Part shown: positions 1 to 40,417 of the stretch, in pieces | Position numbering within the stretch: the first letter of the stretch is position 1 | Layout: each line of letters opens with the position of its first letter | IMG/VR virus record: IMGVR_UViG_3300036376_000002 | Span: 1 to 40,417 of that record | DNA: 40,417 bases | Source of the DNA: a virus | Lineage: Duplodnaviria; Caudoviricetes | Reading direction: 5' to 3' (one strand) | The notes under the pieces: model-generated | Databases searched by the model: none | Told to the model about the DNA's origin: nothing | The model's input: only the letters and a program-made list of their open reading frames with translations | Made by a program: the position numbers and the translations under genes

Positions 1-50
1 CCGCGCAAGCTGAGCACGTCACAGCGGCTGACTGCGGACAATCGCGGCTC

Positions 51-127
51 TGGTGTGCCCGAGAGGATTCGAACCTCCGGCCCCCGGATTAGGAATCCGA
101 TGCTCTATCCTGCTGAGCTACGGGCAC
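51..127 (-). tRNA. tRNA-Arg (anticodon CCT), intact, CCA encoded
   Basis: Reverse complement reads GTGCCCGTAGCTCAGCAGGATAGAGCATCGGATTCCTAATCCGGGGGCCGGAGGTTCGAATCCTCTCGGGCACACCA: acceptor stem, D-arm, TTCCTAA anticodon loop, GTTCGAATC T-loop, CCA. Confidence 0.97.
89..127 (+). repeat. attL, 39-bp identity block (5' half of the tRNA through the anticodon loop)
   Basis: TTAGGAATCCGATGCTCTATCCTGCTGAGCTACGGGCAC, identical to 40291-40329. Confidence 0.95.
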
Positions 128-159
128 ACTGGCGAAAACCGCTGGTTTCCTGCGCTTTG

Positions 160-188
160 CGGATAAGGGGCGCGGCGCTGGCCGTCAA
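160..188 (-). promoter_or_regulatory. Phage-borne sigma70-type promoter upstream of the restored tRNA
   Basis: Minus strand TTGACG (188-183), 17-nt spacer, TATCCG (165-160), ending about 33 nt upstream of the tRNA 5' end; resembles the host promoter at 40350-40379. Confidence 0.6.
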
Positions 189-225
189 CTGAAACGGAAC
201 ATCGCGGCAACCAGCGGCAAGGAAT

Positions 226-254
226 GGCACACTGGCGGCACATTCCACGGCACA
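226..254 (+). repeat. Putative integrase arm-type sites (GGCACA x3)
   Basis: GGCACA at 226, 237 and 249 (11-12 bp period); the same motif recurs twice inside the right end at 40232 and 40244. Confidence 0.55.
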
Positions 255-368
255 CTAGCGCGCCACGATCGCGGCTTGGCAGCGGCCGAACCAGGACTCA
301 CAGTTTCCCCGACCAAACGGCTCAGCTGCGAGTTGAGCCGACAATTTATGCAAACGCACAAACCGAAT

Positions 369-665
369 TTATTGTCAGGGTATGCGCGGGGATGACCTAA
401 CCTTTCTAACAATGGCGGTTTTCTGCGGGTTTGCGACCTAACTTTTGACCTAACCTCGACCTAACCAGATTAGGTTCAACTGACCTAATCTTCTCGGATG
501 CTGAAACCCGCAGAAATCCTAGGGATTAGGTCAAGCGGAGAAAAATGTTAGGTCAAGGTTAGGTGCCCGACCTAATCTTTTTTCATATATTAATCAGCGC
601 CTTAGTACGAGAAACCCCTCCAGATTAGGAATGTTAGGTCATCCCCGCGCACCCCTCCACAATAA
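369..665. repeat. Palindromic iteron array (GACCTAAY), candidate replication origin
   Basis: GACCTAAY forward at 394, 435, 447, 458, 482, 569 and reverse at 525, 547, 633, plus 3 near-copies; 42-bp imperfect terminal inverted repeat (369-410/624-665) with a perfect 19-bp core (383-401/633-651); internal 13-bp IR 420-432/504-516; AT-rich patch near 576-594. Confidence 0.7.
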
Positions 666-832
666 GCGCCGGCACTACGTGAAAAATCTTCCGCGCCCAG
701 CGCATGGGCGGCCGCATCGCGTCGCATTGATCTGCGTAGCGAACTCCTTGCCCCGCGCTGCGCGCAAGGCAGCAGCCTAGGCCGGGCCGAGGGAACCACC
801 CTCCTGCGTCCCCAGATCACAAAGAGCGAGCA

Positions 833-855
833 GGCGAGGCGTGGGGGCGAGCGCG
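833..855 (+). other. Putative P2-like cos site
   Basis: GGCGAGGCGTGGGGGCGAGCGC resembles the P2 cohesive end GGCGAGGCGGGGAAAGCAC, with the same position and orientation relative to the leftward portal gene. Confidence 0.65.
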
Positions 856-887
856 GCGCGCCGGGTCAAGATGGGGTCCTCGCCGTA

Positions 888-902
888 GTTCGTGCTTTGT
901 TC
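888..902 (+). promoter_or_regulatory. Alphaproteobacterial LexA (SOS) box
   Basis: GTTCGTGCTTTGTTC = GTTC-N7-GTTC, 33 nt upstream of ATG 936. Confidence 0.7.
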
Positions 903-935
903 CATAGAGTGGCCTCCGAATCGGCGGAGGATGAG

Positions 936-1271
936 ATGAGATGGACCAAGGAGGGGCAGCGGATCCCGACCACGGTCTTCGAAGCGGCGCTACATCACGA
1001 GCCCGTTCGCGCGACCTGCTGTCGCTGCGGGCGGGTCGCAATTTTCGATCCACATCAGCTGTGGTGGTTGTTTCATCGCCGCGGATGGGACGATCGGTTG
1101 ATTGCAGTCGGCCGGCGGTTCCGCTGCTCAAGCCTGCTTCCACCCAACGACCGCGCGTGCCGGTCCCGCGCGTCGATCGATCTGGCGCGTTTCGGCACGG
1201 CGGCGACGACCAGTCTGCCTTGGCCTCCAGAACTTGAGTGGAAACGCGCGACTCGCCGTGTGCGCTCATAG
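936..1271 (+). CDS. Cys/Trp-rich hypothetical protein (111 aa), probably SOS-induced, putative Zn-binding
   Basis: GGAGG RBS at 926-930 before ATG 936; CCRCG plus later FRC...AC; LexA box upstream. Confidence 0.7.
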   Translation: MRWTKEGQRIPTTVFEAALHHEPVRATCCRCGRVAIFDPHQLWWLFHRRGWDDRLIAVGRRFRCSSLLPPNDRACRSRASIDLARFGTAATTSLPWPPELEWKRATRRVRS

Positions 1272-1365
1272 CTTCCTTCGGAGGAGCCCTCGCGATCTCG
1301 CAGGCAGCAAGCCATCGCCAGCATTTTATTACCACTTGCATTAATATACTTCGTGTTATATATAT

Positions 1366-1917
1366 ATGCCGCTGGCCAAGTTGAGCCAGCAACGAAGGAG
1401 TAAGCATCATGATTTGCCATTTCAAAGAACCGCCGCCGCTCGTCGCCCACGGCACAGCGACTCCGCCCGGCAACTTCAAGTAACCCCAGGGATGCCCATT
1501 TTCGTGCCCGCTTTGGCACGAGCTAACCAAAACATTGCCGATTGTAAGGTCGGCTTTGAGGAGTCGAAGAACTATGATGTTTCAGGATCCCCCAAGGGGA
1601 CGAACGACGCCAACAACCCACGGAGTATAGACCGACTGATCGGTCCGTTTTCTCTGAGGTTGTTGGCTTCCATCCAGAGATTGGGAGACCGCGCATGGGG
1701 TGCAAACCTCCAGCGGGATCTCAGTGAGATGCTCGGACGGGATGTAGCCATTGGTCAGTTATACACAGCTTTGTCTAAGCTGACTGATCAGGGGCTGATT
1801 TCCTTCTGGCAAACAGATCCAGAGCCTGTTCAAGGTGGCCGCTCAAAGAAAGTCTTCCGTCTGGAAGCGTTGGGCGCTCAGGCTTTGGAAAGTGCGGCCA
1901 CCGAATTGAGTGCCTGA
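1366..1917 (+). CDS. PadR-family winged-helix transcriptional regulator (start uncertain; domain begins near 1636)
   Basis: LIGPFSLRLLASIQRLGDRAWG...GRDVAIGQLYTALSKLTDQGLI...GGRSKKVFRL follows the short PadR pattern; AT-rich promoter-like tract at 1336-1364. Confidence 0.8.
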   Translation: MPLAKLSQQRRSKHHDLPFQRTAAARRPRHSDSARQLQVTPGMPIFVPALARANQNIADCKVGFEESKNYDVSGSPKGTNDANNPRSIDRLIGPFSLRLLASIQRLGDRAWGANLQRDLSEMLGRDVAIGQLYTALSKLTDQGLISFWQTDPEPVQGGRSKKVFRLEALGAQALESAATELSA

Positions 1918-1946
1918 CGCTCCCCACGCAACGGGAGTGAGTCAGA

Positions 1947-2201
1947 ATGAGTGCGAAGAAGAAGGGCCAGCTGGACGGTCAGGCGCGCGAGCCACCAAAG
2001 TTCATGAGATTTACAGCCTGGGCTGCAGGCGGTGCTTTCAAGGACGATGCGCTCAACGCGTTTGATGAGTTATTCCGGTCAGCGGTGTCAAAATTCGGCT
2101 ACCGATATGCCCTGTTGTGGGGCCTGAGCCAATGCTTGAGGAATGTTCCCCGCGCTATATGGGACTTCTTCATAAGGCTGGCCAGATCGTTTTTTCTGTA
2201 G
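1947..2201 (+). CDS. Small amphipathic protein (84 aa) resembling the 'permease prefix' domain that accompanies PadR regulators
   Basis: PP...F.E.F......G...A..W..SQ.L pattern; directly downstream of padR on the same strand. Confidence 0.6.
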   Translation: MSAKKKGQLDGQAREPPKFMRFTAWAAGGAFKDDALNAFDELFRSAVSKFGYRYALLWGLSQCLRNVPRAIWDFFIRLARSFFL

Positions 2202-2310
2202 CCTACAAAAGAGTTTAGCGGGAGGAAGTGCGGGCTTTCTCCCGCATCTCTTGTTTCTGCCTAATCCATGCATGCCCCCGTCGCCGGCGCGCCGACGCAA
2301 GGGAAACCGG

Positions 2311-3312
2311 TCAGGCGGGCACCTCATAGGGATCGAAGTCGACAGCGGTGACGCCGAGCGCATCGTTGATCGCCATGAATACCCGCTGCAGGGGCACGAT
2401 CTCGTGCAGCCAGAACATCTTCGCCGCATCGGTCACGCTGCCGAAGCCACCGCTGTTGGTCGGCACCACGCCGAGCAGCTGGGGCGGCACCCGGTGCGCG
2501 GCGAGAATATCGTCGCGGCTGCAGTTCTTGATGCTCATGAATTCGTCGCGAGCGGCGACTTCGCTCACCGGGATGATCTGGACCCCGTCCTTCTTGCCCT
2601 TGGGGATGTGGAGATAGAGGTTGCGGAAATTGCCCGGCCCCTTCGCCTGTCGCAGCGCCTCGCGGATCTTGTTGCTGTCCTTGTCCTGCAGGCCCTCTTC
2701 GTTGATGTAGAGGATGAAGCCGGCGTGGCTCCCGTTGAGGTAATAGCGCCGGCGAAAGATCGTCGCGGCCTCATTGAGCAGGCCCGACTGCAGCGCGGCG
2801 TACCATTCGGGCACACCATAGATCTCCTGCATGAGGTCCGGCTCGAGCAGGTGGATCACCGATCCCTTGCGGAACTCATGATCGTCCTTGCCCGGCTGCA
2901 GATAGAAAAAGCTGCCGGGCTCGGTGCCGACGCGGGTATGGATCGCCGGCGACGGCTTAAGCTCGAGCGGGCGGCCCGCCAGATTGTCGATCCGCTCGAG
3001 ATAGCCGTTGCCGGTGGCCAGATAGTCGGTGACCATCCGCGCGAACGCCGCCCGGGTCAGCAGCCGCGATGGCCGGAAGCTGGAGGCGAGCATGTTGCGC
3101 TTCAGGATGATGGCGCTGCTGTGGTGCGCGGACATCCGGTGCGCCTTGACCAGGCCGACCATCGAGATCGGCGGCGCGTAATATTTTCCGTTGTGCACGG
3201 CCTCGAGCATCAGCAGCCATTCGCTGCGATCGATCACGCTTTCCGGCTCGCCGAAGGTGAACGACTCCCACGTCAGCTCGCCGGCGGCGGCATTGTCGAC
3301 CTGATCCGACAT
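2311..3312 (-). CDS. Q: Phage portal protein (PBSX/P2 gpQ family)
   Basis: HHSSAIILKRN, QEIYGVPEW, RRYYLNGSHAGFI, GPGNFRNL, AAHRVPPQLLG; ATG overlaps the terminase stop (TGATG). Confidence 0.95.
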   Translation of the reverse strand: MSDQVDNAAAGELTWESFTFGEPESVIDRSEWLLMLEAVHNGKYYAPPISMVGLVKAHRMSAHHSSAIILKRNMLASSFRPSRLLTRAAFARMVTDYLATGNGYLERIDNLAGRPLELKPSPAIHTRVGTEPGSFFYLQPGKDDHEFRKGSVIHLLEPDLMQEIYGVPEWYAALQSGLLNEAATIFRRRYYLNGSHAGFILYINEEGLQDKDSNKIREALRQAKGPGNFRNLYLHIPKGKKDGVQIIPVSEVAARDEFMSIKNCSRDDILAAHRVPPQLLGVVPTNSGGFGSVTDAAKMFWLHEIVPLQRVFMAINDALGVTAVDFDPYEVPA

Positions 3313-5156
3313 CAGAAAATCTCCATGGTGCTTTCCCCCGCCAGCGTCGGGTCGAGGGCTTCGTTGAAAAGGACGTGCATCGTCGCCCACGCCAGATCGG
3401 CGTGGCCGGTGCCGCCGCCGCGGCCGGCGACATAGGTGACGGACTTGCCGCCGCGGGTGACCTTGGGGTGGATGGCGATGAAGCTGGACATCAGCTCCTG
3501 CCACTCGGCGGGGAACTGCAGGCGCCCGTCTGAGATCACCTTCTTGGCCTTGTAGACCATCATCGCCTTGACCTCGGCGGAATAGGTGATGGCTCGGGCC
3601 AACGGGAAGAATTTGACCACCAGGCTGTAGACCGCGCTGCCGACACCGGTGGTGTCGATCGCGATGTGCGTCACATTGTAGCGCGCACAGATCGCCCTGA
3701 TGATGTCGGCCTGCTCCTGATAGTCGCGGCCGCGCAGCCGCTTCTTTTCGAGCAGGCGGAACTTGCCACCGGGCGTCGCCGGCGGCGCGGCGACGATCAG
3801 ACCGGCATCGTCGCCGGTGCCGCTCTCCCCGTTCGGGTCATAGCCCAGCCACACCTCGCCGTCGCCGAACGGACGCGCGGCATAGGCGTTGAAGTCCTGC
3901 CACTGGGTGAAGGCGTCGACCGCGCAGCGCCGCATCAGCTCCATCGGGAAGGTCGACTGGCTGTCGTCGAGGAAGCGGCACAGGAACAGCAAGTCGAATT
4001 CGTCGGCCGAATGCTCGAAGCGCAGCTCCTCGAGGTCGACCAGGTCGAAGCCACCCTCGATCGCGTCGTCGATGGTGACGATGTGCCGCCAGATCCTGTC
4101 GCCGCCCTCGGCGCCATGCTTCAGGGCCTCGTGGCCGATGTCGATCTTGACCCGATCGGCCTTGGCGCGGCGGCGATTGAACTTGTCGCCGCTCCACATC
4201 GGATAGGCCTCGTGGGCCAGCACGCTCGGCGTCGAGAAATAGGTCCGGCGGTACCGCTTGTGGGTCGCCATCGCCTGCGCGACCTTGTTGAGCTGCTCGA
4301 ACCCGAAGATCCAGAAGGCCTCGTCGACATAGATGTCGCCGTGATATCCCTGCGCTGTCCGGAAGTTGGTGCCCAGAAAGTGCATTTCGAACGGCGGCAG
4401 CTGGTTGCCGGCGTCGTCGGTACCGCGCTGGATGACCAGCGGATTGCCGCGCAGTGTGATTCCGAGCTCGGCCTGCACCCACTCGATGATATACTGGCGG
4501 AAGATGTTGGCCTGGTTGCGGCTCGCCGACAGGAAAATCTGGTTGTTGCCGGTCTCCAGCCCGTGGATCAGCGCCTCGCGGGCGAAATACCATGTCGCGC
4601 CGATCTGCCGGGACTTCAGGATAAAGCGGGTGCGGCGGCTGACATTGGCCCACCACGTCTCCTGATGCGCGAAGTTCGCCGCGAGGAACGCCGCCTTGAG
4701 GGTGGCCAGCCCGTCGGCATCGATCAGGTTCTTGGCCTTGCTCTTCTTTTCCTTGACCTCGGGGCTGTTGCGATTGGCCACCTTGGGGTTGAGGTCGACC
4801 TCATTGCCGCCCCGCATATATTTGCCGATACGCGCCAGTCGCTCGAACTGCCGCATCAGCAGATCGATCTCCTTGAAGTCGCTGCCGCTCTTGCGCTCCT
4901 TGGCGATCAGCATCGCCAACCGGCAGTCGAGATGGTCCTCGACCCGCTCGACACTGCTGGCGGCGTCCCACTTGTCGCGCGACTTCCAGCTGCTCACCGT
5001 GCTGATCGGCAGATCCAGCTCCTCGCTGATCTGCCCGACGGTCCATCCCTGCCAGTAAAGCGATCGCGCGCGCCGCCGCGCATCCACCGGCGTCACTGCA
5101 GGCGGACGGATGGCAGTCGCCGTCTCGGGCGGGTCGAAGGGCGGCGCAGCGCTCAT
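3312..5156 (-). CDS. P: Terminase ATPase subunit
   Basis: N-terminal ARSLYWQGW HTH, LKSRQIGATWYFAREA, YVDEAFW Walker B, GHADLAWA nuclease end. Confidence 0.95.
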   Translation of the reverse strand: MSAAPPFDPPETATAIRPPAVTPVDARRRARSLYWQGWTVGQISEELDLPISTVSSWKSRDKWDAASSVERVEDHLDCRLAMLIAKERKSGSDFKEIDLLMRQFERLARIGKYMRGGNEVDLNPKVANRNSPEVKEKKSKAKNLIDADGLATLKAAFLAANFAHQETWWANVSRRTRFILKSRQIGATWYFAREALIHGLETGNNQIFLSASRNQANIFRQYIIEWVQAELGITLRGNPLVIQRGTDDAGNQLPPFEMHFLGTNFRTAQGYHGDIYVDEAFWIFGFEQLNKVAQAMATHKRYRRTYFSTPSVLAHEAYPMWSGDKFNRRRAKADRVKIDIGHEALKHGAEGGDRIWRHIVTIDDAIEGGFDLVDLEELRFEHSADEFDLLFLCRFLDDSQSTFPMELMRRCAVDAFTQWQDFNAYAARPFGDGEVWLGYDPNGESGTGDDAGLIVAAPPATPGGKFRLLEKKRLRGRDYQEQADIIRAICARYNVTHIAIDTTGVGSAVYSLVVKFFPLARAITYSAEVKAMMVYKAKKVISDGRLQFPAEWQELMSSFIAIHPKVTRGGKSVTYVAGRGGGTGHADLAWATMHVLFNEALDPTLAGESTMEIF

Positions 5157-5202
5157 GGTGGCGCACGCTAGGGGAGATCGGCGGCACCGGCCCCTGCCCC
5201 TT

Positions 5203-5227
5203 CCTTGTAACGCGCACCGTTACAAGG
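5203..5227. promoter_or_regulatory. Late-promoter activator (Ogr-type) palindrome between divergent P and O
   Basis: CCTTGTAACGCGCACCGTTACAAGG (TGT-N13-ACA); recurs at 11679 and 21907. Confidence 0.8.
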
Positions 5228-5316
5228 TCGCGGCGTTGCGGTGCCGCGCATCTTCATGCCCTCACTCCCGCCAGACACCGGTGCCGATGGTGCCACGGTC
5301 AAATCGGGAGCTTTTC

Positions 5317-6198
5317 ATGGCCAAGTCCAAGTTTTTCCGCGTCGCCGTCGAAGGCGCTACCGTCGATGGCCGCACGATCGACCGCAAATGGCTCGAGGAG
5401 ATGGCGGCAACCTATGACCCCAAGACCTATGCGGCCCGGGTCAACCTCGAACATATCCGTGGAATCACGGCCGATCCGCCCTTCCAGTCGCTCGGCGACG
5501 TGCTCTCCCTGAAAACGCAGGAGATTGATCTCAACGTCGGCGGCAAGACCGAGCGCCGCCTCGCGCTGTTCGCCGAGATCGAGGCGCTCGAACCGCTGGT
5601 GCAGATGAACCGCAAGCGGCAGAAGCTCTACACCTCGATCGAGATCAACCCGTCCTTCTCGAACAGCGGCAAGGCCTATCTGATGGGCCTCGCGGTCACC
5701 GATTCCCCAGCCTCGCTCGGCACCGAGATGCTCGAATTCGCGGCCAAGGCTTCGGTCAATCCCTTCGCCGCCCGCAAGCAGCAGCCGGGCAACTATTTCT
5801 CGGCGGCCGAGGAAGTTACCATCGAGCTGGTCGATGGTGCGCCCGAGGCGGACCCTACCGGCGTCTTCGGCGCGTTCAAGGCAATGCTCGAGCGCTTTAC
5901 CCCGTCGGCGCCGCCGGCCCCGGCGGTGCAGACCGCACCAACCCCGCAGGGGGATCCTGCGGCTGCTCCGGCGGGCCAGCAGCCCAGCGGTAGTGACTTC
6001 GCCGCCATCGGCATGGGCATCGCCGCCATCGCCGCCGGCATGGAAAAGATGGCCAAGGCCACCAGCGACAGCATCACCGCGCTGGGCGATCGCATCACCG
6101 CGGTCGAGCAGCTGACGTCCACCACGCCGCAGCAGGGCCAGCAGTCCCGCCAGCCCGCGATCGGCATGCCGCAGAATTTCGTCGCCACCGACTGCTGA
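5317..6198 (+). CDS. O: Capsid scaffolding protein/protease
   Basis: MAKSKFFRVAVEGATVDGR, YLMGLAVTDSPASLGTE, C-terminal TDC typical of gpO. Confidence 0.95.
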   Translation: MAKSKFFRVAVEGATVDGRTIDRKWLEEMAATYDPKTYAARVNLEHIRGITADPPFQSLGDVLSLKTQEIDLNVGGKTERRLALFAEIEALEPLVQMNRKRQKLYTSIEINPSFSNSGKAYLMGLAVTDSPASLGTEMLEFAAKASVNPFAARKQQPGNYFSAAEEVTIELVDGAPEADPTGVFGAFKAMLERFTPSAPPAPAVQTAPTPQGDPAAAPAGQQPSGSDFAAIGMGIAAIAAGMEKMAKATSDSITALGDRITAVEQLTSTTPQQGQQSRQPAIGMPQNFVATDC

Positions 6199-6268
6199 CC
6201 CGCGTCGATCCAGCCCAGCCACCCCTCACACCGCTCCGCGCCCGACCTGACCCGACTAGGAAACCGCC

Positions 6269-7318
6269 ATGCAGAACACCACGCGCATCCTCTTCACCGC
6301 CTACGTCTCGCAGATCGCGCTGCTCAATTCAGTGGCGGACGCGACCACCCAATTCACGGTCGCCCCCGTCGTCGAGCAGAAGCTCGAGGAGGTCATCAAG
6401 AACAGCAGCGAGTTCCTGCAGCAGATCAACATCGAGCCGGTGGTCCAGCAGTCCGGGGCCAAGGTCGGTGTTGGCGTCACCCGCACCATGGCTGGGCGCA
6501 CCAATACCGCTGCCGGCCAGCGTCGCACCCCGACCGATCCGACCGACACCAGCGATCGCGGGCTGTATTTCTGCCGCCAGACCAACTTCGACAGCGCGCT
6601 GAAATATGCCAAGATCGACGCGTGGCGGCACCGGCCCGAGTTCCAGACCCTGCTGCGCGACGCCATCGCCAAGCAGCAGGGCCGCGATCGCATCATGATC
6701 GGCTGGCACGGCACCTCGGCCGCCGCTCAGACCGACCGCACCGCCAACCCGCTGCTGCAGGACGTCAACCTTGGCTGGCTGCACAAGATCCGCACCCATG
6801 CCCCGGCACAGGTGCTCGACGATGGCGATCTGTCCGGCGCCGGCAAGGCGATCTATGTCGCGCCCGGTGAAGTCGGCGTCGAGGTCGACTATCGCAATCT
6901 CGATGCGGTGGTGCTCGACGCCAAGTCGCTGATCCCCGAATGGCACCGCGGCCGCACCGACCTGGTGGTCATCGTCGGCCACGATCTCGTTGACGAGAAA
7001 TACTTCAACATCGTCAACGCCACCGGTGACACCGCTACCGAGGTCGAGGCCGCCGATCGCATCCTGCGCTCGGAAAAGCAGCTCGGCGGTCTGCCGGCTG
7101 TCCGCGTGCCCTTCTTCCCGGCCAACGCCATGCTGATCACCACGCTCAGCAACCTGTCCATCTACTATCAGGAAGGCACCCGCCGGCGCTTCATCAAGGA
7201 TGAGCCCGCGCTCGACCAGATCGAGAACTACGAGAGCGTCAACGAGGACTATGTCGTCGAGGACTATGAGCTGACCGCGCTCATCGAAAACATCGTCATC
7301 GGCAAGAAGCCGGCCTGA
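6269..7318 (+). CDS. N: Major capsid protein, P2 family
   Basis: DRIMIGWHG, NPLLQDVNLGWL, ITTLSNLSIYYQ, ENYESVNEDYVVEDY. Confidence 0.96.
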   Translation: MQNTTRILFTAYVSQIALLNSVADATTQFTVAPVVEQKLEEVIKNSSEFLQQINIEPVVQQSGAKVGVGVTRTMAGRTNTAAGQRRTPTDPTDTSDRGLYFCRQTNFDSALKYAKIDAWRHRPEFQTLLRDAIAKQQGRDRIMIGWHGTSAAAQTDRTANPLLQDVNLGWLHKIRTHAPAQVLDDGDLSGAGKAIYVAPGEVGVEVDYRNLDAVVLDAKSLIPEWHRGRTDLVVIVGHDLVDEKYFNIVNATGDTATEVEAADRILRSEKQLGGLPAVRVPFFPANAMLITTLSNLSIYYQEGTRRRFIKDEPALDQIENYESVNEDYVVEDYELTALIENIVIGKKPA

Positions 7319-7481
7319 CCGGGATACACCGAGGGGCTCTGACGGCGGTGTCTGACATCCGGGTCGGTATCGCAACAGCCCAACGCAGAGACCGGGGGGA
7401 CGGGATGCGAAGCATCCTTATCAGCCCCGCCGGTCGCCCGCCGCCGGATCGAGCGGGCACATTTCACAGGAGCCGCTCCGC

Positions 7482-8264
7482 ATGACCAGCCTTGCCCGCC
7501 GCCGCCGCGAATCGATCCTCGCTGCACAACGCGCCACCTCGTCGCTGCCGGCTGCAGCTGGCGATACGGTCGATCTGTCATCCGCCGATGCCGGTCCTGC
7601 TGCCAGCCAGTATCAGCAGCTGCTCGAGCAGCTGGGCGAGGACATGCGCAGCCTGTCCCAGATCCAGTCGGTCGAGCGCAAGATCGAAGCCAAGCGCGCA
7701 ATGGTCGGGCGCTATCAGGCATGGGTGGAAGGCGCGATGCGCGCCGGGCGCGATGGCGCGGCTGCCGAAGACGAGATCGTCACCACCATGCTGGTATGGA
7801 ACATCGACATCGGCAACTGGATCATGGCACTGCAGCTGGCCGTGCATGTGCTGACCCACAATCTGCCGCTGCCCGAGCGCTACAAGCGCACCCCGGCAAC
7901 GCTGATCGCCGAGGAGATCGCCGATCGCGCGCTCGCCGACGTCGGCGCCGTCGACCATGGCACGCTGATCGCCACCGAGCAGGTTACCGCCGGGCACGAC
8001 ATGCCCGACCAGGTGCGCGCCAAGCTGATGAAGGCGCTCGGCCGCAACCTGGTGGCGCAGGCCGATACGTTCGATCCCGACGCGGCAGAGGTTTCCGCCG
8101 GCGGCAAGCCGGCGCTGCTGTCGGCAGCGCTTGAGGCGCTCCGCCGCGCCATGGCGCTCGACGAAAAGGCCGGCGTCAAGAAGGACATCGAGAAGATCGA
8201 GCGCGAGCTCAAGGCGCTCGCCCCAGCAACACCGCCGACGCCTCCGCAGGGTGGCGGCAGTTGA
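7482..8264 (+). CDS. M: Terminase endonuclease (small) subunit
   Basis: IQSVERKIEAKR, HDMPDQVRAKL, GVKKDIEKIER; follows N. Confidence 0.92.
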   Translation: MTSLARRRRESILAAQRATSSLPAAAGDTVDLSSADAGPAASQYQQLLEQLGEDMRSLSQIQSVERKIEAKRAMVGRYQAWVEGAMRAGRDGAAAEDEIVTTMLVWNIDIGNWIMALQLAVHVLTHNLPLPERYKRTPATLIAEEIADRALADVGAVDHGTLIATEQVTAGHDMPDQVRAKLMKALGRNLVAQADTFDPDAAEVSAGGKPALLSAALEALRRAMALDEKAGVKKDIEKIERELKALAPATPPTPPQGGGS

Positions 8265-8366
8265 GGAACGCCCCACGGCGCCGGGGGGGCGGTCACCGGC
8301 ACGGCAGGCCTCGGCCATGTCGCGCACGTTGACCCCACCCCCCCACTTTGATCGGAGAGCAAGCAC

Positions 8367-8843
8367 GTGACCGGCTTCGTTGCCATGCCCCCGCCGCCAC
8401 AGTCGCCCGATGGCGCGACCATCGAGGCGGACGAATGGTTTCCGGGCATCGATGCCAACGCGATGCGCGACAGCATGCAGCTGCGCCTCGATGTGCCGCA
8501 TCCCCGGCTTGTCGCGGCGCTCCACGGCGCGCTGCTGACGGTCACAGGGGACCTTGCCGACTGGAAGGCCACCCATGTCGCTGCCGGTGCCGCAGATCTG
8601 GCCGCGGTCGATCCGGACACCACCATCGACGGCCAGCACCGCCTGACCTTGCTGTTCCTGCGCGCGGTGCGCTTCGCCGCGGCGGCCGAGCTCGCCGATC
8701 TCGCCCGGGATTCGGCTGCCACGCAGGAAGCCGTCGACCGCCTCGCCGACGAACTCAGCACCGCCGCCGAGATGCGCCGCGTGTCGATCGCCGCCATCCG
8801 CGACATGCTCAAGGTGACCCGCGTCGCCGTGGAGCTGATCTGA
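8367..8843 (+). CDS. L: Head completion/stabilization protein
   Basis: DEWFPGID...AIRDMLKVTRVAVELI; synteny. Confidence 0.85.
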   Translation: MTGFVAMPPPPQSPDGATIEADEWFPGIDANAMRDSMQLRLDVPHPRLVAALHGALLTVTGDLADWKATHVAAGAADLAAVDPDTTIDGQHRLTLLFLRAVRFAAAAELADLARDSAATQEAVDRLADELSTAAEMRRVSIAAIRDMLKVTRVAVELI

Positions 8844-9061
8844 TGGCTGAGGCACCGCTCGCTACGACCGCTCTCGCCGGGGAAACGCTCGACGCGCTGT
8901 GCTGGCGCGTCCTTGGCCGCACCGACGGCGTCGTCGAGCAGGCCCTCGCCCTCAACCCCGCACATGCCGCCAGCGTCATCCTGCCCGAGGGTGCCGCCAT
9001 CCTGTTGCCGTCCTCGATCGTCGCCGCACCGGCCATCGAGACGGTCCAGCTGTGGAACTGA
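8843..9061 (+). CDS. X: Tail protein X (LysM-like)
   Basis: GETLDALCWRVLGRT...LNP...VQLWN; TGATG coupling to L. Confidence 0.9.
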   Translation: MAEAPLATTALAGETLDALCWRVLGRTDGVVEQALALNPAHAASVILPEGAAILLPSSIVAAPAIETVQLWN

Positions 9062-9066
9062 TACCG

Positions 9067-9447
9067 ATGACTGACTGGCGCGAATTCATGCTCTGGTGGA
9101 CCTTCTCGATCCTCGCTGCCGCGACCGTCGTCGGCGCGAAGCTGGGCATGCTGCTGTTCGCGATGGCACCCGACCCGCCTGCGGAGCCGGAGCTTGCCGC
9201 CCACTGGCGTCGCCGGCGGCGCTGGCTGGTCTATGCCGAGCTGTCGGCCCTGCCGGCCTTTGCCACCATCGCCGTCACCCTGACCGCGCACGGCAACCTC
9301 GAGCCGATCATGTCGGTGCTGCTGTCGATGGGCTTGGGCGGCGTCGGATTCGTGCTGCTGCTGGACGCCGTCCAGTGGCTGTTCCGCAAGCGCATCGGCA
9401 TGCCGCAGCCGATCGCTCCGCCCGATGGTGGAGAGCCCCATGCCTGA
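9067..9447 (+). CDS. Putative holin (126 aa, about 3 transmembrane segments)
   Basis: Hydrophobic segments, basic RRRRR loop, first gene after X where P2 places its holin. Confidence 0.6.
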   Translation: MTDWREFMLWWTFSILAAATVVGAKLGMLLFAMAPDPPAEPELAAHWRRRRRWLVYAELSALPAFATIAVTLTAHGNLEPIMSVLLSMGLGGVGFVLLLDAVQWLFRKRIGMPQPIAPPDGGEPHA

Positions 9448-9592
9448 CCTGGTCCTGATCCTCGTCGCCCTGTCGACCGCCTTCGCCCTGTTCGCGGGCC
9501 TGAAGGCGGTCTGGCACAACAGCCGGCTGCGCGCCGGCGGGCAGGAGCCGCTGGGCACCTTCCGTAACCTTGTCGATCGCCAGAGGAGATAG
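9440..9592 (+). CDS. Small single-TM lysis-cassette protein (50 aa)
   Basis: Read by hand: MPDLVLILVALSTAFALFAGLKAVWHNSRLRAGG...; overlaps the holin end and carries the RBS of the next gene. Confidence 0.55.
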   Translation: MPDLVLILVALSTAFALFAGLKAVWHNSRLRAGGQEPLGTFRNLVDRQRR

Positions 9593-9594
9593 CG

Positions 9595-9978
9595 ATGTGG
9601 ACCTATGACCAGTCGAGCGGCGAGCTGCGCAACGCCAAAGGCCAGCTGGTATCGACCGGCTACAGCGGCCATGGCCGCGGCAAGAACAATCCCGCGCTGC
9701 AGGGCGTCAAGGGCGTCGGGCCGATCCCGCGCGGCCGCTGGCGCATGCAGTCGATCTACGACAGCAAGAACGTTGGGCCACGCGCGATCACGCTCTGGTC
9801 GCTCGACGATCCGACGATCGACGATCGCCACGAGGCAACCGGTCGCAGCGCCTTCCGCATTCATGGCGACAGCGTCCGTGCGCCCGGCACCGGATCACGC
9901 GGCTGCATCATCCTGCCTCGCGCTGTCCGCGTCGCCATGTGGGCCTCTGGCGATCGCGAGATCGAGGTCATCGCGTGA
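9595..9978 (+). CDS. DUF2778/Tlde1-like L,D-transpeptidase-fold protein, putative endolysin
   Basis: GYSGHG..KNNP......GVGPIPRG and catalytic-type FRIHG...SRGCI; occupies the endolysin slot; GAGGAG RBS. Confidence 0.8.
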   Translation: MWTYDQSSGELRNAKGQLVSTGYSGHGRGKNNPALQGVKGVGPIPRGRWRMQSIYDSKNVGPRAITLWSLDDPTIDDRHEATGRSAFRIHGDSVRAPGTGSRGCIILPRAVRVAMWASGDREIEVIA

Positions 9979-10097
9979 GCGAGCCACGCAACCACGAATC
10001 GTGGCCGCTCGACCTGATGCGACAGGCGGCGCTGCCGTTCATCGTGGCGCTGATCATGCTCGGCCTGCTGCTCAACTGGTTCGTCCGCACCAACTGA
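9975..10097 (+). CDS. Small single-TM protein (40 aa)
   Basis: Read by hand: GTG start overlapping the previous TGA; ...AALPFIVALIMLGLLLNWFVRTN. Confidence 0.5.
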   Translation: MSEPRNHESWPLDLMRQAALPFIVALIMLGLLLNWFVRTN

Positions 10098-10109
10098 AGG
10101 GAATCCGCC

Positions 10110-10478
10110 ATGCTTCTTCGAATTGCCATCCTGTCCATCATTGCCTTGCTGATGACCGGCTGCGCGGGGATCGGCGGGATCGCCGCCGGCATCCCGCCCA
10201 GCCCCGCCGCGGCGGCCGACCAGACCACGCTCGATGAGCGCGGAGCGATCGCCGTCGAGATCGCCTATCAGGCGGCAGCACGCGCGGTCGAGGCGTTGAC
10301 CGATGCCGGTCTTATCGAGGGTGCCGCTGCCACGCGCGTCGCAGAAGTCGACCGCAAGGCCTTTGCCGCCGTGCAGGCCGCGCGAACGGCGTATGACGCC
10401 GGCAATTCAGCCAGCTACGCCGAGGCCTTGGCCAAGGCCCGATCCGAGATCGCCGCCCTGCTGCGATTGATCACCTAG
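10110..10478 (+). CDS. Lipoprotein in the lysis cassette (spanin-like candidate)
   Basis: Signal peptide with lipobox LMTG-C, Ala-rich helical body. Confidence 0.7.
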   Translation: MLLRIAILSIIALLMTGCAGIGGIAAGIPPSPAAAADQTTLDERGAIAVEIAYQAAARAVEALTDAGLIEGAAATRVAEVDRKAFAAVQAARTAYDAGNSASYAEALAKARSEIAALLRLIT

Positions 10479-10488
10479 GGAGCAAGCC

Positions 10489-10698
10489 ATGAGCCTCAAC
10501 CAGATTCTCGAGATCCTGCGCAGCGGCGCCGATGCCGCCCACGCCTTTCGTCAGCTGTTCGATCTGGCGGTCACCACCTTCAGCGAAGCCGACCAGGCCA
10601 AGCTCAAGGCCGCCTATGCCGAAGCGCGCATCGCCAGCGACGCGGCGCATGACCGCCTGCAGGACAAGCTCGCCGACGCGGCCAGTCGCCCGGCCTGA
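10489..10698 (+). CDS. Hypothetical helical protein (69 aa)
   Basis: GGGAG RBS, coupled to R by TGATG. Confidence 0.7.
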   Translation: MSLNQILEILRSGADAAHAFRQLFDLAVTTFSEADQAKLKAAYAEARIASDAAHDRLQDKLADAASRPA

Positions 10699-11180
10699 TG
10701 CTCAAGCCTGACGCGCTCCGCACCCACATCACCGCGGCGCTTCCGGATCTCGCGCGGGATCCGGAGCGTCTGCGGATGTGGATCGATCGCGGATCGATCC
10801 GCTCGCGCCAGACCGCCTCGCTCGCCTTCCAATATGGCTATCGCCTCAATGTGGTGGTGCTCGACTGGACGCTGTCGCCGTCGATCATCTTCATCCTGCT
10901 GGTCGACTGGCTCCGCCGTCACCAGCCCGACCTCGTCGCCAGCCAGTCGGCGCCCGGCTTCACCTTCGAGGCCGACATCATTGACACGCGCACCATGGAC
11001 CTGTCGATCGAGCTTGACCTCACCGAGACCGTGTCGACCGTCCCCCGCGCCGGCGGCGGCTTCGACCTGCAGCATCATGCCGAGCCTGTCCCGATGTTCC
11101 CCGACGATGTCGAGCTTGCTCCGGCGCTGACCGAGCTGTGGCTCGGCGCCGATCGCATCCTCCCCGGCCCTGCCGTCTGA
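10698..11180 (+). CDS. R: Tail completion protein R
   Basis: MLKPDALR...DPERLRMWIDRG...WLRRHQPD...DLSIELDLTE. Confidence 0.9.
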   Translation: MLKPDALRTHITAALPDLARDPERLRMWIDRGSIRSRQTASLAFQYGYRLNVVVLDWTLSPSIIFILLVDWLRRHQPDLVASQSAPGFTFEADIIDTRTMDLSIELDLTETVSTVPRAGGGFDLQHHAEPVPMFPDDVELAPALTELWLGADRILPGPAV

Positions 11181-11190
11181 CCCGCTACCG

Positions 11191-11661
11191 GTGGCCGACG
11201 ATTTCTCCCGTCTCGAGCCGTGGATCATGGGTCTGGCGGCGCGCCTGTCGCCGGCAGCGCGGCGCGGCCTTGCGCTGCGCATCGGCCGCATCATGAGCCA
11301 GAGCAATGCCGAGCGGGTCGCCGCCAATATCCAGCCCGATGGCAGCGCCATGGAGCCGCGCAAGCTCCGCACGCGCCGCGACGGCCAGCGGGTGCGCAAG
11401 AAGGGGCGCATGTTCCGGAAAATCGCGCTCGCCCGCAACATGAAGATCGATGCGCAAGCAGAGGGCGTGGCCGTCAGCTTCGTCGGCGACGTGCGCAAAA
11501 CTGCGGAGATCCATCACTTCGGCCTGCGCGACCGTGTCGCCCGCTTCCGCGGCGCGCCAGAGGTCCAGTATCCCGCCCGCCGCCTAATGGGCTTCGGCGA
11601 GGATGACCCGGACGCCATCATGCAGGCCGTGCTCGACCATCTGCAGCGCTCCGGTCTCTGA
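11191..11661 (+). CDS. S: Virion morphogenesis / tail completion protein S
   Basis: NIQPDGSAMEPRK, IHHFGLRDRV, YPARRLMGF. Confidence 0.9.
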   Translation: MADDFSRLEPWIMGLAARLSPAARRGLALRIGRIMSQSNAERVAANIQPDGSAMEPRKLRTRRDGQRVRKKGRMFRKIALARNMKIDAQAEGVAVSFVGDVRKTAEIHHFGLRDRVARFRGAPEVQYPARRLMGFGEDDPDAIMQAVLDHLQRSGL

Positions 11662-11678
11662 CCTGGTCCGCCCGCTCC

Positions 11679-11703
11679 CCTTGTAACGGTGCGTGTTACA
11701 AGG
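11679..11703. promoter_or_regulatory. Late-promoter activator palindrome upstream of J
   Basis: CCTTGTAACGGTGCGTGTTACAAGG; its reverse complement differs from the 5203 copy at one position. Confidence 0.8.
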
Positions 11704-11811
11704 GCCGACCGTTGCGCGCGCGGTGTGCCCGCCGACAACCGCCACTATGCCCGCCAGCATCGCCTCCTCGACGGCACTACCGCCAGCGCTTGCGCTGGGG
11801 GAAGGTAGTAT

Positions 11812-12726
11812 ATGACCGGATCGATTGCTTCCTCGACAGCAATCGACCTGTCCCGCCTGCCCGCGCCGCAGATCATCGACCAGCGCGGCTTCGAGGCGAT
11901 CCTCTCGGATCTGCAGGCAGAGCTGCTTGCCCGCTTCCCGGCCTACTCTGCGGCGCTGGAATCGGACCCGGTCCAGAAGATCCTCGAGATCTCGGCCTAT
12001 CGCGAGCTGGTGCTGCGCGCCGACTTCAACCTGCGCGCGCGCGGCACGCTGATCGCCTATGCCACCGGCGCGGATCTCGACAATCTCGCCGCCCTCTATG
12101 CGGTCGAGCGGCTCGTGCTGGTACCGGCCAACCCGGCCACCGGCGCAGCTGCGGTGCTCGAGTCCGACGATGCCCTGCGCGCCCGGGTGCTGCTCGCGCC
12201 CGACAGCTTCACCGTCGCCGGCCCCGCCAGTGCCTATGTCTTCCACGCCCTGTCGGCCTCGGGCGACGTCCTCGATGCGTCCGCGATCTCGCCCGAGCCG
12301 GGCGAAGTGGTCGTGTCGCTGCTGGCGCGGCCGACCGAGGCCCAGCCATCGGGCGCAGCCTCGCCCGAACTGGTCAGCCTGGTCGAAGCCGCGCTGTCGG
12401 CCGATACCGTGCGCCCGCTTACCGATCTGGTGACCGTCCAGTCGGCCACAATCACCGCCTTTTCGGTGGTGGCCCGGCTGCACATCTTCGCCGGGCCCGA
12501 TCGCAATCTCATCCTCGCCACTGCCATCGCCAACCTGCAGGCATGGCTCGATGAAAATCGCCGCCTCGGTCGCGACGTGCCGCGTAGTGCCCTCATCGCC
12601 GCGCTTCACGCCGGCGGCGTCCAGCGGGTCAACCTGATCGCGCCTGCAGAGGACCTGGTCTTCGATGCGACGGCGGCAGGCTGGGCGGAAGAGATCGACG
12701 TGGCGATCGCGGGCATCGACGAATGA
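11812..12726 (+). CDS. J: Baseplate assembly protein J
   Basis: IDLSRLPAP, ESDDALRAR, AGPASAYVFHA, VRPLTD. Confidence 0.93.
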   Translation: MTGSIASSTAIDLSRLPAPQIIDQRGFEAILSDLQAELLARFPAYSAALESDPVQKILEISAYRELVLRADFNLRARGTLIAYATGADLDNLAALYAVERLVLVPANPATGAAAVLESDDALRARVLLAPDSFTVAGPASAYVFHALSASGDVLDASAISPEPGEVVVSLLARPTEAQPSGAASPELVSLVEAALSADTVRPLTDLVTVQSATITAFSVVARLHIFAGPDRNLILATAIANLQAWLDENRRLGRDVPRSALIAALHAGGVQRVNLIAPAEDLVFDATAAGWAEEIDVAIAGIDE

Positions 12727-13364
12727 CCGGCGTCGCCACGCTCCTCCCGCCGCTCGCAACGCCGCACGAGCGTGCGCTCGAGCAGGCCATTGCCAAGACC
12801 TTCGACATCGATGTCGAGATCGCCAAGCTGTGGAATCCGCTCACCTGCCCGGCTTCGCTGCTGCCATGGCTGGCGTGGGGCCTGTCAATCGATCTCTGGG
12901 ATGCCGACTGGAGTGAGGCGACCAAGCGCGCGGCGATCGCCGATGCCATCCCCTTTCAGCAGCGCAAGGGCACCCGGGCCTCGCTGCGCACCGTGCTCGA
13001 TCGCTTCGACCCGCTGATCGAGATCGTCGAATGGTTCGAAGCCAACCCGCGCATGCAGCCGCACACCTTCAGGCTCGAACTGCCCCTGCCATCACAGAGC
13101 GCCGTCACCTACGACGAAGCATTGGTCGCGGCGCTGCTGCGCGACATCGCTGCCGTCAAGCCGGTGCGATCGCACATGCAGGCGGTCTTCAGCTTGCGCG
13201 CCCAGACCGGGGCATCGCTCGCCGCCGCCGCGCAGACCTCGGTCTTCGCCCGCTTCGACGCGGGCGTCGATACCGACATCGAGCCTGACTGGCTGACCTA
13301 TCTGCAGACCGAGATCGGCGAGCCGATCCTTGCCGAAGCCGGCACCTTTCTGGAGCCAATCTGA
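12723..13364 (+). CDS. I: Baseplate/tail protein I
   Basis: LWNPLTCPASLLPWLAW, KGT, IVEWFE, KPVRSH. Confidence 0.92.
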   Translation: MTGVATLLPPLATPHERALEQAIAKTFDIDVEIAKLWNPLTCPASLLPWLAWGLSIDLWDADWSEATKRAAIADAIPFQQRKGTRASLRTVLDRFDPLIEIVEWFEANPRMQPHTFRLELPLPSQSAVTYDEALVAALLRDIAAVKPVRSHMQAVFSLRAQTGASLAAAAQTSVFARFDAGVDTDIEPDWLTYLQTEIGEPILAEAGTFLEPI

Positions 13365-14437
13365 TGCCGACCATCCAGCTCACTGTCACCAGCGCCGGCC
13401 TCGATGCACTGGTCGATGCCCAGAACGGCGTCACCGACGCGATCGTCGTTGCCGAGCTCGGCCTCGCCTCCGCCAGCTTCACCGCCGCACCGACGCTCGA
13501 GGCCCTGCCCAACGAGTTCAAGCGCATCGATGCTATCGCCGGCACGTCCGTCTCTGAAAACATGATCCACATGGTCGCGCAGGATTCGTCGAGCGATGTC
13601 TATGCGGTCTACGGCATCGGCCTGTTCCTCTCGGACGGCACGCTCTTCGCCAGCTACGCGCAGGAAGAGCCGATCGTGATGAAAGTCTCCATCGCGTCCT
13701 TCCTGATCGCCTTCGACATCGCCTTCTTGGGCGCAGTCGACGTCGCCATCGAGTTCGGCGATGCCAGCTTCATCTATCCGCCGGCGACCGAGACCATCAA
13801 GGGCGTGGCCGAGCTCGCCACCGACGCCGAGGCCGACGCCGGCGTCGACGATCAGCGCATCATGACGCCAAAGAAGGTCAAGCGCGTGCTCGATGCGCTT
13901 GGCGCCGCGCTGACCGCGGCACAGGCTGCATTTCAGGCGGCAGTCACGGCGTCACAGGTGGCCTTTGAGGCAGCGGTCAACGGCACCCTCGCCGCCCTGC
14001 AAGCGCGCACCATCACCGGCGGCGGACTCGTGACCGGCGGCGGGGACCTGACCGCCAACCGGGTGCTCACCGTCGCCAAGGCCACCAACGCCGACTTCGA
14101 GGCAGGAATCGGCGACGGCGTCATCACCGCGGAATTGCTCGCCAGCCTGCCGCGCGTCGCCTCGCAGATCGGCGGCGCAACCATCCCCGGCACCGGAGGC
14201 CTGATCATCCGGCATGGCCGCTTTACCTGCGTCGCCAATGGCTCGGTCGCGGTCACCTTCGTCCCGGCCTTTCCCAACGAATGCTACGAGGTGGTCATCT
14301 CCGGCGGCACCAGCGATCCGGGCGCGCAGGACAATTTCGTCAACCTGGTGTCGTCGAGCGTCAGCCAGACCGGCTTTTCCGCCTCGAACGGCCGCGGCTT
14401 CACCTATTCCTGCCACTATATCGCCGTGGGGCGCTGA
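13364..14437 (+). CDS. H: Tail fibre protein (short, 357 aa)
   Basis: N-terminal baseplate-anchor region (GLFLSDGTLFA), ATETIKGVAELAT repeat, C-terminal GLIIRHG...FPNEC...YIAVGR. Confidence 0.85.
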   Translation: MPTIQLTVTSAGLDALVDAQNGVTDAIVVAELGLASASFTAAPTLEALPNEFKRIDAIAGTSVSENMIHMVAQDSSSDVYAVYGIGLFLSDGTLFASYAQEEPIVMKVSIASFLIAFDIAFLGAVDVAIEFGDASFIYPPATETIKGVAELATDAEADAGVDDQRIMTPKKVKRVLDALGAALTAAQAAFQAAVTASQVAFEAAVNGTLAALQARTITGGGLVTGGGDLTANRVLTVAKATNADFEAGIGDGVITAELLASLPRVASQIGGATIPGTGGLIIRHGRFTCVANGSVAVTFVPAFPNECYEVVISGGTSDPGAQDNFVNLVSSSVSQTGFSASNGRGFTYSCHYIAVGR

Positions 14438-14439
14438 TC

Positions 14440-14871
14440 ATGCAGCTGTATTTCGACCCTGCCACCAACGGCCTGCTCGACCCTGCCATCCACGCGATTC
14501 CGGCCAATGCCACCCGGATCGCGCCGGCGCGGCTCGCCGAGATCGTCGCGGCCATGGCAGCCGGTGCCGAGCTGGTCGCCGATGCGCAGGGGCGTCCTCG
14601 CCTCAAGCGCCCGTCGACCGAACAGCAGCGCGCCGCGACGATCGCCGGGATCCGCGCCGAGGCCCAGCGCCGGATCCTCGCCGTCTCGCCGCTCTGGCGA
14701 CAGATGAACGATCTGCGCGCGCCGGATGCCCCGGCAGCGACCCAGCGCTTCGCCGCGATCGATGCCATCCGCGCGGCCTCGACCCTGATCGAGCGCGACG
14801 CCGCCGAGACATCGACCGATGCGCTCGCCGCCTTCCCGATCGCCAACCACCCGCTGTGGCCGGAGGATTGA
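14440..14871 (+). CDS. Tail fibre assembly-like protein
   Basis: MQLYFDPATNG...IP......ADAQGRP N-terminus, C-terminal WP; follows H. Confidence 0.7.
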   Translation: MQLYFDPATNGLLDPAIHAIPANATRIAPARLAEIVAAMAAGAELVADAQGRPRLKRPSTEQQRAATIAGIRAEAQRRILAVSPLWRQMNDLRAPDAPAATQRFAAIDAIRAASTLIERDAAETSTDALAAFPIANHPLWPED

Positions 14872-14875
14872 GTCC

Positions 14876-17536
14876 ATGTCCAAGATTTCGGCATTGCCCG
14901 CAGCCGGTGCGCTCACCGGCGATGAAACCGTCGTCTTGGTGCAGGGCGGCCAGACCCGCCGCGGCCAGATCGGCCCGCTGGTCGAAGGTGCGATCGCACC
15001 GCAGATCGAGGCTGCCAGTGAAGCTGCCGACGTTGCCGTTGCGGTCGCCCAGCAGGCCGCTGCCGACCGCCTGATTACCCAGCAGCAGGCAGCGCTGGCC
15101 ACCGGTGCCTCTGCTGCCGTGCTGGCGGCGCTGGGCGGCTATGCACCCGGCGCAGTGCTGCCGATGCTCGCTGCCTCGGCCGCGTTGCTGGCGGCGGTCA
15201 CCGCGCCGGGCGGTGGCGTGCCGGCTGCAGGGACCGAGGCGATCCTCTCCGACGGCAACCGCTTCGGCCTGTTCCGTTTCACTGCCGGGAACCAGATCGC
15301 GAATGTCGCGGCCGACACCAACCAGGCCATCTGGATTGCGCCAGCGGCGGCAGCGACCGGCGTCAACGGCGCGTGGCAGCGGGTGATGGACAATCGCATC
15401 GCGGACGTGCGCTGGTGGGGCGCGATTCCCAATGACACCGCGGCGGCCGACAACAACCGACTGCGGATGACCGCGGCGGCCAGCTGGTGCGCCAACAATG
15501 GCAAGACACTGTGGATCCCGATCGGCGAGTTCTTCGTCACCGCCAATAATGCCGGCAACACCGGCGTCGACTTCATCGCGCCGATCGGTGGCCACTTGTC
15601 CGTCATCGGCGAGTGCCGGTACCGCTCCAAGATCACGCGCGCGCCGATCGCGGCCAACACCTATCCTGCCGGCTCGAGCGCGGTGGTCTGGCTGCACGGC
15701 AACGAGAACGCCAGCTACAGCCTCGTCAACCTCCACTTCGACGGCAACGAGCAGAACCACCCGCTGACCATCCGCACGGTCGCCGGCAACTATTTCAGCT
15801 TCGTCTGCGATGGCGCGACCCGCAGTTTCGCCATCCCCAATTCGTCGCTCGGCTTCCTCTATCTGACCAGCGGCGGGACCAAGCGCTGCCTGCGCCCGCA
15901 CGAATACACTATCAACGGCTCCGGCGCAGGCCGCACCGCGGTGCTCACCTTCTTCCCGGCCAACGGCGACACCGTTGAATGGGAAAATGCATGGGCCTAT
16001 GAGCAGAACGCCACGATCCGGCACAAGACGGGCACCGGCAACGGCATCATGCGCGGCGTCTATGCCTCGCAGATTACCTTCTCCAACCGGGTCGGCGACA
16101 GCTACATGGCCGCGACCCAGAGCGACACCCAGCACTGGAGCGACATCGAGTCGCTCGCCGATCGCGGCCTCCGGCCCCGCTCGGATATCCAGCTCTCGCG
16201 CCTGCCGCTGTCGTTCAAGCTGACCACCTTCACCCTCAACGGCTTCGAGATGGAGCCGGCGGTGGTCCGCGCCAATGTCGCGCTATCGCTCGCCAACGGC
16301 ACCATCCGCGGACCTTGGGACATGGCCGGCGACGTCGCCGCCGGATCCAGCGCCTATTGCACCATCGACGCCGTCAACGTGAAATGCCTCGCGCTGCCGA
16401 CGGCTCATCCTCTGGTCTACAGCAACTTCTACAACATGCGCGGCACCGTCACCGGCTGTTATTTCGGCGCGCTCGAGCGCATCCAGCGGCCGCGCGGGCT
16501 GATGCTGGTCGATTGCCAGTTCAGCCCCGACAGTCAGGGCCTGATGCGCACCGTTGCCAATGCCATCGAGCTCACCCTCGACGCCGACGATACCGAGGCA
16601 ACGATCATCAGGCCAATGTTCAAGGTCGACCTCGACATCTACCCGCAGCAGAAGGCTGGCGCGCATCTCGAGGCGATCTCGGCCCACACGACCAGCGCGC
16701 TGCGCCGGCGGGCAACGATCATCGACCCGCAGACCGATGGCGTACTGCCCCGGGTTTTCTCGCTCAACCGGCAGATGGACGTGCGCATGCGGCTCGGCCG
16801 CGGCTGCAGGGCCGCACAATATGCGATCGATGCCAGCAACTCGGCGGGCTCGCAGATGAAGCTCGCGGTGCATGTCGAATCCGGCTTCGATTGCGCAGCC
16901 CTGCTCTACCTCGGCACCAGCACGCCCAGCGCCACCGCGCTCGGCGATATGACCGTCGAGCTCTCAGGCCAGATCGACGCCAAGAAGTCGGCGGTCTATC
17001 TCAACTATGGCACCGCCACCTGGTCAGTGAGCGGGATCGAGCCGATCGCCGGCGCGACAATAACGCTCAACGGCCACCTCATCACCTTCGTCGACACGGC
17101 CCCGGTCGGCCAGCAGGTGCTGCGCATGGGCGATGGCCAGAAGACCGCGCAGATGCTGATCGACTACATCAACAACACGCCGGCATGTGGCCTCTACGCC
17201 AATCTCAACAATACCGCGATCTTTCTGCGCGCCCGCGCGGCCGACGGCGCGGTGGCCATGGGCCATGCCAACACCGGCTGGGCAGTGCCTGCCGCGCTCA
17301 GCAACGCCAACCCGGTCGACTACAACCCCGGCGCGACCGCGATCGACTGGCGCGGCCGGCTCGACTTCATTGTCGACGCCGATCCGACCAACACCCACCG
17401 GGGCGTGCCCGGCGTCGTTGCGCGCCGCGCCATGCCCGAGACCGCCACAGTCAATGAATGGCACTTCCGTCAGACCAACGCCAACCGCACCCGCTATGGC
17501 AGCAAGGCGGCGTGGGTGGCGGCAGCAGCCTTCTAG
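14876..17536 (+). CDS. Second receptor-binding protein / tailspike, probable beta-helix (886 aa)
   Basis: GGAGG RBS; N-terminal KISALP...TGDETVVLVQGG anchor; DVRWWGAIPND...LWIPIGEF pectate-lyase-3-like helix entry; beta-rich body. Confidence 0.75.
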   Translation: MSKISALPAAGALTGDETVVLVQGGQTRRGQIGPLVEGAIAPQIEAASEAADVAVAVAQQAAADRLITQQQAALATGASAAVLAALGGYAPGAVLPMLAASAALLAAVTAPGGGVPAAGTEAILSDGNRFGLFRFTAGNQIANVAADTNQAIWIAPAAAATGVNGAWQRVMDNRIADVRWWGAIPNDTAAADNNRLRMTAAASWCANNGKTLWIPIGEFFVTANNAGNTGVDFIAPIGGHLSVIGECRYRSKITRAPIAANTYPAGSSAVVWLHGNENASYSLVNLHFDGNEQNHPLTIRTVAGNYFSFVCDGATRSFAIPNSSLGFLYLTSGGTKRCLRPHEYTINGSGAGRTAVLTFFPANGDTVEWENAWAYEQNATIRHKTGTGNGIMRGVYASQITFSNRVGDSYMAATQSDTQHWSDIESLADRGLRPRSDIQLSRLPLSFKLTTFTLNGFEMEPAVVRANVALSLANGTIRGPWDMAGDVAAGSSAYCTIDAVNVKCLALPTAHPLVYSNFYNMRGTVTGCYFGALERIQRPRGLMLVDCQFSPDSQGLMRTVANAIELTLDADDTEATIIRPMFKVDLDIYPQQKAGAHLEAISAHTTSALRRRATIIDPQTDGVLPRVFSLNRQMDVRMRLGRGCRAAQYAIDASNSAGSQMKLAVHVESGFDCAALLYLGTSTPSATALGDMTVELSGQIDAKKSAVYLNYGTATWSVSGIEPIAGATITLNGHLITFVDTAPVGQQVLRMGDGQKTAQMLIDYINNTPACGLYANLNNTAIFLRARAADGAVAMGHANTGWAVPAALSNANPVDYNPGATAIDWRGRLDFIVDADPTNTHRGVPGVVARRAMPETATVNEWHFRQTNANRTRYGSKAAWVAAAAF

Positions 17537-17547
17537 GGAGCAGCGCA

Positions 17548-17871
17548 ATGGACACCGCACAGATCGCCGCCCTGCAGGCCGAGCTGCAGGAGCAAGGCTG
17601 GTACGAGGACTTTCGCGATTGCGACGGCGACCTTGGCCCGTTCACGCTGGCCGCGCTGATGTGCCGGCATCAGGGGCAGGCGCTGGGCGCGCCGGGCCGT
17701 CGCCTTGCCCGCGTGGCCTGTGAAGCCGCAATGGACAATGGCTGGAACGCCGCCCAGCTGGTCGCCTTCGTGCCATCGCTGGTGGCTGCGCTGGTCGACG
17801 GCCGCACATGGGATGGCAGGCCGGAGGACCAGGGCCTGTGCGCCGCGCTGATCGCCTACGGACTCGCCTGA
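17548..17871 (+). CDS. Hypothetical protein with a peptidoglycan-binding-like motif (107 aa)
   Basis: ALQAELQEQGWY....DGDLGPFTLAAL resembles PG_binding_1; GGGAG RBS. Confidence 0.6.
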   Translation: MDTAQIAALQAELQEQGWYEDFRDCDGDLGPFTLAALMCRHQGQALGAPGRRLARVACEAAMDNGWNAAQLVAFVPSLVAALVDGRTWDGRPEDQGLCAALIAYGLA

Positions 17872-17872
17872 C

Positions 17873-18406
17873 GTGCCACGCGTCAACGATGAGGCGCCTA
17901 TCGACCCGTCCGAGCTGATCCGGCTCGGCACCGTGTCCGCTGTGGATCTGGCTGCCGGCACCTGCACGGTCGACGTCGGCGACATCGTCACCCCCGCCAT
18001 CCCATGGATCGAGCCGCGCATGGGCGCCACCCGCACCTGGTCGCCGCCAACGGTGGGCGAGCAGGTGCTTCTCATCTGTCCGGAGAGCGAGCTCGGTCTA
18101 GCAGTGGCCTTGCGCGGCATCCCGTCCGACACCTTCCCCATCGCCGGCGACAGCCTCGAGGAGCTGATCGAATTCAGCGACGGCGCACGCATCGCCTATG
18201 ACCCGGAATCGCACCGCCTCACCGCCAGGCTACCAGTTCGCTCGACGGTACACATCACCGCGGAAACGGTAAGCATCAACGGAAATCTTTTGGTCGATGG
18301 GACCGTGACTGCAAGCATGGATGTTATAGGTGCCGGACACTCGCTGACAGGCCACTGCCATTCCGCCACCCAACCAGGCGCTGGGCAAAGCGGACCCCCG
18401 CTTTAA
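17873..18406 (+). CDS. V: Baseplate spike protein V
   Basis: LIRLGTV, WSPPTVGEQV, FSDGARIAYD, C-terminal HxH (GHCH). Confidence 0.92.
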   Translation: MPRVNDEAPIDPSELIRLGTVSAVDLAAGTCTVDVGDIVTPAIPWIEPRMGATRTWSPPTVGEQVLLICPESELGLAVALRGIPSDTFPIAGDSLEELIEFSDGARIAYDPESHRLTARLPVRSTVHITAETVSINGNLLVDGTVTASMDVIGAGHSLTGHCHSATQPGAGQSGPPL

Positions 18407-18602
18407 ATCAGCGACGACCGACACGTGTCAGACATCAAGTGCAACGGTCGATAATCCTCCTAGGCGGCACCTTGCCGAACGAAACCGACCGTGTAAGAAT
18501 GGTTGGCTCTAGCGCCACTCCAAACTGGTATCGTGTACGACCAACGCGTTAGACTAGTTTCGACACGGGTGACGTACTATCGATTCGAGGCAGGAAAATA
18601 TC

Positions 18603-21600
18603 GTGAAGCCACTCTACATACTGCACTTGTCTGATCTGCATTGGTCGAAATCAATAGCACGAGATGTTGACATTGTATTCGACGCACTCAAAGAGGATTT
18701 AAAAGAGCTGGCAAAAACCGGCATCACGCCAGATCTATGCATATTCAGCGGAGACCTCGCAATTGGCGGCGATGATATTGACGTGATTGACGATGCTTGG
18801 CAAGCATTCATTACCCCTCTTTCGCAGTTTTTAAGTCTATCGCCTTGTCGAGTGTTTGTAACTCCAGGCAATCATGACATTGCCCGCGAGACCGTGCGTT
18901 CAATCCCAACAATCGATGCGTCTCTTCGTACAAGTTTGACTTCAATACAGGCTGTCAATAAGTTTATTGACTCACCGGCATCACCGTCTAGCGAATCCGG
19001 ACTCGCGCTAAAGCGGATGGACAACTTTTATGTTGTTCACGATACAAGGACAGCCGATCCAATTTCAGCCACCCCCTATCTAAGAACATATAGCGTTGAT
19101 ATTGATGGCTTAAAAGTAGGCGTGGCTTGCTTGAACTCTGCTTGGCGTGCAACAGGAGAAAAGGACGACATCGACTACGGCCATCTGCTCATTGGCGAAC
19201 GCAATATCGACAGTGCCGCCAGTGATCTCGCTGACTGCGACTATCGGATCGCAGTCCACCATCACCCGCTGGACTGGCTTGAGCCATCGGACCACAGAGC
19301 AGTTGACCTTGTTATCAAACGCCAGTTTGATTTAACGTGTGTAGGGCACCTTCACAATGCTTCGCCAGAAAAGCTTGTTAATTCAAACGGGAGCTGCATT
19401 GTAAGTCAAGCCGGTAGCATATTTGCAGGACGAGCATGGTTTAACGGATACAATATTATTGAAGTGGATATACCGAGTCGAACTCATCGCGTCCATGTTA
19501 GAAGTTACTTTGACGAAGGCCGTAGATTTGATAAGGCAACGAATGTTTGCCGAGATGGAGTTATTGAATTTACATCGGACCCAAACGTCGATCGCAGAAG
19601 GATTGACCTAGTAGAGCTCTTTCTTAGAGAGAACAGGCAGATCCTAAGAGACTCCGTCGCAAATCACCTCAATCTTATTGGCTCCGACGAATTTGATGCG
19701 GAAAGCCTAATTCGTCAGTACGTGACCCCGCCCATAGTAAGGAGGCGCTTAGCGACTGATGAAGGCAACACAGAACAATCAAACAAGATATACTCTGTTT
19801 CAGAAATAATATCAGGTCATGATAACATTCTTATAATTGGCGAGCGACACACCGGAAAATCGAGCTTAGCACACTATATTGCTCATGAGCTTGTATTTGG
19901 CAAAGGAAGGTGTGATACTATACCGCTTGTGATAGACTTGAATCAGCATAAGTATAATAAGTATTCCCTGAGGCGTGCGGTCAGGTCGTATTACGAAACA
20001 ATCCCTGTTGGATTTGACATTGACTCCGCGATAAATGATGGCATTTTCACGTTTATTATAGATAACCTGCCGGTTAGTGAACAGGACATGAAGGCTTTGG
20101 CCAGCCACATTGACGAGCATTCAGCTTGTCGGTGGATCGCCATGGGCACGCCCAACACAGATGGGGTGTCACCTGACCGACTCTTTAAGGAGCATCTTCC
20201 TTCCTTTGCCAAATTCGGCATCCGTGAACTCAATAGGGCAGGGATTCGGGCTGTAGCTCGCATTTGGACACGTGGATCTGATTCAGACGCATCCCGGGTT
20301 TATGACGCAGTAATGCGGCAGCTTCAGCGCGATGGCCTGCCTCGGACTCCCTATATGATCTCGCTTTTGGTTTGGGCAATACAGCAAAAAATAGGTCGGC
20401 AAAGTCTGAATGAAGCAACGCTTTTAGAAAATATTATTGATCACCTGATCGGGAAGGCCGACTTTCGGCTTGCGTCGCGCAGCGCTTTTAGTCCTCGAGC
20501 AAAGGAGATTACACTGCAGGCGATTGCCCAGTTTATGTTTGATCGCGGAGGAGTCGCGGGCGAGAACGATACGTTAAGTTATTTGATATCGTTTTTTGAA
20601 TCAAAGAAGGTTCCATACGTAGCATCAGATGTGTTGGACAAGCTGGTATCATGTGGCGTTATATCACGAGACGGCGATGGTGTCCGCTTTAAGTACCCCG
20701 CCTTTCAAGAGTATTTTATGGCAAAAAAGCTGGGATCAGACGCGGCTGTGTTAGGTCATTATTTGAAAGATTTGAATTTCCTTCAAGTGCGCCGCGAGCT
20801 CGAGCTATTGTCTGGACTCAGGCAAGAGAATGACGAAATTATTCAATCGATTATGACGTTGCTCAATTCACGGGTGCCTGACATATTTAGCCGGATAAAC
20901 GTGAAAGATTTTGATAGTGACGAGCGCTCTAGGTTACAACCCGGGACAACCCTGAGCCAATTAAATAGAATTAAAAAGAAACGCCTGACTTACGCACAGT
21001 TTGATGCCATGATGGATGAGGTTGATCGTAGAGCACTGTCGCGAGGGGAGCGTCCACTCAGTGAAAGTCTAGAGCGAGCAGATGGTGATTATGTAGCTGC
21101 TGCACGCGAGAGGGAAGCGGAGTCAATTGCAATTGATGCGAATGATATCAGAAAGCCTTTAAGCCCATATACTCACATGGCGGCCATCGATACGCTAGCG
21201 CGCGTTATCCGAAATTCGGACTTCAGTGATTTCGCAGTAAAAGGTCCAGCGGTGCGGATGGTGCTAGAGAGTTGGGTCAGGATATATTTGCTAGTTATAG
21301 AAGAGCTTAAGGCTCTTATTGCAGCATCAGACAGTGATGCGTCTTCTCCGATAAATGAAAAAGATCGGGCATTGCTGAACTATATTGTGTCAAAGTGGGT
21401 TTTCTCGATAATTGGTCGCGGTGTAGTCGACCACATGTCAACCCCGTCGATGGCAGGCACGCTGACGTCATTTTTGGACTCGGGTGAAATATCGACCGGC
21501 GAGATATTGCTTGTGCTCTATCTCCTTGAGGACATTGATGCTAACGATTGGCGACAGCATTGGTCCGCCTTGATTGCAGATAAATCACGATCTGGTTTTG

Positions 21601-21803
21601 TTATAGACTGTATCGTGACGAGACTGGGTGTAATCACTCACTCAAAGGCGCTAGACGATGATCAAGCGGAGCGTGTTCGAGAAATTGTTGACGAGATCCA
21701 GCGTCGACTGGACTGGACTCCTCAGAAGAAAAATGAGGTTCTGCAAGACTTAAAGGATGTCGCAAATTTGGCAGCACTGGGAGATCTAACCAGCGGCCCT
21801 TAA
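18603..21803 (+). CDS. Calcineurin-like metallophosphoesterase fused to a NACHT/STAND NTPase (1066 aa); candidate anti-phage protein
   Basis: HLSDLH, SGD, PGNHD, HHHP and GHLH phosphoesterase motifs; Walker A GERHTGKS, Walker B FIIDN, FKYPAFQEYF NACHT winged-helix motif; visibly AT-richer than the backbone. Confidence 0.85.
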   Translation: MKPLYILHLSDLHWSKSIARDVDIVFDALKEDLKELAKTGITPDLCIFSGDLAIGGDDIDVIDDAWQAFITPLSQFLSLSPCRVFVTPGNHDIARETVRSIPTIDASLRTSLTSIQAVNKFIDSPASPSSESGLALKRMDNFYVVHDTRTADPISATPYLRTYSVDIDGLKVGVACLNSAWRATGEKDDIDYGHLLIGERNIDSAASDLADCDYRIAVHHHPLDWLEPSDHRAVDLVIKRQFDLTCVGHLHNASPEKLVNSNGSCIVSQAGSIFAGRAWFNGYNIIEVDIPSRTHRVHVRSYFDEGRRFDKATNVCRDGVIEFTSDPNVDRRRIDLVELFLRENRQILRDSVANHLNLIGSDEFDAESLIRQYVTPPIVRRRLATDEGNTEQSNKIYSVSEIISGHDNILIIGERHTGKSSLAHYIAHELVFGKGRCDTIPLVIDLNQHKYNKYSLRRAVRSYYETIPVGFDIDSAINDGIFTFIIDNLPVSEQDMKALASHIDEHSACRWIAMGTPNTDGVSPDRLFKEHLPSFAKFGIRELNRAGIRAVARIWTRGSDSDASRVYDAVMRQLQRDGLPRTPYMISLLVWAIQQKIGRQSLNEATLLENIIDHLIGKADFRLASRSAFSPRAKEITLQAIAQFMFDRGGVAGENDTLSYLISFFESKKVPYVASDVLDKLVSCGVISRDGDGVRFKYPAFQEYFMAKKLGSDAAVLGHYLKDLNFLQVRRELELLSGLRQENDEIIQSIMTLLNSRVPDIFSRINVKDFDSDERSRLQPGTTLSQLNRIKKKRLTYAQFDAMMDEVDRRALSRGERPLSESLERADGDYVAAAREREAESIAIDANDIRKPLSPYTHMAAIDTLARVIRNSDFSDFAVKGPAVRMVLESWVRIYLLVIEELKALIAASDSDASSPINEKDRALLNYIVSKWVFSIIGRGVVDHMSTPSMAGTLTSFLDSGEISTGEILLVLYLLEDIDANDWRQHWSALIADKSRSGFVIDCIVTRLGVITHSKALDDDQAERVREIVDEIQRRLDWTPQKKNEVLQDLKDVANLAALGDLTSGP

Positions 21804-21906
21804 CGTGGCCTACAATTTTCCTCTGAGGCTATCGTTGGCGAACTAGCGCGATCGTAACCCCGCGGCATGCGATTGCTAGTCGGATGTCGTTTTGCAGAGC
21901 TGCTCG

Positions 21907-21931
21907 CCTTGTAACGCGCACCGTTACAAGG
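21907..21931. promoter_or_regulatory. Late-promoter activator palindrome upstream of W-FI
   Basis: Identical to 5203-5227. Confidence 0.8.
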
Positions 21932-21974
21932 GCACCCTCTTGGCCATTGCGCGATCCGGTGGCTCCGTCCCGCC

Positions 21975-22328
21975 ATGCTCGGCATGGACCGCACCACCGG
22001 CGCGCCTCTCGATGGTGACGCCCATCTCGCCCAGTCGATCGGGGACATTCTCTCGACGCCTGTCGGCACCCGGGTCATGCGCCGCGACTATGGCAGCATG
22101 CTCTTCGAGCTGATCGACCGCCCGCTCAATGCCGCCACCCGCCTGCAGCTGTTTGCTGCCACCGCCCTTGCGATCGCCCGCTGGGAGCCGCGCCTCAAGC
22201 TGACCCGTGTCGGCCTCTCCCGCGCCGGCGCCGACGGCCGCGTTGCCATCGATATCGAAGGACGCCGCGTCGATCGCCCGACCCGCGCCGGCTCCTTCGT
22301 CCAGCTTTCCATCCCCCTCGCCAGCTGA
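21975..22328 (+). CDS. W: Baseplate wedge protein W (gp25-like)
   Basis: HLAQSIGDILSTPVGTRVMRRDYGS, ARWEPR. Confidence 0.93.
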   Translation: MLGMDRTTGAPLDGDAHLAQSIGDILSTPVGTRVMRRDYGSMLFELIDRPLNAATRLQLFAATALAIARWEPRLKLTRVGLSRAGADGRVAIDIEGRRVDRPTRAGSFVQLSIPLAS

Positions 22329-22347
22329 TCCGCAGGAAGGACTCATC

Positions 22348-23496
22348 ATGCACGGTATCAAGGTCAACGAGCCGCTCACCGGCACCCGCCCGATCCTCGA
22401 AAACTCCCTCGCCATCATCGGCCTGATCGCCACCGCGACTGCCGCCGTCGGTGCTGCGACCGCAGCCCTCGATGACGCCTTCCCGCTCAACCAGCCCGTT
22501 CTGGTCACCGACGTCCGCTCGGCGATCGGCAAGGCCGGCACCGGCGGCACGCTCGGCCCGGCATTGGCGGGCATCGCCGACCAGACCAGCCCGATCGTCG
22601 TCGTCGTTCGTGTCGCGCCTGGTCTCGATGCCGAGGCTACCGACGACAATGTCATCGGCTCGACCGCCGGCGGCAACTACACCGGCATGCAGGCGCTGCT
22701 GGCGGCAGAGGCCCAACTCGGCGTCCGTCCGCGCATCCTCGGCGCGCCGGGGCTGGACAGTCAGGCGGTCACCACCGCCATGGTGGTTGTCGCCAAGCAG
22801 CTGCGCGCGATGGTCTATGCCCGGGCCGTGGCCGACAATATCGCCGAGGCTGTCACCTATCGCGAGAATTTCGCCGCGCGCGAGCTGATGCTGATCTGGC
22901 CCGATTTCAGCGGCGATTTTGCCGGCGACGCGATCGCCCGGGCGCTCGGTCTGCGCGCCAAGATCGATGCGCAGGTAGGCTGGCACAAGACCATCTCCAA
23001 CATCGCGGTCGATGGCGTGAGCGGTCTGTCGCACGATGTCTTCTTCGACCTCACCGACGACACCACCGATGCCGGCGTGCTCAACGCCGCACCGGTCACC
23101 ACCCTGATCCGCTCCAACGGCTTCCGCTTCTGGGGCAACCGCACCACGTCGGACGAGCCGCAGTTCGCCTTCGAAAGCGCCGTGCGGACCAGCCATGCGC
23201 TGCAGGACGAGATCGCCGCGGGGCTCGCATGGGCGGTCGACAAGCCAGTCACCGTCAGTCTGATCAAGGACGTCCTCGAGACCATCAACGCCCGCTTCCG
23301 CGCACTGAAGGCACAGGGGCGCATCATCGACGGCCGCGCCTGGTACGATCCCTCGCTCAACGAGAACGCTGATCTGGCCGCTGGCAGGGTTGCCATCGAC
23401 TATGAGTACACGCCGTGCGCTCCCGCCGAGCAGATCACGCTCAACCAGCGCATTACCGATCGCTTCTACGCCGGCTTCGCTGACCAGCTGGCCTGA
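22348..23496 (+). CDS. FI: Tail sheath protein
   Basis: MHGIKV, PRILGAPG, GWHKTISN, GFRFWGNRT. Confidence 0.95.
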   Translation: MHGIKVNEPLTGTRPILENSLAIIGLIATATAAVGAATAALDDAFPLNQPVLVTDVRSAIGKAGTGGTLGPALAGIADQTSPIVVVVRVAPGLDAEATDDNVIGSTAGGNYTGMQALLAAEAQLGVRPRILGAPGLDSQAVTTAMVVVAKQLRAMVYARAVADNIAEAVTYRENFAARELMLIWPDFSGDFAGDAIARALGLRAKIDAQVGWHKTISNIAVDGVSGLSHDVFFDLTDDTTDAGVLNAAPVTTLIRSNGFRFWGNRTTSDEPQFAFESAVRTSHALQDEIAAGLAWAVDKPVTVSLIKDVLETINARFRALKAQGRIIDGRAWYDPSLNENADLAAGRVAIDYEYTPCAPAEQITLNQRITDRFYAGFADQLA

Positions 23497-23566
23497 CCCC
23501 ACCCACCGGACCCGCCACCGCTAAAGCCTGCTTTAGGGGAAGGTCACCAAGAGAAGGACCCCCGCC

Positions 23567-24076
23567 ATGGGATTGCCCGCCAAGCTCAAGAACATGAATC
23601 TCTTCAACGATGGCGCATCCTACCTCGGCCTCGTGCCGGAAGTGACGCTGCCCAAGCTGACCCGCTCGATGGAAGAGTATCGCGCCGGCGGCATGGATCA
23701 GCCGATCAAGGTCGACATGGGCGGCGAGGCAATGGAGCTCGAGTGGAAGGCCGGGGGCATCATCGTCCACGCCATCCGCCAGTTCGGCGCCACGGCGCAC
23801 GATGCGGTGCTGCTGCGCTTCGCCGGGGCCTATCAGGCCGACGACACCGGGCAGGTGATTCCAGTCGAGATCGTGACGCGCGGCCGCCATGAAGAGATCG
23901 ACATGGGCAGCGCCAAGCCCGGTGACGACACCGAGCACAGCATCAAGACCACGCTCAGCTACTACAAGCTGATCATCAACGGCCGCACCGAGATCGAGAT
24001 CGACATCCTCAACATGGTGTTCATCGTCAACGGCATCGATCGCCTCGCCGCCCAGCGCGCCGCGATCGGCGTCTAG
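23567..24076 (+). CDS. FII: Tail tube protein
   Basis: LPAKLKNMNLFNDG, LPKLTR..EEYRAGGM, SYYKL. Confidence 0.95.
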   Translation: MGLPAKLKNMNLFNDGASYLGLVPEVTLPKLTRSMEEYRAGGMDQPIKVDMGGEAMELEWKAGGIIVHAIRQFGATAHDAVLLRFAGAYQADDTGQVIPVEIVTRGRHEEIDMGSAKPGDDTEHSIKTTLSYYKLIINGRTEIEIDILNMVFIVNGIDRLAAQRAAIGV

Positions 24077-24195
24077 GCGCGAGCATGTTTGATCGGGAAA
24101 GCCACGAATAGCCCAGCTTCCCCTCGGCGCGTCATTGCGGGGCGGCGTCGAGGGGGAGACCAAGCCCTGCAGTCTCATAACTACGGAGCCCCGCA

Positions 24196-24510
24196 ATGAC
24201 CGAAGCCAAGAAACTGCACGAGGCCACGCTGGAAGACGGTTTCAAGCGCGGCGACGAGACCATCCGCAAGGTGATGCTGCGCAAGCCCAGCGCCGGCGAG
24301 CTGCGCGGACTGGCGCTGCAGGACCTCGTCCGCTCCGACGTCGGCTCGATCCTGAAACTGCTGCCGCGCATCAGCGACCCGATAATGACCGAAGACGATG
24401 CCAACAGTCTGTCGCCCGCGGACCTCGCGGAGTGCGCCGGGATCGTCGCCGGTTTTTTTATGACGGCCGACCAGCGGGAAATGCTCGAGCGACTGACATC
24501 GACGAGCTGA
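24196..24510 (+). CDS. E: Tail assembly chaperone E
   Basis: LRKPSAGELRGL, LLPRISDP, ADL...GFF. Confidence 0.9.
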   Translation: MTEAKKLHEATLEDGFKRGDETIRKVMLRKPSAGELRGLALQDLVRSDVGSILKLLPRISDPIMTEDDANSLSPADLAECAGIVAGFFMTADQREMLERLTSTS

Positions 24511-24641
24511 TCGCGGACATCGCCGCAATCTTCCACTGGCCGCTCGATCAGTTGCAGGCGCTCGATCTGGACGAGCTCTTTGCTTGGCATGCGCGGGCCA
24601 TCGTCCGCTGGAACAGGATGTACGGCGGCACAAAGCCCTGA
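24196..24641 (+). CDS. E+E' extended chaperone made by -1 ribosomal frameshift at T7 (24453-24459)
   Basis: GGT TTT TTT slippery run; the -1 frame encodes IADIAAIFHWP...W...A, typical of P2 gpE'. Confidence 0.85.
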
Positions 24642-24656
24642 TCGAAAGCACTGGCA

Positions 24657-27041
24657 ATGGACAACAAACTCACCCTTACCGTCCAGTTCGCCGCGCTCGA
24701 CCAGCTGTCCGGAGCGCTCCGCAACATCGCCGGCCTCGGCCGCACCGGCTCTTCCGCCCTGCGCGCCCTGCAGGGCGATGCCCGCCAGCTCAAGCGCGAC
24801 ATGCGCGAGGCCTCGGCCGCGATCGCCAGCAGCTCGGGCAACGTCACCCAGCTGATCGATCGCGAGCGCAGCCTCGCAGCGCAGCTCGCCCGCACCAACC
24901 GGCTGATCGAGCAGCAGAAGCGCCTGATGGCGATCGATGCCCGGGCCGATGCCATCCAGCAGCGCGGACAGGATCTGCAGGGCCGTGGCCGGGACAACCT
25001 GGTCGCGGGCGCGTCGATCGCCGCGCCGCTCTTTCTCGCGGCCCGCGCAGGGGCAGACTATTCGACGGCGCTGGTCGACATCCAGCAGAAAGCGGACCTT
25101 ACCGATGCGGCCACCAACCGCCTCGGCCGCACCATGCTGCAGATCGCCGCCGACACCCGGCAGCTACCCCAGAATATCGCCGCGACGGTCGATACGCTGG
25201 CTGGCATGGGGCTGGAGGCCAACAAGGCCGCCCAGATCGCGCCGGCGATCGCGCGCCTCGGCACCGCCTACCGGGTCGATCTGGCCGACGGCGCATCCGC
25301 CGCCTACGCCAACATCAACAACCTGCAAGTGCCGCTCTCCGACACCGCACGCGCGCTCGACATCATGGCCACCAGCGGCAAGCTGGGCGCGTTCGAGGTC
25401 CGCGACATGGCACGCTCCTTCCCGTCGCTCACCGGTCAGCTCAACGCGCTGGGCGAGAGCGGGCTGTCGGCCGTCGGCAGGCTGTCCGCCGCGCTGCAGA
25501 TCGCCCGCCAGACCACTGGGACCAGCGATGAGGCGGCCAACAACGTCCAGAACCTGCTGACCAAGATCAACGCGCCCGGCACCATCCGCGCCTTCGAGAA
25601 GAACTTCGGCGTTAACCTGCCCGCAGCCATGGCCCGCCTGCGCGCCGAGGGCTATGACACGTTCGAAGCGATCGCCATGATCACCCGGCAGGCGACCGGC
25701 GGAGATCTCTCCAAGCTCGGCTTCGCCTTCGAGGATATGCAGGCGCAGGCCGGGATCCGCACCCTCATCCAGAACCTCGACGAATATCGCCGCGTGCGCG
25801 ACGCTGCCATGGCGGGTGAGGGCACCGTCAACCGCGCCTTCGACCAGCGCGTCCTGCGCGATGCCAATGTCAGCTGGCAGGCGTTCATGGGATCGGTCTC
25901 CACGCTGGCCATCACGCTCGGCACCACCCTGCTGCCGACGCTGACCGAGGTCGCGAACTCGCTCAACGCCGGCCTGCAGTGGGTGTCGCGATGGGCACAG
26001 GCCAACCCCGAGGCTGCCGGCGCGATCATGAAGACCGTCGGCGCGCTGGCGGCCATGCGCATCGGCCTCGGCGCGGCGCAGATGGCCTTCGGCGCGATTC
26101 TCGGCCCGGTCGGCACGGTCTATCGGGTCTTCGGCAAGGCCCGCGAGCTCGGCATATTCTCGCGGGTGCTCGGGACCGTCGTCAACGGTGCGATTCGTGC
26201 CGCCCCGCTGTTCATGCGCGCCTTCGGCATCATGCGCGTGGCCGTGCTGTTCCTCGCGCGCGGCGTCATGCAGGCCGGGCTGATGCTGCTCGCCAACCCG
26301 GTCATCCTCGCCATCACGCTGATTGTCGTCGCCATTGCCGGTGCCGGCTATCTGATCTGGCGGCACTGGGACACGATCAAGGCGGCGTTCGGGCGCGGCA
26401 TCGCGGCGCTGGGGCAGGCGTGGCAATGGATCCGCGCCAACTTTGCCCGGCTGCTGCCGATGTTCGGACCGCTCGGCATGGCGGCCAGCCTGGTCATCAA
26501 CAACTGGGGGCGCATCAAGGCCGCGTTCTTCAGCGGACTCAGCGTCATTCGCGGGCTGATCGGCCAGTTCACCTATATCGGCCGACAGATCATCGAAGGG
26601 CTGATCGGCGGCATCACCATGAATCCGGGCCGGGTGTGGAACGCGCTGCGCAACATCGTCATGGCCGGGATCCGCAACATCCGCTCGCTGCTCGGCATCG
26701 CCAGCCCGTCGCGCCTGTTCATGGCCATGGGCGGGTTCATGACCGAGGGGCTGGCCATCGGCCTCGATGACGGCGCACGGCAGCCTTTGCGCAGTGTCCA
26801 GCGTCTCGCCGCCGGCGTCGCCAATGGCATGGCGATGGCCGCGTCTCCCTTCGCCGCCGGAGCGGCAGTGGCTGGCGCCGCCGCCACTGCAGCCCCTGCG
26901 ACTGCGGCAGCCGGCCCGGTGACCATCAACGTCTATCAGCTGCCCGGCGAAGACAGCGAGCAGCTGGCCAGAAGGATCGCGGAGATCGTGCGCCGCGGAC
27001 CCAAGCCCGGCGAAGGAGGCGGCAGCTATGGCGACGGCTAA
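24657..27041 (+). CDS. T: Tail tape measure protein
   Basis: 794 aa, Ala-rich; GKLGAFEVRDMA, LLANPVIL, GIASPSRLF. Confidence 0.93.
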   Translation: MDNKLTLTVQFAALDQLSGALRNIAGLGRTGSSALRALQGDARQLKRDMREASAAIASSSGNVTQLIDRERSLAAQLARTNRLIEQQKRLMAIDARADAIQQRGQDLQGRGRDNLVAGASIAAPLFLAARAGADYSTALVDIQQKADLTDAATNRLGRTMLQIAADTRQLPQNIAATVDTLAGMGLEANKAAQIAPAIARLGTAYRVDLADGASAAYANINNLQVPLSDTARALDIMATSGKLGAFEVRDMARSFPSLTGQLNALGESGLSAVGRLSAALQIARQTTGTSDEAANNVQNLLTKINAPGTIRAFEKNFGVNLPAAMARLRAEGYDTFEAIAMITRQATGGDLSKLGFAFEDMQAQAGIRTLIQNLDEYRRVRDAAMAGEGTVNRAFDQRVLRDANVSWQAFMGSVSTLAITLGTTLLPTLTEVANSLNAGLQWVSRWAQANPEAAGAIMKTVGALAAMRIGLGAAQMAFGAILGPVGTVYRVFGKARELGIFSRVLGTVVNGAIRAAPLFMRAFGIMRVAVLFLARGVMQAGLMLLANPVILAITLIVVAIAGAGYLIWRHWDTIKAAFGRGIAALGQAWQWIRANFARLLPMFGPLGMAASLVINNWGRIKAAFFSGLSVIRGLIGQFTYIGRQIIEGLIGGITMNPGRVWNALRNIVMAGIRNIRSLLGIASPSRLFMAMGGFMTEGLAIGLDDGARQPLRSVQRLAAGVANGMAMAASPFAAGAAVAGAAATAAPATAAAGPVTINVYQLPGEDSEQLARRIAEIVRRGPKPGEGGGSYGDG

Positions 27042-27618
27042 CCGGGCAGGAAGCCCTATCGGAGATCTCGGCAATCTTGCCTTCGTCGCCGGCGTGCCGG
27101 TGCCGTCGAGCGTGCAGACCACCCGCCGCCTGCTCGGCCTGCCCGACTTCCCGGCGGTCGCCTCCGCGCCCACCGTGTCGGCCCGCCTCAAGGAGATCGA
27201 TGCGAGCGAAGCCTCTCCCACCGTGCCGGGCACGCGGCTGACCATGCTGGCGCTGGGCCTGTTCGTCTTCGGCATCGACACGCTGGCCTATCAGGAACTG
27301 CAGAGGCGCACCGAGTATCGTCATGGCGCGGCCGAGCGGCTCGGTGCTGCGCCGGCGTGGCAGTTCCTCGGGCCCGGCGCCGATACCATCACCCTGCCCG
27401 GCCTGCTGCTGCCCGAGCTCGTGGGCGATTATGCCTCGATCGAGTCGCTGCGAGAGATGGGCGCGACCGGAGAAGCGTGGCCGCTCGTGCTGCCCGACGG
27501 CCGCATCCTCGGGCAGTATCTCATCCGCACGGTCGAGGAGCGCCAGTCCAACTTCCTGCCCGGCGGTGCGCCGCGACGCATCGAGTTCAGGATCGACCTC
27601 GAGCGTGCCGATGGCTGA
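27028..27618 (+). CDS. U: Tail protein U (conserved domain starts at ATG 27244)
   Basis: MLALGLFVF, QFLGPGADTITLPG, RRIEFRIDL. Confidence 0.88.
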   Translation: MATANRAGSPIGDLGNLAFVAGVPVPSSVQTTRRLLGLPDFPAVASAPTVSARLKEIDASEASPTVPGTRLTMLALGLFVFGIDTLAYQELQRRTEYRHGAAERLGAAPAWQFLGPGADTITLPGLLLPELVGDYASIESLREMGATGEAWPLVLPDGRILGQYLIRTVEERQSNFLPGGAPRRIEFRIDLERADG

Positions 27619-28669
27619 CAATGCCCTGGTCACTCCGCCCGCCGGCCGCGCCGACTATGTGCAGCCGGTGCCCGCGTGGCGCGTCACCCTTGCCGGCGAG
27701 GATCTGACGGAGGTCATGCGCCCGCGCCTGATCGAGCTTTCCTTGAGTGAGCGCCGCGGCGAGGAGGCGGACCAGCTCGAGATCACATTGCACGACGTCG
27801 ATCGCGCGCTTGCCTTGCCGCCACCGGAAGCGGTCATCACCGTCGCACTGGGCTGGGCGCGCGGCACCGGCGTCACCGTCGGCCTGGTCGACAAAGGCAG
27901 CTTCAGAGTCGACGAGATCAGCTGGGAAGGCCCGCCCGACGCGCTCAAGATCACCGCACGCGCGGCCGACCTGACGGCAGGCCTGCGCACCCGCCGCGAT
28001 CGCAGCTGGAACGGCCGCACGCTCGGCCAGATCGTCGAGGCCGTCGCCGGCGAGCATGGGCTTACCCCGCGCGTCCATGCCGATCTGGCCGGCCTGCAGG
28101 TGCCGTCTGCGCAGCAAAGCGCCCGCTCCGACATCCAGTTCATCCGGGATCTGGGGCGGCGCTACGACGCGGTGGCCACCGTCAAGGATGGCAACCTGCT
28201 GTTCATGCCGATCGGCACGGCGGCCAGCATCAGCGGCCGCCCACTGGCCGCGCTCACCCTCACACGCGCCATGTGTGAGCGCTACGCCTGGTCGCGCCGC
28301 AAGCGCGAGGAACACGGCGGGGCTGAGGCCCAGTGGAACGATCGCCCAGGCGCGCGCCGGCAGCGCGTGCGCGTGGGTGCGGGGGACAATCCCCGTCGAC
28401 TCCGCCGCACCTATGCCAGCGAGGCGGAAGCACGCGCTGCAGCGCAGGCCGCGGCGCGCCGCGATGCGCGTCAGGCCGCCGAGGTCAGCATCAGCCTCGC
28501 CTTCGGCAACGCGGCGATCGGCGTCGAGCAGCCGATCGGCCTGACCGGGTTCAAAAGCGAGATCGATGCCGCGCGCTGGCAGGTGGCAGAGGTCAACCAC
28601 ACCATCGGCGCGCGGGGATTCCGGACTGACATCAAGCTCGATTTGGCCAACGATAATGCTCGAACGTAA
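27611..28669 (+). CDS. D: Late control / baseplate hub protein D
   Basis: RGEEADQLEITLHD, VDKGSFRVDE, VATVKDGNLLF, GFKSEID. Confidence 0.92.
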   Translation: MADNALVTPPAGRADYVQPVPAWRVTLAGEDLTEVMRPRLIELSLSERRGEEADQLEITLHDVDRALALPPPEAVITVALGWARGTGVTVGLVDKGSFRVDEISWEGPPDALKITARAADLTAGLRTRRDRSWNGRTLGQIVEAVAGEHGLTPRVHADLAGLQVPSAQQSARSDIQFIRDLGRRYDAVATVKDGNLLFMPIGTAASISGRPLAALTLTRAMCERYAWSRRKREEHGGAEAQWNDRPGARRQRVRVGAGDNPRRLRRTYASEAEARAAAQAAARRDARQAAEVSISLAFGNAAIGVEQPIGLTGFKSEIDAARWQVAEVNHTIGARGFRTDIKLDLANDNART

Positions 28670-28758
28670 AATGTCGGCACTCGTGTCACCAAATGAATGG
28701 TTTGAAGCCCGCCATTGCTTGATTACCCCTTTCGCACTAAACACGTAACGCTCGCACA

Positions 28759-29793
28759 ATGAGGGGTGGTGTTGTGAGAACTTTAATTGCGGCCTTGATT
28801 ACGATTCTTGCGCTCTTGGCTCCGGTAGCCTCAACCGCGCAGCCTTCCGATCGATGCAGCGATGTACTTAATGGAGGCGTTTTCAATTATGCGCGACTGA
28901 GAGATAATAATTATTTTAATCAGGTCGTCTGGTCGCGGTTTTTTAGAAGTAGTGATTCCAGCAGTCAATCTGATAGCTCGTTGGGCATTTCGGTTCCGAT
29001 AGGAGATGTCGTTGTAGGTGGGACATTTGATTCCTCATCGGACAGCCGAATCAGAAGCCGGCAGGATTATCAGTATTTCAATGAGATTACGGCATCGCGT
29101 GAGATCGACGTGGCCCTCATGACCGCAGATCCGGCAATTCTGTCTGCTTGGAGCAGTTGCATGCGCAATAGAGGCGGGCTGTCGGCCCGCTTCGAAGCTG
29201 TCTCGGCTACCGATGTCTTCCTCGTCATCGAGTTTTATAATCAAGCCACGATTACGTCATTCACTTTAGACGAGGATGTCTATCTTCCTGACGGCGTGAC
29301 CGCTGTGCAAAATGGGAGATGCCTGCGCGCTGGTTATGTCTTCAGGGTTGGCGAACCCTGCACTGTCTTGATCAAGACAACCGACGGAATGGTGAGGTTT
29401 CCCGTCGTAATCGGATCTGCAACAGCTTGGTTGCCGGCGCGAATACGCCTCGTCAGGGAAGCTTTACCTTTCCCATTGCCGGAACGCATACTCGATTTGC
29501 AAGGTGGCAATAGTGGGAACAATGGCTGGCACAGCCAATCCTTTTCGCTTTCGGACCAGCAGATTGCGGACGGATGGTCGTTCTCGCCTTCCGGAGGAAC
29601 GTTCAACCTTTCCTCGACGTCAATAGACAATCCAGACACACGATGCCACAGCGCCAGCGTTTCGGCGGCTGGACACACCGTCACCTACACCTACTATATG
29701 CATACTCCGGACCGGACCAGAAATGACGGCAGGGCCCTCTGCCACATAACGGCGAATATCGAAATCGTTCGTGCGCGCTGGATTTCGCAATAG
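28759..29793 (+). CDS. Exported hypothetical protein (344 aa), moron
   Basis: Sec signal peptide ending ...ASTA, six Cys, Ser/Thr-rich; lower GC than the backbone. Confidence 0.8.
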   Translation: MRGGVVRTLIAALITILALLAPVASTAQPSDRCSDVLNGGVFNYARLRDNNYFNQVVWSRFFRSSDSSSQSDSSLGISVPIGDVVVGGTFDSSSDSRIRSRQDYQYFNEITASREIDVALMTADPAILSAWSSCMRNRGGLSARFEAVSATDVFLVIEFYNQATITSFTLDEDVYLPDGVTAVQNGRCLRAGYVFRVGEPCTVLIKTTDGMVRFPVVIGSATAWLPARIRLVREALPFPLPERILDLQGGNSGNNGWHSQSFSLSDQQIADGWSFSPSGGTFNLSSTSIDNPDTRCHSASVSAAGHTVTYTYYMHTPDRTRNDGRALCHITANIEIVRARWISQ

Positions 29794-29854
29794 CGGAAGG
29801 CGGCTCATGCCGCAGAGGTCGCGAGGACAAAATCGTCATGGCCCATTTTGAGCG

Positions 29855-30058
29855 ATGTCAGATCCTAAATCGGTGAACCCGCGCGCGGGGCTCAGTTTGG
29901 GATCGTCCGACTTGGTCGGATTTGTTCTCGCGTACGTCATCGCCCGCACTGTGTGGTTGATCTGTGAGCCCGGACCGACGTGGCTTTTCGTAGTAACGAT
30001 GATTGGGATGTGGATGCTATATCGCATCCTCGCAATCATTCTCGCCGCTCGCAGGTGA
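29855..30058 (+). CDS. Small two-TM membrane protein
   Basis: Two hydrophobic segments; follows the exported-protein gene. Confidence 0.5.
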   Translation: MSDPKSVNPRAGLSLGSSDLVGFVLAYVIARTVWLICEPGPTWLFVVTMIGMWMLYRILAIILAARR

Positions 30059-30131
30059 TGCACCGCTAGATCAGCGGCACCAAACTGGAGCCAACGGCAA
30101 CCATAACCATCGCTGGCCCTCTAGGCCGACA

Positions 30132-30683
30132 TCATTGCGTTGGCCGCTGCCCCAGCCCACCTTCCGGTATCCGAATCTCCGTCATCTTCCAGCTAAGGCC
30201 GTCTCGTTCAAACACGAAGCTCGGCACCTTCTCATCCTCGGTGATCGGAGTGACGGTGAACTTGTCGAGGCCGTCTCGCTCCAGATTATAGTCGACCGGC
30301 TCACCAAGCGCCTCGGTCTGCTGTTGCGGACCCCGCGGACGACCCGCGATCATCATCTGGCGCATGCCCTCCTTGGTCACGACGCTGTCGACGATCGTCC
30401 CGACCATGCTGTTGGCCAGCGCCATCCCCAACGCCGCGAACGGATTGTTGGCGTTCTGCTGACGTGCCATTTCTGCGGCCATCTGGGCCTGCAGCTGCTC
30501 GCGCAAAGACGTCCTGACCGATTCAAAGTCGATATGCTCGGCCAGAGCATCGGCATCGCCCTCTACAGCCGCTGCCCGCATCTCCCGCAGCGTCCAATAG
30601 GGTGAGCCAAAGTACCAGCCCGCCCCGAGGCCGAGCAGCAGCACCGCGATGATCGCAACAATCCATTTTCTTTGCATTGCCAT
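30132..30683 (-). CDS. DUF2939-like membrane-anchored protein
   Basis: N-terminal TM, then SPYWTL...GDADAL...IDFESVRTSL, C-terminal RDGLSWKMT. Confidence 0.8.
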   Translation of the reverse strand: MAMQRKWIVAIIAVLLLGLGAGWYFGSPYWTLREMRAAAVEGDADALAEHIDFESVRTSLREQLQAQMAAEMARQQNANNPFAALGMALANSMVGTIVDSVVTKEGMRQMMIAGRPRGPQQQTEALGEPVDYNLERDGLDKFTVTPITEDEKVPSFVFERDGLSWKMTEIRIPEGGLGQRPTQ

Positions 30684-30793
30684 CTCCCCATCATGGCATG
30701 CCCGATCACGCCGCTTCGATTCAACTTGCTAGCTGTGCCACCGAGTAAGATCACGCAGAATCTGGGCAGTCGAAATTCAGGAGACCCGGTGTA

Positions 30794-31786
30794 CTAATTG
30801 TAGCTCACTTCAATCGGACCCGGATTCATGACAACGATTTGCCATTCAACATCCCACGAAATACCCTCATCGCTGGCAGCGCACTGGACAACCATGGCTC
30901 GATCACCAAGCCAAGCCACTCGGCCACTTATGACTCTACCGGTGGTCAGTCCCCTAAAGGCGGGGACCGAGCGCTCACAAATGGCAAACTCCTGACGGGG
31001 CTCGATTATCGCAGCCCCCCTGTCAAGGTCGTACCTGAAATATGGATTCTGAAATAGGAACGACAGCCGATAATTTGTTGAGTAAAGCGAAAAAGCCATT
31101 ACAACTAATGCGATTGGCATTCTAAACTTATATATAAATCTACGACTTATAAAGCCATATCGGAATAATGATGCTCGCCCGCTAAAGTGACGGTATGCCT
31201 CCACAATCAATGCTATGCATAATAAATATGCCGGGAGTGCATTATATGCAACCCATCTAATCTTCCGCCATACCTCGTAGAAGGCATCATAAATCCATAC
31301 CGGCACTGATCCTGTCACCAGCAGAGAGTCATCGCCCAATCTCGTATATGTCGCCGAATAAACGACAACGACCAGCAATCCCACGAAGCAGACCAGTCGG
31401 TACCAAAGCGATTGCATGTCCCGCCTTTTGCCGATCCTCCAAAGAACCATAAAGAACCAAATCACCGGCAGAAGAAATATTAGAAAAAATAGGGCCGTCT
31501 CTAATACGTCAACGATGAATGAAATACCATCCCGGGCAATATCACCAAAAGTTGCAATCCTTAGATATGGGATTCCCTGCCGAGAAAATGCATTGTTATA
31601 GAGCCATGCAGTTATGACTGTTCCAATGGCAGTCATAAGTGAAATAAGTTCGACAAAAATTGCGATGGGCGAACGGTTGCTTGTCTTCGTAAGAATCGGG
31701 GATTCTGGTGCATCCTTAGCTGCGCTGCGTTCGACTTCATCAACCATGTGCATCCCCCCGGACACTTTGCGGCTGGGCCGCTTCAC
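30794..31786 (-). CDS. Polytopic membrane protein (about 5 TM), coupled to the repressor gene
   Basis: GTG start overlaps the cI stop; several hydrophobic helices; AT-rich. Confidence 0.75.
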   Translation of the reverse strand: MKRPSRKVSGGMHMVDEVERSAAKDAPESPILTKTSNRSPIAIFVELISLMTAIGTVITAWLYNNAFSRQGIPYLRIATFGDIARDGISFIVDVLETALFFLIFLLPVIWFFMVLWRIGKRRDMQSLWYRLVCFVGLLVVVVYSATYTRLGDDSLLVTGSVPVWIYDAFYEVWRKIRWVAYNALPAYLLCIALIVEAYRHFSGRASLFRYGFISRRFIYKFRMPIALVVMAFSLYSTNYRLSFLFQNPYFRYDLDRGAAIIEPRQEFAICERSVPAFRGLTTGRVISGRVAWLGDRAMVVQCAASDEGISWDVEWQIVVMNPGPIEVSYN

Positions 31787-32454
31787 ATCCCTCTGATGAC
31801 AGCCACCACGCGCCCGATCACGTGCATTTCCCCATCCACCACGACCTGCGGGTCGACCAGCTTGTTGTCGCTCATCAGCACGTAACTGCCATCGGGCTCC
31901 GCCCTGACCCGCTTGATCATCCCGATATCCGCAACGGCCACCACCCAGATCGCGTTTTGGCGATTGAGATGGTTCTGGCTCATGTCGAACAACACGATGT
32001 CATGATGCCCGATCGTCGGCACCATCGAGTCACCATCCCCTCGGCAGAAGCGCAGATGCTCGGGACCACTCTTGGTATATTGCCGCAGGAAGGTCATCGG
32101 GAACCAGACCGTCGACTCCTGCACCGCCTGGACATCGAGATATTGGCCACCCATTCCGTAGGCTAGATCGATCTCCCGCACGGCGACCATGTCCAGCTGC
32201 TCGGCCATCGCAATCTTCGACAGTTGGACGGGTGCATGCTCATCCGGATCGTCAATTTGGCCGGTAAGGTAAGCAGGCGTTGTACGAAGCTCCTGCGCGA
32301 TCCGATGCAAATGTTTCGAGCCGGCCGATTCACCGATAGCCAATTTTGCGATGGTCGCTTGCGCCACGCCAACCCGGCGCGCGAGCTCTGACTGGCTCAG
32401 GCCAACCGCCTCCAAACGCGCGCGAAACCGCTCTTTGCTGACAACGGATGACAC
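31783..32454 (-). CDS. cI: CI-like repressor (XRE HTH + S24 peptidase)
   Basis: LSQSELARRVGVAQATI HTH; GDSMVP and IKRV Ser/Lys dyad; VIGRVV. Confidence 0.92.
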   Translation of the reverse strand: MSSVVSKERFRARLEAVGLSQSELARRVGVAQATIAKLAIGESAGSKHLHRIAQELRTTPAYLTGQIDDPDEHAPVQLSKIAMAEQLDMVAVREIDLAYGMGGQYLDVQAVQESTVWFPMTFLRQYTKSGPEHLRFCRGDGDSMVPTIGHHDIVLFDMSQNHLNRQNAIWVVAVADIGMIKRVRAEPDGSYVLMSDNKLVDPQVVVDGEMHVIGRVVAVIRGM

Positions 32455-32464
32455 TGGCTAACCG

Positions 32465-32533
32465 TAATCGCCAAAGTAATAGAAGGCTCTAACCTTTTCG
32501 CGCTTGACGCAGCTATAACTTTCGCAATAGATA
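32465..32533. promoter_or_regulatory. Immunity switch: two related 18-bp operator candidates and a rightward promoter
   Basis: CTATAACTTTCGCAATAG (32513-32530) and inverted CTATTACTTTGGCGATTA (32482-32465); TTGACG at 32504 and TAGATA at 32528. Confidence 0.55.
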
Positions 32534-32539
32534 GCGGTC

Positions 32540-32833
32540 ATGGACAGCGACCTGACCCCCTTGGAAGCGCTTGAGGCATGCGTCAGCATTGCTGGATCGC
32601 AAAGCGAAGTCGCACGCCGACTCGGTGTCCCGCAGCCCACATTCTGGAAGTGGCTACAGTCCTCCAAACGCCTGCCCGCCGAGCATGTGCTCGAGGCCGA
32701 GCGCCAGTTCGGCGTTTCCCGCCATGACCTCCGCCCGGACATCTACCCGCGCGACTATCCGCCAGCGCCGCCGACGCGCTGGCCTGACCACCGCTTTCAT
32801 GGCGTCGATCACCACGCGCGGAGGGTCGCATGA
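32540..32833 (+). CDS. cro: Cro/YdaS-family regulator
   Basis: AGSQSEVARRLGVPQP..WKW, GVSRHDLRPDIY; divergent from cI. Confidence 0.88.
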   Translation: MDSDLTPLEALEACVSIAGSQSEVARRLGVPQPTFWKWLQSSKRLPAEHVLEAERQFGVSRHDLRPDIYPRDYPPAPPTRWPDHRFHGVDHHARRVA

Positions 32834-33174
32834 TCTGGGCACGCGACATATCTGCCGACAACGCCATACCGACCGGAGCATCGAGACCCTTATGCTTCCC
32901 ATCCGGTCGAACCTCGGCGGGCGAGCCGGAACGCGTCCTCCCGCGCCGCGCTCGCCCGTCCTTTCTTCGCAACTCTATTCCCCCAGGCATCGGCGCAGTC
33001 TTTCACCCGGGCGCGCGCCGGTCGCCCGGTAAATTCGGGAATTGCACCGCCGTTATTTGTTTGCATAACCGAGGTAAGGGCGCTGGCAGGCCGTCCTCGA
33101 TCCAGCTCGGGTACCGATCCGGAAACCCGTCTGCCATTTTTCCATTCGGTCAGCTGCGCGGAGCCATCTCGTGA
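32830..33174 (+). CDS. Possible hypothetical protein (114 aa)
   Basis: ATGA overlap with cro and GTGA overlap with the next gene; no recognisable motif. Confidence 0.4.
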   Translation: MIWARDISADNAIPTGASRPLCFPSGRTSAGEPERVLPRRARPSFLRNSIPPGIGAVFHPGARRSPGKFGNCTAVICLHNRGKGAGRPSSIQLGYRSGNPSAIFPFGQLRGAIS

Positions 33175-33656
33175 AGGCTGACCGCACCCACCACGTGCCC
33201 CCGCGCGACCAATTGCTCAAGGTCGCCAGCGACAAGCTGGTTCGCGCTTTCGGCGGTCAGGAAGCAGCCGGCGAGCACATCGGCTGCCGGCAACAGCGCG
33301 TCTCTGACTGCGTCCGCCCCAACACGCCTGACTTCCTGCGCATCAGTGAGGTCGCCGCACTCGAGGATGCCACCCACGGCACCATTGGCCACCCGCTGGT
33401 CACCCGGGCGCTCGCTCGCCGGCAGGGCTTCATGCTGGTCCGTCAGCCTCAGGCGCCTGCTGCGGATTGCGACATCCTGAAGCTGCTGGGCGATCTGGCA
33501 GCAGAGAATGGCGACATTGCCAAGGCCGTGCTCGACGCGATCGCCGACGGCAACATCGACGCCGCCGAGCGCGAGCACATAATCGAGCAGATCATGGAGC
33601 AGCAGACTGTCGGCGCCGCCATGATCGCGATGCTCCGCGCGGAGGGACCGCTATGA
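33171..33656 (+). CDS. CII-like phage regulatory protein
   Basis: N-terminal HTH-like GGQEAAG...RVSD, C-terminal AIADGNIDAAE; position after cro. Confidence 0.7.
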   Translation: MKADRTHHVPPRDQLLKVASDKLVRAFGGQEAAGEHIGCRQQRVSDCVRPNTPDFLRISEVAALEDATHGTIGHPLVTRALARRQGFMLVRQPQAPAADCDILKLLGDLAAENGDIAKAVLDAIADGNIDAAEREHIIEQIMEQQTVGAAMIAMLRAEGPL

Positions 33657-33970
33657 CAGCAGACACCCGCACCATGGGCGAAGGACGCGTCAAGCCCGCT
33701 GCAGCGCGCAAGCGCCGGGCGATGGCCGACTGCCCGCATTGCGATGCACCAGGCATCATCCGCTCGTCCGAGTTGGTCACCCCGCTGCATCGGGACTTCT
33801 ACTTCACCTGTTCGAATCCGAGGTGCGGCCATAGTTGGAAGGCCCAGCTCAGCTTCGTCCACACCATCGCCCTCCCCTCACAGCAGAGGGAGGGGCTGCA
33901 GCTTCCTGTCCGCACGCCGCGCCCCGCGCGCAATGGTGATCCGCCGATGACCCGCAAACCCGCCGCCTAG
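33653..33970 (+). CDS. ogr: Ogr/Delta-like zinc-finger late activator
   Basis: CPHC...IRSS......RDFYFTCSNPRCGHSW...FVHTI. Confidence 0.9.
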   Translation: MTADTRTMGEGRVKPAAARKRRAMADCPHCDAPGIIRSSELVTPLHRDFYFTCSNPRCGHSWKAQLSFVHTIALPSQQREGLQLPVRTPRPARNGDPPMTRKPAA

Positions 33971-34110
33971 CCCGTCGGCCTGCCGACGGGATCGGCCAGC
34001 CAGCCACGTCGGCATCACCACCGCCCCGCAACCCCGCACTTTTGCCGGACCTCGCTTCCGGCGTCGCCCCCGCCTTGCCCGCATCATTTTGCCGAGAGCC
34101 ACCGCCGCGC

Positions 34111-36783
34111 ATGCAATCCCCCCTCCAGAAAGAATTGCTCTCGGCGCTCCAGCGGGACTTCGCCTTCCGCAAGGAGGGGGACTGGCTGCGCAAGGGCAAA
34201 TGCCCCGACTGCGGCAAGAAGGAGCTCTACACTCACGGCGTTACCCCCCGCATCCTTAAATGCGGGCGGCTCAACCGCTGCGGTTTCGAGCGATCGGTCA
34301 AGGACTGGTATCCGGAGATCTTCGACGACTGGTCGAAGCGCTTCAAGACCACCGAGGTCGATCCGCACGCTGCTGCCGATGCCTATCTGACCCACGGCCG
34401 CGGCTTCGATCTGCGCGGTCTGCGCGGATCCTACACGCAGGAATATTACCGGGACGAGGCGCGCGGCATCGGCAGCGCCACCATCCGCTTCCCGCTGCCC
34501 GGTGGCAGCTGGTGGGAGCGCATCATCGACCAGCCCGGGCGCTTCGACCGCAAGGCCCGCTTCGCGCCGGGCAAATCCTATCAGGGGCAATGGTGGATGG
34601 CTCCCGGCGACACCTTGGAGTCGCTGGCAGCGGGCGACCGCATCTGGATCACCGAGGGCATCTTCGACGCGATCGCCCTGCGCCATGCCGGCGAGACGGC
34701 CGTCTCGGCGATGACCGTCAACAACTATCCGGAGGCCGCTCTGCGCGCCCTGCGCAAGGCGATCGCCGACAGCGACCGGGCCGATCATTCCCCCGAGCTG
34801 ATCTTCGCCTTCGATATCGGCAAGGCCGGTCTCGACTACACCCGCAAGTTCCTCGAGCGCGCCCGGCGCGAAGGCTGGAAGGCCCGCGCCGCACAGGTCA
34901 CCCCCGATGGCGACGGCGACAAGCTCGACTGGAATGACCTGTTCATCCGCGATCGGCTGACCGCCAAGGATCTCGACGAGTATCTTTGGAACGGCGAGGT
35001 CGCGACAGCGCCCAGCGCCAGCGAGAAGGCCTGCCTGCTCTACGAGCGCCGCGGATGGACCAGCTTCAGCCTGTCCCACGACGCGCGGACCTGGTGGGCG
35101 CATTTCCCTGCCGAGCGCATCAGCGAGGTCATGCTCAAGGAGGGTATTACCGAGCGCGCCGCCATCCGCGCCTGCGCCGCGGTGGTCGAGATCGCCAACT
35201 GCAGCTTCCGCACCCTCTACCGCGAGCGCGACGATGTCACCGACGACACCGCTTACTATCTGCGCATCGACTTCCCGGGCAAGCACCCGACCGCCAAGGG
35301 CCGATTCAGCAATGGCCACCTGACGGCCGCGCCCGAGTTCAAGAAGCGCCTGTTCGCCTTCGGCGGTCTGTTCACCGGCACCACCGGCCAGCTCGATCGG
35401 CTGATGCAGACCCAGACCCGGGATCTGAAGACCGTCGAGCCGATCGACTTCACCGGCTATTCGCGCCGGCACAAGGCGTGGCTGTTCGGCGATATCGCCG
35501 TCCGCAGCGGCCGCGTCCATCCGCTCAATGACGAAGATTACTTCGACTTCGGCCGAGAGGCGGTCAAGCTGCGCTCCTCCGAGCGGCTGCTCGAGATCGA
35601 CTATGACCCCGATCGTCTCGACACCGAGTGGCTCCACAACATCTGGATCGCTTATGGGGCCAAGGGGCTGGTTGTCCTCGCCTACTGGACGCTGTCGCTC
35701 TTCGCCGAGCAGATCCGCGAGGCGCAGAAAAGCCTCGCCTTCCTCGAGATCACCGGCGAGCCGGGATCCGGCAAGTCCACGCTGCTCGAGTTCAGCTGGC
35801 GGCTGTGCGGCCGCGACGCCTATGAAGGCTTCGACCCGACCAAGGCGACGCCGGCGGCGATCGCCCGCAACCTTGGCAAGGTCGCCAATCTCCCTGTCGT
35901 CCTGATCGAAGGCGACCGGCGCGACGACGTGCCGCACTCCAAGCGCTTCGAGTGGGACGAGCTCAAGACAGCCTATAACGGCCGCGCCGTCCGCTCCCGC
36001 GGTGTCCGCAGCGGCGGCATGGAGACCTATGACCCGCCCTTCCGCGGGTCGATCGTCATCGCCCAGAACTACCGCGTCGACGCCAGCCCCGCGCTACTCG
36101 AGCGCCTGATGTGCCTGACCATCGACAAGAGCGGATGGTCCGCCGCCACCAAGCGCGCGGCCGAGGAGCTCGAGCGCTGGCCGACCGAGCGCCTCTCCGG
36201 CTTCATCGTCCACATCGTGCGGCGCGAGGCCGAGTTCATGGAGGCATTCCGCGAAGGCTATGCCAAGGCGGAGCGGACGCTGCCGGAGATGTCCGGCATC
36301 ACCCACCAGCGCCTGGTCAAGAACCACGCCCAGCTCGCCGCGGGATTCGACGCGCTCTGCGCTGTCATCCGGATCCCGGCGGACTGGCAGCTCGCCGTGC
36401 ACAGCCAGATCGCCCGCATGACCGCCGAGCGGCACGAGGCGATCAGCGCGGACCACCCGATCGTCGCCAAATTCTGGGAAACCTTCGACTGGCTGGTTGC
36501 CAACGAAGAGCTCAATTCCACCCGCCCGATCAACCTCTCGCGCAGGCCTGCCGAGGAGATCGCGGTCAGTCTCAACCTTTTCGAGGAGCGCTGCCGCGCC
36601 CGGGGCATCACCAGCGCCCCGACGCAGGATCTCCTCGTCAAGCACCTGCGCGGCAGCAAGTCGCGCCGGTTCGTCGCCGCCAAGACCGTCAACACCATCC
36701 TCGACAAGAGCATCCACTGCTGGGTCTTCCAGCAGCCGGATGCTGCTGGCCGGGGGCAGGGAGCGTCCCATGCATCAGCCTGA
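34111..36783 (+). CDS. Primase-helicase replication protein (Zn finger + TOPRIM + P-loop), P4-alpha-like
   Basis: CPDCGKKELY...CGRLNRCG; ITEGIFDAIAL, FAFD, DWND; GEPGSGKST. Confidence 0.9.
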   Translation: MQSPLQKELLSALQRDFAFRKEGDWLRKGKCPDCGKKELYTHGVTPRILKCGRLNRCGFERSVKDWYPEIFDDWSKRFKTTEVDPHAAADAYLTHGRGFDLRGLRGSYTQEYYRDEARGIGSATIRFPLPGGSWWERIIDQPGRFDRKARFAPGKSYQGQWWMAPGDTLESLAAGDRIWITEGIFDAIALRHAGETAVSAMTVNNYPEAALRALRKAIADSDRADHSPELIFAFDIGKAGLDYTRKFLERARREGWKARAAQVTPDGDGDKLDWNDLFIRDRLTAKDLDEYLWNGEVATAPSASEKACLLYERRGWTSFSLSHDARTWWAHFPAERISEVMLKEGITERAAIRACAAVVEIANCSFRTLYRERDDVTDDTAYYLRIDFPGKHPTAKGRFSNGHLTAAPEFKKRLFAFGGLFTGTTGQLDRLMQTQTRDLKTVEPIDFTGYSRRHKAWLFGDIAVRSGRVHPLNDEDYFDFGREAVKLRSSERLLEIDYDPDRLDTEWLHNIWIAYGAKGLVVLAYWTLSLFAEQIREAQKSLAFLEITGEPGSGKSTLLEFSWRLCGRDAYEGFDPTKATPAAIARNLGKVANLPVVLIEGDRRDDVPHSKRFEWDELKTAYNGRAVRSRGVRSGGMETYDPPFRGSIVIAQNYRVDASPALLERLMCLTIDKSGWSAATKRAAEELERWPTERLSGFIVHIVRREAEFMEAFREGYAKAERTLPEMSGITHQRLVKNHAQLAAGFDALCAVIRIPADWQLAVHSQIARMTAERHEAISADHPIVAKFWETFDWLVANEELNSTRPINLSRRPAEEIAVSLNLFEERCRARGITSAPTQDLLVKHLRGSKSRRFVAAKTVNTILDKSIHCWVFQQPDAAGRGQGASHASA

Positions 36784-37081
36784 TCATACCGCTTTCGCCG
36801 GCAAGCCGATCCAGCCTGCCATCTATATCTGCGAAGAGTGCGCCATCGAGCACAACGGCGACGCCCGCGCGCTGCCGGCAGGCTGGGACCGGGTCACCGA
36901 TCCGCACAGCCACCAGACCAGCGTGCGCTGTCCGGATTGCCTCGAGGCGATCGAGCGCGACTGGGCCGAGGCCGTCGCCCTGCTCGGCTACGGGCCCGAC
37001 GCGGACCGCCTGCGCGGCGCGATCGCTGACATGGGCATCGCCGCCGCCCGCTTCACCGGCGCGCTGGGGCTGCGGTCATGA
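36770..37081 (+). CDS. Hypothetical Zn-ribbon protein
   Basis: CEEC...LPAGW...CPDC; GGGAG RBS. Confidence 0.7.
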   Translation: MHQPDHTAFAGKPIQPAIYICEECAIEHNGDARALPAGWDRVTDPHSHQTSVRCPDCLEAIERDWAEAVALLGYGPDADRLRGAIADMGIAAARFTGALGLRS

Positions 37082-37215
37082 CGCCGATCGCGCTCGTGGC
37101 CGGCGCATCGGCCAACGATCATGCGGTCGCTGCCAGCGCCACGCTCTCTGCGATCGCGATCGTCCTGCTCGGCCGCGCGATCGTCACCATTGCCGCTCGG
37201 GCCTTCCGCTCATGA
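37078..37215 (+). CDS. Small hydrophobic protein (45 aa)
   Basis: ATGA-coupled at both ends; read by hand. Confidence 0.5.
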   Translation: MTPIALVAGASANDHAVAASATLSAIAIVLLGRAIVTIAARAFRS

Positions 37216-37364
37216 GCCGGCGCCCGCCCCTCATCGACGGCCAGCACCGGCAGCGCAGCTGCTGGGTCGCGGCCTTCATCGACTGCGCCTTCCTCGCCGC
37301 CGCCGCAGCCATCGGCCTGCTGCTCGGCGCCGGCGAGATCATCATCGAAGGGATCAAGCCATGA
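37212..37364 (+). CDS. Small single-TM protein (50 aa)
   Basis: ATGA-coupled at both ends. Confidence 0.5.
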   Translation: MSRRPPLIDGQHRQRSCWVAAFIDCAFLAAAAAIGLLLGAGEIIIEGIKP

Positions 37365-37621
37365 ACGGCGGCTTCAGCCAGCACGTCCGCATCCTCGAAT
37401 CAACGATGGCCACCGCGACACCGGCCTGCATCGATACCGGGTCGGAGCCGGGCGCATGGGCCACTGCCCTCGCCCACAGCCCGACCTTGCACTGCGCCTG
37501 CTGCGGCGTGCCCGCGCACAGCTGTGCGGTGGTGCAGGAAGCCCGCGCCGAGGCGCTGGCGGACACCGCCGACGGCGCCGGCGGGCTAGGTGACTATCCG
37601 CCGGAGTTGCTGCTGTCATGA
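37361..37621 (+). CDS. Hypothetical Cys-containing protein (86 aa)
   Basis: ATGA-coupled; HCACC...HSC. Confidence 0.5.
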   Translation: MNGGFSQHVRILESTMATATPACIDTGSEPGAWATALAHSPTLHCACCGVPAHSCAVVQEARAEALADTADGAGGLGDYPPELLLS

Positions 37622-37998
37622 GCGACCTCTGCGCCCGCTGCGATGCCCCCCGGCCCGATGGTGCCGACTGGGCCCAGCACACCAGCGGCCTCACCTCCAC
37701 CTTCTACCTCGTCTGCCCCGCTTGCGAGGAGAAGAAGGGCGGCATGTCGATCCGCTCGGGGGACGTGAGCGCCACCGACGATCAGCTCAAACTCTTCATC
37801 GAACGCATCGAGCGCCTCGAGGAGGAGAAGCGCGGGCTCGCTGACGACATCCGCGACACCTACGCCGAGGCGAAGGCAGTCGGATACGACGCCAAGATCA
37901 TGCGCGAAGTCGTCAAGCTTCGCCGCCTTCACCCCAACGATCGCGCCGAACGAGACGCCTTGCTCGACACCTATCGGGCCGCGCTCGGCCTCGGCTGA
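37618..37998 (+). CDS. gapR: GapR/DUF2312 nucleoid-associated protein homologue with an N-terminal CxxC...CxxC extension
   Basis: QLKLFIERIERLEEEKRGLADDIRDTYAEAKAVGYDAKIMREVVKLR...LLDTYRAALG. Confidence 0.9.
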   Translation: MSDLCARCDAPRPDGADWAQHTSGLTSTFYLVCPACEEKKGGMSIRSGDVSATDDQLKLFIERIERLEEEKRGLADDIRDTYAEAKAVGYDAKIMREVVKLRRLHPNDRAERDALLDTYRAALGLG

Positions 37999-38024
37999 TT
38001 TCCCCATTCGACGGAGTCCCCGCC

Positions 38025-38261
38025 ATGACCTGCCGAAATGTCCGCCGTCATCGAGTGCCCCGCCAGCTCGAAGCTGCAGAGACCAAGCTGCGCCGCATGC
38101 TGCGCGAGCTCGAGCAGCTGAGGGCCGAACGCCTCTTCTGCGAGGAATATGCCTTTCGCCGACGCAAGTATCTGCCCGACGCAATCGACACCCTCACCGC
38201 TCGTATTGCCCGGCTTCGCGCCGAGGCAGCCGCCCTCGGCCTGCAGGAGCGCGCAGCATGA
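38025..38261 (+). CDS. Hypothetical coiled-coil protein (78 aa)
   Basis: GGAG RBS; internally repeated P.QLEA/PDAID helical pattern. Confidence 0.6.
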   Translation: MTCRNVRRHRVPRQLEAAETKLRRMLRELEQLRAERLFCEEYAFRRRKYLPDAIDTLTARIARLRAEAAALGLQERAA

Positions 38262-38419
38262 TGGTCCCTGCATGGGTCCTGCTCGCCATCGGCGGCTTCG
38301 GTATTGCTGGCATCGTCTGGCTCGCGTGGCAGGCCATCCGCCCGGCGCTCGAGGAATGGCGCACCCTGCAGGCCATCGCCCGCAACCTTCTCGGTGAGGA
38401 GGATGACCGCCATGGCTGA
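38258..38419 (+). CDS. Small single-TM protein (53 aa)
   Basis: Read by hand: MMVPAWVLLAIGGFGIAGIVWLAWQAIRP...; ATGA coupling. Confidence 0.55.
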   Translation: MMVPAWVLLAIGGFGIAGIVWLAWQAIRPALEEWRTLQAIARNLLGEEDDRHG

Positions 38420-38777
38420 TAGCTTCGCGCCTGGTCCCGCAGACTTCACGCCGCTCGCGACACCCGCGCTAGGCAGGGTCCTGCAGGCCCGCCTTCGGCA
38501 GATCGAACAGCACGGCCACACTGCAGCCGCAGATGACGCCGCCGGCGTCGGCAGACTGGTGTCCGTTGCCCGCGCCAAGATTTTGAAAACACTGCAGACG
38601 GCCTTTCGCGATATGGACAGCGATCTCCAGATGGCAGGCGACATGGCAATGGGCCGCATCGATGCGCTCACACCGACCGAGCTCGACCTTCTCGATCGCC
38701 GCATCGCCCAAGCCATCGCCACCGGGCTCGCTGCGATGGACGTTATCGATCGGGCGCGCGGGCAATATTGTGACTGA
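38412..38777 (+). CDS. Hypothetical phage protein (121 aa)
   Basis: GAGGAGG RBS; RLRQIEQHGHTAAADD motif. Confidence 0.65.
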   Translation: MADSFAPGPADFTPLATPALGRVLQARLRQIEQHGHTAAADDAAGVGRLVSVARAKILKTLQTAFRDMDSDLQMAGDMAMGRIDALTPTELDLLDRRIAQAIATGLAAMDVIDRARGQYCD

Positions 38778-39066
38778 ACGTCTGCTCTACCGTGAGGCAG
38801 ATGCGGCACGATTGCTGGCAATCTGTCCCCGCAATCTCCGCGCACTGCGCCAACAGGGGAAAATTCCATACATCTTGATCGGAAGGCGCGTCTGTTACAG
38901 CATCGACGATCTCCGCCGCTTTATTGAAAGCGCTCGTACATGCGTCTCTACACCCGCCCCGGATCGCCCTTCATCTGGTACGACGTCACCGTCGCCGGCG
39001 ATCGACTTCGCGGCTCATCGAAATGCACGACAAAGGTCGAAGCCCGCCGCGTCGTCCAGTCGCTGA
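38770..39066 (+). CDS. xis: Excisionase-like HTH protein
   Basis: LYREADAARLLAI...GKIPYILIGRRVCYSIDDLRRFI; overlaps the int start. Confidence 0.8.
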   Translation: MTERLLYREADAARLLAICPRNLRALRQQGKIPYILIGRRVCYSIDDLRRFIESARTCVSTPAPDRPSSGTTSPSPAIDFAAHRNARQRSKPAASSSR

Positions 39067-39968
39067 TCGAGGCCCGTCAGCGGCAGCGTGGCGTCAAGGA
39101 TGAATGGCGGCTGCGCGAGCTGACCGGCGCCTATTGGAACGACATCGGCCAGCACCGGAAAAGCGAAGAGGATATCTTCCGCTACCTCTCGGCGCTCAAC
39201 GACATCATCGGTCAGGACAAGCCGGTCAGCCAGATCGACACTGCCCTGCTGCTCGACTATCGCGCGCGCCGCCGCAGCTGGAGCAAGACAGGCTGCTCGA
39301 TCGTCACCGTCAACCGGGATCTGGCAACGCTCAAGGCAGCTATGAATCATGCGCGCGACGCATATGGCAAGCCGGTGCCGGCGATCGCTTGGTCCCGCGT
39401 GATGGTGAAGGAGAATCCATGGCGCACGCGCTACGCCAGCGCCGGCGAGTTCGCTCGCATCGTTGAACACGCTCACCCGTCGCTGCGGCCAATGATCATC
39501 GCGGCCGTCACCACTGGCCTCAGGCGCGGCAACATCCTCAAGCTGCAGTGGCACCAGGTCGACATGGACGGCGGCAATATCACATTGGGCACGATGAAGT
39601 CCGGCAAGCCCCATGCGGTCAAGATGACCGGCCCCCTGCGCGCAGCCCTCGCCACCCTACAGCCCGACGCCGACCAACGCCGCGGCCCGGTGTTCGATAC
39701 GAAGAACTGGCGCAGGCGATGGCACGCCTGCCGCACCGCGGCCAAAGTACCGGATCTGCGCTGGCACGATCTCCGCCACACCTTCGCCAGCTGGGCCCGC
39801 CTCGCCGGCGCCGACCTGCAGGGCCTGATGGAAGCAATGGACCACAGCAGCATCGCAGTCACAATGCGCTACAGCCACGTCACCCCGACGGCCGACAGCA
39901 GCGCCTTCGATAAGGTGGCATCGTTACTGGAACCAGCACCCAAGAAAGCAAAGGCAAAACGTGCATGA
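38940..39968 (+). CDS. int: Tyrosine integrase
   Basis: TGLRRGNI, K, HDLRHTFAS, DHS...TMRYSH catalytic residues; adjacent to attR. Confidence 0.95.
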   Translation: MRLYTRPGSPFIWYDVTVAGDRLRGSSKCTTKVEARRVVQSLIEARQRQRGVKDEWRLRELTGAYWNDIGQHRKSEEDIFRYLSALNDIIGQDKPVSQIDTALLLDYRARRRSWSKTGCSIVTVNRDLATLKAAMNHARDAYGKPVPAIAWSRVMVKENPWRTRYASAGEFARIVEHAHPSLRPMIIAAVTTGLRRGNILKLQWHQVDMDGGNITLGTMKSGKPHAVKMTGPLRAALATLQPDADQRRGPVFDTKNWRRRWHACRTAAKVPDLRWHDLRHTFASWARLAGADLQGLMEAMDHSSIAVTMRYSHVTPTADSSAFDKVASLLEPAPKKAKAKRA

Positions 39969-40231
39969 GACACTTGGCCTCCATCGCCGCCATTTTCATT
40001 CTATCAGCGTGCGCTCCTTCAGCCCCTGATATTGACGACACCGAGAGCATTGCCAGCAACGCTGCGATCGAGGCCATCGACGATAGCAGCCGCATAGGAA
40101 ACATGCAGAACGAGATCGACGAGCTCAAATCGAACCTCGAATATGCCAATTCGGATATCGACGACCTCAAAAGTGAGGTGTCACGCCTTCGGTCGGAGAT
40201 CGACGCGCTCCACTCGCGCACCGGCTATTGA
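39965..40231 (+). CDS. Small coiled-coil lipoprotein (88 aa)
   Basis: Lipobox LSA-C; heptad repeats IDELKS/IDDLKS/IDAL; ATGA-coupled to int. Confidence 0.75.
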   Translation: MRHLASIAAIFILSACAPSAPDIDDTESIASNAAIEAIDDSSRIGNMQNEIDELKSNLEYANSDIDDLKSEVSRLRSEIDALHSRTGY

Positions 40232-40249
40232 GGCACAATCAACGGCACA
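40232..40249 (+). repeat. Putative integrase arm-type sites (GGCACA x2)
   Basis: GGCACA at 40232 and 40244, matching the three copies at 226-254. Confidence 0.55.
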
Positions 40250-40290
40250 GCGCCTGCAAAGACCCAACTAATCCGCCAAAAACCGCCAGC

Positions 40291-40333
<43 letters not shown>

Positions 40334-40349
40334 CAGATGCGCGGGGCGC

Positions 40350-40379
40350 GGTGTAGCGGGGCGGGGCTGCATGCGTCAA
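40350..40379 (-). promoter_or_regulatory. Original host tRNA promoter, now pointing into the prophage
   Basis: Minus strand TTGACG - 16 nt - GCTACACC, close to the Caulobacter housekeeping consensus TTGACG...GCTANAWC; 20 nt upstream of the tRNA half. Confidence 0.7.
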
Positions 40380-40417
40380 TCGCGGGCACGCGCAGGGCGC
40401 GGTGCGTGAGGCTCAGT

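Follow-up and report, generated by a model that had tools for sequence, protein, structure and literature searches.

The DNA analysed here, referred to as the window, is a virus sequence of 40,417 nt (IMG/VR record IMGVR_UViG_3300036376_000002; Duplodnaviria, Caudoviricetes). A whole temperate phage spans the window and is flanked on both sides by short host DNA (Table 1). A PHROGs scan of 56 ORFs, including some overlapping shadow ORFs without match, identified genes for portal, terminase, scaffold, capsid, contractile tail, cI/cro/cII, primase, excisionase and integrase, and Pfam revealed an Ogr/Delta finger domain (PF04606). P2-type head genes, contractile-tail modules and the Ogr/Delta activator are all present, and we take the prophage to be P2-like from its gene order.

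Table 1. Features of the attachment regions and of the element between them
Feature	Position	Strand	Basis or remark
Host DNA downstream of the tRNA	1..50	-	joined to the tRNA on the X2 and X8 empty-site contigs
Rebuilt intact tRNA-Arg(CCT)	51..127	-	ARAGORN; the phage attP gives the 5' half, the host the 3' half
att core copy 1, 39 bp	89..127	-	exact repeat
P2-like prophage	128..40290		between the two att copies; PHROGs and Pfam
Phage-supplied leader, 32 nt past the -10 hexamer	128..159	-	short dyad (hairpin) in fold; weak IHF-like match
Predicted sigma70-type promoter, TTGACG (188-183), 17 nt, TATCCG (165-160)	160..188	-	host-trained matrix, conservation
Conserved TTGCCGC..TGTTCCG block just upstream of the -35	195..210	-	by eye, in nearly all of 32 cassettes
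Three TGTGCC direct repeats, spacing 11-12 nt	226..254	-	likely integrase arm-type sites
Excisionase-like HTH_17 gene	38662..39066	+	phrog_66, PF12728; ORF limits mechanical
Tyrosine integrase	38940..39968	+	PF00589 and PF24624; points towards the displaced 5' fragment
Two TGTGCC repeats, integrase side	40232..40249	-	likely the other attP arm
att core copy 2, displaced 5' half of the original tRNA gene	40291..40329	-	exact repeat; no ARAGORN call
Host DNA upstream of the tRNA	40330..40417	-	adjoins position 127 on empty-site contigs
Predicted original host promoter, TTGACG-18-TACACC	40350..40379	-	matrix score 11.4; now points into the prophage, antisense to the integrase

Several other elements were seen in the prophage. 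A 25-bp near-palindrome is found at 5203-5227, 11679-11703 and 21907-21931, two copies being identical and one inverted with one difference. The three copies precede scaffold/terminase, baseplate and tail genes, and the Ogr/Delta gene lies at 33467-33970. By analogy to P2, these palindromes are presumably activator sites of late promoters. Low-GC cargo genes are located at 18603-21803, 28759-29793, 30794-31786 and 30132-30683. The first encodes a metallophosphoesterase and an nSTAND NTPase domain and matches the PADLOC candidate PDC-S60 (E 3e-94), the last matches PDC-S55 and DUF2939, and the remaining two gave no match in Pfam, PADLOC or PHROGs. Near the att end, a 56-nt imperfect inverted repeat surrounds many ACCTAA(C) repeats in both orientations (369-665); this region may serve in packaging (cos-like) or in replication.

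ARAGORN called a single tRNA gene in the window, the tRNA-Arg(CCT) reading from 127 to 51. The longest exact repeat of the window, 39 bp, spans this tRNA from base 1 up to and including the anticodon loop, just as the initial annotation had described. We infer that the tyrosine integrase exchanges strands within the anticodon loop (89-95); in the related loci that carry a tRNA 5' half (see below), sequence identity stops at the anticodon loop or slightly beyond.

Contigs from 4 of the 15 listed runs were mapped onto positions 1-1500. One contig each from X2 (study P2; 5 differences and 1 gap) and X8 (study P4; 1 difference) spans 1-127, and the depth of contigs is zero across 151-800 in both. 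Past 127, the loose end consists of 30 letters of 40330-40359 according to a comparison by eye, in which the loose ends, listed without record name, were assigned by inference to the long contigs stopping at 127. The empty site, established from contig mapping at the left end, thus has 127 joined to 40330 and is seen in two other studies. Since it joins these positions, everything from 128 onward is phage DNA, and the intact gene is preceded by phage DNA as had been proposed; a host origin of 128-190 is incompatible with both the zero depth and the junction. Both ends of the window comprise exactly 127 nt of core and host DNA (1-127 and 40291-40417). Such ends would fit a branch in a k=127 assembly if the source sample also contained the empty site, which might then reflect excision or a phage-free strain. 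Because the tRNA is identical across 77 nt to the empty-site tRNA (L171) of G234, a genome taken from the family of the Sphingobium MAG G001, the host is most likely a sphingomonad. At the empty sites of relatives, a DUF1178 gene (Pfam) ends 35-75 nt ahead of the tRNA (4 loci).

The phage DNA next to the rebuilt tRNA belongs to a cassette with a constant order in related elements: two to four TGTG(A/C/T)C repeats are followed by a T(T/G)CCGC..TGTTCCG block, and then come TTGAC-17-TA, a leader and the tRNA half. The TGTGCC-type repeats, two to four in number, occupy the same place in most related cassettes and, judged by the anatomy of other tyrosine-integrase attP sites, are likely integrase arm sites. 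The TGTTCCG block is possibly a degenerate arm site or an upstream promoter element. In the integrase itself, R195, H276, R279, H302 and Y311 are invariant across 43 aligned relatives. A candidate IHF site in the leader was discarded: it matches 7 of 9 positions of the IHF consensus, versus 6 of 9 in three control segments, which is too weak for a claim.

To score the promoter-like element we derived a matrix from the host upstream regions of 30 empty sites, namely L171-L200 without L198 (left out as phage-type) and L187 (no match), plus L164 and L272. All 30 sites have the form TTG-17/18-TA, with a spacer of 17 nt in 27 and a leader of 8-12 nt in 29; TTG/TA motifs served as seeds for the fit, which chose the best site in each region and so favours such letters, and the 30/30 is partly by construction. 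This bias is controlled for by shuffles and by a pattern-blind -10 count only. The element at 188 scored 12.8, within the host range of 11.2-20.9 and beyond chance (p=0.005, 1000 shuffles), and ranked fifth among the 55 sites scoring above 8 in the whole window. The promoter read here in the initial annotation is thus more than a chance resemblance. Transcription is predicted to start near 153.

The predicted phage and host promoters have the -35 hexamer and the TA in common, while the spacers (17 vs 18 nt) consist of unrelated letters and the leaders measure 32 and 20 nt, respectively. The -35 begins 61 nt ahead of the tRNA at the phage site and 50 nt ahead of the displaced tRNA fragment at the host site, whose TTGACG-18-TACAC form also occurs at the empty sites L185 and L192. 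The two promoters are of one class and not copies of each other. The earlier description of the phage element as closely mimicking the host promoter is therefore too strong.

A generic E. coli-type sigma70 scan picked up neither the 188 nor the 40379 promoter, because it requires a T at the last -10 position. None of the 30 host sites behind the matrix has this T, so we do not count the miss against the promoter. Alphaproteobacterial promoters are commonly without a -7T (PMC7703639). With a TTG-type -35, a 17-nt spacer and a TA-led -10 lacking the -7T, the element displays the features of alphaproteobacterial housekeeping sigma70 promoters, and it is probably of this type.

We then turned to the integrase family. 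A search of viral contigs with the single integrase gave no match; an alignment query did find relatives. The clade comprises 29 distinct integrase loci with at least 38% identity, after removal of 5 duplicates, and 8 of them have less than 100 nt of downstream DNA. A tRNA 5' half lies on the strand opposite to the integrase in 19 of the 21 informative loci, with tRNA-Arg(CCT) as target in 12 cases, Arg(TCT) in four, Pro(TGG) in two and Thr(TGT) in one. The 5'-half polarity described in the initial annotation is supported by this survey. The other two informative members, L083 and L027, have a 3' half. In the tree, L083 falls in a supported branch among 5'-half members, so that the polarity of att appears able to flip within the clade; we do not derive an order of events from the tree. 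L083 (44% identity) carries an ordinary 3' half of tRNA-Arg(TCT) at 4027-4073, on the integrase's own strand.

Two of the 12 Arg(CCT) loci, L004 and L006, have a whole tRNA and not a half next to the integrase (L004, 4148-4224; L006, 4148-4224, G005). G005 contains whole tRNAs at both ends of the element, with differing 3' halves. It seems from this arrangement that the attP of the G005 phage carries both tRNA halves, which would give rise to two hybrid tRNA genes upon integration.

The layout of the window recurs in four other lysogens that have both ends on one contig (G001, G218, G417 and G005): the ends are 38-40 kb apart and the cassette precedes the far, intact tRNA. Elements of this kind are uncommon. 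Among 401 genomes searched, the integrase was found at E<=1e-55 in 5 and the phage-type cassette in 4. The cassette pattern had given six matches, two of which (G087 and G129) proved to be host-type and were dropped. Two single cassettes are of note. The clade member L356 (PP496355.1) has an unannotated attP cassette with a tRNA-Pro(TGG) 5' half at ~3561-3700 and an integrase with 42% identity; the record was deposited as a Microcystis phage, unlike the named relatives of the integrase, which are from sphingomonads or other Pseudomonadota. L364 (G225:C1:560573-560674) is a cassette in attP form, with 5' half and arm repeats, 82 kb from an intact tRNA, and no integrase match was present in the 8 kb examined.

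How well is the promoter conserved? Phage flanks were selected solely by the presence of at least two TGTG(A/C/T)C repeats, from searches that contained no letters of the phage promoter. In 15 of 15 distinct arm-defined flanks, some of which are nearly identical (L206/L254), the best site was T(T/G)G-17-TA, and 14 of them scored above shuffles at p<0.05. Among these flanks, the mean pairwise identity was 0.88 for the -35 versus 0.29 for the spacer. A pattern with fixed -35 and free -10 retrieved 56 loci, or 47 once duplicates and the window's own contig had been dropped. A TA exactly 17 nt past the -35 was present in 28 of 31 Arg(CCT/TCT) loci compared to 2 of 16 loci at other tRNAs (L202 and L203 were left out of the comparison that gave these counts and the cassette alignment scores below). 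Integrase-side controls scored below the upstream side in 18 of 19 loci, L205 being the exception, and the two Pro(TGG) attP cassettes scored low (6.3 and 7.5). The -35 mostly starts 50 or 59-62 nt ahead of the tRNA (44 nt in two cases), and these two main distances are about one helical turn apart. The phage leader mostly measures 20-33 nt past the -10, versus 8-12 nt in 29 of 30 empty sites, likely because DNA of the recombination site has to fit in as well.

Two att copies, an empty site, and a polarity and cassette order that recur across the clade are what we observed, and they can be assembled as follows. The attP of the P2-like prophage carries the 5' half of the host tRNA-Arg(CCT), so that the intact tRNA is preceded by phage DNA with a promoter-like element. 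Entry from the 5' side would sever the tRNA from its own promoter, so that the element would have to bring one along or cost the host the tRNA; the purpose of the promoter would be to maintain tRNA expression. We consider it likely that the conserved element transcribes the rebuilt tRNA constitutively in place of the displaced host promoter. Against this speak the low scores of the Pro(TGG) cassettes, the 3' halves in 2 of 21 clade members and the position of the elements within attP, where protein-binding sites could also fix letters.

It could be argued from the latter point that the letters are conserved as sites for recombination or protein binding in attP and not as a promoter, and that the rebuilt tRNA is either silent or transcribed by read-through from within the prophage, which would be tolerated because tRNA-Arg(CCT) is non-essential. 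The elements do lie inside the att arm region, the generic promoter scan was without match, and argW, the AGG-reading tRNA of E. coli, is dispensable since the UCU tRNA reads AGG (PMC4652775). However, RNA polymerase requires just such an arrangement of TTGAC and TA, with a constant 17-nt spacing and free letters in between, and the host promoters of the same gene share this spacing pattern. Moreover, the relic loci L198 and L349 (see below) are without arm repeats and yet keep TTGAC-17-TA before an intact tRNA. It thus seems improbable that the letters serve as attP sites instead of a promoter.

The relic loci are worth a closer look. In L198 (G318; also L365), the DUF1178 gene ends 96 nt ahead of an intact tRNA, and the gap between them contains a phage-type cassette without arm repeats and, by eye, without a host-type promoter. 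The G318 MAG amounts to only 2.1 Mb, with DUF1178 gene and tRNA on one contig, and neither a second tRNA half nor a clade integrase was found in it. In L082 (G002), a phage-type cassette, likewise without arm repeats, is located between the host gene and the 5' fragment of another prophage. L349 presents, in this order, the host promoter with a 5' half, a 745-nt remnant, the cassette and the intact tRNA. When aligned to arm-bearing phage cassettes and to host upstream regions, these loci scored 24.7 and -5.1 (L198), 49.0 and -4.9 (L082) and 43.0 and -0.9 (L349). L363 (G225) and L346, whose cassettes have no arm repeats either, are weakly phage-type (about 8 vs -2 and 1), and L081, also considered as a captured phage promoter, is unsupported (2.4 vs -1.1). 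On the simplest reading of these sequences, the promoter appears to have outlasted the prophage in three related loci, L198, L082 and L349, which argues that the promoter works. It is possible that a relic cassette is of host and not of phage origin.

The relics also bear on the idea that the promoter serves the free or excised phage, firing through the tRNA half and antisense to the integrase so as to limit re-integration, with the driving of the host tRNA as a by-product. Relatives in attP form were indeed seen in the clade (L003, L007, L009, L017, L019 and L024), and here the promoter is directed at the integrase gene from its 3' side. In the window, the sole terminator-like site on that strand is inside the integrase gene, although at chance level. 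Yet this geometry follows directly from 5'-half integration, which makes a second function needless, and retention before intact tRNAs after prophage decay points to a role for the tRNA. We therefore regard a role in the free phage as very improbable, and a constitutive replacement promoter for the tRNA as the better reading.

The initial annotation had gone one step further and suggested that integration places the tRNA under prophage control and thereby tunes the translation of AGG-containing genes. A regulated promoter of this sort would raise or lower the tRNA, either through a repressor or activator or through Int and host bending proteins that block the promoter during induction. Its -35 is separated by 7 nt from the TGTTCCG block and by ~40 nt from the closest TGTGCC repeat, the leader contains a dyad, and proteins bound to the att arm, within which the promoter lies, could block it. 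Three of the low-GC cargo genes, one of which matches the candidate defence model PDC-S60, are AGG-rich: AGG accounts for 24 of their 140 Arg codons, compared with 19 of 659 in the remaining 27 genes. However, these genes are rich in AGA, too, as predicted by their low GC content. Over the 30 prophage genes, AGG makes up 43 of 799 Arg codons, at the level of 102 host-like ORFs (122 of 2151; 5.4% vs 5.7%), and the integrase has 2 AGG among 38 Arg codons (0-4 AGG in 30 clade integrase stretches), so that neither integrase nor structural genes are enriched. A repressor or activator site was not found: no 8-mer of 128-330 recurs in the cI-cro intergenic DNA, and no copy of the 25-bp palindrome lies near the promoter. 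Furthermore, the spacer is unconserved, the design recurs at Arg(TCT), Pro(TGG) and Thr(TGT) and is hence not specific to AGG, and loss of argW is tolerated in E. coli (PMC4652775). The swap of the host promoter for a predicted phage promoter can be retained from the earlier proposal; prophage control that tunes AGG translation is not supported, and a regulated promoter as such is unlikely.

A broader reading deserves mention, although we hold it to be doubtful as a whole. Prophages of this clade might act both as promoter donors and as switches for a core host tRNA gene: with the promoter located between arm sites and core, the excision complex would shut the tRNA off at induction, and after decay of the prophage the host would keep the phage promoter, as L198 (G318), L082 (G002) and L349 suggest.

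An integrative element in reverse orientation, reported by Zhao and Williams in 2002 (J Bacteriol 184:859) and said to be a cryptic element of Mesorhizobium loti, reportedly supplies the 5' part of its target tRNA gene. The present element differs from it in that it is an apparently whole P2-like prophage. A review citing the same work calls recombination at the 5' side "considerably less frequent" (PMC6563490), and 159 of the 3919 islands found by Islander carry a 5' tDNA fragment (Hudson, Lau and Williams 2015, PMC4383910, Table 1). The polarity is thus not unusual beyond what is known, as had been implied, but belongs to a minority class already on record. The window shares with these islands a tyrosine integrase inside the att-bounded interval, a tRNA 5' fragment upstream of the intact tRNA gene on the same replicon and in the same orientation, and an anticodon-centred site. 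Its interval of 40.2 kb lies in the Islander range of 2-200 kb and near the 39.9-kb prophage peak (PMC4383910). What is traced here across the clade is the promoter-like element and its cassette; no promoter is discussed in the Islander text consulted (PMC4383910).

Some mycobacteriophages with tRNA-dependent lysogeny offset the loss of a host tRNA with a phage tRNA that has its own promoter, as demonstrated with a reporter (PMC10865867). In both cases the phage compensates for a tRNA that the host would otherwise lose on integration. In the mycobacteriophages, however, the core is ~10 bp long and does not restore the tRNA, whose loss is complemented by a separate whole phage tRNA gene (PMC10865867), whereas the 39-bp core of our phage rebuilds the host gene in place; it is thus not a case of tRNA-dependent lysogeny. 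Coliphage Kapi1 integrates into argW, which is the tRNA-Arg(CCU) target of E. coli (PMC4652775), and leaves the gene intact as well, but it duplicates 17 bp of the 3' end and the gene keeps its own 5' side (PMC8787464). Our literature search yielded no description of a phage-supplied tRNA promoter for 5'-half integration; key papers were outside its scope, and we do not claim that such a description is absent.

The layout as such is rare but already known, and what is gained here is detail and not a new kind of element. The prophage illustrates that entry into a tRNA gene from the "wrong" side need not silence the gene, and the clade as a whole reveals the anatomy of the cassette used for this purpose, with arm repeats, a fixed promoter and a tRNA half. 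An integration vector for sphingomonads built on this attP would need the promoter in addition to core and arms. Finally, the relic loci suggest a route by which phage DNA may come to replace the promoter of a housekeeping gene.

Follow-up and report, generated by a model that had tools for sequence, protein, structure and literature searches.

The lysis region of a P2-like prophage

The window analysed here, the whole 40,417-nucleotide stretch of a tailed-phage record, is a whole virus (CheckV completeness 100). Pfam and PHROGs identify genes of P2 type for the portal, terminase, capsid, tail, repressor, Ogr, primase and integrase. A 47-nt repeat within a tRNA-Arg gene recurs at position 40283, so that both prophage ends are contained in the record. 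The closest homologs in named genomes are mostly from Sphingomonas, Sphingobium and Caulobacter, which makes sphingomonads or caulobacters the likely hosts and, judging from these sequence matches, the host of this phage probably a sphingomonad.

The lysis genes of P2 sit between gpX and gpR, and the 127-residue protein studied here is encoded in the corresponding interval of the window (Table 1). The 25-bp palindrome copies that stand ahead of late gene blocks are likely, by analogy, to be binding sites of an Ogr-like late activator; an Ogr/Delta gene (PF04606) is present in the record.

Table 1. Features of the prophage ends and the lysis region, in window coordinates
Feature	Position	Strand	Remarks
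Left attachment repeat within tRNA-Arg	81..127		47 nt, 94% identical to 40283-40329; tRNA-Arg 51-127, minus strand
25-bp palindrome ahead of the gpO-N-M-L-X-lysis-R-S run	5203..5227		Copies at 11679 and 21907 (repeat search)
P2 gpX tail gene, left slot border	8843..9061	+	PF05489, E 4e-16
126-aa protein, likely holin	9067..9447	+	3 predicted membrane helices (hydropathy script)
50-aa one-helix membrane protein accompanying the holin-like gene	9440..9592	+	Homologs in L043, L045 and L051, 46-49% identical and in the corresponding position
Tlde1/YkuD-fold cysteine peptidase, predicted endolysin	9595..9978	+	127 aa, ATG start; H90, C104, R84
40-aa one-helix ORF	9975..10097	+	Script call
122-aa predicted lipoprotein (Cys18)	10110..10478	+	Three-helix body; at the Rz/Rz1 place of relatives
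69-aa helical protein accompanying the lipoprotein	10489..10698	+	Just downstream of the lipoprotein in 18/20 viral loci
P2 gpR tail completion gene, right slot border	10698..11180	+	PF06891, E 6e-43
Right attachment repeat	40283..40329		After the integrase gene (38940-39968)

An earlier, sequence-only reading had placed the gene between a holin-like gene and a lipoprotein gene. This order holds, but the three genes are not directly adjacent, as the two one-helix ORFs (9440-9592 and 9975-10097) intervene. The 126-aa holin-like protein had no match in Pfam, PHROGs or NCBIfam, and the 40-aa ORF had neither a family match nor a homolog in the loci compared. Small ORFs resembling the 50-aa gene follow most holin-like homologs; that its product might be an antiholin or a holin partner is a guess.

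Elsewhere in the window, a gene amid the tail genes (18603-21803) encodes a 1,066-aa protein with metallophosphoesterase and STAND NTPase domains that matches the NCBIfam DS8 anti-phage model (E 6e-44) at a score far below the cut-off; it is a likely defence gene. The accessory genes between gpD and the repressor (28759-29793, 30132-30683, 30794-31786) encode a DUF2939 protein and two proteins without a family match, one of 344 aa that looks exported and one of 330 aa that is a membrane protein. Furthermore, a GapR-like DNA-binding gene (37618-37998; PF10073, E 4e-32) is present, as one is in the viral record G035.

A Tlde1-domain protein without an export signal

The 127-aa protein matches the Tlde1 domain family PF10908 in Pfam with 55.3 bits (gathering cut-off 30.1; E 1.1e-14), the YkuD family PF03734 with 23.4 bits, which is exactly the cut-off, and phrog_24118, a PHROGs family of unknown function, with E 3e-41. 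It contains the motifs NNP (residues 31-33), GPIPRG (42-47) and IHGDSVRAPGTGSRGCI, as well as the catalytic His ... (S/T)-x-G-C motif of PF10908, with 13 residues separating H90 and C104. H90, G91, S101, G103 and C104 are invariant across 56 aligned homologs, and the arginine six residues before the catalytic histidine, R84 in this protein, is kept in 111 of 112 homologs. Position 102, which is arginine here and histidine in Tlde1a, is variable across the same 112. A hydropathy script revealed no hydrophobic segment of the kind expected for a signal peptide or SAR helix. Thus the ORF call and this script confirmed the length, the motifs (including H-x13-C) and the lack of a signal peptide that had been noted from the sequence alone, and the HMM search that the sequence-only reading had proposed bore out its assignment to DUF2778/YkuD.

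The AlphaFold2 model (pLDDT 96.7) also supports this assignment, its best structural match being Tlde1a (Tae5) of Salmonella Typhimurium (PDB 7UMA/7UO3/7UO8) with Z 12.6 and an rmsd of 2.4 over 114 residues at 21% identity. Pgp2 (Z 11.8) ties with Tlde1a within 1 Z, Csd6 and Bd1075 come next, and DpaA is found at rank 14 with Z 7.9. L,D-transpeptidase-type folds fill all of the first 20 VIA-align rows, and Foldseek concurs on the fold. Sequence searches of solved structures gave no match for the single protein and a best E of 0.18 for the profile; the placement among solved structures comes from the fold searches.

The protein shares with Tlde1a the Pfam domain, the fold, the His/Ser/Gly/Cys order, an arginine six residues before the histidine and the lack of a signal peptide, R84 being equated with R115 of Tlde1a by its spacing and not by residue-level alignment. 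However, at 127 aa it is 46 residues shorter than Tlde1a (173 aa), and its histidine and cysteine are 14 rather than 10 residues apart. While Tlde1a has two disulfides and a capping insertion (PMC9638812, partial text), the phage protein contains a single cysteine and therefore lacks both disulfides. Furthermore, Tlde1a is a carboxypeptidase/exchange effector that is paired with a DUF2195 immunity protein, whereas the phage gene lies in a lysis cassette; a Pfam search of the record detected no DUF2195 gene, and neither T6SS, hcp or vgrG neighbours nor an Rhs/PAAR fusion was found for the gene in the whole record.

Three other identities were considered and rejected. With 784 homologs at E<=0.001 among 795 candidates, the gene is not a chance ORF. 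It is not a housekeeping L,D-transpeptidase, as its PF03734 score only equals the cut-off and neither an export signal nor an accessory domain accompanies the domain. Nor is it a T6SS effector, given that the whole record is a P2-like phage, that the protein is single-domain and that gpV and gpD belong to the baseplate of the phage itself.

No other wall hydrolase is detected in the record

Consistent with the sequence-only reading, which recognised no lysozyme, amidase, transglycosylase or M15 peptidase in the prophage, none was detected when 50 ORFs were compared with Pfam, 26 with PHROGs and 21 with NCBIfam. No other lysin emerged from a Pfam search of a further 11 ORFs, nine of them new or re-delimited, or from whole-record searches for nine families (GH108, GH24, GH19, M15_3, M15_4, Amidase_2, SLT, muramidase and TIGR02594) combined with tblastn of 22 lysin or candidate-lysin exemplars. 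Positive controls were matched in viral records for seven of the nine families; of the other two, SLT gave matches in test records and PF13539 in a bacterial control alone. As the PF03734 search of the window's own record missed the gene at 9595-9978, such whole-record searches can miss weak matches, and another lysin may be hidden among the unannotated ORFs. Within the reach of the family searches, the product of the gene is likely to be the sole wall hydrolase of this phage.

The Tlde1 gene takes the place of standard lysins

To compare the contents of the gpX-gpR slot, we used 80 loci fetched with the capsid, of which 55 spanned both borders, and added six loci fetched with the Tlde1 gene, giving 61. 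These held a DUF3380 muramidase (18), GH19 (18), GH108 (7), the Tlde1 gene (6), GH24 (5), M15 (3) or nothing (4). Exactly one lysin class was thus present in 57 of the 61, none in four, and in no case did the Tlde1 gene occur with a standard lysin, the labels being derived by BLASTP to Pfam-checked exemplars and many of the loci being near-copies. Since none of the 55 capsid-fetched loci carries it, the Tlde1 gene is a minority solution for this slot. One further P2-like case with the gene is L001.

The nearest phages (L043, L045 and L051) are 78-81% identical to the window in the capsid, 67-70% in the holin-like gene and 46-49% in the 50-aa gene. They have kept both upstream membrane genes, and a GH108 lysozyme stands at the position of the Tlde1 gene. 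The downstream lipoprotein is common to loci in which it is preceded by GH108 (L050, L065) and to loci in which it is preceded by GH24 (L053, L063). The sequence-only reading had regarded this position as an endolysin slot, and this is supported by relatives in which GH108, GH24 or M15 directly replaces the Tlde1 gene. The cassette resembles the P2-type X-R cassette in position and order, relatives holding GH108, GH24, GH19, a DUF3380 muramidase or M15; it differs in that the enzyme is of the Cys-His YkuD class and that a lipoprotein and a 69-aa protein are found where Rz/Rz1 usually stand.

Comparable arrangements were found beyond this group. In L019, L035, L124, L131 and L176 the gene order is holin, Tlde1 gene and spanin-like gene(s), and in L070 a similar-looking holin and spanins flank a GH24 lysozyme. 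Recognised holins precede the homologs in L004 (LydA), L018 and L019 (phrog_2359, E 2e-14), and in L019 an Rz-like gene (phrog_12081, E 1.5e-4) lies downstream. A homolog of the 126-aa holin-like protein was present in 57 viral loci, with a lysin just downstream in 34 and none there in 23; the lysins of the 34 were of eight kinds, the Tlde1 gene occurring twice. Small membrane-protein genes lie on both sides of the homolog in 19 of 26 genome loci in which it is at least 53% identical, as opposed to four of 54 below that identity.

Holin-like pairs between gpX and gpR without a lysin were seen in 16 P2-like loci (L211-L225, L232). When five such empty-slot records (G053-G057) were checked genome-wide, all five had a lysin elsewhere (Amidase_2 in two, GH24 in one, TIGR02594 in two), located in a separate cassette, mostly on the opposite strand, beyond gpS.

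Co-occurrence with standard lysins in whole viral records

We surveyed 39 records with a Tlde1 gene, 16 of which are at least 90% complete. GH108, GH24, M15_3, GH19 and M15_4 were absent from all 39, while each of the 11 control records had exactly one of GH108, GH24 and M15_3. Other lysins in the 39 were SLT (5), Amidase_2 (1, in the 467-kb record G038), a muramidase (1, G033) and TIGR02594 (1, in the 101-kb record G006, about 94 kb from the Tlde1 gene). With Pfam and PHROGs added, another muralytic protein was found in eight of the 16 near-complete records and none was detected in the other eight. Those with another such protein comprise five small records of 15-17 kb with a membrane-anchored lytic enzyme, one toxin-immunity-type insert, the 101-kb record and the 467-kb record. 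In G033 the Tlde1 gene lies after gpD, outside the lysis slot, and the phage has its own muramidase. No second lysin was found by Pfam among the 69 called genes of G016, G022 and G035, which are partial gene sets. Three further cases also combine a Tlde1 gene or DUF2778 domain with a standard lysin, so members of the family do not always act as the only lysin: Erwinia phage Y3 has GH108 2.7 kb from its Tlde1 gene, Burkholderia phage JC1 carries DUF2778 apart from the lysis module, and in L178 GH24 is directly beside the Tlde1 gene.

Three of the seven small records (L300, L301 and L302, the records G015, G024 and G027) were checked, and all three encode a PRD1 P3 capsid and a protein-primed polymerase, and are therefore considered tectivirus-like. 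Their Tlde1 gene is close to one end and follows the gene of a membrane-anchored lytic enzyme, the family of which differs between records. The C-terminal membrane helix of this second enzyme presumably likens it to the PRD1 entry enzyme P7; the tectivirus-like records are not a clean test of a sole lysin.

Matches were found in 58 of 50,697 phage records, 57 of them jumbo phages of Erwinia, Dickeya or Yersinia and one the 4,360-nt microvirus vB_Cib_ssDNA_P1 (L039, MG214764). Gene 2 (1328-1738) of this six-gene phage, which sits between the capsid and Rep genes, is 40% identical and matches PF10908 with E 8e-12; it was left unannotated, and its product was not found in virions (PMC6030365, partial text). 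At the same place, six microvirus relatives have an M15_3 peptidase (Ruegeria phage DSS3-P22), a protein annotated as endolysin with a weak M15_4 match (RHph_N39), one homolog of the RHph_N39 protein and, in three cases, nothing recognisable. The peptidase in this slot has been described as horizontally acquired and not ubiquitous (PMC9865509, partial text). A scan of viral contigs yielded no more amoyviruses.

A lipoprotein pair at the position of the spanins

The 122-aa lipoprotein has homologs (48-50% identical) that follow GH108 or GH24 lysins, and in many phages of alphaproteobacterial type it comes, together with the 69-aa protein, after a lysin of the GH108, GH24, M15, M23 or SLT-like kind. 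It follows a standard lysin in at least 16 of 20 viral loci, and the Tlde1 gene in none of them; as it thus occurs behind standard lysins in loci without a Tlde1 gene, it is not a cognate immunity protein. Its model has a pLDDT of 78.7, and the fold search returned only an unnamed phage lipoprotein (E 4e-4). Pfam and PHROGs gave no spanin family match for the lipoprotein, no recognisable Rz/Rz1 was found in the record, and in six P2-like loci no Rz/Rz1 was called in the interval from the lysin to gpR. L053 and L057 resemble each other in their holins and lysozymes, but one carries the pair and the other spanin-like genes. From this distribution the pair is a candidate spanin substitute.

Relationship to toxin domains

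Tlde1 tips borne on Rhs/PAAR proteins are 40-47% identical to the 127-aa protein over about 125 residues (14 proteins compared). These tips are fused to delivery domains, whereas the phage protein is single-domain; among the longer relatives there are also a few in which the domain is joined to a lysozyme, GH25 or PG-binding domain. The profile reaches 2,642 cluster representatives. In a quick, unrooted tree of 76 rows, from which two mis-cut Rhs rows (P0138 and P0147) were excluded, the 38 phage rows fell on one side of a branch with SH-aLRT 87.7; alignments of 120 columns with 112 and with 78 rows gave trees of poor resolution, and the 78-row tree mixed phage and other rows. The evolutionary link between phage lysis and T6SS toxins that the sequence-only reading had suggested therefore stands at the level of sequence, but an unrooted tree gives no direction of transfer between phage and toxin.

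More distant homologs (below 53% identity) are mostly either paired, in beta- and gammaproteobacteria, with a gene whose product has a signal peptide, or solitary, in Acidobacteria. The presumed immunity proteins of 12 toxin-type loci, so labelled from their position and signal-peptide-like starts, had no Pfam match. The solitary acidobacterial homologs (L146-L195) lack a signal peptide and occupy conserved chromosomal places, which we take to be either downstream of a DNA polymerase X-like gene or ahead of one that resembles secG.

Possible modes of action

As the Tlde1 gene stands exactly where the closest relatives carry a lysozyme, its product is likely to be a wall-cutting enzyme, and that it serves as the lysis enzyme of this phage we consider highly probable. 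That it does so by direct cleavage of crosslinks after mDAP is a prediction towards which we lean with some reserve. The enzyme would be made late, accumulate in the cytoplasm and be freed by lesions that the 126-aa holin-like protein forms, whereupon Cys104 would attack the mDAP3 carbonyl and water would resolve the thioester. The L,D bond after meso-diaminopimelate that would be cut is the same in 3-3 bridges (mDAP-mDAP) and in the 4-3 donor stem (mDAP-D-Ala), so that its cleavage in stems that are crosslinked would loosen the wall mesh; the outer membrane may then be dealt with by the lipoprotein and its 69-aa companion, acting instead of Rz/Rz1.

The sequence-only reading had argued from alphaproteobacterial walls rich in 3-3 crosslinks. 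This rationale found no support: the sole sphingomonad profile found, that of Zymomonas, is mainly 4-3, with Tetra and TetraTetra as major species and the term '3-3' unused in the available part of the text (PMC13101528), no report of 3-3 crosslinks in sphingomonad walls was found in the literature searched, and Tlde1a prefers monomeric tetrapeptides and gave no product from a 4-3 bridge (10.1101/2020.02.18.954545, partial text). Five likely host-type genomes contain 1-8 YkuD matches each, a count that has no bearing on the share of such crosslinks. If the host wall resembles that of Zymomonas, a sole lysin must cut mDAP-D-Ala in 4-3 donor stems and not just 3-3 bridges, and because Tlde1a leaves 4-3 bridges uncut, the activity of the phage enzyme cannot be deduced directly from that relative. 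Its low identity to Tlde1a, shorter chain and lack of the disulfides leave room for a different chemistry. Enzymes of the YkuD fold can, moreover, act as endopeptidases, LdtCd2 of C. difficile fully cleaving 3-3 dimers and LdtCd3 weakly cleaving 4-3 dimers (PMC10792238, partial text).

A doubtful but serious alternative is that the product is a lysis enzyme which acts as Tlde1a does, trimming D-Ala4 and swapping D-amino acids so that new wall stays uncrosslinked and the growing cell slowly bursts. Such trimming is what has been measured for the closest relative with a solved structure, which needs about 4.5 h to burst E. coli (10.1101/2020.02.18.954545, partial text), and the release of vB_Cib_ssDNA_P1 is likewise slow, at roughly 3 to 5 h (PMC6030365, partial text). 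The arginine spacing of the D-amino-acid pocket, kept nearly throughout the homologs, points the same way; in Tlde1a, R115 binds the free carboxylate of a D-amino acid (PMC9638812, partial text), a group that is absent from the 4-3 donor stem, which counts against crosslink cleavage. The neighbouring structural matches include further trimming enzymes, Pgp2 and Bd1075 being carboxypeptidases. Csd6 is one as well (PMC9638812, partial text). However, the Tlde1 gene swaps one-for-one with direct hydrolases in otherwise unchanged holin and spanin cassettes, and its replacing such hydrolases behind ordinary holins is why we prefer crosslink cleavage. A triggered holin, moreover, stops growth and wall synthesis, so that little growth would be left to sabotage and direct hydrolysis is favoured over interference with new synthesis.

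Cutting of links between the wall and outer-membrane proteins, also raised in the sequence-only reading, is improbable as the only activity, since no second lysin was found that could do the main work. In this case the enzyme would only detach outer-membrane proteins or lipoproteins, as the YkuD-fold amidase DpaA does (PMC12729407, partial text), and an unrecognised gene would be the true hydrolase. The fold match to DpaA and the unusual lipoprotein in place of Rz/Rz1 fit this idea, but DpaA ranks well below Tlde1a, homologs also occur in cassettes with ordinary spanins, and the partial gene sets of G016, G022 and G035 held no second lysin either. We give still less weight to a toxin-immunity insert or a wall-modifying accessory gene, with the lipoprotein as immunity protein. 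Homologs of 42-50% identity do occur in Burkholderia, Snodgrassella, Vibrio and elsewhere as small genes paired with one for a lipoprotein or a protein with a signal peptide, one such case being the pair after gpD in the P2-like prophage G033. The lipoprotein of the window, however, belongs to a family that accompanies standard lysins, as described above; the G+C content of the Tlde1 gene is level with that of the surrounding operon, neither a plus-strand terminator nor a sigma-70 promoter was found in the lysis gene run, and no other lysin was detected.

Comparison with known systems and implications

By its position the 127-aa protein is an endolysin, and the genomic evidence for a role in lysis is strong; its catalytic class is a prediction. 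LdtCd2, LdtCd3, DpaA, Csd6, Pgp2 and Bd1075 share its fold and catalytic pair and hydrolyse stems, 3-3 bridges or wall-lipoprotein links, but they are host remodelling enzymes, mostly larger and exported, and none is a phage lysis protein. Among candidate phage lysins, the 'YkuD' cluster of PhaLP has 10 entries, one of them with PF10908 (PMC8310338, partial text), DUF5675 (LysPd160) has been put forward, on structural grounds, as a lysin domain of C82-like type (10.64898/2026.04.11.717860, partial text), and a gut-phage survey includes one YkuD domain fused to GH25 (PMC13284279, partial text). The DUF5675 protein is only a distant fold match to the 127-aa protein (E 0.1), and in the portions of these sources at hand the PhaLP YkuD and DUF5675 entries are listings or structural proposals that come with no reported lysis or enzyme test. 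In the literature accessible to us, to which most subscription papers do not belong, we found neither DUF2778 proposed or tested as an endolysin nor, in the partial texts, a functional test of the YkuD/Tlde1 catalytic type in phage lysis.

The broadest reading of these data, which we hold to be evenly poised between right and wrong, is that such proteins form an endolysin class of their own: a YkuD-fold cysteine endopeptidase of 120-127 aa that would alone lyse alphaproteobacteria via L,D crosslink cleavage, that would be used by tailed phages, PRD1-like tectiviruses and a microvirus, that would belong to the same subfamily as the Rhs/PAAR tips, and that would be accompanied in this phage by a lipoprotein and 69-aa pair replacing the spanins.

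If this is true, a fold familiar from enzymes that form crosslinks and from T6SS sabotage would also serve as a stand-alone lysis enzyme, and a cysteine-peptidase class would join the list of endolysins. A peptide-cutting lysin would, we infer, be indifferent to glycan O-acetylation, which affects 56% of the muropeptides in Zymomonas (PMC13101528, partial text). As a small soluble protein, the enzyme would be suited to asking what makes a YkuD enzyme a crosslink hydrolase. Furthermore, the class would explain seemingly lysin-less phage genomes, including that of the cultured microvirus with its unannotated gene 2 (PMC6030365, partial text), and this gene offers a direct experimental handle on the role of the Tlde1 domain in lysis.
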